Shown here in pieces: positions 1 to 32,000 of a stretch of 32,000 nt of DNA. The stretch covers positions 383,726 through 415,725 of the forward strand of contig JAFVFD010000005.1 of the NCBI GenBank assembly GCA_017475605.1, in the 5' to 3' direction. How positions within the stretch are numbered: the stretch's first letter is position 1; every line of letters begins with the position of its first letter. The position numbers and the translations under genes are program-made. The notes under the pieces were generated by a model. The model searched no databases, was not told where the DNA came from, and was given only the letters and a program-made list of their open reading frames with translations. The stretch is from Alphaproteobacteria bacterium (GTDB lineage: Bacteria > Pseudomonadota > Alphaproteobacteria > Rs-D84).

Positions 1-998
1 TGCTGGGTAATACCACCCGCTTCGCCGGCAACAACATTTGCATTACGGAATGCGTCCAACAAAGATGTTTTACCATGGTCAACATGTCCCACAACGGTAA
101 CGACCGGTGGACGTGGTTGTAATTTTGCTGGGTCTGGTTGACGTTCCAGTTGTTCTGCGTATGGTTTGACAACAACGCGTTTGACGGTTGCGCCAAATTC
201 ACCCGCAACCAATTCGGCGGTATCTGCATCAATCGATTGATTGACGGATGCCATCATGCCCATTTCCATCAATTTTTTAATAACATTACCGACTTTTTCA
301 GCCATCGCCGCCGCCAAATCTTTGACAGTAATTGTTTCGCCAATGGTAACTTCGTGGGAAACTTTTTGTGGGGCGGTAAATATAGCACGCGCTTTTTCGC
401 GAAAACGTTTTAACGATGCTTCGGACCGGCGACGGTTTGCACCACGAATACCGATTTCTTCGTCATCATCTTCGCCACCGATAACAATGTCGTGGATAGA
501 TATTTTGCCGGCCTTTTTAAAGTCGCGTTTGAAATTATTTTTTTGTGGACGTTCATCATCAATATCGCGTTCATTGTTGCGATTGTTGCGTCCGGAATTA
601 TTATTGTTGTTCTGTTGTTTTTTTGGAGTATTTACAACCGGCGCTTTTTCTTCTGTATCGGCTGTATCAGCGGTATTTTCGCGTGTTGCCAGTTTAGATT
701 TAACCTGTTCGTATTCATCTGCTTCGCGGGCAATTTCTGCTTCGCGTGCGACGCGCGCGGCTTCTTCGGCGGCCTCTCTGGCTTTGCGTTCTTCTTCGCG
801 GGCGCGTGCAGCCTCTAGAACGGCACGCAATTTTTCATCGGCCGCATTGTGTGGTTGGGTCGGTGTGGTCGGTTCTTCACGCAATTCTTTGCTGCCTGGG
901 GCAACAATACGACGGCGACGTTCTACGAAAACGTTGTCGCCTTTCTTGCTTTGTACCGCATCGATTGTCACAGATTTTCCAAGTGTCAATGTCGCCAT
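1..998 (-). CDS. infB: Translation initiation factor IF-2, N-terminal part (continues beyond window edge)
   Basis: The minus-strand frame is open from ATG 998-996 (GGAG 7 nt upstream) to nt 1. It translates [30 protein letters not shown]..., then a charged Glu/Ala/Arg/Asn linker, then [36 protein letters not shown] (G-domain P-loop) at the window start. It lies directly downstream of nusA. It is absent from the ORF track only because no stop lies in the window. Confidence 0.95.
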
Positions 999-1060
999 AA
1001 AATACTCCGTTTTTTAAAGTGTTCAGAGTACAAGTATTTGTACCCTGAACTTTATACACT

Positions 1061-2596
1061 TTATTCTTCTGTTGTTATGCCATAGGCTAATTCACGCGCC
1101 TTCATAATCACGCGCCCAGCCAAGCGTTCGCTCATTGTGTCTTCGCCAATGATTTCAACCAATTCATCGGATGACAGGTCGGCCAAATCGTCCAAAGACT
1201 TGATGCCGTTTTCGCCCAACTTCATAATGATTGGACGTTTGATGAAATCAAATTTCAACAAGTCATCTGACATGCCCATTTTGTGTCCGTTATCAATATA
1301 GTCTTGTTCGGCATGTGCCAAATAATCGCGTGCGCGTTTTTGTAATTCGGCCGCCAATTCAGAATTAAAGCCTTCGATAGATTCCAATTCCTTGATATCG
1401 ACGAATGCGACTTCTTCGATTGTACGGAACCCTTCTGTGATTAACAGGTGGGCAATCATTTCGTCAACGTCCAGACCACTGATAAACAATTCTGTCTTTT
1501 CCTTGAATTCACGTGCGCGACGTTCTTGTTCTTCGGCTTCGTTCATAACATCAATGTTCCAGCCCGTCAATTGAGATGCCAAGCGGACATTTTGACCACG
1601 ACGACCAATCGCCAAAGATTGTTGATCTTCGTTAACAACAACGGCCGCGGTGCGTGTATCTTCATCAACGATGATTTTTGCTACCTTGGCGGGTTGCATC
1701 GCGTTAACGATAAATACAGCCGGGTCTTCGGAATACAAAATAACATCAATTTTTTCGCCATGGCATTCGTTGATAACAGGCTGAATACGTGTACCCTTGA
1801 TACCAACAGTCATACCAACCGCATCAATGGACGGATCAGATGTTTCCACCGCGATTTTTGCGTGTGAACCCGGTGCACGTGCCACAGATTTGATTTTAAT
1901 TAAACCTTCATAGATTTCAGGCACTTCCTGGACAAACAATTTTTCCATAAACAATGGATGCGTACGGGTTAAAAAGATTTGTGGACCCGAATTAGAACGT
2001 GTTACGTCCATAATCAATGCGCGGACACGATCACCAACCGCCAAACGTTCGCCTGGGATTAATTCTGAACCCTTGATATAACCTTCGGCCTTGCCGTTGA
2101 TATCAACAAATACATTACCAAATTCAATGTGTTTAACAACGCCCGATACAATATCGCCAATGTTGTCTTTGAATTCTTCGTATTGACGACCCTTTTCGGC
2201 ATCACGAACGCGGGCCGTCATTATTTGACGTGCGGTTTGGAATGCCATACGGCCAAATTCAGGTTCTGGTAATTGGTCTTCAACAGTATCGCCAACCGAT
2301 GGGTTTTTAGCATATTTTTTAGCCTGGGCAACGGTTAACATTGTGCTTGGGTCATATTCTTCACCCGCAGATTCAGGCGATTCAATAACACTAAATAAAC
2401 GTTTTACGTGGATTGCCCCGTTTTTGCGGTCAATGTTTGCGACAATATTAAATTCTTCGCCATATTTATGCTTGGCGATTTTGGCAATGGCCGCCTCTAA
2501 TGATTCAATAACGATTTCGCGATCAATTTGTTTTTCCTGGGCCAGGGAATCGATGGCCAACAACAAATCTTGACGAGGCATAGATTCAAAAGACAT
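1061..2596 (-). CDS. nusA: Transcription termination/antitermination factor NusA
   Basis: The 511-aa product starts MSFESMPRQDLLLAIDSLAQEK, has S1/KH-type core sequence (GDIVSGVVKHIEFGNVFVDI..., IGRRGQNVRLASQLTGWNIDV), and the gene sits upstream of infB. AAGGAG lies 6 nt upstream of ATG 2596. The ORF-track start at 2716 is an unsupported 40-codon extension. Confidence 0.93.
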   Translation of the reverse strand: MSFESMPRQDLLLAIDSLAQEKQIDREIVIESLEAAIAKIAKHKYGEEFNIVANIDRKNGAIHVKRLFSVIESPESAGEEYDPSTMLTVAQAKKYAKNPSVGDTVEDQLPEPEFGRMAFQTARQIMTARVRDAEKGRQYEEFKDNIGDIVSGVVKHIEFGNVFVDINGKAEGYIKGSELIPGERLAVGDRVRALIMDVTRSNSGPQIFLTRTHPLFMEKLFVQEVPEIYEGLIKIKSVARAPGSHAKIAVETSDPSIDAVGMTVGIKGTRIQPVINECHGEKIDVILYSEDPAVFIVNAMQPAKVAKIIVDEDTRTAAVVVNEDQQSLAIGRRGQNVRLASQLTGWNIDVMNEAEEQERRAREFKEKTELFISGLDVDEMIAHLLITEGFRTIEEVAFVDIKELESIEGFNSELAAELQKRARDYLAHAEQDYIDNGHKMGMSDDLLKFDFIKRPIIMKLGENGIKSLDDLADLSSDELVEIIGEDTMSERLAGRVIMKARELAYGITTEE

Positions 2597-2639
2597 ATGT
2601 TTCTCCTTGTATGTTATAATCGTCTTTCTTACTGAAAGA

Positions 2640-2659
2640 GCGGGGTTTTGCAACCCCGC
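2640..2659 (-). promoter_or_regulatory. GC-rich hairpin in the nusA 5' region (possible leader or attenuator structure)
   Basis: GCGGGGTT-ttgc-AACCCCGC forms an 8-bp stem about 45 nt upstream of the nusA ATG. On the minus strand it is followed by only a weak U tract (tctttc). Confidence 0.3.
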
Positions 2660-2752
2660 CCTTAAATAAACTTTTAAGAACAAGCGTATTATTAACCCCG
2701 AATCGTCTAAAATCAAGCAAAAAATATATATTACAAATCGTTAATCACTTAA

Positions 2753-2781
2753 TTGACACCCGGGGGTTTGGGCTTTATACT
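2753..2781 (+). promoter_or_regulatory. Near-consensus sigma70 promoter abutting the permease start codon
   Basis: TTGACA (2753-2758), a 17-nt spacer, TATACT (2776-2781), then 7 nt (ggggatt) and ATG 2789. The TTG that the ORF track used as a start (2753) is the -35 hexamer itself. Confidence 0.5.
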
Positions 2782-2788
2782 GGGGATT

Positions 2789-3847
2789 ATGAGCATAATA
2801 AACAAGTATTTTTCGCGTCAATTAATAACGATTTTTGTTATGTTATTGGCGGTTTTGGCGGGTTTGGCATGGATGGTTCAGATTATGTCCATGATGAAAT
2901 TCGTTCTTAACTATGGTGTACAGGTAAGCAGTTTTATCGGTCTTACCGCACTGATGATACCATTTATTATCGCAATTATTATCCCATTTGTTACCTTTAT
3001 CGCCATTATTTTTGTATATAACAAATTGATTGCTGATAACGAAGTAACGGTTATGGCATCTACTGGTTTGGCACCGCGACAAATTGCGCGCCCGGCGATG
3101 ATGTTTGCGGTTGTGATGACTTTGATTCATCTTGGACTTAATATTTTTGTTGTGCCATCAACCCAGGCCAAGTTTTACGATACACAATGGAACCTGCGTT
3201 ATGGGTTGGCGCATTTGAAATTACAAGAAGCGGCATTTACAGAATTGTCATCGGGGCTGGTTGTGTATGTTGACAAGGTTTCAGGTTATGATTTATCCCA
3301 GGTGATGTTGTCCGATATGCGAAATGAAAGGGCCGAAATGATTATTTTCGCAGAAAAAGGTAAATTGGTCGCGACACAACGCGGGCTGTCTATTGTTATG
3401 ACAAATGGTTCAGTCCAGGGGCGTGGCGATATGATGGTGTCGGGTACCTTTGAAACGTTTGATATGGACCTTAATGTTGCGGACAAGGGTGGAATGACGG
3501 GTTATCGTGTGCGCAGTGTTTCAACAGGTCAATTATTTCAAGATGTCCTTGATTCACCAACGGCAAAACGGCATCGGACGGTTTTAACAGAATTGGCAAC
3601 GCGTCTTTTGGAACCGTTTATGAATATTATTTTGGCGGCACTTTGTTTGGCGATATTGTTGCGTACGTCGCTGTTGCGTAGACGGGCCAGTTTTGCGCCT
3701 GCGGCGGCGGTGGCATCAATGGCGGTTGTGATGGCTGTATTTATGTCCGCATCAAATATGATGAACAGTATTACAGATTTTGGTATTTTGTCGCTTGGGG
3801 TGTTGGGGACAATGATGGCGGTGGTTTTTGCGCTGTACAGAAAATAA
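2789..3847 (+). CDS. LptF/LptG-family (YjgP/YjgQ) LPS export permease
   Basis: The product starts MSIINKYFSRQLITIFVM, a typical LptF/G N-terminus. It has multiple TM helices flanking a soluble periplasmic loop and sits immediately upstream of lptD, as in many Alphaproteobacteria. Confidence 0.85.
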   Translation: MSIINKYFSRQLITIFVMLLAVLAGLAWMVQIMSMMKFVLNYGVQVSSFIGLTALMIPFIIAIIIPFVTFIAIIFVYNKLIADNEVTVMASTGLAPRQIARPAMMFAVVMTLIHLGLNIFVVPSTQAKFYDTQWNLRYGLAHLKLQEAAFTELSSGLVVYVDKVSGYDLSQVMLSDMRNERAEMIIFAEKGKLVATQRGLSIVMTNGSVQGRGDMMVSGTFETFDMDLNVADKGGMTGYRVRSVSTGQLFQDVLDSPTAKRHRTVLTELATRLLEPFMNIILAALCLAILLRTSLLRRRASFAPAAAVASMAVVMAVFMSASNMMNSITDFGILSLGVLGTMMAVVFALYRK

Positions 3848-3850
3848 AAA

Positions 3851-5857
3851 ATGAAAAGATTGGTTGCGCTTTTATCAATGTTAGGAATGGCAAATGCGTA
3901 TGCGTTGCCATTGGATGTTAATTCGCCAAAAACTATCAAAAGCGAAAAAATTGAATACGATATTAAAACCGGTACGGTCAAGACAACTGGTAAAACAGAA
4001 ATTACAAATGCCGCCGGCCAGCGCATGACACTGAAAGATTCTTATATGTCTGGGCGTGGTCAAGAATTGTCGGGTGATGATATAAAGATATGGTTGGGAC
4101 AACATGTCTATGTTGAATCGGATAATATAACCCGCAATGGCGATGATACTATTGCGCGGCACGCATCGTTTACGGCGTGCTATGATTGTGATAAGTTTGG
4201 AAATGCATGGAAAATAAACGCATCTAAAATTGTCCATGATATGTCGGACCGTATGTTAAGTTTCCATAATATGGTCTATTATATTTATGATGTGCCTGTG
4301 CTGTATTTGCCATACTATACCATGCCAGATCCGGGGGTTAAGCATAAAAGTGGGTTATTGATACCAAACATGGAATCGACAAACAAGATGGGGTTACAAA
4401 TCAACATCCCGTTATATTTGTATTTGTCAAATACGCATGATGCAACTTTTACACTTTCGTATTTAACCAAAGAAAACCCGTTAATGCAGGCAGAACACAG
4501 ATTGAATCTGGCGCATTCTGAATTCAGAACCCGCGGTTCATATACACATAATCGCGCAGGTGAAGATCGTTGGCATATATTCAATGATGATGTAATTGAA
4601 TTGGGTGAATATGCGCGTGCATCAATATTTATCGCGCGTGCATCTGACAAGACTTATTTACAGAAATACGGGTTCTATGAAGACCAACCGTATCTAGATT
4701 CGGGGGCACGTGTGGAATTATTTGGTCGTTCCAGTTATGCTGTTGCCGATGCGCATATATTCCAGGAATTACGCAGCAGCAGACGCAATGTTTCGGTCCC
4801 CGGTGGTAATATTTTGCCAAATATTCGCGGGGTATACCAATCTGACCCATTGTTTGCGGAAACATATTTTACATTATCGGGTGATGTATTGGGCATTGTT
4901 GGGGACGGTACTTCATCGCAACGTATGGTGGGCGAAGCGCGTGTAACATCGCCATGGACATTATGGGGTGGAAATCGTATAACGGCATCTGTCGCGGCGC
5001 GTTATGATTTATATAACTTTAACAATGTTGATATGGTTGATGGCGATAAATATAGCGGACTAAAAAATCGGTTCCTGCCAAATGGGTATGTCGAATGGGG
5101 TTTGCCTTTTATTAAATCTGGTGCAAATTGGACACAAACAATTGAACCGCGTGCGCGTTTAACGATGGTAAGAAAAACAAGCCAAGATGAATTTGCGCAA
5201 AACAACGATTCCGCCGGAACATTTCTGTCGGATACCGTTTTGTTTTCAGATAATCGATTTGCGGGATATGACCTTTGGGAAAATGGAACATTTGCAGATT
5301 ATGGGGTGCGCTGGGCTGCATTTAACAACGATGGGCGTACGGTAGAAGTTTTCCTTGGGCAATCTTATGATTTAACAGACAGGGCCGCAACCGATATAAA
5401 CAGCGGGTTTCATGATGGTGCATCGGACTATGTTGGGCGCGTTGGTTTTAATAATTCTGATTGGCTGGATATATCAAGTCGTTTTCGTTTTGACCGCGAC
5501 AGTTTTAATCTGCGACACGCAGAAACTTCGGCGGTTATTGGCAAGGAAAATTATATCACCATTGGGCATATTTGGGCGCGCCAGTTTATTGATGCGCAAA
5601 CATTGGCACCCGATATTAACGAGGCAATGATTGGTACAGGATTTCGCATAACAGATCGTTGGTCGGTTCAATTTAATGCGATTTATAATTGGACAGAAAA
5701 TACGTTTTTGCGTCACAGTGGAACATTATTCTATAATCATCCATGCTATTATTTATCGTTGGGTTATCGTCGTGATAATGCGGTACGCGAAGACTACGAA
5801 GGAAATACAACAATTCAATTTCGGTTTGGCATGACAATCGATGGACAGAAATATTAA
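3851..5857 (+). CDS. lptD: LPS-assembly outer membrane protein LptD (OstA)
   Basis: 668 aa with signal peptide MKRLVALLSMLGMANAYA. An OstA-like N-terminal domain is followed by a long beta-barrel region rich in aromatic/Gly/Asn/Asp. The ATG lies 3 nt after the permease stop, and the permease-lptD-surA order is conserved. Confidence 0.9.
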   Translation: MKRLVALLSMLGMANAYALPLDVNSPKTIKSEKIEYDIKTGTVKTTGKTEITNAAGQRMTLKDSYMSGRGQELSGDDIKIWLGQHVYVESDNITRNGDDTIARHASFTACYDCDKFGNAWKINASKIVHDMSDRMLSFHNMVYYIYDVPVLYLPYYTMPDPGVKHKSGLLIPNMESTNKMGLQINIPLYLYLSNTHDATFTLSYLTKENPLMQAEHRLNLAHSEFRTRGSYTHNRAGEDRWHIFNDDVIELGEYARASIFIARASDKTYLQKYGFYEDQPYLDSGARVELFGRSSYAVADAHIFQELRSSRRNVSVPGGNILPNIRGVYQSDPLFAETYFTLSGDVLGIVGDGTSSQRMVGEARVTSPWTLWGGNRITASVAARYDLYNFNNVDMVDGDKYSGLKNRFLPNGYVEWGLPFIKSGANWTQTIEPRARLTMVRKTSQDEFAQNNDSAGTFLSDTVLFSDNRFAGYDLWENGTFADYGVRWAAFNNDGRTVEVFLGQSYDLTDRAATDINSGFHDGASDYVGRVGFNNSDWLDISSRFRFDRDSFNLRHAETSAVIGKENYITIGHIWARQFIDAQTLAPDINEAMIGTGFRITDRWSVQFNAIYNWTENTFLRHSGTLFYNHPCYYLSLGYRRDNAVREDYEGNTTIQFRFGMTIDGQKY

Positions 5858-5863
5858 TGGGGG

Positions 5864-6697
5864 ATGTGTAAAATGAAACCTTGTGTAATTATGGCTTTGT
5901 TGGTGATGTTGGTTTCGGTGCCGGCTTTTTCGGCAACGGTTGTGGCGACCGTTAATGGCACACCTGTTACAGATACGGATATTACGGCACGAACAAAACT
6001 TATGGCGCGCCAGGGTAAAGTATCGACCGATAATCGTCGGGTTGCGTTGCAAAATATTATCGACGATTCTGTCAAATTAAATTATGCGGCTAATTTTGGG
6101 GTGAAACCAACAGATGCCGATGCAGAAAAAGAATTAAAGCGCATGAATATGTCTGACCTGACCGCATCTGAACGGGCGATGGCGATATCTGCGATTAAGG
6201 CGGATATGGCATGGCAGGTTATTGTTGCGCGAACAATTTTACCAACGGTTGATGTGTCCGCCGAAGATGTACGTTCAATGAAAAATGATTTGGCGCGGGA
6301 CCAGGGGTTGCCGATTGAAATGACGATTGTGCGCCTTACTGACATCCCAAGTGATGTTGCGGAAAAACTAACAAAACCGAAAAATTGTGATGATGCGGTC
6401 CAAATGGCAGAAAAACTTGGTGGGTATCCGCAACGATTCACCGCACAGCAATATGAATTGTCGGCTGACATTCGTGCACGTGTGGTTGGGTTACCGACAC
6501 TTACATGGTCGCCGGTTGTTGATGACAGTGTTTTATTGGTATGCAGTAGCAAGAAATCATCAGAATATGGAAAACTGGATGATATTATTAAACAAAATGC
6601 CATGTTTAAACAGGCTATGTTTATTTCGGATCAACAATTGAAGCAACTGCGGCGGCGCGCGGTCGTTGTTATAAATGATGACAGATATAAATTATAA
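5864..6697 (+). CDS. SurA-like periplasmic chaperone (SurA N-terminal domain type, no obvious PPIase domain)
   Basis: The signal peptide (..LVSVPAFSA) is followed by TVVATVNGTPVTDTDITARTKL, the SurA N-domain signature. The gene follows lptD. An alternative start is ATG 5873, with GGGGGA 8 nt upstream. Confidence 0.7.
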   Translation: MCKMKPCVIMALLVMLVSVPAFSATVVATVNGTPVTDTDITARTKLMARQGKVSTDNRRVALQNIIDDSVKLNYAANFGVKPTDADAEKELKRMNMSDLTASERAMAISAIKADMAWQVIVARTILPTVDVSAEDVRSMKNDLARDQGLPIEMTIVRLTDIPSDVAEKLTKPKNCDDAVQMAEKLGGYPQRFTAQQYELSADIRARVVGLPTLTWSPVVDDSVLLVCSSKKSSEYGKLDDIIKQNAMFKQAMFISDQQLKQLRRRAVVVINDDRYKL

Positions 6698-7802
6698 AAT
6701 GAAACCGGTATTATTTGATTTTAATGATTCAGAATTGGAAAAGTTTATAACAGACTTGGGCCAGCCACGTTTTCGCGCAAAACAAATTCGTGATTGGCTG
6801 TCGCGTGGTGCGCCAGATTTTGCGTCTATGAAAAATTTGCCGGCAAATTTACGTGAACAACTGGACGGGTGTGCGCAAACCCTGCCGGTGCGGTTAACTA
6901 AAAAACTGGAATCATCGGACGGACAAACGACCAAATTTTTATTGGAACTGGGCGATTGTGAACAGATTGAATGTGTTTTAATGCGCACCAGTTACGGCAA
7001 CAGTGTTTGTGTCAGTTCCCAGGCAGGTTGTGCCATGGGGTGTCGTTTTTGTGCCAGTACACTGTTGGGTCTTAAACGCAATTTAACTGTTAACGAAATG
7101 TTCGCGCAAATATTGATGGCACAATGGACATTACGCAACAGCACAGATGAAAAATCTATTCGCGCCAATGGTGATGCGAATAACGATGATGTATCGCATA
7201 TAGTAATTATGGGAACGGGTGAACCATTACAAAATACTGAAAATGTAATCGGTTTTATGGAACGCGCAAACGCGGAAATGGGCATCGGTTGGCGCCGCAT
7301 CACATTATCAACATGCGGAATTGTGCCTGGTATTCGTCGATTGATAGAATGGGGACGACCGATAAACCTGGCCATATCTTTACACGCACCAACGGATGAA
7401 TTACGCAGCCAAATTATGCCAATAAATAATAAATATAAATTAGAAGAGGTGTTGTCGGCGGCGGACGATTTCACAAATACCCATAATCGTCAGTTGATGA
7501 TTGAATATATATTGTTGGGTAAACGCGATGAGAATGGCGAAACGGTGCTTTATAACGCGACACCTGAATATGCGGAAAAGTTGTCGGCATTGTTGCGTGG
7601 TAAAAATTGTATGGTGAATCTTATTCCATGGAACGCGGTTGATGAACGCGATTTTGCATCACCGTCCGGTAATGCCGTTCATCGTTTCCAGGATATTTTA
7701 ATTAAAAACGGTATTCATACGCGCATTCGGAGGGAACGCGGAACAGATATTGGCTCTGCGTGTGGGCAATTGCGCCTTAAACACAAAAGGGGTGAACAAT
7801 GA
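6675..7802 (+). CDS. rlmN: 23S rRNA/tRNA A2503/A37 C2-methyltransferase RlmN (radical SAM)
   Basis: The product has PRFRAKQIRDWL at the N-terminus, the radical-SAM motif CAMGCRFCAS, and C-terminal GSACGQL. The start is uncertain: 6675, 6678 or 6699. Confidence 0.93.
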   Translation: MMTDINYKMKPVLFDFNDSELEKFITDLGQPRFRAKQIRDWLSRGAPDFASMKNLPANLREQLDGCAQTLPVRLTKKLESSDGQTTKFLLELGDCEQIECVLMRTSYGNSVCVSSQAGCAMGCRFCASTLLGLKRNLTVNEMFAQILMAQWTLRNSTDEKSIRANGDANNDDVSHIVIMGTGEPLQNTENVIGFMERANAEMGIGWRRITLSTCGIVPGIRRLIEWGRPINLAISLHAPTDELRSQIMPINNKYKLEEVLSAADDFTNTHNRQLMIEYILLGKRDENGETVLYNATPEYAEKLSALLRGKNCMVNLIPWNAVDERDFASPSGNAVHRFQDILIKNGIHTRIRRERGTDIGSACGQLRLKHKRGEQ

Positions 7803-8557
7803 ACCTTCGATATATAACCTGTTCTGATCCGCGTGAATTTAATGATATTCATGATATTGTAAAATTGGGACAAATGTCGTCACGTGTCGAAATCGCGGTC
7901 CAGGCACATCCGTCAAAAATGTCGCCGGGTATGCCACGCAACGAATGGTTCCACGATTTACTAGATTATGTTATGATGGATAAATATAAAATAAGACTGG
8001 CATTACATGTTAATCGTGAATGGTGTGATGCAATTTGTCGTACCGGGCAAATACCAAAAGAATTGACAGAGTTTTTTGATTTACACCGTAATGGCAATAT
8101 TTATAATTCTGTTGTTAAGCGGTGGCAATTGAACATCCCGGCGGAAACAGTGCCATATGTGAATATACCGGCGTTAAGCAGATTTATTGATGAAAACCCG
8201 GAAAAGTATTTTATATTACAATATAACCCCAGGACCGAAAAAGTGGTGAACGAATTATACAAGTCTGGGGCGCGCTTTTCGGTATTATATGATGCATCGG
8301 GTGGGCGCGGAATATCGCCGGATGCGTGGCGTGCACCGGTATTTCCAATTTTGTCCCAGGGGTATTCTGGTGGTATGTCGCCGGAAAATGTTTCGGAAAA
8401 CCTGGGCAAGATTTCAAATGTGGTAACAGATAACCGTTCCGTCTGGATTGATGCCGAAGGTAAATTAAAGGTTGATGATAAATTCAATATTGTCCGCGCG
8501 CGTCAATATATCGAAAATGCTGAAAATTGGATTACACAAAACAACAAGCAACGCTAA
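7799..8557 (+). CDS. Hypothetical protein with phosphoribosylanthranilate-isomerase (TrpF)-like TIM-barrel motifs
   Basis: An ATGA overlap with the rlmN stop (7799-7802) and GGGGTGA upstream indicate coupling. The C-terminal half reads VLYDASGGRGISPDAW...SGGMSPENVSENL...WIDAEGKL. This parallels TrpF LLD..GGSGKTFDW...SGGLNPENV...VDVSSGVE. The N-terminal YITCSD resembles the TrpF KICG motif. Confidence 0.6.
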   Translation: MNLRYITCSDPREFNDIHDIVKLGQMSSRVEIAVQAHPSKMSPGMPRNEWFHDLLDYVMMDKYKIRLALHVNREWCDAICRTGQIPKELTEFFDLHRNGNIYNSVVKRWQLNIPAETVPYVNIPALSRFIDENPEKYFILQYNPRTEKVVNELYKSGARFSVLYDASGGRGISPDAWRAPVFPILSQGYSGGMSPENVSENLGKISNVVTDNRSVWIDAEGKLKVDDKFNIVRARQYIENAENWITQNNKQR

Positions 8558-8586
8558 AAAAACCGCCCGTTTGGGCGGTTTTGATT
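8555..8586. terminator. Bidirectional rho-independent terminator
   Basis: AAAAAA-AACCGCCC-gttt-GGGCGGTT-TTGATTTG lies between the convergent genes ending at 8557 (+) and 8598 (-). Confidence 0.75.
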
Positions 8587-8597
8587 TGTTTGCAAAA

Positions 8598-9245
8598 TTA
8601 TTTGTTTGGAATAATTTTGATTTCAACACGACGGTTCTGTTGACGACCCGCGGCGGTCGAGTTAGATGCGATTGGGTTAGATATACCCATACCCATCACT
8701 TCGAAACGTGAAGACTTCACACCCTGACCCATCAAATATGATGCGACGGCCTGGGCACGTTGTTGCGACAATGTTTGGTTGTATGCAACGGTACCTGTGC
8801 TGTCGGTATAGCCCATAACCATAACGGTTGAATTGCTGTATTTCTTCAATACTTTCGCAACAGAATTCAATACAGGATAAAAACCTGCGTTGATGTCGGA
8901 CGAATCACTGCGGAATGTGATGTTGCCCGGCATAACAAGGCGGATGCTGTCGGAATCACGAACGACACGAACACCGGTTGATTCCAATTCTGCGCGTAAT
9001 TCTGCTTCCTGGGTGTCAAGGTAATAGCCAACGCCACCACCAACGGCCGCGCCTGCCGCCGCACCAATCAATGCGCCTTTGCCATGATCCTTGGAAACCA
9101 GGGCCCCGGTTGCCGCACCGGCGGCGGTACCCAATGCGGTACCCCAAACCAATTTAGATGTTTGTGCCTCGCCTGTATAGGGGTTTGTTGTTGTACAGCC
9201 AGCCAACATGGTAACTGCCAACATAATAGGTAATACTTTTTTCAT
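8598..9245 (-). CDS. OmpA-family lipoprotein with a glycine-zipper segment (YiaD-like architecture)
   Basis: The start MKKVLPIMLAVTMLAGC carries a lipobox (LAGC). A Gly/Ala zipper (GTALGTAAGAATGALV..GAAAGAAVGGGVGYY) is followed by an OmpA_C domain (MGYTDSTG...NQTLSQQRAQAV...NRRVEIKI). AGGAG lies upstream of ATG 9245. Confidence 0.85.
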   Translation of the reverse strand: MKKVLPIMLAVTMLAGCTTTNPYTGEAQTSKLVWGTALGTAAGAATGALVSKDHGKGALIGAAAGAAVGGGVGYYLDTQEAELRAELESTGVRVVRDSDSIRLVMPGNITFRSDSSDINAGFYPVLNSVAKVLKKYSNSTVMVMGYTDSTGTVAYNQTLSQQRAQAVASYLMGQGVKSSRFEVMGMGISNPIASNSTAAGRQQNRRVEIKIIPNK

Positions 9246-9389
9246 TTTTTCTCCTTCTGTTCCGCGGTAAAGATTAGTCCAAAAAAACATAAAACACAAC
9301 AATTAAAAAAGAGGTTTTTAAACCATGGACCATTTTTGTCCAATGCAGGATACATAATAACAATGTAATAAAAACCAAGAGGCACCAAA

Positions 9390-9695
9390 ATGACATATCG
9401 CAGAACAGTTTATGACAACTATATGAAAATCAAAAACAGCGAAAAACAGCGCAGAAAACTGGGCCGCTGTTCAATTTACAAAATATTGGACACCGATGCG
9501 CTGGATACCCAGGAAAAGATTGCGTATATTCGCCACAACTATACATATTACGATGGGTTTATGGATATGTTTAATGACCCGGAAACCCACCAACATAATA
9601 AAAACCACGCGGTTTTGAATGATATTATACGCATGGTGCTTTATAAAAGGGCCGACCCCAGTTTGTTAAAGGAAGCGAATGTGTGTATGATGTAG
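9390..9695 (+). CDS. Hypothetical protein (101 aa, no signal peptide)
   Basis: AAGAGG lies 8 nt upstream of the ATG and a strong terminator follows the stop. I recognise no family. Confidence 0.55.
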   Translation: MTYRRTVYDNYMKIKNSEKQRRKLGRCSIYKILDTDALDTQEKIAYIRHNYTYYDGFMDMFNDPETHQHNKNHAVLNDIIRMVLYKRADPSLLKEANVCMM

Positions 9696-9707
9696 TCCTG
9701 TTAATAA

Positions 9708-9737
9708 ATAAAAAATCCGCAAATTGCGGATTCTTTA
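9708..9737. terminator. Bidirectional rho-independent terminator
   Basis: AATCCGC-aaatt-GCGGATT is flanked by an A-run and a T-run, between the convergent genes ending at 9695 (+) and 9738 (-). Confidence 0.7.
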
Positions 9738-10361
9738 TTATTTAATTTTATCTTTTGTGTGCCGTTTTAGGCATTTGCGACTGAAATAAAACTGCTGCTG
9801 GCATAATGTGCCGCGGCGTGTGCCATGACAATATGAACATTCGCCACCGCGTTGTTCGCATTCTTCGCCACATGGAACCACGTGCTGACCATGCTTGATT
9901 ACGGCATGTCCAAGAAACACCGATTTTAAAAATGTTTTTTGTGAACCGTCTTCGAATACAAGCGCGACTTGTTCAACAGGATTGGCCTTGGTCGGCTTTA
10001 TTGTGCGGTATGATTTAATGCGGTACGACATTTTTTGTATCCCGCGTTCAAATTTTGGCTTTTCCTGGCCAAAGTTATGTGGTTTGTACGCATAAACAAA
10101 TTGTTCTTGGCACGCAATTTGTGGAACATTGTTGGTTCGCGGACCCATGGGCCGCCAAGTGCAGTTGCCATTTTCGTCCGGGCCATTACAGCGGCTGCGG
10201 CATGATTCTATTACCATTCCGGGTTTAATTTGCGCATAGCCTTTCTTTTCTGTCTTTTTGATAAGGCGGCACGAACCATCGGCAAAATCAACAATCCAAC
10301 CAGTGCGCCGTTTTTTTACCGAAGAAATAGTGCGTTTTGCAGATTCTTTAAAAGATGTCAT
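9738..10361 (-). CDS. Hypothetical basic cytoplasmic protein made of two tandem Cys-rich modules
   Basis: The 207-aa product has an internal duplication visible by eye. One copy reads WIVDFADGSCRLIKK..YAQIKPGMVIESC..C..C...CQEQFVYAYK. The other reads VALVFEDGSQKTFLK..HAVIKHGQHVVPC..C..C..CH...CQQQFYFSRK. The gene has its own promoter and an AGGA RBS. Confidence 0.65.
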   Translation of the reverse strand: MTSFKESAKRTISSVKKRRTGWIVDFADGSCRLIKKTEKKGYAQIKPGMVIESCRSRCNGPDENGNCTWRPMGPRTNNVPQIACQEQFVYAYKPHNFGQEKPKFERGIQKMSYRIKSYRTIKPTKANPVEQVALVFEDGSQKTFLKSVFLGHAVIKHGQHVVPCGEECEQRGGECSYCHGTRRGTLCQQQFYFSRKCLKRHTKDKIK

Positions 10362-10393
10362 TTGTGATTCCTGTTTTAGTATTTTATTTGCTT

Positions 10394-10421
10394 AATATAA
10401 TACAAAATATTATTTTGTCAA
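10394..10421 (-). promoter_or_regulatory. Candidate sigma70 promoter for the 207-aa gene
   Basis: On the minus strand: TTGACA (10421-10416), a 16-nt spacer, TATATT (10399-10394), about 30 nt upstream of ATG 10361. Confidence 0.45.
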
Positions 10422-10446
10422 ACAAAATAAGAAAAAATAATAAGCA

Positions 10447-11112
10447 TTATGCGCGGGTGAAACTGTCGCGGATAAATTGGGCAATTGTTGCGTCCGCAAC
10501 GGTGCCGTCCAAGATTATGGTTGCCCAAGTTGCCTTGTTCATGTGGTATGCGGGGTAAAAACCGCGCTTTTTTAATAATTTTTCTGTCTGGGTGGAATCG
10601 ATTTTAATGTTGATAATATCAACGGTTTCAGTCGGTTTGGCACGTGGGTTTAATTTATTCAGTGGAATATTCGCAATTAACGCAAACCATTTGCGATTAT
10701 CGGTGCGGCGAAAAACAGCAAATGATGGGTATTTTTCCCATAAAAATTCGGGGCCAACATTAAATTCGTTAAAAATAAATGCGGCGGCATGGCGGGCGGC
10801 ATCGGATGCAAAATGTTGATTTATTGCGCAATTGTCGCGTATGTCAGTTAATATTCCGATATATCTTTCGCGTATATCGGCGGCATATCCAATATCGTTT
10901 TCCATGCGAAAGTTTGTATATTCCGCATCAATAGATTTATCAATAATTGTGCCTGATATCTTATTTCGTGAATATTCAATGATAACCCGAAAATTGCCAC
11001 GCGACATATCAACCGAATATACTAGTTTTTTACCGTCCCGAACGAAGCCGTATTTTTCCAGTCGCGCCGGCACAATCAAATAATTCGAAAAAACATCGGT
11101 TTCAATCGACAT
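10447..11112 (-). CDS. MmcQ/YjbR-family protein (C-terminal domain) with an unknown N-terminal domain
   Basis: The C-terminal half reads KYPSFAVFRRTDNRKWFALIANIP...GFYPAYHMNKATWATIILDGTV, which matches the YjbR/MmcQ pattern (..KWFA.., ..HMNK..W..v.LDG..). Confidence 0.7.
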   Translation of the reverse strand: MSIETDVFSNYLIVPARLEKYGFVRDGKKLVYSVDMSRGNFRVIIEYSRNKISGTIIDKSIDAEYTNFRMENDIGYAADIRERYIGILTDIRDNCAINQHFASDAARHAAAFIFNEFNVGPEFLWEKYPSFAVFRRTDNRKWFALIANIPLNKLNPRAKPTETVDIINIKIDSTQTEKLLKKRGFYPAYHMNKATWATIILDGTVADATIAQFIRDSFTRA

Positions 11113-11119
11113 AGATACA

Positions 11120-11128
11120 ATTATATCA
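11120..11128 (-). promoter_or_regulatory. Extended -10 element TGATATAAT, 7 nt upstream of the MmcQ-like ATG
   Basis: The minus strand reads TGATATAAT-tgtatct-ATG(11112). No SD is present. Confidence 0.35.
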
Positions 11129-11156
11129 AAAAATAAAACTACGACAAGCGTAGTTT
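11129..11156 (-). terminator. Rho-independent terminator downstream of tRNA-Val
   Basis: The minus strand reads AAACTACG-cttgt-CGTAGTTT followed by TATTTTTTGA. Confidence 0.6.
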
Positions 11157-11161
11157 ATTCG

Positions 11162-11238
11162 TGGTGGGTGTTAAGAGACTTGAACTCCTGACCCTCTGCG
11201 TGTAAAGCAGATGCTCTAGCCAACTGAGCTAAACACCC
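11162..11238 (-). tRNA. tRNA-Val (anticodon UAC), CCA encoded
   Basis: The reverse complement is GGGTGTTTAGCTCAGTTGGCTAGAGCATCTGCTTTACACGCAGAGGGTCAGGAGTTCAAGTCTCTTAACACCCACCA. It folds as a cloverleaf: 7-bp acceptor stem, GCTC/GAGC D stem, TCTGC/GCAGA anticodon stem with loop TT-TAC-AC, and a TTCAAGT T loop. Confidence 0.95.
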
Positions 11239-11296
11239 ATGTAACCAAGTACAGTGCGCTTATCTTAAATCATTTTTTTTGCGCTGTCCAGTTTTT

Positions 11297-11734
11297 TTAT
11301 TTGTGTTCGGTATCCATGACGGCGGTAAATGTGGCCTCGGCAACCTTCTTGCCGGAAACCATCGCGATTCCATGAAACTTATAAAGGCGCATTTTTGTCA
11401 TTACCAGTTCAACATGTAATTCCAATGTATCGCCAGGCATTACCATATGGGAAAACTTGATACGTTCCATTGTGGTGAAATAGCCCAATGTTTTGCCATC
11501 GTCCATGTGCAGATGCTTTAATGCCAAAAAGCACGCGGTCTGGGCCAGTGCCTCGATTTGTAAAACACCGGGCATGATTGGCTTGCCCGGGAAATGCCCC
11601 GCGCACCAAAATTCGTCATCGCGGACATATTTAATGCCGACCGCGCTGGTTTCTGTAAATTCGCGGATTTCGTCCACCATGCGCATATTGCCACGATGTG
11701 GAATTACCGCTTCGATTCCCTTGGCATCTATCAT
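11297..11734 (-). CDS. fabZ: 3-hydroxyacyl-ACP dehydratase FabZ
   Basis: The product contains [19 protein letters not shown], the hotdog-fold active-site motif. An ATGA overlap joins it to the lpxD stop. Confidence 0.95.
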
Positions 11735-12789
11735 TTTTTGCCCGTTGTTTTTTTATAATTATTCTTGGCCCACGCATAAAGACGCAGGTATTCCGTTCCA
11801 GATGATGCGGGGTATCCCAGTTGCCGATCGCCGTCTGGAACATTACGCAATACACCCGATTGTGCACCAATTTCGGCATCGTTGCCAATATGAATGCCGT
11901 TTGCCACACCAACATGGCCGCCCAATAATGCGCGGTCGCCAACAACCGTTCCGCCGGCCTGACCCACACCCGCCGCCAAGAAACATTCAGACCCCACAAC
12001 GACACCATGCGCAATCTGGACCAGGTTATCAATTTTTGTTCCATCGCCAATTGTTGTGTCGGTCATCGCACCACGATCAATACATGTGTTCGCACCAACC
12101 GATACGCGATTTCCAATCACAACACGACCAACATGCGGGATGAATACATTGTGGCCGTCTTGACGGGTATAGCCAAATCCGTCTTTGCCGATAACGGCAT
12201 TTGGGTTAATAACACAGTCCGCACCAATGGTCGCATTTTCAATGTGTGCACCACTTTTAATAATTGTTCCGCGGCCAATTGTTACATTACGACCAATAAA
12301 TACATTTGGGTAAATCTTGACATCGCTTTCAATTACCGCGCCGCGTTCTATTGTGGCAAATTGTCCAACATACACAGTGCTTTTTTTACGGAAAAATACA
12401 CCGCGGTCGATATGTGCATCGTGGCTTATACCAAAACGTGGTTTTTCGCGGTATATTTCGCCTAATATTTTAACGATATATCCGCGTGGCGTGTCGGTAA
12501 TAAGTAATGTGCGACCCGCAGGTGCGTGTTCGGCCATTTCAGGCTGTACCAAAATCACCGATGCACGTGTGTTTTCCAATACAGATATAGGCAATATTTT
12601 AAATGCTGCGCTGTTCTGTTCGGTTGAATAGAATGCCAATTGTCCAGGCTTTGCATCCGCAATAGGTGCAACACCACGAATAATTGTGTTTTTGTCGCCA
12701 CGCAATTCAAGCCCGAATTTCGCGGCAATTTCACCCGCGGTCATTTTTGTTGCCGCCGGTGCTAATAAAGATCTAATTATATTTAACAT
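11731..12789 (-). CDS. lpxD: UDP-3-O-acylglucosamine N-acyltransferase LpxD
   Basis: The N-terminal domain ([14 protein letters not shown]...AKPGQLAF) is followed by many hexapeptide (left-handed beta-helix) repeats. The lpxD-fabZ order is conserved. An alternative start is M16 (ATG 12744). Confidence 0.93.
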
Positions 12790-12841
12790 ATGCGAATTAT
12801 AGACAATGAATTACTAAATTAAAAGCAAATATTATATAAAC

Positions 12842-12870
12842 AAAAAACACCGCGATATGCGGTGTTTTTA
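12842..12870 (-). terminator. Rho-independent terminator between skp and lpxD
   Basis: The minus strand reads ACACCGC-atatc-GCGGTGT followed by TTTTTTG, 20 nt after the skp stop. Confidence 0.7.
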
Positions 12871-12889
12871 AGTATTTGTCGGGTTAAGA

Positions 12890-13558
12890 TTAAAAACCTT
12901 TTGGTTTTTCCATCTTGACGGCGGATACTTTTTTATCCAACGCGGACACAACGTCGTTTGTGATGTCCAAGTTTTCAGTGCCGGCACCCATACGTGCGAA
13001 ACGGCCATCAATTACCAAGGACAAATTTTTCTTGGCAATAATACCTTCGATAACTGGATCCAAGTGTTTTGTTTGGATTTCTGCCAATGCCTTTTGGAAC
13101 GATGCTTCAATTGACTGTGCGCGTTCGTTCAAATCGCGTTGTAATTTTGTAACGCGGTTTTGATAGTCAACAACACGACGTTGCAACGCATCACGCGACA
13201 AAACATCTTGTGATTTTTCAATGTCGGCTTTTTCTTTTTCTAATTTCTTTTGTTCAGCCGTTAATTCATCACGCAATTTTGATTCGTATGATTCGCGTTG
13301 TTTGCGCAAATCTTGTAATACGTGTGAATCTGTCTGGATTGCGTCCATACGAACAATTGCCATGCGCAAATCTGCGCCGGTTACTGCATCTGGGGATACA
13401 GATTCAATAGCCTTGTCCACAGAAACGCCACCGCGATTGCTTATTGCGGAAACAGCCCAAATACCCAAAATCGCCACCACCACGACAATAGCCGCGACAA
13501 TGCCCATTTTAGCGTAGTTTTTTGTTGGTTGATTTGATTTTGTTTGTACCATTTTCAT
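12890..13558 (-). CDS. skp: OmpH/Skp-family periplasmic chaperone
   Basis: An N-terminal hydrophobic segment is followed by a long Lys/Glu/Gln-rich coiled-coil (LRKQRESYESKLRDELTAEQKKLEKEKADIEKSQD...). The gene sits directly upstream of lpxD. An alternative start is ATG 13552. Confidence 0.8.
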   Translation of the reverse strand: MKMVQTKSNQPTKNYAKMGIVAAIVVVVAILGIWAVSAISNRGGVSVDKAIESVSPDAVTGADLRMAIVRMDAIQTDSHVLQDLRKQRESYESKLRDELTAEQKKLEKEKADIEKSQDVLSRDALQRRVVDYQNRVTKLQRDLNERAQSIEASFQKALAEIQTKHLDPVIEGIIAKKNLSLVIDGRFARMGAGTENLDITNDVVSALDKKVSAVKMEKPKGF

Positions 13559-13634
13559 TCCTTTGTTTTGTTCGAAAATACTATAGCAATAAAAAAGGAA
13601 AAGTAAAATGGAAAGTTAGCCCACCATTGCCACA

Positions 13635-14312
13635 TTATCGCACCGGTGAAATACGAATTTCAACACGACGATTGGTAAGGCGGCCTATGTCGTCCTGGGC
13701 GGCAATGGGACGTGCCGCGCCACGTCCAACAATGAAAAGTCGTTGGGGAATAATACCATGTTGGGCAAAATAAACACCGGTGCGCATCGCCATATCGTTC
13801 GACAATGCCGCCGCCGCCCGCGAATCACGCGTTGCATCGGTATAGCCCGCAATTTCAATAAATGTCGCATCGTATTTATTAAGTAATTTAGAAATTGTTT
13901 TTAGTGTGTCTGCACCATCGGCGGAAATATCCGCAACACTCATTTCCATTATCGCACCACGAACCAAGATGATAACGACATCTGTGCCGGCGCGTTGGAC
14001 GGAAATGCCAGGCTTGCGCAACGCGTCATACAGTGCAAATTCAAGGTCGGACATATATGCCAATGCCAACGCATTATCATCGCCATATTCCAATTTTGCG
14101 GCATGTTCCGATTGTGCAACCAGTTTTCCGCCCGCCCCAAGATATACTGGCTTTTTTGCGATGCGTGTTGTTTCGGTCATATCGGTTAAACTTGCCCCAC
14201 GCAGATATGTTGGCCATGTATTGCGCGCCGGACTGTGATATGTTGCGCATCCAAATAATGTGCAACAAATTAAACCATAAAAAAGTGTTTTTATATTTTT
14301 CAATTTATTCAA
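13635..14312 (-). CDS. OmpA_C-domain lipoprotein (peptidoglycan-binding), TTG start
   Basis: The start MNKLKNIKTLFYGLICCTLFGC carries a lipobox (LFGC). The C-terminal part (IAGYTDATRD...MAMRTGVYFAQHGI...GRGAARPIA...NRRVEIRI) is an OmpA/MotB-type domain. The gene overlaps the pilin stop by 8 nt. Confidence 0.8.
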   Translation of the reverse strand: MNKLKNIKTLFYGLICCTLFGCATYHSPARNTWPTYLRGASLTDMTETTRIAKKPVYLGAGGKLVAQSEHAAKLEYGDDNALALAYMSDLEFALYDALRKPGISVQRAGTDVVIILVRGAIMEMSVADISADGADTLKTISKLLNKYDATFIEIAGYTDATRDSRAAAALSNDMAMRTGVYFAQHGIIPQRLFIVGRGAARPIAAQDDIGRLTNRRVEIRISPVR

Positions 14313-14763
14313 CTACGAATGAAACCTGGTTGGTTTTGGTTGAAAAGCAATTAGATGCACCGGTGGCTTCCTGGCCGTTTACAAGCACTGTTGTTGCCCA
14401 GGGCTGTTTTTTGATGGAAAAATATTCACATTCGCCAGATGTTAACCCAATAAGGTTGATTGTAAATGCCTTTTCATCATACGTTGGTGATATGGACCAA
14501 TCATCATTCCCAATTGGTGCGCGCGACGATGCCAGTGCGCCCGCCTTGATTAAATAATCAATTGAAACACCGGCATATGATCCGCGTGCGCCAGTCAATA
14601 TTTTTACATTTTTTACAATGCGTTCCAGTTCATGTGATGCCAGTGTGCGTATTTGGCTTTCGCGAAGTTGTCCATATAATTGAACCGCCGCAACCGCCAT
14701 AACGGCACCAATGGCCAACACACCGATTATTTCAATTAATGAACGTCCAGATTCTTGTTTCAT
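14305..14763 (-). CDS. Type IV pilin-like protein (PilA-like, 152 aa)
   Basis: It has a class III signal, MKQESG|RSLIEIIGVLAIGAVMAVAAVQLY, with Gly at -1 and Glu at +5. A C-terminal Cys pair (GECEYF...SNCF) resembles the disulfide loop of type IVa pilins. GGGGGGA lies upstream of ATG 14763, 25 nt after the dnaX stop. Confidence 0.8.
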   Translation of the reverse strand: MKQESGRSLIEIIGVLAIGAVMAVAAVQLYGQLRESQIRTLASHELERIVKNVKILTGARGSYAGVSIDYLIKAGALASSRAPIGNDDWSISPTYDEKAFTINLIGLTSGECEYFSIKKQPWATTVLVNGQEATGASNCFSTKTNQVSFVVE

Positions 14764-14788
14764 AATTTCCCCCCAGTCTTTTAACAAT

Positions 14789-16330
14789 TTATTTTGTTGA
14801 ACCTACAATTTCAGCACCTTCAAATAAACTCATCGCATCGGCAATCATTGGGTCTGATTCCAATTCAGCCAATTTCTTTTCAGATACCGTTTGTACATGT
14901 TCAGATTTTTCTTCGCGAACCAATGTCCAATTTTTACCGGTTTTTTCATTTAACCATGTCGCCAATTTGTGTGCGAATTCGGCATCGGTACCGCGATCAA
15001 AATAGGTTATTTTTGTATCTGCGAATTCCGAAACTTCGATATTATTTGTATAGTATGAATAGAGTAAAATTTCCTTTGCGGACTGTAACGCAGATGCTAA
15101 TTCTGTTGCAGATGAAATCGTTATAGTCTTTGGTTTTTCGGGTGCCGCGACAGGCTTTTGTGGTGCCGGTGCGGTAACTGGTGCGGATGGTTGTTTCTTT
15201 AATATTTCGGCCACAGATGGCATTTCAGCAATATGCATCATGCGCACAATCAACATGTCAAAACATTGTTTCGGATTGCCCGTCGCCATCATTTCAGGCA
15301 CAGACGCAACCATAACCTGCCACAGACGCGAAAGGGTGTTTAACGATACGCGGGAATCAATATCGCGAATTTTTGCGCGTTGATCAGCGGTATATGGCGC
15401 ACCCGCCGCATCGCCCATACGAACAGCCGGATGCATACGTGTTGCCCAATGTGTCCATTCCATCATGTCGGTAAGTAACATAGATAAATCTGCACCGTTG
15501 TTATATATGGAATCTATTTTTTCCAACGCGGTTGCTGTATCGCCCCCCAACACAGTTTCCATTACATCCATAACAACACCACGATCGGCGCGTTTAAGCA
15601 TGTTTAATACAGATACCTCGTCAACATGGCCACCTGTTTGGGCGATGGCCTGGTCAAGCAAAGACAATCCATCACGCACAGAACCGTCCGCGGCGCGTGC
15701 CAACAATTCATTTGCGCCATCTGATAATTCAATTTTTTCTTGTTCCGCAATCCACGCAAAATGTTTTTTCAATGTATCGATTGGAACACGTACCAAATCA
15801 AAGCGCTGACAACGGGACAAAATCGTAACAGGTACTTTTCTTATTTCGGTGGTTGCCAAAATAAAGATTACATGTGCAGGTGGTTCTTCCAATGTTTTAA
15901 GCAACGCATTAAATGCGCTTTGTGATAACATGTGGACTTCGTCGATAATATAAACCTTGTACCGACCATTTGTTGGACGATATTGTACCGCGTCCAATAT
16001 TTCGCGCATATTATCAACACCGGTATGTGATGCGGCATCAATTTCCAAAACATCGATATGTTGCCCCGCGGCAATTGCGCGACAATTTTCGCAAACACCA
16101 CATGGCGTGGCCGTTGGTCCATCGGACGATAAACAATTCAAAGCCTTGGCCAGAATACGTGCGGTACTGGTTTTACCAGTTCCACGAATGCCCGTAAAAA
16201 TATATGCGTGTGCTATACGGCCGGTATTAATTGCGGTGGTAAGTGTTTTTACCAAAACATCCTGGCCGATAAGAGAGTTGAAATCTTGACTGCGATATTT
16301 GCGGGCTAAAACTGTATAACTGGTATCCAT
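14789..16330 (-). CDS. dnaX: DNA polymerase III subunit tau/gamma
   Basis: The product has ARKYRSQDFNSLIGQD, Walker A GIRGTGKTSTARILAKALNC, the zinc module CGVCENCRAI, and box VII/sensor motifs (IIDEVHMLS, SRCQRF). AAGGAAG serves as RBS. Confidence 0.95.
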   Translation of the reverse strand: MDTSYTVLARKYRSQDFNSLIGQDVLVKTLTTAINTGRIAHAYIFTGIRGTGKTSTARILAKALNCLSSDGPTATPCGVCENCRAIAAGQHIDVLEIDAASHTGVDNMREILDAVQYRPTNGRYKVYIIDEVHMLSQSAFNALLKTLEEPPAHVIFILATTEIRKVPVTILSRCQRFDLVRVPIDTLKKHFAWIAEQEKIELSDGANELLARAADGSVRDGLSLLDQAIAQTGGHVDEVSVLNMLKRADRGVVMDVMETVLGGDTATALEKIDSIYNNGADLSMLLTDMMEWTHWATRMHPAVRMGDAAGAPYTADQRAKIRDIDSRVSLNTLSRLWQVMVASVPEMMATGNPKQCFDMLIVRMMHIAEMPSVAEILKKQPSAPVTAPAPQKPVAAPEKPKTITISSATELASALQSAKEILLYSYYTNNIEVSEFADTKITYFDRGTDAEFAHKLATWLNEKTGKNWTLVREEKSEHVQTVSEKKLAELESDPMIADAMSLFEGAEIVGSTK

Positions 16331-16406
16331 GCTAACTTCCTTTTATGGCAAGAATAGCAAACCCCAGTCGAATTTCAACAACAAATATATTATTTTATTG
16401 GGATGA

Positions 16407-16703
16407 TTATTTAAGGTTTTCGATAAAGTCCGGTAATGGTATTTCTTCTTCTTCGGAAGATTCCGCCACATCCGCCGGCACATCAGGGATTTTTTCATTC
16501 GCCCCGCGTGAAGAATCGATTTTTTCTTGTTCGGCATTAACAATACGGCCATAGTGTTCCGCCGCCTGGAGCAAGCGTTCGCGTTCGATTTCATCAGATG
16601 TCTGACGCGCCTGGTCGATAAGTTGTTTTCTTTTCTGACGCCATTTATGACAGCGTTGAATCATTTGCCCAACATTAGACGTTTGATTTTTTTTGTTTTG
16701 CAT
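16407..16703 (-). CDS. DUF4167-like small protein (alphaproteobacterial)
   Basis: NQTSNVGQMIQRCHKW..LIDQARQTSDEIERERLLQAAEHYGRIVNA parallels the DUF4167 pattern (..KY..LARDA..GDRV.AENYLQHAEHYYRI). The tail is acidic. I preferred this frame over the overlapping frame 16343-16594. Confidence 0.6.
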   Translation of the reverse strand: MQNKKNQTSNVGQMIQRCHKWRQKRKQLIDQARQTSDEIERERLLQAAEHYGRIVNAEQEKIDSSRGANEKIPDVPADVAESSEEEEIPLPDFIENLK

Positions 16704-16794
16704 GTTCTTTCTTTTTATATAACGGAAAACATTTTGCGAATTTTTACTTTATCCGCATCTAAACATACTTGATTGTAAAGTATCTTAAAACTGA

Positions 16795-16823
16795 TTGCAA
16801 TATTTTTTTTCAATTGCTATTCT
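16795..16823 (+). promoter_or_regulatory. Candidate promoter of the pilin-like operon
   Basis: TTGCAA (16795-16800), a 17-nt spacer, TATTCT (16818-16823). The SD GGGGGGA (16834-16840) and the TTG start at 16847 follow. Confidence 0.35.
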
Positions 16824-16846
16824 GATTGTCGTAGGGGGGATATCTT

Positions 16847-18205
16847 TTGCGAAACAGTCGTGGAAACTTTTTATTACAGGCATTGCTTGCGCTGACACTG
16901 TTGTTCGCATTTATCCCGTTTATTGCGATAAAATTGCTGGGGCGTGAAAACGATGCGCTTATGTATGCCACGACGCGCCAAATAGATAATGCCACAACCG
17001 CGGCGCGAATATATATTCGTGAAAATGTAAATCGTTTGCCGTATGAGCATACTGTAATTTCAGGGGATGCTTTTTCAGATACACTTGAACCTTATGGTTT
17101 GCCATTGGGTTTTGTGCCTAAGACTGCGCTGGGCCAGGATATATCATTGGTAATTGATAAAAGCGCAGAATCTGTGTCCGCGTATCTTGATTTGCGTGGT
17201 GGTGATTTAAGCAGAGTAAAACGCGCGGAACTGGTGCGCCGTATCGGGTACTTTGCGAACGATGCGGGCGATGGGGGTGTACATGTTGGAATTGCGCTGG
17301 ATAATACATATTCCGATGTTGTTCGTCGCAACGAAATAAATGTTGATGCGAATGCGTTTTTAGTTGATTTAGATATGGGTGGTTTTTCATTTACTAATGC
17401 CGACAATGTGTCGCTGCGGCGTGGCGCGTTTGATGGCGCGGAAATAGGCTCGCTTACTATCAATGGTTTGGAATCTGGTCGAAAAATAAAAAACACGATA
17501 TCGGTAATGGTTGCAGATAAAACAATATTTCAAACAAATCGTGGTGAAAGTGCGTTATCCTTGACACGTGGTTCACTTATTGTGGGCAGTTTGAACGGTA
17601 AAACGGTCGCGGCATATGGGGACACTGGTAATATAACAACGAACAACGCATCGGTTTATGATTTTTCTATGACTGCCGGACGCACCGGTTTTAGTGGCCC
17701 GCCGAATTGGAATATTCGTGGTAATGTTGTTACGACTAAAATCAATTTTAGTGTAGAACGTTTGGATATTAATTCGTTCATTAACGCATCGCGTGGCCAG
17801 GATGTTTTTATCAATTCTGATGAATTAGAATACAGCAGCGCAAGTGGCATAGATACTGACATAATCTATGCATCAAATATAACATTACGCGACCAGACAT
17901 CAGACGCATTGTCGCGTGGTGGTTCGGGGGCGGTGGTGTTGGACGTACGGCCCGCCGGAACATCGTTGTTGCCCGATATGTATGTTACAACAATTGATAA
18001 TGGTGTTTTTGAAATCTTGGCACGACCATCGGACAGTGATTCAAATACCGTTGATTGTAAATCAATAATATCGTCATTAAAGGGTGTGTATAATCAGCAT
18101 TCAATGGCACAATATATAATTTGTCAGTATGTTTATTGGCAACGACTGGAAAAAAGAATAAATATAAAACAATGTTTGTTGGCGGGGAAAAGTGGCTGTA
18201 TTTAA
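16847..18205 (+). CDS. Giant pilin-like protein P1 (452 aa; class III signal with Gln at +5)
   Basis: The TTG start follows GGGGGGA. The N-terminus is MRNSRG|NFLLQALLALTLLFAFIPFIA. Other features are the LEPYGLPLGF patch, the junction motif VDLDMGGFSFTNADNV, a beta-helix-like Gly/Asn/Thr/Val-rich C-terminal half, and 4 Cys in the last 55 residues. Confidence 0.8.
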   Translation: MRNSRGNFLLQALLALTLLFAFIPFIAIKLLGRENDALMYATTRQIDNATTAARIYIRENVNRLPYEHTVISGDAFSDTLEPYGLPLGFVPKTALGQDISLVIDKSAESVSAYLDLRGGDLSRVKRAELVRRIGYFANDAGDGGVHVGIALDNTYSDVVRRNEINVDANAFLVDLDMGGFSFTNADNVSLRRGAFDGAEIGSLTINGLESGRKIKNTISVMVADKTIFQTNRGESALSLTRGSLIVGSLNGKTVAAYGDTGNITTNNASVYDFSMTAGRTGFSGPPNWNIRGNVVTTKINFSVERLDINSFINASRGQDVFINSDELEYSSASGIDTDIIYASNITLRDQTSDALSRGGSGAVVLDVRPAGTSLLPDMYVTTIDNGVFEILARPSDSDSNTVDCKSIISSLKGVYNQHSMAQYIICQYVYWQRLEKRINIKQCLLAGKSGCI

Positions 18206-19403
18206 AACAAAAATCTTTGACGGTATAAATCGCGGTGCCAGTGTATTGGAAGTGATATTGTCAATGGCCATTGTTGCCATGGCGGCACCACTGGTGTATA
18301 CGCAAATATCCGAAACCAACAGAAATATTCATGATATGGCAACCGCGCGGAATATAACAGATGTGCGTGGTGTGGTTTTGAACTTTATTCGTCTGAACCA
18401 GGACACGTGGCCGGATACGGCGCAAATTCGTTTGACGGACGAAGAATTGGAAATTATTGCCGATGGTGCGCATGCGGGATTTGTTGATAAATATACGATG
18501 CATGGTACAACAATCACAGATGTATATTTGGCATTTGATATACATGAACCAGTATTACATACCGCAAACATTGCGCATCATATTGGTGATGACGCGGCGG
18601 TTGTTGGACCGGATGGTGTGGCGCAGGGTCGTACATGGGCGGTAAGTGCGCCTGACTTTAATATTGGTGATTTGATATATCGTATATCGCGTGATGTGTT
18701 TGGCGAAGATAAAACTAAATACCTTCATCGTGGAACATCGGGCGATGACGAACTAAATGTTATGTATCGTGATTTTAATATGGGTGGAAAAACGGTATAT
18801 GATGTTGGTGGAATTGATGCAAATACAATGCGCGTGGACGACGTAACCGCAACATTTATTAAAACAGAAGATTTATCTGCGAACACGATATATTTTGCCA
18901 GTGGCGCAAACATGATGGGTGGTAATGTAACAATGGGTTCGTTGCGTGTAACCGGCGATATTACAGGTTTTAGAAATATTTATGCAGATAATTTAAACGG
19001 TGCGGGTTATACAACATCTGGTCGTGTGATTGCGGATCGTGCGGTGGTTACAAATTCGGTAAATGTGGCGCGTGATTTAGTATTGAAATCTGATACCGCG
19101 CGGACGATAAGTGGGTTTACCGGAATCAAGGCAAGTTCGGTTTACACCGCATATTTAACGACAGACGAAATTATGTTTTACGAAGATTTTGGGTTAACGG
19201 TATCTGGTGAACTTATGATGTCGTCAAATCCGCCGATTAAATTTGGCGCATGGAGTTTTCCATCAACCACACCGCCAACATTTACACGATTGACACTGGC
19301 GCGCGCGCCTATTCCGGCCGCACCTAAAAAATCTGAATTCGGTGCAATTTTAACAAGTGGTTGGCAATCATATGTACCAGAATCTGTTGTGGGGGGATTA
19401 TGA
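18192..19403 (+). CDS. Giant pilin-like protein P2 (403 aa)
   Basis: The GTG start follows GGGGA and overlaps P1 by 14 nt. The N-terminus is MAVFKTKIFDGINRG|ASVLEVILSMAIVAMAAP (Glu at +5). The junction motif is YLHRGTSGDDELNVMYRDFNMGGKTVYDVGGI. The C-terminal half looks repetitive and beta-helix-like, and the protein contains no Cys. Confidence 0.8.
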   Translation: MAVFKTKIFDGINRGASVLEVILSMAIVAMAAPLVYTQISETNRNIHDMATARNITDVRGVVLNFIRLNQDTWPDTAQIRLTDEELEIIADGAHAGFVDKYTMHGTTITDVYLAFDIHEPVLHTANIAHHIGDDAAVVGPDGVAQGRTWAVSAPDFNIGDLIYRISRDVFGEDKTKYLHRGTSGDDELNVMYRDFNMGGKTVYDVGGIDANTMRVDDVTATFIKTEDLSANTIYFASGANMMGGNVTMGSLRVTGDITGFRNIYADNLNGAGYTTSGRVIADRAVVTNSVNVARDLVLKSDTARTISGFTGIKASSVYTAYLTTDEIMFYEDFGLTVSGELMMSSNPPIKFGAWSFPSTTPPTFTRLTLARAPIPAAPKKSEFGAILTSGWQSYVPESVVGGL

Positions 19404-20716
19404 TTAACAAAACACGCATCTTTTCAAACAGGTTGTCGCAACGCGGGGGAATGTTGGTTGAATTGCTTATGAGTGTGGCAATCGTATCTGTGGTGTTGCC
19501 GTTCCTTTTTCGGTATCAGCAAGATTCTATTATTCGTGCCGAAAATATTGCTGTTGCGCGGCAAATGCAGGATGTTCAAACCGTACTTGAACGATACATA
19601 GTAATAAATCGTGATCAATTATTGGTTGTTGCGGGTAAATCAATTATTCGTGTTGATGTTAAAGATTTGATTGAATACGGTTTACCAGAAACGATTGTGG
19701 AAAAATATGGCGATAAATACCAGTTGCGAATTTTAAAATCGTCTGATGCCACCGGCCAGGCAACACTTCAGGGTGTTGTTGTATTAAGTGATGATTCTAT
19801 TTCCCCAATGCGCACACGCGAAATAGTTTCAACCGGCGGTGCCGATATGGGCTTTGTCGAAGGTACGCACGCGTACGGAACGTTTGGCGCATGGCATGCG
19901 GATACAATTGAATTGGGGGTAAATGCGACAAATGGCATTGTTGGAACAACGGCGGTAAATCGTGATAATGCGCTGTATTTTTGGCGGTTGCCGTCTGACG
20001 ATTCAGCGGACGCAACGATGTTAAGTGCGCTTAACCTGGGGGGGCACGACATCACAAATGTTTCACGATTTGATGTTTATTCGGCGGGTTTTGATGAAAT
20101 ATTAGAATCGATAAATATTGCGGCAAACCGCGTTGTGTTTTCTAATCGTACAACGATAGACAGTGCGTTTGAAACAAAAACTGCGACATGTTCTGGTACT
20201 TTATCGTCTGATGCCAAGGGGCTAGAGATTACAGGTGCGTTAACCCTGACGGATATGGGCAAGTTTTCTAATTTCAATACATCAAATCTGTGGGCGACTA
20301 ATTTGACATTGTCGGGTATTTCAATTGCCGACACGACCAAGGTTACGGTTTTGGATGTTAACCAAAGTCTTGATATGACCGGTGGTCGTATTACTTCGTT
20401 ATTTACGACGGTAAGTTTTGCGGGGTCCATCACACCGCGTTTGGTTGTTCGTGATAAAATTGCGGATTCGGTGGACAAGAACTTTTATTGGGACCTTAAA
20501 AACCGCGTTGCGAATTTTTCAGATGCTTCGTTGGCGGAACTTAGTCGTATGGCACCATTGGTTGCCGCCCGCGAAGGCGACAATAACACCGTTTCAACCC
20601 AGGTGTTCGGTGCCGTATCCGCCAACAGAAATGCCACCGCCGCAGATTTTATGAATGCTATAAACGAAATTCAAAATCGGGTGCGTGCGAAATATCGCTT
20701 GTTGAATTTGGAATAA
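19400..20716 (+). CDS. Giant pilin-like protein P3 (438 aa)
   Basis: An ATGA overlap joins it to the P2 stop, with GGGGGGA upstream. The N-terminus is MINKTRIFSNRLSQRG|GMLVELLMSVAIVSVVLP (Glu at +5). It has the LIEYGLPETI patch and the junction motif YFWRLPSDDSADATMLSALNLGGHDITNV. The C-terminal half differs from P1 and P2. Confidence 0.8.
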   Translation: MINKTRIFSNRLSQRGGMLVELLMSVAIVSVVLPFLFRYQQDSIIRAENIAVARQMQDVQTVLERYIVINRDQLLVVAGKSIIRVDVKDLIEYGLPETIVEKYGDKYQLRILKSSDATGQATLQGVVVLSDDSISPMRTREIVSTGGADMGFVEGTHAYGTFGAWHADTIELGVNATNGIVGTTAVNRDNALYFWRLPSDDSADATMLSALNLGGHDITNVSRFDVYSAGFDEILESINIAANRVVFSNRTTIDSAFETKTATCSGTLSSDAKGLEITGALTLTDMGKFSNFNTSNLWATNLTLSGISIADTTKVTVLDVNQSLDMTGGRITSLFTTVSFAGSITPRLVVRDKIADSVDKNFYWDLKNRVANFSDASLAELSRMAPLVAAREGDNNTVSTQVFGAVSANRNATAADFMNAINEIQNRVRAKYRLLNLE

Positions 20717-20720
20717 TTTG

Positions 20721-20729
20721 TGGTATATA
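20721..20729 (+). promoter_or_regulatory. Extended -10-like element TGGTATATA, 7 nt upstream of ATG 20737
   Basis: The sequence reads TGGTATATA-tcaaaat-ATG. No SD is present, and the element lies 5 nt after the P3 stop. Confidence 0.3.
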
Positions 20730-20736
20730 TCAAAAT

Positions 20737-21246
20737 ATGAAAATAAAATGTGATTTTTGCAAGACAGAATATTCAATTGAACGTGCGCCATCTGCGCCGG
20801 TGAAATGCGCGGTGTGTGGGCATGTGTGGAATGTGGTTGTGCCGTCGCGTCGTGGGGCATGGATGTTGTTTATCGCATCTGTGTGCGCTTTGTTATCGGC
20901 AATAGTATTTGTAACCGCCGTTGTTGTAAAGTCTAAGATAGAGGCCGCCAACCGTGCACCCATTGTTGCGGAATTGTCGGAAATCAAGGTTGTAACCGAC
21001 GATGACGGCATCCCGCACTTTGCCGTTAGTGGTGCGATTATAAATCAGTCAACGGAAATATACGGTGTGCCTGATTTGGTGGTGGTGTCGCGCGATGCGA
21101 CGGGCCATGAAATTGCCCGGCAAAAGTTTATGCCGTCCGCCACATTAGTAGAAGGGGGCGCATCGGTCGGGTTTAATCATGTGTTAAGTACACCAACAGA
21201 TGGTGTGAAAAAAATAACTGTGGAATTACAAATGGGGGATGAATAA
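20737..21246 (+). CDS. Zinc-ribbon (MJ0042-type) membrane protein with a DUF3426-like C-terminal domain
   Basis: The N-terminus MKIKCDFCKTEYSIERAPSAPVKCAVCGHVW is a CxxC...CxxC ribbon. One TM helix (WMLFIASVCALLSAIVFVTAVVV) is followed by a beta-rich domain (FAVSGAIINQSTEIYGVPDLVVVSRDATGHEIARQKF..). Confidence 0.75.
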   Translation: MKIKCDFCKTEYSIERAPSAPVKCAVCGHVWNVVVPSRRGAWMLFIASVCALLSAIVFVTAVVVKSKIEAANRAPIVAELSEIKVVTDDDGIPHFAVSGAIINQSTEIYGVPDLVVVSRDATGHEIARQKFMPSATLVEGGASVGFNHVLSTPTDGVKKITVELQMGDE

Positions 21247-21716
21247 TGAAAAGATTTCTTGTCGCATTTGGAATGTTGTTATGTGTGTTTTCGGCAAATG
21301 CCGCGGAACCAACACCGCCACCGGCACGCCGGATTAGTGTTTTTTCCACAAGTACAGATTGGCAGGCGATAACGGGTTTATTGCTTAATGAATATCGTGG
21401 AATATTTAAACCAGATGCCAAGGTTGTTGGACCCAAGGGGGTGGTATTATATTACCTGGATGGGTTCCCATGCTATGGTCTGGGGGATGGTGTGCGTGTT
21501 TGGTTGGGGGCAAATAACAAACATTCTGGCGAATTGCGAATTGCGTGTGTATATGCGCCGGAAACGATAAACTTTTCATGGCGAAATGCGGCCCGCGATG
21601 CGGATGATGCAACGGGAACAGGTTTGTTGACATGCCCTGTTTCGGCGGACGGTCGTGATTTGACGATTGATTTGGCAAAATGCACATTTGGTAAAGATTG
21701 GTCTGAATATAAATAG
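21246..21716 (+). CDS. Small secreted protein (156 aa, 4 Cys), unknown function
   Basis: A TAATG overlap joins it to the upstream stop. The signal peptide is MKRFLVAFGMLLCVFSANA|AEP. I recognise no family. Confidence 0.65.
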   Translation: MKRFLVAFGMLLCVFSANAAEPTPPPARRISVFSTSTDWQAITGLLLNEYRGIFKPDAKVVGPKGVVLYYLDGFPCYGLGDGVRVWLGANNKHSGELRIACVYAPETINFSWRNAARDADDATGTGLLTCPVSADGRDLTIDLAKCTFGKDWSEYK

Positions 21717-21728
21717 GGCGGTGTTTCG

Positions 21729-22685
21729 GTGATACGCGAATTTGTTGTTGATGATGTAAATGCGGGTGTGCGTACGGACAAATTTTTAGCGACCGTAATG
21801 GCCGAATATTCGCGCAGTGAAATTCAGCGATTTGTTGTTTTGCGTAACGGCGCACCGGTGCGATTTTCCGATAAAACAAAATTGGGCGATAAAATAACAG
21901 TCGATATTCCAGATATGCCTGAAACAACGGTTGCGGCCGATAATATTTCAACAGATTTTGATTTAGATATTTTATACGAAGACGATGATATTATTGTTAT
22001 AAATAAACCGCGTGGTGTGGTTATGTATCCATCGGCCGGAAACAAGACCGGAACATTGGTTCAAAATATTTTGGCACACACACCGCTGGCATCGGCGGGG
22101 GGTACGACACGACCGGGGGTTGTTCATCGTTTGGACAAGGATACCAGTGGGGTTATGGTTTTTGCGAAATCGAATGCCGCATATAACGGTTTGGTTAAAA
22201 CATTTATGGCGCACGATTTAACGCGCAAATATGTTGCGTTCGTGTGGGGGGTGCCGAATTGGGAAACGGCGACAATAACGGGAAATATTGCGCGGTCGTC
22301 CCGCAATCGCCAGAAAATGAGTATGGTAAAATCTGGGGGCAAGCCGGCAACGACATTGGTCGCGGTAATGGACACATGGAATCGGGTGGGGGTAAGTGCG
22401 TTTCGCTGTACATTGTTAACGGGTCGTACGCACCAGATTCGTGTTCATTTGTCGGCACATGGTTTTCCGGTGTTGTGTGATGCGGTCTATGGTCGTGCGG
22501 CGGCGCGTTTGGCATCGGTAAAAAATGCCGATTTGTTAGATTTCCTTAGGAACCATAACGGTCAAATGTTACATGCCGAGGTTTTAGACTTTATTCACCC
22601 GGTAACAGGTGAAAAAATGCATTTCAAAGCACCTTTGCCATCTGACATGGCAGAATTGAAATATTTGTTGGAAAGTTCTAACTAA
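21729..22685 (+). CDS. rluD: RluA-family 23S rRNA pseudouridine synthase (RluD-like)
   Basis: An S4-like N-terminus (RTDKFLATV..SRSEIQRFV) is followed by ILYEDDDIIVINKPRGVVMYP and the catalytic motif HRLDKDTSGVMVFAKS, then TGRTHQIRVHL. The start codon is GTG. Confidence 0.9.
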   Translation: MIREFVVDDVNAGVRTDKFLATVMAEYSRSEIQRFVVLRNGAPVRFSDKTKLGDKITVDIPDMPETTVAADNISTDFDLDILYEDDDIIVINKPRGVVMYPSAGNKTGTLVQNILAHTPLASAGGTTRPGVVHRLDKDTSGVMVFAKSNAAYNGLVKTFMAHDLTRKYVAFVWGVPNWETATITGNIARSSRNRQKMSMVKSGGKPATTLVAVMDTWNRVGVSAFRCTLLTGRTHQIRVHLSAHGFPVLCDAVYGRAAARLASVKNADLLDFLRNHNGQMLHAEVLDFIHPVTGEKMHFKAPLPSDMAELKYLLESSN

Positions 22686-22711
22686 TCGTTTTGTTTTTAT
22701 TACTTTTTCAT

Positions 22712-22739
22712 TTGTCTAAATCTGAAATTATGGTATAAT
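22712..22739 (+). promoter_or_regulatory. Candidate promoter of the Cys-rich cluster (extended -10)
   Basis: TTGTCT (22712-22717), a 16-nt spacer ending in TG, then TATAAT (22734-22739), giving TGGTATAAT. GGAG (22754-22757) and ATG 22766 follow. Confidence 0.5.
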
Positions 22740-22765
22740 AAAATAACAATAATGGAGTGAGACAA

Positions 22766-25700
22766 ATGCATTTCTTCAAAAAAACAATTGGGTTAATGGC
22801 TGTTTTGTGCGTGATTCCGGGGGCGTTTGCTGCGACTGCGCGTCCATCTGTGATTACGACGGCGGGGTCGCGTATGCCGACAATGGTGGTTAAAACATCG
22901 ACCGCCGCGACATCGTCTGGCACAACAACATCGTCTGCATTGTTGGCGGATGCCGAATGTATTGATGCGTACACCGAATGTATCAAAGGCGCAGATGCTT
23001 GTGGCGAAAATTTTGAAGAATGCACAACGAATGTCTTGTTCCACGGTAAAATGCCAGGTTGTTTAAGCACATTGGCACAATGTTCATCGGCCGGTGTAAA
23101 CAGTTTGTTTGGCACATCAAACATTGCCGCTTTGTCCAATGTTGCGACCAAAAACACTTATGGCGAGGTTACAGAATACACATATCCAACCGCAGGCAGT
23201 GTTTTAGGTCAAATGATAACTGCGGCGGCCATTTCGAACCAGTATGACACATCAACCTGTGTTCGTCGTGTAACATCTTGCCTTAAAAAAGATACCGTTT
23301 GTGGAAATGATTTCGAACTTTGCACCACGAACAAAGAGTTCCGTAAACAGCGCGTGTTGTGTGATTCCACATTGGCGCGTTGCCAGGCCGAAGGCGTGAT
23401 TGAATTGTTGGGTTCGTCAAATCGTACCGCGGTACCAACCGCAACAAGTCGTATTGGCGAAATGATTAGCGAAGGTGCGGCACTGGCGGCTGTAAATGCG
23501 GTTTCCACCTGTTACAAGGTTATTGACCAGTGTTTCTTGGGGGCATGTGCGGAAAATCCGTATAAGTGCTTTGAAAACAGCAGCACATCATTGGCATCTA
23601 TCGTAGATGCGATTAACAGTGGTTCTGAAATCACGACTGATATGATTGATACTGTTATTAATGGTTCATCAATTCATGGCTATATCAAAAATGCTTGTTT
23701 AGACACCGTTGGTTCGAACAAATATTGCTATGCGACATTCCTGGGTAATGGCCAAATGCCAACAAATGCCCAGTTGCGCGACGAAGATAACCAGGAAGAA
23801 ATCTTTGACGAAGCATATGCGTCCCGTATGAATGCCGGTATGAAGGCTAAAATTGCGGACTTGATTGATAAATTTGACACCCGCGCAAAGAGCAAATGTA
23901 CCGAAACAATCAAATCGTGTGCGATGCGTGTTTGTGGTGGTGGCATTGGTTCCGCATGCTATGCCGCGGTATTTGGTGGCGCAGATAAAAGCATCAATGG
24001 TTCCAACACATACGAAGAAATCAAAACAGGTTGTGCGCCAATCGTAAATACTGATACATATTGTAAATATGCGGCGGCGAATCCAAATTCGACCGGTACA
24101 TATTCATATACATATATAAATCGCGATGCGTTTGATGTATTGTTCCCTGAATACAGCGGCGGAACCGAAATTGATTCTATCGGTGTGGTGGCAAGCCTTA
24201 ATTCCGCGTTGGCAACAAATTACAGCGATGCGGCTATTGCCCAGTTAAAGAAACAATGTCAGTCGTTGGCGACAAGTTGTGTTAAAACAATGTGCGGAAC
24301 TGATTATACCAGTTGTTATCGTAACCGTACCGATGTCGCGTCCAGTTTGACTAATTCCGGCAACAGCGCATTTGATGCATCTATGAACAAGGTTGGCGGT
24401 GTGCTTGATTACACAATCGTATTGGGGTTGTGCCTGGATACAGTTAAAAACGCATCTGTTTGTGAAGAACACCTTGCTATCGAAGGTAACAAAATCAAAA
24501 TGGCGGGCGCGGGGACATCATCGTGGGGTGGTGCATCATCTGTCCGCGAAGGCTGGATTGATGCCGGTGCCGCAACAAAAGTAACGGGCGAAGTTCGCCA
24601 GGTTGCACTTACCGATGCATACGGCAACGAATTGTGCAGAACACAAGACGGTGAAGAATGCATATGTAATACAGTAAGCGAAAGTGGCAAGGTTTGCGAT
24701 ATCAAGGAAATGATAGACTATACCACATTCGTTCAGACCCAGGCGGCAAATTCATTGTTCAAAGATTTAATCTATGACATTGAAAAAGAAGCCCAGGCGA
24801 AATACAACGCGAAATTGACCGCTGAACAAAATATGTGCTTGGCGGCGAACGCGGGTGGTATTGTTGGCAATCGTGATAACGGTTCTACATTTATGTGGGT
24901 TAAATTAAAGGGCAATCGTATTCCAAAAGATTATACGACAAATGGCCTTAAACAGACCGCATTTGCGACCAGTAATGAATTGTATGGTTCGTTCTGTCGT
25001 GTACGCGTAACATTACAGTCTGACGATAAAAAGATTCAGGAAGCAATTTCCGGCAAATCGTGGAATACGGCATATTATGCGGTTGGCGATTCGTTCACAT
25101 GCGGTTCTTGGATACCGGAATCTGCTTTGGATGATTTGGCAAATGCTGCGGCGGACGATGCAACATCAAACATGCGTGCCGACCAGGAACGTGTCCGCAC
25201 ATGGACAACGATTTTGGGCGCATTGGGTGGCGGTGCCGGCGGATTGGCATTGGGCGAAAACATCCGTACAGGTAAAACATTGGGTGGTTTGACGGGCCTG
25301 TCGCCAGATGTCCAGAAAAACAAAGCAAAAAGCAGCAAGACCAGTTGTATCAGGGCGGCGAATGAAGTCGCATACCCAACTGCAACAGCGCAGAATGTGT
25401 ATGACTATTCTGGAACTGTGGCAAGTGATGCACGTGATTTGAAGGCCGCTTTGGACAGTGAATTGACATTGTTGAACGGTCAACGTACGGTGTTGTTAAC
25501 TGCTATTAACACAACGTGCGCAGATGGCGATAAAACTTGCCTTAGCAATAAAGAGAACGCGATTGCAAAAGCGAAGTCCGATGTACAAACAACCGTTGCA
25601 AGTATTAAAGCGGGTTGCGATAAAGCAACTGAAGACGATGTTGTAGCAAGCAAGGACAAGACACGCGGTTGGATTTCGGCGTTAAGCACGATTACATTGG

Positions 25701-25882
25701 GAACCGCCGGTGCGTTGTTGGTAAATCGCGCAACCCAGGATATCCAAGATTCCGAATTGTCGGCTGCACAAAAGGCGGCATACGAAGATTGGATGAACAA
25801 GGTTGGTCGCCACATCACATGCTATATCGGTGGGGACGAAGCCGGTAATTATGGCGATGTGATTACAACGGCACTGGAATAA
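22766..25882 (+). CDS. Large secreted Cys-rich protein (1038 aa from ATG 22766), unknown family
   Basis: The signal peptide is MHFFKKTIGLMAVLCVIPGAFA|ATARPS. By my count the mature protein has about 42 Cys. It contains two exact-spacing six-Cys modules, further C-x6-C-x4-C-x6/7-C units, and two C-terminal Trp + Gly-zipper hydrophobic segments. A strong terminator follows. Confidence 0.85.
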   Translation: MHFFKKTIGLMAVLCVIPGAFAATARPSVITTAGSRMPTMVVKTSTAATSSGTTTSSALLADAECIDAYTECIKGADACGENFEECTTNVLFHGKMPGCLSTLAQCSSAGVNSLFGTSNIAALSNVATKNTYGEVTEYTYPTAGSVLGQMITAAAISNQYDTSTCVRRVTSCLKKDTVCGNDFELCTTNKEFRKQRVLCDSTLARCQAEGVIELLGSSNRTAVPTATSRIGEMISEGAALAAVNAVSTCYKVIDQCFLGACAENPYKCFENSSTSLASIVDAINSGSEITTDMIDTVINGSSIHGYIKNACLDTVGSNKYCYATFLGNGQMPTNAQLRDEDNQEEIFDEAYASRMNAGMKAKIADLIDKFDTRAKSKCTETIKSCAMRVCGGGIGSACYAAVFGGADKSINGSNTYEEIKTGCAPIVNTDTYCKYAAANPNSTGTYSYTYINRDAFDVLFPEYSGGTEIDSIGVVASLNSALATNYSDAAIAQLKKQCQSLATSCVKTMCGTDYTSCYRNRTDVASSLTNSGNSAFDASMNKVGGVLDYTIVLGLCLDTVKNASVCEEHLAIEGNKIKMAGAGTSSWGGASSVREGWIDAGAATKVTGEVRQVALTDAYGNELCRTQDGEECICNTVSESGKVCDIKEMIDYTTFVQTQAANSLFKDLIYDIEKEAQAKYNAKLTAEQNMCLAANAGGIVGNRDNGSTFMWVKLKGNRIPKDYTTNGLKQTAFATSNELYGSFCRVRVTLQSDDKKIQEAISGKSWNTAYYAVGDSFTCGSWIPESALDDLANAAADDATSNMRADQERVRTWTTILGALGGGAGGLALGENIRTGKTLGGLTGLSPDVQKNKAKSSKTSCIRAANEVAYPTATAQNVYDYSGTVASDARDLKAALDSELTLLNGQRTVLLTAINTTCADGDKTCLSNKENAIAKAKSDVQTTVASIKAGCDKATEDDVVASKDKTRGWISALSTITLGTAGALLVNRATQDIQDSELSAAQKAAYEDWMNKVGRHITCYIGGDEAGNYGDVITTALE
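22958..23083 (+). repeat. Six-Cys module, copy 1 (C-x6-C-x6-C-x6-C-x12-C-x6-C)
   Basis: The module reads ECIDAYTECIKGADACGENFEECTTNVLFHGKMPGCLSTLAQC. Confidence 0.8.
23258..23383 (+). repeat. Six-Cys module, copy 2 (identical Cys spacing, exactly 100 aa downstream of copy 1)
   Basis: The module reads TCVRRVTSCLKKDTVCGNDFELCTTNKEFRKQRVLCDSTLARC. It shares CG..FE.CTTN and C.STLA.C with copy 1. Confidence 0.8.
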
Positions 25883-25898
25883 TCACAGTCAAACAAAT

Positions 25899-25924
25899 TA
25901 ACCGCCCATTCGGGCGGTTTTTTG
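25899..25924 (+). terminator. Rho-independent terminator
   Basis: The sequence reads ACCGCCC-attc-GGGCGGT-TTTTT, 16 nt after the stop. Confidence 0.8.
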
Positions 25925-26121
25925 TGGGCGCTAGTTTTCTTGAATCTTGTTCCAGAAAACAACAACCTGCCCCACGGGGCAGGTATCGCGCATCAGACAA
26001 TCAAGTCATAAATCTTAAATCAGGAATCACAAATGTAGTCGCGATTAAATCAGCAATATGGTTAAACTCTGTTCTTGCGGGGGTGGGTTTTTTGTGATAA
26101 AATTAAAAGCACAGAGAGAAT

Positions 26122-28053
26122 ATGAAATATTTTGCCAGATTTTTGTTGGCTGTGTTATCTGTCGTGCCATTTGGCGCGAATTGTGCCAATATTCCGACAA
26201 CGCGCGGGAATAATTTAACCGCATATAACGGCGCGTCGGGAACCACAAATAATAATAATTGGAACGCGTTAATGAATGTGCGTTCGGGTGCGGACAGTGC
26301 CGATATGCCGGTGGCGGACTTTGGTAATTGTAATGCAATTGTTTTGCGCTGTGCGCAACCAAAATGCGCGAACGGTGGTTGCGTGGACGTGGATGTAACA
26401 TCGACAATTGTTGCGGGTTGTGTGCGTTCTAATGATGCGTGTGCAAAATATGGCGATGATTTGGTTGCGTATATTTCCGCGCAATTGGTGGCCCAGAGTA
26501 CCGCTAAATCAAACGCGGCGCAATCGGCCGCGGCAAATGCCGCCGCCGCACAAAGTGCACAGCAAATGGCCGCTATGCAACAACAGATGCAACAGATGCA
26601 ATCGCAAATGGCGGCACAAAATGCCGAAACCGTTGCCCAATTACAAGATGCGTTAGAGGAACAAAAACAATTAACCGCCCAGGCTATTGCCGATGCAACC
26701 GCGGCACGCACAACACAGGCTGCTGTCAATGTGGCTGCGGCGACTGCTGATACCGAATCAAATACGACACAAACGACGGCCCAGACCGCCGCGGCCGGTG
26801 CGTTGACAACGGCGCAACAATTGGCGGCACAAAGTGGTGTTTCAGCGGATATTTTGGCGCGCGAACAGATTTCTGGGCAAATTATGTCGGCAATCGAAAA
26901 CGCACAAACCCAGTTAAATAAACTTAAAGAGACAATGACCAATGTTTTTGATTACGCGGGTTGTGATTCGCGTGGCGATAATTGTACCGGCCCAAAGCGC
27001 GTTAAAACATTTAAACAAAAGGCTATGGATTTCTTTGAACCATACGACAATGTTTTGGACGATGTTTACGATGCCCTTATCCTTGCTCAATCGGTCGGCG
27101 TTGATATTACCGATATCTATATGATGTTAAACGATTCGTGTAATGTATGGGGCAAATATATGTGTAACCAGAATCAAGATTTGCGCTATACGACACAAAA
27201 TTGTCAAAAAGATGCATCGGGGGTATATCGTTCGGTTTCTGGTAAATTCGTGTTAGGTGATGCAAATTGTACAGTTGGAAAAATTATACCGGTGTCTGAT
27301 GGTGGGTGTCAGCCGTTGGGCCTTATTAACAATGACGAAGAAGTACGTTATAACTGGTTAAACCCGGATACCGGGGACGAAACTAATATCAAGGTTGGCT
27401 GTATGTCGGATATGTTGGACACTTCCGCATTGTTCCGCAATCGTAAAAAAGGTGCCAGTATTGATATCGAAACACTTAAACGCATAATCGAACAAGATGC
27501 ACCAAGTGTTTATGGCGCGCGCTTTGGTGGCCTGGGTACAACAACCGCGCCAGATCCAGACGGAATTAAGTATTGCAAGGTAAATCCGGAAACTTTTATC
27601 GAATTGGAAAAAATAGTGTCATTAAAAACATTGCCACAAAATGTATGTGTGACGGACGCATTTTTGAAATCAGAAGCAGAAAATAAAGAAGGTTTGGGGG
27701 GAAACTCTAGTGTAGATAATAATAAAAAAACAGCGTGCTTACAAACACAGGGTGCGGTGTATTCAGATACATTGAATGTGTGCTACTGTTTGAATCAAGA
27801 AATGCATGATAAAAACTTTTTTACCTGTGATCCTGCCGCAGGCGCAGAGCAAAAAAGAAAGGACGAATTAAAGGCAAAGTGCATGTATTGGGCATCGGTA
27901 AAAAGTAGCAGGGTTTTGACAAGAAATTATAAATCATACGATGAATGTATTTGTGAGGAAAGCGACGAAACAACAACATATTATACCAATGGTAACATGT
28001 GCGAATGTGCTGATGGGGAAAAGTTTAATACGGTAAATCTTAAATGCGAATAA
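26122..28053 (+). CDS. Secreted Cys-rich protein with a central Ala/Gln-rich region (643 aa), unknown family
   Basis: The signal peptide is MKYFARFLLAVLSVVPFGA. An N-terminal NCNAIVLRCAQPKCANGGC unit has the same C-x6-C-x4-C style as the 1038-aa protein. An Ala/Gln/Thr low-complexity or coiled-coil region of about 150 aa follows. The C-terminal half carries about 20 Cys, including CYC, CIC and CEC pairs. Confidence 0.85.
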   Translation: MKYFARFLLAVLSVVPFGANCANIPTTRGNNLTAYNGASGTTNNNNWNALMNVRSGADSADMPVADFGNCNAIVLRCAQPKCANGGCVDVDVTSTIVAGCVRSNDACAKYGDDLVAYISAQLVAQSTAKSNAAQSAAANAAAAQSAQQMAAMQQQMQQMQSQMAAQNAETVAQLQDALEEQKQLTAQAIADATAARTTQAAVNVAAATADTESNTTQTTAQTAAAGALTTAQQLAAQSGVSADILAREQISGQIMSAIENAQTQLNKLKETMTNVFDYAGCDSRGDNCTGPKRVKTFKQKAMDFFEPYDNVLDDVYDALILAQSVGVDITDIYMMLNDSCNVWGKYMCNQNQDLRYTTQNCQKDASGVYRSVSGKFVLGDANCTVGKIIPVSDGGCQPLGLINNDEEVRYNWLNPDTGDETNIKVGCMSDMLDTSALFRNRKKGASIDIETLKRIIEQDAPSVYGARFGGLGTTTAPDPDGIKYCKVNPETFIELEKIVSLKTLPQNVCVTDAFLKSEAENKEGLGGNSSVDNNKKTACLQTQGAVYSDTLNVCYCLNQEMHDKNFFTCDPAAGAEQKRKDELKAKCMYWASVKSSRVLTRNYKSYDECICEESDETTTYYTNGNMCECADGEKFNTVNLKCE

Positions 28054-28841
28054 AAAACGAAATCTTTAACGGTAAAATGTTATGCGCAATCGCCGCAATT
28101 TGTGCCGCGCTGTCGCCGGTATTTGCCGCAACGGGTAATGGTTGCGACAAGGACTCTAATGACCGCATTAACCCGGAAATCGCGTTGTGTTCCACACATG
28201 TTTATAATATCGGGCAAACGAAAAACCCGGCATCTGAAAATGACAAGCAATTAATGCGTGATGTGGTTGCGTTGAAAACAACCGTTATGACACAACAGAT
28301 GTATAAACAATACGAATATCTGGATGCGACATTAAAACGTTTTAAAACGCAGTTGGAAAAGGCTGTTTTAACCACTAAATTGGCGGCCGCCGGTGCGGAT
28401 ACATCCGCCGCGGGTTCTTCGTCCTATTCGGGCATATCGACGGGCAATTCAACATATCGCAGTATGGACAAAAACATTCGTCTTGCCGGTGCGCAAAATT
28501 GTATGACGATGACATCGTATCAAAATGCTTATTCGTGTTTATCGTCAAATGTTCAGTTGGTGTTAAATGCAGTCAACGGTGGAAATAGTGTTGGTGAAGC
28601 AAGAAAACAATTAGAAGCAGATTTGAAGGTTGCTGAAACTTGGACTATTATTTATAACAAAGACGGAAAATATACTACATCTGCTAACACAATTTCAGGT
28701 TTAGCAAACTGTAATTCATTAAGAAGCACACGTGATTCTGTGATTGGTTGCGCACAAGAGTTGAATGTTGCAATTGCGCGTTCTTTGGATGATCGCCAGC
28801 AGCGTCAGAATACGTATAACAGAAATAACCAACAAAATTAA
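28044..28841 (+). CDS. Secreted protein (265 aa, 6 Cys in the mature part), unknown family
   Basis: It overlaps the upstream gene by 10 nt, or starts at ATG 28077. The signal peptide is ..MLCAIAAICAALSPVFA|ATG. It has a helical Gln/Lys/Tyr-rich segment, a Gln/Asn-rich tail, and a strong terminator. Confidence 0.75.
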   Translation: MRIKNEIFNGKMLCAIAAICAALSPVFAATGNGCDKDSNDRINPEIALCSTHVYNIGQTKNPASENDKQLMRDVVALKTTVMTQQMYKQYEYLDATLKRFKTQLEKAVLTTKLAAAGADTSAAGSSSYSGISTGNSTYRSMDKNIRLAGAQNCMTMTSYQNAYSCLSSNVQLVLNAVNGGNSVGEARKQLEADLKVAETWTIIYNKDGKYTTSANTISGLANCNSLRSTRDSVIGCAQELNVAIARSLDDRQQRQNTYNRNNQQN

Positions 28842-28844
28842 AAT

Positions 28845-28870
28845 CACCGCCCATTCGGGCGGTTTTTTTA
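28845..28870 (+). terminator. Rho-independent terminator (same hairpin as at 25899)
   Basis: The sequence reads ACCGCCC-attc-GGGCGGT-TTTTTT. Its 23-nt core is identical to 25901-25923. Confidence 0.8.
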
Positions 28871-28937
28871 TTGGTTTCGTCTGATGGTGGATTGTTGCGC
28901 TTTGCTCGCAATGACAAATAAAATGTATTTTGGATAC

Positions 28938-28966
28938 TAAAAAACGCCCCGTGGGGCGTTTTTTTG
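28938..28966. terminator. Bidirectional rho-independent terminator (serves the minus-strand 419-aa gene)
   Basis: AAAAAA-CGCCC-cgtg-GGGCG-TTTTTTT lies 9 nt beyond the stop at 28975. Confidence 0.7.
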
Positions 28967-28974
28967 ATTTTTGC

Positions 28975-30234
28975 TTATGGGCATAACTCCAATTGCTTTA
29001 AGACGTTCTGGACATCGTTATTTATCGATACCGTTATTTGCCGTTGCAACCCGTCTGTGTATGTATAATAAAACTTCTGATCCGCAAATTCAGGTGCCGC
29101 GGCATAGGCCTGTTGGAATGGTGCCAACATTGCCGCAAACCATTGACGACCACGACACAGACACCCGTTGCGAACGTCCGCCGCAACCGCCGCCGTTGCC
29201 GTATTTGGATATTTGGTATCCAATTCTTCGTCGGTCATCATAAGGCAACGCGAACCAAAACCATAGAAGTTTGCATCGTCCGCCATGAATTTGTAAATAA
29301 GCCCTTCGGATGCGCCGGCATTCTTTAATGAATATACCAGGCCGTCCGTACAGCACGCATTGGCCGAACGCATTAACATTTTATAGCGGTCCAACAATGG
29401 TGCCGCAACTGGTTCGGTCGCCTTGATTGATGCATTACATTTTGCCGCCGATATAAACGCGTTCAATGTATCAATGCGAATTGTCGGGCTGCGTGGAGAT
29501 ACGGTTTCGCGAACGATTGGTTTGCGCCGCCATATTTCACATTCTGTTTCACTGTCAAATGGGCAACCATCAGATGGACCAAATGCGACACTTACAATTT
29601 CGGTCATATCCTGGGCCGTATATTTCGGTGATGGCGCATATTCAGAATCGCAACCATCGGACCACAAATCGCATTGTGGCTTGTTTGGTTGTAATAATTC
29701 ATCAATGCGCGCACGTGTTGCGGCCGCATCAGCCATATTTTGATTATAGAGTTCAACCGCCGCATCATATTCGTATGATTCAGATGGGGCATCAACTTCG
29801 CGTAAATAGATTTCAGGCGATGGTTCCAGGAACCAGTCGGAAAAATCCTTGCGTTTATAATGCGCAATCGAATCGTCCCAAATTGGCACACCGTCGCGCC
29901 AGTCAACCGTCTTGTCGTGGGTATAACGCACCTTTGTGCCGGATGGTACCCCGTCCCATAATGCCGGGCGGGTGTCTTCTGGTACAGGCTTGATTGACAA
30001 GGTCTTGACCGAACGCATCGGTATTTGTGTTGCGTATATGTATTCGGTTGGCTGTTCATACTGAACAATCGGGGTTGGCGCAATATAGCCCACAGGTGCA
30101 GGCGCAGCAACCGCGGTGTCCGCATACATTATTTCATTAAAATCACATTCCGCCCCCGTACAATCAGACGCCAGGGCAGGTGTCATCCCGCATATTACAA
30201 GCAGAGATGAAAAAACATATTTTTTCATTTTCAT
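28975..30234 (-). CDS. Secreted Cys-rich protein (419 aa from ATG 30234), unknown family
   Basis: The signal peptide is MKMKKYVFSSLLVICGMTPALA|SDC. By my count the mature protein has about 13 Cys (CTGAEC, C-x6-C, ACC, CLC). It has a Pro/Tyr/Asp/Trp-rich N-terminal half. The ORF-track start at 30324 adds 30 unsupported codons. Confidence 0.8.
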   Translation of the reverse strand: MKMKKYVFSSLLVICGMTPALASDCTGAECDFNEIMYADTAVAAPAPVGYIAPTPIVQYEQPTEYIYATQIPMRSVKTLSIKPVPEDTRPALWDGVPSGTKVRYTHDKTVDWRDGVPIWDDSIAHYKRKDFSDWFLEPSPEIYLREVDAPSESYEYDAAVELYNQNMADAAATRARIDELLQPNKPQCDLWSDGCDSEYAPSPKYTAQDMTEIVSVAFGPSDGCPFDSETECEIWRRKPIVRETVSPRSPTIRIDTLNAFISAAKCNASIKATEPVAAPLLDRYKMLMRSANACCTDGLVYSLKNAGASEGLIYKFMADDANFYGFGSRCLMMTDEELDTKYPNTATAAVAADVRNGCLCRGRQWFAAMLAPFQQAYAAAPEFADQKFYYTYTDGLQRQITVSINNDVQNVLKQLELCP

Positions 30235-30241
30235 ACCCAAA

Positions 30242-30250
30242 ATTATATCA
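30242..30250 (-). promoter_or_regulatory. Extended -10 element TGATATAAT, 7 nt upstream of ATG 30234
   Basis: The minus strand reads TGATATAAT-tttgggt-ATG. The 9-mer and its spacing are identical to those at 11120-11128. Confidence 0.35.
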
Positions 30251-30365
30251 TAAAACGGTGGGATAAAAAACAGATTTTTTGTTGTTATATAAAGTTTATT
30301 TTGATTATAATCACAACATAGCATTTTTTATCAGTTCTTTTTTCATAAAACCATAAGGGGTAAAA

Positions 30366-31202
30366 ATGAAAAAACTTATTACACTTACATCAATATTTGC
30401 GCTTTGTTCTGTGCCTGCAATCGCAGATGAAGAAGGCGCAACAAAATCGGCAACCGCATTTCCACATGGACTGGAAATCGGGCTGGGGTTATCTGCAACA
30501 ACAGGGGTAAACGGCTTTGTTGGCTATGTGAACAAAGATTTTAATTCTTTCTGGTGGAAACGCATTGGTGTGCGCGCAGATTTCGCAACAACTAAACCAT
30601 TAAAGTCGACAATCAATTCATTTGTTGATTCCGCCATGGGCGATGATGGAATAGAGGTTGGCGATTATATGACAATAACAAACGGGGGTATCGAATCAAA
30701 CCATTTTGCTGCGCTGGTTGATTTTTACCCGTTCGGCGATACTTGGTTCTTGGGTGGGTTGCGTGTATCGACCGGGTATGTGTTCGGTGATGCCAAGGTT
30801 AGTGCCTTAATCACAAGCAAGGCGGATACAGGCGCAATTGCCGGCAGCGAATTCGAATTAAATGGTACAGAGTATAAATATGAAGGCGGCGACATTAAGG
30901 CCAAGGCCAAGGCGGACTGGAAATTATCTGGCCCATATCTGGGGGCTGGTTTTGATTTGGGGATTTATCGCGGCTTCAAATTATTTATGGATGCAGGTGT
31001 GGTATTTACAACAAAATCTGCGGAATTGTCGCTTGATGTGCCTGAAACTGGGCTTAAATATAAAAATGGCGGTTCCTGGACAGATGTGGATATAACCAAA
31101 TTGGCAAATGATATAAATGCGACAGTTCAAGACGCACAAAGCGATTTAGACGATTATAAGTTCTTTCCGATGATAAAGGTTGGGTTTATGTATCGTTTCT
31201 AG
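30366..31202 (+). CDS. Outer-membrane beta-barrel protein (278 aa)
   Basis: AAGGGG lies 5 nt upstream of the ATG. The signal peptide is MKKLITLTSIFALCSVPAIA|DEE. Alternating hydrophobic beta-strand patterns with Gly and aromatic girdles run through the protein. The C-terminus ..KVGFMYRF ends in a terminal Phe, the OMP sorting signature. TATAAT lies at 30306-30311. Confidence 0.8.
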   Translation: MKKLITLTSIFALCSVPAIADEEGATKSATAFPHGLEIGLGLSATTGVNGFVGYVNKDFNSFWWKRIGVRADFATTKPLKSTINSFVDSAMGDDGIEVGDYMTITNGGIESNHFAALVDFYPFGDTWFLGGLRVSTGYVFGDAKVSALITSKADTGAIAGSEFELNGTEYKYEGGDIKAKAKADWKLSGPYLGAGFDLGIYRGFKLFMDAGVVFTTKSAELSLDVPETGLKYKNGGSWTDVDITKLANDINATVQDAQSDLDDYKFFPMIKVGFMYRF

Positions 31203-31315
31203 GTGGGGTAAAATCGTGCCGAATCGGTAAAAACGGTCGGCACGAATCGCTTTTTAGCCATAAAACCGAATCGTAAAAAGTGGCAAAAAACAAAAAATCA
31301 ATAAAAAAGTGAAAA

Positions 31316-31350
31316 ATAAAAATCGCGGAAATCTGCGATTTTTTAATTTT
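31316..31350 (+). terminator. Probable terminator or insulator upstream of the rRNA promoter
   Basis: The sequence reads AAAAATAAAA-AATCGC-ggaaatct-GCGATT-TTTTAATTTTTTT. Confidence 0.4.
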
Positions 31351-31385
31351 TTTAGATTTTTTCATAATTATTTTTGAAAAACCGC

Positions 31386-31416
31386 TTGACTTTTTCTTGG
31401 TTTCAATTCATACTAT
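31386..31416 (+). promoter_or_regulatory. Candidate rRNA operon promoter with an A/T-rich UP-like region
   Basis: TTGACT (31386-31391) is followed by CATACT (17-nt spacer) or TACTAT (19-nt spacer). The 90 nt upstream are A/T tracts. The site lies about 340 nt upstream of the mature 16S 5' end. Confidence 0.45.
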
Positions 31417-31751
31417 GCGGGCTTTCAAGTTGGGAACCAAATAGATATGACTCTCAACCCCTGAAATTCTGCGGTTATCGGAACGAACGCTAAGAACGGG
31501 GTACCGGTGGAACTGCAAAACATTGTGAATAAAAGCAGCTCATCAAAATTCAAGAAGGGATGTGCAGACAGTTGAATTTGGAATATCCAAACTTTGACTA
31601 AGTCAAATGTGCATATCCTAGACAGGTAGTAGGTTTACATATTAAACCTCGTTAAAAACTTGTCTTGCGAATAATCATATATGTAAAGACGAACTGAATA
31701 TAAAGTCAGCTTTGTTTTATAATGCACAGGACTTTAACCACAAGTTTTTTA

Positions 31752-32000
31752 AAACTTGAGAGTTTGATCCTGGCTCAGAACGAACGCTGGCGGCAGGTCT
31801 TAGGCATGCAAGTCGAACGGACGAAGCGGAAGCTTGCTTCCGCCTAGTTAGTGGCGCACGAGTGAGTAACGCGTGGGAAACTGCCCACCACTGGGGAATA
31901 ACGTTTGGAAACGAACGCTAATACCGCATACGCCGGAAACGGGAAAGATTTATCGGTGGTGGATGTGCCCGCGTTGGATTAGCTTGTTGGTGGGGTAATG
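31752..32000 (+). rRNA. rrs: 16S rRNA, 5' portion (continues beyond the window)
   Basis: The sequence contains AGAGTTTGATCCTGGCTCAGAACGAACGCTGGCGGCAGG...CATGCAAGTCGAACGG...GTGAGTAACGCGTGGGAA...GCTAATACCGCATACGCC..GAAAGATTTATCG. These are universal 27F-region and alphaproteobacterial-type signatures. Confidence 0.97.

Follow-up and report, generated by a model that had tools for sequence, protein, structure and literature searches.

PilV, named by PGAP 'shufflon system plasmid conjugative transfer pilus tip adhesin PilV', is a large minor pilin and the tip adhesin of IncI-type type IVb thin pili. In the IncI1 plasmid R64 it is encoded by a single gene whose 3' segments can invert; its relatives include PilV of the Salmonella pil operon, and shufflon-less forms occur in Erwinia amylovora pEA60 and Pantoea pJZ29-03, where a fixed pilV has no adjacent recombinase. 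TcpB (Vibrio cholerae TCP) and CofB (ETEC CFA/III) are also large minor pilins, in which additional C-terminal domains follow the pilin domain; they probably occupy the tip, where they would prime assembly and take part in binding, and are reported as trimers. Minor pilins also form caps, such as GspH/I/J/K in type II secretion, FimU-PilVWX in type IVa pili and TadE/F/G in Tad pili; GspH-K comprise several minor pilins, one of which is without Glu5, and apical subunits such as GspK lack Glu at +5.

Candidatus Enterousia (Alphaproteobacteria, order Rs-D84) is a gut lineage with genomes below 1 Mb that is probably dependent on a partner (PMC12306168). The 32,000-nucleotide stretch of its DNA analysed here (the window) contains three overlapping genes (the trio) related to PilV:

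P1: 16847-18205, + strand, 452 aa, TTG start; PilV-like pilin paralog
P2: 18192-19403, + strand, 403 aa, GTG start; PilV-like pilin paralog
P3: 19400-20716, + strand, 438 aa, ATG start; PilV-like pilin paralog, the closest of the trio to PilV

Organization and Conservation of the P1-P2-P3 Unit

The overlap of P1 with P2 is 14 nt and that of P2 with P3 the ATGA at 19400-19403, and each gene is preceded by a G-rich Shine-Dalgarno sequence (AGGGGGGA at 16833-16840 for P1, GGCGGGGAA at 18181-18189 for P2 and GGGGGGA at 19390-19396 for P3); the three genes form one translationally coupled chromosomal unit in Candidatus Enterousia. The N-termini are of the prepilin type, MRNSRG/NFLLQ in P1, ..INRG/ASVLE in P2 and ..SQRG/GMLVE in P3 (the slash marks the end of the leader), with leaders of 6, 15 and 16 residues, respectively, that of P2 containing a conserved K-x-K/R-I-F. 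Among the orthologs, Gly at -1 never varies in P2 and P3 and is conserved in at least 90% of P1 sequences; the residue at +5 is an invariant Glu in P3, Glu in at least 90% of P2 and Gln in at least 90% of P1 sequences, while all three families have an invariant Pro at +18. At the opposite end, P1 has four conserved Cys near its C-terminus, P2 a Pro-rich tail, and P3 a conserved helical C-terminus. The open reading frames, both overlaps, the Shine-Dalgarno sequences and the N-termini are all as described in a first-pass annotation of this DNA.

At the cluster level, homologs of conserved length number about 900-1000 for each protein, and a relative is encoded in 128 species. The block P1-P2-P3-ZitP-like-o156-rluD has the same order in 80/80 species-level genomes and in the sister clade; because of this fixed order and of the length-conserved homologs, the pattern is not due to chance. 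The trio lies in a housekeeping context (dnaX, rluD, lpxD, skp and lpt genes) of unremarkable G+C content, in which its members are the fastest-evolving proteins, with 27-41% identity to the sister clade versus ~72% for dnaX, rluD and lpxD. The sister-clade proteins, of 531, 455 and 653 aa, have other or larger C-terminal domains. The layout of constant N-terminal and variable C-terminal regions proposed earlier holds, in fact, between clades but not within Enterousia, where the N- and C-terminal halves are equally conserved.

Paralogy and Relationship to PilV

All-against-all profile alignment (hhalign) confirms that P1, P2 and P3 are paralogs, as had been supposed: the P2 and P3 families align with a probability of 97.9% (E 5.5e-13, 289 columns), P1 and P3 with an E of 1.7e-8, and the third comparison within the trio gives an E of 1.1e-5. 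With five plasmid PilV proteins as the reference, all three align with the N-terminal constant region of PilV at E 6e-12 to 1e-7; in particular, the probability is 97.5% for P3 (E 6.3e-12, 281 columns), 95.6% for P1 (E 1.3e-8, 193 columns) and 94.1% for P2 (E 1.3e-7, 205 columns). The kinship to PilV (Shufflon_N, PF04917) claimed in the first-pass annotation is upheld by these profiles, but the Pfam check proposed for it failed, since P1-P3 of the window match neither N_methyl nor Shufflon_N, even at E up to 1; TadE (PF07811) is likewise absent among the Pfam matches of the window at E up to 1. The P3 ortholog P0113 (57% identical) passes the Shufflon_N gathering score (33.9 versus 27.5 bits), and a tblastn search of plasmids with a Shufflon_N-passing P3 ortholog matched 2227 records, the 20 listed being without exception pilV or an unannotated equivalent. 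A P3 HMM retrieved 308 representatives at E up to 1e-3, and 8 of the 58 distant matches scanned were Shufflon_N proteins (best E 4e-69); this retrieval of genuine PilV supports the kinship of P3. In the reverse direction, Erwinia PilV detects P3 by tblastn in about 43-45 loci (best E 5.7e-13). P1, P2 and P3 are three ancient PilV-family paralogs, remote homologs of the N-terminal constant region.

The homology covers the N-terminal 200-280 residues. There the prepilin signal of the trio has the register of that of PilV (RG/, with Glu or Gln at +5 and with Pro at +18), and a G(Y)LPxGF patch is shared, as is a YxxR...DMxGxxxxN motif; the YGLP patch and the [YV]xxR...[DN][LM]GG motif noticed previously in the trio are indeed real, being aligned columns in the three families and in PilV. 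The motif had been taken for the constant/variable boundary of the shufflon, but it is located inside the PilV constant region (about residues 199-230 of the Erwinia protein), and the homology of the trio stops before the end of this region, at profile position 267 of 324. PilV and the trio are also similar in size, about 400-450 aa, with a conserved N-domain followed by differing C-terminal parts. In contrast, the identity is only ~23-26%, the window proteins miss the Pfam model, and the trio consists of three separate full-length genes instead of one with invertible segments; moreover, these are chromosomal, in a reduced-genome alphaproteobacterium, outside a pilL-pilV operon and not beside tra genes. 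A fixed pilV nevertheless has precedent in the recombinase-less genes of pEA60 and pJZ29-03, whose N-terminus RGNMLLQ closely resembles the RGNFLLQ of P1 with Gln at +5 in both, although there pilV is present as a single copy that closes a full type IVb pil operon of a conjugative plasmid.

In the AF2 models of P3, a long N-terminal helix of roughly 55-60 residues, spanning 10-69 in the model of the N-domain and 14-69 in that of the full-length protein, precedes a beta sheet that extends to about residue 190. The pLDDT is 72 for the N-domain and ~30 over residues 228-348 of the C-terminal half, and the beta-helix-like fold suggested for the C-terminal halves was not confirmed. Foldseek against the PDB gave no significant pilin match, and PDB sequences searched with the P3-family profile gave only marginal matches, to pilin N-terminal helices, with no detectable similarity to TcpB or CofB. 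The trimers of these two proteins make a set of three paralogs suggestive, although both are homotrimers of one gene. With GspH/I/J/K, FimU-PilVWX and TadE/F/G the trio shares the presence of several pilin-like genes in one operon, near or apart from the major pilin, with one member devoid of Glu5; however, there is no family-level match, only one of the P2 N-terminus to XpsI/GspI (E 0.009), and the trio proteins are two to four times larger than pseudopilins of the GspH-K and FimU/PilVWX type.

Neighboring Genes

The genes flanking the trio that are considered here are the following:

OmpA-domain lipoprotein: 13635-14312, - strand; OmpA PF00691, E 2.7e-12
Small pilin gene: 14305-14763, - strand; 152 aa from the conserved start MKQESG/RSLIE
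orf98: 16407-16703, - strand; charged conserved 98-aa protein, divergent from P1
ZitP-like gene: 20737-21246, + strand; 169 aa, with an N-terminal CxxC...CxxC zinc ribbon, one TM helix and a periplasmic DUF3426
o156: 21246-21716, + strand; 156 aa, secreted, with a signal peptide and conserved Cys

The small pilin gene, located 2 kb upstream of the trio, is the fourth pilin-like gene of the window and was not mentioned in the first-pass annotation of the trio. Its product combines a leader of 6 residues and Glu at +5 with a C-terminal loop flanked by two conserved Cys, and 70 orthologs are in its alignment. It matches N_methyl with an E of 0.007 (below the cut-off), PilS_N with 0.042 and PRK10557, a prepilin-peptidase-dependent protein, with 4.6e-4; aligned with five PilS proteins by hhalign, it gives an E of 5.6e-4 and a probability of 30% over the full length, with both Cys aligned. 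Its tblastn matches to plasmids are weak, 13 of the 15 listed being annotated 'type 4 pilus major pilin', and a member of its cluster bears the JGI name 'Tfp pilus assembly protein PilE'. On these sequence features, the protein is a candidate for the major subunit of the filament. The OmpA-domain lipoprotein gene and the small pilin gene are always linked, the start of the former sharing 8 nt with the 3' end of the latter; the block ompA2-smallpilin-dnaX is found in 69 loci and is intact through a rearrangement in one of them (L024). As for orf98, it is conserved in 74 loci and in the sister clade; the trio promoter should lie between orf98 and P1 (16704-16846), a region in which a promoter scan gave chance-level signals only.

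The ZitP-like gene, which accompanies the trio in every locus, starts 20 nt past the stop codon of P3. Its product matches Zn_ribbon_4 (E 4.5e-5) and TIGR02098 (23.1 bits versus a cut-off of 20.9); among 12 orthologs scanned, Zn_ribbon_4 was present in all and DUF3426 in six (best E 2.7e-6). The three-part architecture of zinc ribbon, TM helix and DUF3426 is that of Caulobacter crescentus ZitP, which is longer (311 aa versus 169). In Caulobacter, the periplasmic DUF3426 domain is required for Cpa pilus biogenesis (PMC5182063), and ZitP serves this Tad/Cpa (type IVc) pilus through CpaM; neither CpaM nor Cpa genes were seen at the trio locus. The linkage is only suggestive, since ZitP orthologs are spread over numerous clades of Alphaproteobacteria and also act on PopZ, a second role that involves neither pili nor DUF3426 (PMC5182063). 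The start of o156 overlaps the ZitP-like stop, and o156 is present in 80/80 loci and in the sister clade.

Assembly and Recombination Genes

The window lacks a recombinase, a GspE/PilB-type assembly ATPase, a platform protein, a secretin and a prepilin peptidase, as had been stated, and contains neither a PilN/O/P homolog nor a polytopic membrane ORF. The same assembly set (peptidase, ATPase, platform, secretin, PilN/O/P) was not found within 10 kb of the trio in ~95 related loci, searched by tblastn with pEA60 (R64-type) proteins only (1.84 Mb in total, E up to 0.01). A shufflon and a recombinase were likewise not found in these loci, and the trio is without sfx-like repeats or Rci, in agreement with the view of three genes fixed in tandem.

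Proposed Function

The explanation that we favor, with a probability of about 0.55, is that these fixed PilV-like minor pilins serve a type IV filament as its tip or adhesin set. Each protein would be cut after the conserved Gly by a prepilin peptidase whose gene lies elsewhere, and the hydrophobic N-terminal helices of P1-P3 would then join a type IV filament made of the small pilin, with P1-P3 at its tip because large minor pilins start assembly. They may form a mixed complex in which P1, being without Glu at +5 like apical subunits such as GspK, would be uppermost; alternatively, P1, P2 and P3 could each make a separate tip. A heterotrimeric tip might be imagined purely by analogy with CofB and TcpB. 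The C-terminal halves, which differ among the three, would serve as exposed binding modules, and tip diversity would derive from three fixed genes rather than from the DNA inversion of one pilV, as in R64. We infer a multi-adhesin tip on a filament whose use and machinery are hypothetical. Its most likely job would be contact with a partner cell or a host surface, considering the genome of less than 1 Mb, the presumed partner dependence and the rapid evolution of the trio, whose members are the best candidates in Candidatus Enterousia for a filament tip gripping a partner cell.

P1-P3 could instead be exapted PilV descendants working outside filaments, whose uncleaved N-terminus serves as a signal anchor for periplasmic or envelope proteins tethered to the inner membrane, as in a polar scaffold with the ZitP-like protein. 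This is rather unlikely, even if it agrees with the assembly genes missing from the loci searched, with the sub-threshold N_methyl and Shufflon_N scores of the window proteins, with the tight linkage of the block to a bitopic ZitP-like membrane protein and with the one genomic survey covering Rs-D84, in which type IV pili are listed for another lineage and not for Rs-D84 (PMC12306168). Strict conservation of Gly at -1, Glu/Gln at +5 and Pro at +18 in two clades argues against a plain anchor, which would not need these residues, whereas cleavage and filament packing require them; a separate small pilin with a classic C-terminal disulfide loop is also retained in so small a genome, and rapid divergence with replacement of the C-terminal domains suits exposed proteins better.

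The same small pilin could build a short periplasmic pseudopilus, type II secretion-like or competence-like, with the trio as its minor-pilin cap, for protein export or DNA uptake and not adhesion. The weak XpsI/GspI match of P2, the NCBI name 'type II secretion system protein' of a P3 ortholog, the 6-residue leader of the small pilin, like that of GspG or PpdD, and the set of several minor pilins with one Glu5-less member, as in GspH-K, point this way, but the specific homology is to PilV and not to GspH/I/J/K, proteins of 400-650 aa with clade-specific Cys-rich C-terminal domains are atypical of pseudopilins, and secretin and GspE/F genes were not found in the window or in the ~95 related loci; we consider such a cap improbable. 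The closest characterized relatives are plasmid PilV and, weakly, PilS, as expected if an IncI-like conjugative element had integrated and left behind its thin-pilus genes, of which the trio would be a decaying remnant. This origin is effectively refuted by the housekeeping context, by the gene order fixed in 80 species and the sister clade and by the absence of tra/trb, rci or integrase genes from the loci searched; the low identity to PilV, the ordinary G+C content, the intact ORFs and their conserved lengths also speak against decay.

Gene Organization and Prepilin Signals

The core of the locus consists of three tandem genes, P1, P2, and P3 (the trio), and the open reading frames (ORFs) that the first-pass annotation had claimed are all present on the + strand:

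16847–18205, + strand: P1, 452 aa, TTG start
18192–19403, + strand: P2, 403 aa, GTG start
19400–20716, + strand: P3, 438 aa, ATG start

As it had also described, the end of P1 overlaps P2 by 14 nt, and P2 shares the tetranucleotide ATGA with the start of P3. The starts are preceded by G-rich ribosome-binding sites (AGGGGGGA for P1, GGCGGGGAA for P2, and GGGGGGA for P3), and the extension of P3 to a TTG codon at 19361 was rejected, finding no support in the orthologs. The trio is labelled "hypothetical protein" in GenBank (MBR2286585-7), as are the products of two nearby genes, one for a small pilin and one ZitP-like, and gut metagenomes contain roughly 900–1000 cluster-level homologs for each of P1, P2, and P3.

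Class III (prepilin) signal peptides combine a short leader of basic character and a Gly at −1 with a hydrophobic stretch of about 20 residues and a Glu at +5. Such signals are recognized in the trio both by reading the sequences and in the family alignments, and they are conserved in a sister clade as well; the N-termini are those reported previously, namely MRNSRG/NFLLQ for P1, INRG/ASVLE for P2, and SQRG/GMLVE for P3, the slash following the Gly at −1. In the family alignments this Gly never varies in P2 or P3 and is conserved in at least 90% of P1, a Pro at +18 is invariant across the three families, and position +5 holds an invariant Glu in P3, a Glu in no fewer than 90% of P2 sequences, and a conserved Gln in P1. 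In the tip subunits of type IV pilins, Gln or another residue is tolerated at +5. Scans with the Pfam and NCBIfam models matched P1–P3 to no family, including the N_methyl signal (PF07963/TIGR02532). Chance ORFs with ordinary Sec signals are ruled out because homology and conservation extend to the family level.

Paralogy and Relationship to the PilV Family

The proposal that the three genes are paralogs holds in all-pairs comparisons by BLASTP and hhalign. Among the single sequences, P2 and P3 are similar over about 320 residues (E 9e-10) and P1 and P3 over the first 114 residues only (E 8e-5), while P1 and P2 have no significant BLASTP similarity; among the family profiles, hhalign relates P3 to P2 (97.9%, E 5.5e-13, 289 columns), P3 to P1 (95.4%, E 1.7e-8, 227 columns), and P2 to P1 (81.7%, E 1.1e-5, 180 columns). 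The common region begins at the signal, takes in a YGLP patch, and reaches the motif YxxR...(D/N)(L/M)GG....N. This motif had been described as a junction followed by the differing C-terminal regions; it is located inside the constant region of PilV, at about residues 199–230, and is not a shufflon junction.

The first-pass annotation had compared the trio to PilV adhesins and had named the lack of an N_methyl or Shufflon_N (PF04917) match as a result against its own reading. Formally, this is what the window proteins returned, P1–P3 being unmatched by either model even at E up to 1. The kinship itself is borne out at the family level. Only one of 23 P3-family members exceeds the Pfam gathering score for Shufflon_N of 27.5 bits: this is P0113, a P3 ortholog with 57% identity, which scores 33.9 bits with residues 51–295 aligned to profile positions 10–267 of 324, and another member, P0112, reaches 24.1 bits. 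A tblastn search of plasmids with P0113 matched 2227 records, and all 20 of those listed are pilV or its unannotated equivalent; reciprocally, PilV of the Erwinia plasmid pEA60, whose pilV gene has no shufflon, finds P3 in about 43–45 loci of Candidatus Enterousia (best E 5.7e-13). Against a profile of five aligned PilV proteins from plasmids, hhalign gave 97.5% for the P3 family (E 6.3e-12, 281 columns), 95.6% for P1 (E 1.3e-8), and 94.1% for P2 (E 1.3e-7). Searching 1.84 billion representative proteins with the P3 HMM returned 308 matches at E up to 1e-3, and Shufflon_N was detected in 8 of the 58 distant matches scanned (best E 4e-69). The signal register is also shared, with RG/NMLLQ and Pro at +18 in Erwinia PilV and RG/NFLLQ and Pro at +18 in P1. 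These comparisons of sequence families make a solid case that P1, P2, and P3 are remote homologs of the N-terminal constant region of PilV.

Other matches of the P3 profile include proteins of 900–1236 aa (P0454–P0510) that share only the N-terminal 220–280 residues, one relative containing a phage tail collar domain, and a further one containing a bactofilin domain. A wider, mostly unannotated superfamily, in which a PilV-like N-domain is combined with varied C-terminal modules, is what this pattern points to. In the conjugative plasmids pEA60 of Erwinia (L001) and pJZ29-03 of Pantoea (L004), pilV lacks an adjacent rci or shufflon and is followed by an acyltransferase gene, and the PilV N-termini (RGNMLLQ and RGGMLLQ, respectively) are strikingly P1-like.

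The full-length AF2 model of P3 has a mean pLDDT of 57.8, with a helix at residues 14–69, strands up to residue 190, an unmodelled stretch at 228–348 (pLDDT ~30), and a helical C-terminus (pLDDT ~70–80). A model of the N-domain from the three-family alignment (pLDDT 72, pTM 0.57) has the same topology, which appears pilin-like in outline, the pilin fold being a long N-terminal alpha helix that packs against an antiparallel beta sheet. Searching PDB sequences with the P3-family and PilV profiles found no solved relative of PilV or of the trio; the only matches were marginal, to the N-terminal helices of Geobacter pilins (E 0.17).

Divergence of the Trio

The constant-N/variable-C layout that had been suggested for these proteins applies between clades but not within Enterousia, where conservation is even along each protein and the C-terminal halves are not hypervariable. 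In the sister clade, recovered from JGI metagenomes, synteny is the same as in the window. Identity to the window is about 72% for dnaX, rluD, and lpxD, and about 65% for orf98, a highly charged 98-aa ORF (16407–16703, − strand) that is divergently transcribed relative to P1 and occurs in 74 of 80 loci. It falls to ~40–45% for the ZitP-like gene, ~38–44% for the small pilin, 30–41% for P3, 30–39% for P2, and 22–30% for P1, with short local matches of 37–46% in the latter. The sister-clade trio encodes 531, 455, and 653 aa (locus L091 at 7034–11956, JGI contig Ga0265298_10000005; also L096–L101); in most of these loci only the N-terminal ~300 residues or fewer of P3 can be aligned, and the protein carries a C-terminal domain of ~150 residues, very rich in Cys (CxxxC, CxC), that is absent from P3 of the window. 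It follows from these identities and from the new domain that the trio evolves faster than the rest of the locus and that its C-terminal modules have been replaced, a behaviour that fits exposed binding proteins.

Genomic Context

The neighbours of the trio are housekeeping genes (nusA, lptF/G, lptD, rlmN, fabZ, lpxD, skp, dnaX, and rluD), and the G+C content is even across the window, at about 0.40–0.49. Four further features belong to the locus:

13635–14312, − strand: ompA2, OmpA-domain lipoprotein gene
14305–14763, − strand: small pilin gene, 152 aa, signal MKQESG/RSLIE, two conserved Cys flanking a C-terminal loop, 70 orthologs
20737–21246, + strand: ZitP-like gene, zinc ribbon, single transmembrane helix, and DUF3426
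21246–21716, + strand: o156, secreted 156-aa protein

The order orf98 (−), P1, P2, P3, ZitP-like gene, o156, rluD is kept in 80 of 80 species loci wherever the contig allows, and a second block, ompA2–small pilin–dnaX, is found in 69 loci; a rearrangement in one locus (L024) shifts both blocks and disrupts neither. The linkage between ompA2 and the small pilin gene is constant, the start of the former overlapping the 3′ end of the latter by 8 nt, and another gene of the OmpA family, with a glycine zipper, is present at 8598–9302. A promoter and terminator scan gave counts at the level of shuffled sequence.

The small pilin is the candidate major subunit. It scores 16.3 bits against N_methyl (cut-off 21.2) and 14.3 bits (E 0.042, cut-off 22) against the Pfam family of the type IVb major pilin PilS, PF08805; hhalign with PilS gives E 5.6e-4 at a probability of only 30%; and in tblastn, at E 0.3–2, 13 of the 15 matches listed are annotated "type 4 pilus major pilin", one match lying in a type IVb cluster. 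The weak links to PilS all point in one direction and hint at a relationship.

The likeness of the 20737–21246 product to Caulobacter ZitP is one of domain architecture: TIGR02098 is matched above its cut-off, the transmembrane helix spans about residues 41–63, and among 12 orthologs scanned Zn_ribbon_4 was detected in all and DUF3426 in six (best E 2.7e-6). Pilus biogenesis in Caulobacter requires the DUF3426 domain of ZitP, which is periplasmic (PMC5182063).

Putative Function and Alternative Readings

The Enterousia chromosome, belonging to a gut alphaproteobacterium with a reduced genome, carries three fixed, coupled, and conserved minor-pilin paralogs of the PilV family, linked to the small pilin gene and to the ZitP-like gene. 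For their function, we favour, at slightly better than even odds (about 0.55), a reading in which the trio proteins would be cut after the Gly and join a type IV filament built of the small pilin, at whose tip they would sit either together in a mixed complex or each as an alternative tip, with P1, bearing Gln at +5, as the putative apical subunit, and would mediate adhesion to a partner or to the host. PilV itself is characterized by a position at the pilus tip and by binding to surface structures of the recipient.

As had been claimed, the window contains neither a recombinase nor a pilus assembly gene. Regarding a shufflon, in which Rci inverts DNA at sfx repeats and so produces alternative C-termini, the window has only chance-level 14–24-mer repeats and none that are sfx-like, and tblastn at E up to 0.01 found no Rci homolog in the window and 98 related loci; since some plasmid pilV genes also lack a shufflon, this element does not define the family. 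Queries with the TcpQ-domain protein of pEA60 and with its PilM, N, O2, P, Q, R, S, T, and U at the same threshold drew no match from 1.84 Mb comprising the window and the 98 loci with 10-kb flanks. In this sequence the trio is thus not embedded in a pil operon of type IVb, which extends from pilL to pilV and includes the PilQ ATPase, the PilR platform, PilN, PilS, and the PilU peptidase, and no prepilin peptidase or filament assembly gene was found in the window or in the 10-kb flanks of the related loci. Among the unannotated window ORFs, a hydropathy scan found no polytopic membrane protein as a peptidase or platform candidate, and relaxed Pfam scans of the ORFs of unknown function returned nothing relevant.

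Three other readings were weighed. The trio could consist of membrane-anchored PilV descendants that work without any filament, which appears unlikely, or could belong to a secretion or uptake pseudopilus, which appears quite unlikely. A mobile-element relic is hardly credible and was rejected on account of the housekeeping context and the invariant synteny. A more elaborate version of the favoured tip reading is speculative and appears unlikely: the Enterousia filament would end in a heterotrimeric tip, formed by three diverged PilV paralogs and capped by P1, that recognizes and grips a partner cell or a host surface and is diversified without a shufflon, and the ZitP-like protein would position the apparatus at a cell pole. 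If so, gene triplication with C-terminal domain swapping would be a second evolutionary route to tip diversity, as opposed to the shufflon.

Host Lineage and Significance

P3 has relatives in 128 species-level genomes; where a genus is given it is Candidatus Enterousia, and the remainder are labelled uncultured (Alpha)proteobacteria from rumen, colon, caecum, and faeces. A survey places Enterousia in the order Rs-D84, with genomes mostly below 1 Mb that lack flagella and have lost the TCA cycle, respiratory chain, and standard transporters, and proposes that these bacteria depend on, and live off, a partner; type IV pili are reported there for a different lineage only, not for Enterousia/Rs-D84 (PMC12306168). 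The literature search found no paper on pili in Enterousia or Rs-D84. Given these losses and the supposed partner dependence, a conserved and fast-evolving putative tip set is a concrete candidate for a contact apparatus. Patescibacteria use type IV pili, and a partner-holding filament in Enterousia would be a parallel.

Minor pilins acting as tip adhesins are an established concept, and the PilV family itself is known; the novelty lies in a triplicated chromosomal form that lacks a shufflon and occurs in Alphaproteobacteria, in the ZitP-like linkage, and in the reduced-genome context. The reach of the family is thereby extended from enterobacterial conjugative plasmids to the chromosome of a widespread uncultured gut lineage, in which the trio would represent a shufflon-free way to carry several tip modules. 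Antibody work, FISH combined with cryo-ET, metaproteomics, and the search for a partner all gain clear targets in the three proteins.

The window is located at the end of a metagenomic contig of 695,807 bp and closes with the 5′ portion of a 16S rRNA gene (31752–32000; Rfam RF00177, 181.6 bits); many related contigs stop a few kb past the locus, where assembly probably breaks at the rRNA operon. A tRNA gene (11165–11238, − strand; Rfam RF00005, 69.4 bits) lies between a YjbR-domain gene and fabZ. At 22757–31202, five signal-peptide proteins in a row (1041, 643, 265, 449, and 278 aa, the 449-aa protein on the − strand), at least three of them Cys-rich, match no Pfam or NCBIfam family; across Enterousia the 1041-aa protein is found in 67 loci, the 643- and 265-aa proteins in 30 each, and the 449-aa protein in 31, and the run may represent a second lineage-specific set of surface proteins.

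Follow-up and report, generated by a model that had tools for sequence, protein, structure and literature searches.

The question raised by this locus is what is built by a run of five consecutive genes (A to E), four of which encode exported-looking, unusually Cys-rich proteins. The window is a 32,000-nt stretch of chromosomal DNA from Candidatus Enterousia (order Rs-D84), an uncultured gut alphaproteobacterium, and the product of gene A is identical to public MBR2286591.1 from an alphaproteobacterial MAG. Genomes of this clade are smaller than 1 Mb and lack respiration, and a partner-dependent lifestyle, as obligate symbiont or parasite without amino acid, nucleotide or lipid biosynthesis, is predicted from genome analysis (PMC12306168). 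Open reading frames and motifs were re-checked, and the gene set, coordinates, Cys counts, quoted motifs and promoter-like site agreed with those of the initial annotation. The block is located, as described there, between rluD (Pfam PseudoU_synth_2, 7.8e-30), upstream of A, and the rRNA operon, with the 16S rRNA starting at 31752 downstream of E. The genes, in window coordinates, are:

22766..25882, + strand: gene A, 1038 aa from ATG, exported-looking, Cys-rich, 42 Cys in the mature part
26122..28053, + strand: gene B, 643 aa, exported-looking, 26-27 Cys in the mature part
28044..28841, + strand: gene C, 265 aa, exported-looking, 6 conserved Cys
28975..30234, - strand: gene D, 419 aa, exported-looking, 13 Cys in the mature part
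30366..31202, + strand: gene E, 278 aa, not Cys-rich, ending GFMYRF

N-termini of A-D were judged by eye and from a hydropathy scan only. They resemble signal peptides of the Sec/signal peptidase I type, with a positive n-region, a hydrophobic core and an AxA-like site, and neither a twin-arginine motif nor a canonical lipobox was seen in them. Scans of A-D against Pfam and NCBIfam, performed with whole proteins, in pieces and with all 32 A orthologues, returned no family, and no match was obtained against PDB sequence profiles. The best E values in Foldseek searches of the PDB were 0.39 (A) and 0.30 (D). The description of A-D as Cys-rich proteins with export-type N-termini and no family that could be recognised was borne out, and confident homology to characterised families was found in none of Pfam, NCBIfam and the PDB. 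Their supposed lineage specificity was likewise upheld by profile and family searches, in which relatives of A-D were confined to the Candidatus Enterousia clade; in a set of 1.84 billion representatives, an A profile matched no more than 262 clusters. A relative is encoded in 188 genome stretches, and 80 loci were kept, the majority of them from gut MAGs of Enterousia or of uncultured alphaproteobacteria.

Total Cys numbers are 43 (A), 27 (B), 8 (C), 14 (D) and 1 (E), with 42, 26-27, 6 and 13 in the mature parts of A, B, C and D, and Cys fractions of 3.0-4.2% in A-D compare with 1.1% in 22 other ORFs of the window. At median orthologue identities of 58% (A), 51% (B), 48% (C) and 62% (D; RluD, 73%), 36 Cys in A, 16 in B, 6 in C and 10-11 in D are approximately 100% conserved. 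The mature Cys count is even in 18/18 B orthologues despite a range of 18-30. Even counts were also obtained for 86% of C orthologues, for the N-domain plus tail in 96% of A orthologues, and for the neighbours S156 (100%) and U452 (98%); 15/81 A orthologues have odd counts. Mature A contains 14 copies of C-x6-C, where 1.3 are expected from shuffles (P<2e-4, approximately tenfold excess), and B contains three, where 0.8 are expected (P=0.046); no enrichment over shuffles was found in C or D. Cys conservation, even counts and the C-x6-C excess in A argue for helical modules with intramolecular disulfides, and disulfide bonding, as proposed at the outset, is the most plausible explanation of the Cys pattern.

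The respiratory chain is the usual electron sink for DsbB, and in the anoxic gut few disulfides are made by many anaerobes. The absence of a respiratory chain from the clade and its anoxic gut habitat count against disulfides in A-D. A DsbA search of the loci (~23 kb) yielded no match.

Gene A, present in every related locus fetched, is composed as follows:

22958..23383, + strand: modules 1 and 2 (aa 65-106, 165-206), C-x6-C-x6-C-x6-C-x12-C-x6-C
23510..24463, + strand: modules 3-5 (aa 249-321, 378-433, 498-566), C-x6-C-x4-C-x6/7-C, then a distal Cys pair
25202..25291, + strand: Gly-rich, glycine-zipper-like hydrophobic segment (aa 813-842)
25292..25660, + strand: hypervariable insert (aa 843-965)
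25667..25879, + strand: second hydrophobic helix (aa 968-987) and conserved C-terminal tail with Cys1019

Each of the five modules contains six Cys, and all 18 Cys of modules 3-5 are conserved 100%. Modules 1 and 2 show clear homology to one another and also to a single module of a different Cys-rich family, F, in related genomes. All C-rich unit strings from which A and B had been considered paralogous are present in the two translations; no relation of A to B was detected by BLASTP, profile-profile comparison (probability 1%) or HMMs of the A modules. Pfam glycine-zipper matches in A are sub-threshold and occur in only 2-3/32 orthologues. The insert has a mean pairwise identity of 11%, a length of 21-292 aa and an even Cys count in 80% of orthologues; since it lies between two hydrophobic segments, its even Cys count makes a simple in-out-in inner-membrane topology of A doubtful. 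AF2 predicts A to be largely alpha-helical, with pLDDT 70-87 over residues 100-380; overall model confidence is modest (pLDDT 63, pTM 0.34).

From the N-terminus, B consists of a module with 6 Cys, a helical spacer rich in Ala and Gln (~aa 113-265), a conserved domain that contains Cys (266-510) and, at the C-terminal end, an extension that is hypervariable and Cys-paired (aa 511-643). C overlaps B by 10 nt, the two are fused into one ORF in six related genomes, and the pair adjoins rpmH in another genome; B and C represent the two halves of a single protein. The hypervariable inserts of A and B (11-12% identity, 7-292 aa) are set in scaffolds that are 53-71% identical. Such hypervariable, Cys-paired inserts within conserved scaffolds hint at surface exposure of A and B. 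In D, the C-terminal domain (aa 223-419) has a fixed length and 79% identity across the clade and ends in an invariant Cys-Pro; the structure model of D has pLDDT 49. The Cys count of D orthologues is usually odd (11), which counts against full disulfide pairing.

Promoter- and terminator-like sites were located as follows:

22712..22739, + strand: promoter-like site of gene A (TTGTCT, 16 nt, TATAAT, upstream TG forming an extended -10), a consensus match only
25900..25919, + strand: terminator-like hairpin after A
28846..28863, + strand: terminator-like hairpin after B-C
28939..28964, no strand assigned: palindromic terminator-like hairpin downstream of D, serving this - strand gene
31318..31343, + strand: terminator-like hairpin after E

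GGAG is found 9 nt before the ATG of A, and the hairpins after A and after B-C share an identical 18-nt stem-loop (ACCGCCCATTCGGGCGGT). As delimited by these sites, the block is four putative transcription units (A, B-C, D and E). It had been described as a five-gene cluster under its own promoter, a view replaced by four separate units whose genes are co-conserved only in part. A strong terminator had been assigned to each unit; this stands for the hairpins of A, B-C, D and E, two of them identical, but not for B, which lacks a terminator of its own because it overlaps and would be co-transcribed with C.

Co-conservation was counted over 49 informative species-level genomes. A-B-C-D-E occur together in 12/49, A-B-C-D in 7/49, A-D(-E) without B-C in 12/49 and A-B-C only in 2/49; the full block does recur, but in 16/49 genomes A stands alone. 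The A-E region is neither one operon nor one fixed module. A is tied to the upstream rluD and three pilin-like genes rather than to B-E: the order U452-U403-U451-Zn-ribbon-S156-rluD-A, with near-fixed spacing, is found in ~67/80 loci.

E is probably a small outer-membrane beta-barrel. It resembles CarO-type barrels in signal peptide, size and C-terminal aromatic residue; its C-terminal 160 aa matched NCBIfam OMP_CarO weakly (E 1.8e-7), at 30.8 bits and thus far under the 300-bit cut-off, and no Pfam or PDB profile match was obtained. Its one Cys is not conserved. E had initially been regarded as a dedicated OMP. In 9 loci no copy of E lies between D and the rRNA operon, and tandem paralogues of E occur elsewhere; E is better viewed as optional, a frequent neighbour only.

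Our preferred reading, held tentatively at a probability of about 0.45, is that A-D are disulfide-stabilised envelope or surface proteins, a clade-restricted and separately transcribed core for structural or adhesive contact with a partner or host. We infer disulfide formation, localisation and function of A-D. All four would be exported by Sec, cleaved by signal peptidase I and folded outside the cytoplasm into chiefly alpha-helical modules, with helices stapled by short-range intramolecular disulfides and C-x6-C setting two Cys on one helix face. Rigid, protease-resistant scaffolds fit for the gut would be the outcome. The two hydrophobic Gly-rich segments near the C-terminus of A, which flank the hypervariable insert, may anchor it in a membrane. 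B-C would combine a Cys module with a long helical stalk rich in Ala and Gln and with globular domains. D, besides its highly conserved C-terminal domain, would have an unpaired Cys through which it could be bonded to a partner; E would be a small outer-membrane barrel and no more than a frequent neighbour. Through A-D, a metabolically dependent bacterium would contact its partner or host. Strong conservation and single copy are less typical of adhesins and count against an adhesin role.

Helicobacter Hcp proteins (Sel1-like repeats) are secreted and alpha-helical, with a short-range disulfide per repeat between Cys a few fixed residues apart. A is similar in its repeated helical Cys modules, but these have six Cys, A is much larger, no Sel1/TPR-like Pfam match was found in A or 32 orthologues, and no Hcp was among the Foldseek matches. 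In the mitochondrial intermembrane space, a compartment of extracytoplasmic type, the twin CX3C/CX9C hairpins of small Tims and CHCH proteins have Cys paired at fixed spacing on one helix face, and disulfides between them lock helix pairs. C-x6-C (i, i+7) would work in the same manner, although spacing and organism differ, there is no homology, and many tandem modules are present here in proteins of 600-1000 aa.

The chlamydial OmcB, OmcA and MOMP complex comprises Sec-exported Cys-rich envelope proteins of a host-dependent, reduced-genome Gram-negative, whose disulfides are presumed mechanically stabilising. By analogy, A, B-C, D and perhaps E could be joined by intermolecular disulfides into a rigid periplasmic or outer-membrane lattice, which we consider unlikely. 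Dense conserved Cys, export-type N-termini and a reduced-genome, partner-dependent cell are common to both systems; the usually odd Cys count and invariant penultimate Cys of D leave one thiol free for bonding between molecules, and odd counts also occur among A orthologues. However, the even parity of A, B and C is as expected for intramolecular pairing, A is helical (AF2) and not beta-rich, and A-D have no sequence or fold similarity to known proteins, OmcB-type included. MreB, RodA and MrdA are retained by the clade and PBP, MraY, FtsW and MurG genes are present in related loci, so that the need for a wall substitute is not evident. Moreover, A-E are not co-conserved as a set, and E offers no conserved Cys for cross-linking.

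Just as improbable is a partnership with a type IV filament or a type II secretion-like system, in which A, encoded with the three large pilin-like paralogues upstream, would be a tip adhesin or secreted substrate. Type II secretion substrates are typically Sec-exported and disulfide-bonded. U452, U403 and U451 are mutually paralogous (E from 3e-8 to 2e-99) and have prepilin-like N-termini (G, then a hydrophobic helix with E or Q at +5), one of them gave a weak GspI-like match, and a small canonical-looking pilin is encoded at 14305-14787. As with PilY1/PilC, which are encoded alongside minor pilins, a large (~1000 aa) exported protein follows several pilin-like genes in conserved order. Reduced genomes, however, generally keep gene order, so synteny is weak evidence for an A-pilin link; three unrelated genes, housekeeping rluD among them, intervene, and A is flanked by a promoter-like site and a terminator of its own. 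Among the more divergent orthologues (48-53% identity), the link to the pilin-like genes is lost and A adjoins helicase and cell-wall genes. No PilY1/PilC domain was found in A by Pfam and NCBIfam scans, and neither secretion ATPase nor secretin was seen in the loci.

Cofactor-loaded proteins are normally exported by Tat. That the Cys arrays bind Zn or Fe-S, with A-D as extracytoplasmic metal-storage, redox or electron-transfer proteins, is the least probable alternative: regular Cys spacing, an anaerobe without respiratory chain and with no obvious oxidant for a DsbB-type pathway, and even counts that four-Cys sites would likewise yield speak for it, but the signal peptides are Sec-type without twin-arginine, modules have six Cys and not four, Cys are gained or lost pairwise over a wide range (as in B), and no Fe-S or Zn-finger family was found in Pfam or NCBIfam.

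The composition of the A-E region is unremarkable, and the region is therefore not a recent island.

Genes A, B, C and D encode the four Cys-rich exported proteins under study, and gene E encodes a neighbouring probable outer-membrane beta-barrel. All five genes were recovered by ORF listing at the coordinates assigned to them in the initial annotation. The motif strings quoted there were all found, and the promoter-like site and the pair of identical hairpins were as described.

Genes A-E (ORF listing) and flanking signals, positions in the window
22712-22739, + strand, promoter-like site of A, TG ahead of TATAAT
22766-25882, + strand, gene A, 1038 aa, 43 Cys
25900-25919, terminator-like hairpin after A
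26122-28053, + strand, gene B, 643 aa, 27 Cys
28044-28841, + strand, gene C, 265 aa, 8 Cys, 10-nt overlap with B
28846-28863, terminator-like hairpin after C, identical to the hairpin after A
28939-28964, terminator-like hairpin after D
28975-30234, - strand, gene D, 419 aa, 14 Cys
30366-31202, + strand, gene E, 278 aa, 1 Cys
31318-31343, terminator-like hairpin after E

GGAG is present 5' of the ATG of A. rluD is located upstream of A, and the 16S rRNA starts at 31752. D lies on the opposite strand, and B/C is the sole overlapping pair among the five genes. The hairpins after A, C, D and E point to four predicted transcription units (A, B-C, D and E). Recent horizontal acquisition was ruled out, as GC content and skew were unremarkable. 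In public gene calls, D starts at an upstream ATG (28975-30324, - strand; 445-449 aa; P0121, P0122). Orthologues of D, such as that in L018 (L numbers denote ~23-kb loci fetched from related genomes), begin with MKMKKYVF, favouring the 419-aa form with an N-terminal signal peptide.

Protein A matched, at 100% identity, MBR2286591.1, which is annotated as "hypothetical protein IJ866_04010" in an alphaproteobacterial MAG, and B, C and E were found as hypothetical proteins adjoining it in the public record. When one genome per GTDB species was scanned, 188 stretches were found to encode a relative, and 80 loci were kept. Most of these belonged to MAGs with the titles Candidatus Enterousia, uncultured Alphaproteobacteria or uncultured Rickettsiales, originating from the guts of humans, mice, chickens, rabbits and ruminants. 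Among 1.84 billion representative proteins, the A profile matched 262 clusters, i.e. one clade. B and D each had hundreds of close unnamed relatives without a Pfam domain. Enterousia (order Rs-D84) have genomes below 1 Mb, are fermentative, lack the TCA cycle, the respiratory chain and the ability to synthesise amino acids, nucleotides and lipids, encode MreB, RodA and MrdA, and are probably obligate symbionts or parasites, for which "hypothetical membrane-bound proteins" were proposed as contact mediators (PMC12306168).

The queries in the family searches ranged from single sequences and domain pieces to family profiles and each of the orthologues. Whole proteins A-D gave no credible match in Pfam and NCBIfam (Pfam: no family at E-value <=0.1), domain pieces and all 32 A orthologues gave no Pfam family, and sequence and profile searches of the PDB with the Cys-rich proteins gave no match. 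Hits to DUF1444, TFIIA, DUSP, DUF7729, Huntingtin and TBP in these searches were noise only. For a putative glycine-zipper segment of A (aa 813-842), sub-threshold matches to Gly-zipper/Rick_17kDa_Anti (E-value 0.006-0.02) were obtained in 2-3 of the 32 orthologues and none in the A of the window itself. The AF2 model of A was mostly helical (pLDDT 63, pTM 0.34; residues 100-380 with pLDDT 70-87), and that of D was confident solely in the helical C-terminal domain (aa 250-419). Foldseek against the PDB retrieved only generic helical bundles (best E-value 0.39 for the A model, 0.30 for the D model). The Sel1 (SLR) repeat profile and alpha/alpha repeat fold that mark Sel1-like repeat proteins such as Helicobacter Hcp were not seen, and there was no Sel1 or TPR match. 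In the literature on Enterousia, Rs-D84 and CX6C/periplasm, no description of A-D was found. The assessment of A-D as belonging to no recognisable family was thus upheld by the profile searches and by structure prediction of A and D. The A, B-C and D families are new; the kind is already known, namely exported, Cys-rich proteins in the envelope of host-dependent bacteria.

The two largest proteins had been taken for paralogues, a view that gained no support from BLASTP (best E-value 0.35), by hhalign (probability 1%) and by HMMs of the modules of A, which did not match B. A contains five six-Cys modules (first Cys at C65, C165, C249, C378 and C498). By shuffling, C-x6-C was strongly enriched in A (14 vs 1.3 expected, P<2e-4), marginally in B (3 vs 0.8 expected, P=0.046) and not in C or D. 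Modules 1 and 2 of A were homologous (HMMs, E-value 3e-5 to 7e-5) to one module of a fifth Cys-rich family, F, which is specific to the clade and whose exported members measure 700-850 aa and contain 30-39 Cys. F has no credible Pfam family and one sub-threshold match. Examples of F were noted at L008 13404-15680, directly downstream of A, and at L074 4705-7128, L035 12567-15113 (- strand) and L060 1945-4074; the module common to F and A reads C-x6-C-x6-C-x6-C. B and C are two halves of one protein: they were adjacent in 21/21 loci, and a single ORF spans both in six loci (L001, L038, L032, L005, L007 and L012). A profile match between B and C (97.7%) was discarded as an artefact of fused B-C ORFs present in both alignments; the fusion itself is real.

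Conservation of gene order was counted in 49 loci reaching far enough downstream of A. A was followed by B-C-D-E in 12 loci, by B-C-D in 7, by D-E or D without B-C in 12 and by B-C only in 2, and stood alone in 16. The proposal of one co-conserved five-gene cluster was therefore not borne out: all five genes occurred together in only 12/49 loci, and terminator-like hairpins between the units speak against co-transcription. Clustering of A-E holds only partly. In L081 the B-C pair adjoins rpmH, far from A, and in 9 loci E is missing and D lies directly ahead of the rRNA operon. Some genomes carry an inserted gene for a 585-aa protein between A and B-C (L005 13147-14904, - strand; L033 13223-14983, - strand); the L005 copy matches BspA-type leucine-rich repeats (Pfam LRR_5, E-value 1.4e-6). 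Stable linkage of A was seen on its upstream side, where three pilin-like genes (U452, U403 and U451), a zinc-ribbon gene and S156, encoding a small exported protein, precede rluD.

Pilin-like genes upstream of rluD (products about 400-450 aa, mutually paralogous)
16847-18205, + strand, pilin-like protein
18192-19403, + strand, pilin-like protein
19400-20716, + strand, pilin-like protein

The order U452-U403-U451-Zn-ribbon-S156-rluD-A was kept in ~67/80 loci. It was lost in the most divergent A orthologues, which adjoin helicase and cell-wall genes. Paralogy of the three pilin-like proteins was supported by hhalign (E-value from 3e-8 to 2e-99). None has a Pfam family, and one has a weak GspI/XpsI-like match. 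Their N-termini are prepilin-like (G preceding a hydrophobic helix, E or Q at +5), and their C-terminal parts look beta-rich as judged by eye. Pili went unreported in the published Rs-D84 analysis (PMC12306168).

Cys made up 3.0-4.2% of A-D vs 1.1% in the 22 other ORFs of the window. While overall orthologue identity was 48-62%, Cys were nearly invariant (A 36, B 16, C 6, D 10-11). A bias towards even Cys numbers in mature exported proteins serves as a criterion for disulfide bonding. Even counts were obtained for mature B in 18/18 orthologues, with counts spanning 18 to 30, for the N-domain plus C-tail of A in 96%, for C in 86%, and for the neighbouring exported proteins S156 and U452 in 100% and 98%, respectively. 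By parity and Cys conservation, A, B and C show the signature expected of disulfide-bonded exported proteins. D is the exception, with mostly 11 Cys and an invariant C-terminal Cys-Pro. Paired gain and loss of Cys is the pattern that disulfide bonding predicts. A DsbA query and a CxxC motif scan of the fetched ~23-kb loci, which cover this neighbourhood only, found nothing. Because the clade is without respiration, the presence or absence of a thiol oxidase matters. If the Cys do form disulfides in an anaerobe of this type, the route of oxidation is a separate question.

Across the clade, A showed 61-71% identity outside an insert at aa 843-965 (11% identity, length 21-292 aa); two hydrophobic Gly-rich segments flank this insert. 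B likewise has a hypervariable tail (aa 511-643), and even Cys counts were kept in the variable regions of both proteins. The reverse holds for the C-terminal domain of D, with fixed length and 79% identity. A hypervariable insert on a conserved scaffold is typical of surface-exposed proteins and would suggest exposure here. An in-out-in inner-membrane topology of the A C-terminus is conceivable but doubtful, because the putative loop also has paired Cys.

In the best-supported reading, A-D are helical proteins of the envelope or surface that are specific to the clade, exported by Sec and stabilised by intramolecular disulfides; they are transcribed separately and only loosely co-located. Plausibly they serve partner or host contact of a metabolically dependent gut bacterium, a function that we infer. 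The chlamydia-like cross-linked lattice suggested in the initial annotation is less likely. The chlamydial Omc complex is detergent-insoluble and held by intermolecular disulfides, whereas the even Cys parity of A, B and C favours intramolecular pairs, and no Pfam-detectable homology to OmcB/OmcA was found in A-D, their pieces or the 32 A orthologues. D would be compatible with the lattice, as its usual 11 Cys and terminal Cys-Pro leave one thiol that could join a partner protein. Also less likely is a link of A to the upstream pilin-like genes; their conserved order would fit it, and its loss in the most divergent orthologues would not. Metal binding by the Cys arrays is less likely as well, since the signal peptides of A-D are Sec-type and lack a twin-arginine motif, which speaks against pre-loaded metal clusters. 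Beyond disulfide-stabilised envelope proteins, A, B-C, D and F might together build an Rs-D84 envelope or attachment apparatus of several clade-restricted, disulfide-stapled helical-repeat families, with new folds and hypervariable surface inserts, mediating the obligate partner- or host-dependent lifestyle. With no respiratory chain in the clade, forming disulfides by the dozen in each protein would then call for quinone-independent oxidative folding. We consider this extended version unlikely.

Rs-D84/Enterousia occur widely in the guts of humans, rodents, birds and ruminants, and a life at the expense of other cells is predicted for them. Here ~8 kb, or nearly 1% of the genome, are devoted to conserved exported proteins without a database name, and A-D with the adjoining pilin-like genes are obvious first candidates for the cell-contact interface. 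The present value lies in defined, testable families (A, B-C, D and F), and the correction that these genes are not one operon matters for experiment design.

E has a signal peptide and an invariant C-terminus ending in G-F-x-Y-R-F. It scored 30.8 bits against CarO (cut-off 300) and had no Pfam or PDB match. In L020, L047, L052, L060 and L066, E-type outer-membrane proteins are duplicated in tandem downstream of D, and the two paralogues are ~54% and ~40% identical to the E of the window. Extra exported Cys-rich proteins in L047 (16547-18523, - strand; 658 aa, 54 Cys) and L060 (674-1825; 383 aa, 25 Cys) gave no Pfam match at E-value <=0.01; their repeated C..GYY..C-type motifs are reminiscent of eukaryote-like Cys-rich repeats. 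S156 (21246-21716, + strand) has four invariant Cys. Adjoining it is a membrane protein that carries an MJ0042-type zinc ribbon at its N-terminus (20737-21246, + strand), and both are conserved in the interval from the pilin-like genes to rluD. At 14305-14787 (- strand), a ~150-aa protein has an N-terminus that looks like that of a canonical type IV pilin (MKQESG, then RSLIEIIGVLAI...) and a C-terminal Cys pair; its gene adjoins dnaX, as in L074, and a near-identical ORF is present in L029. A basic 207-aa protein with 11 Cys, without signal peptide or Pfam family (9738-10361, - strand), may be a cytoplasmic Zn-binding protein.
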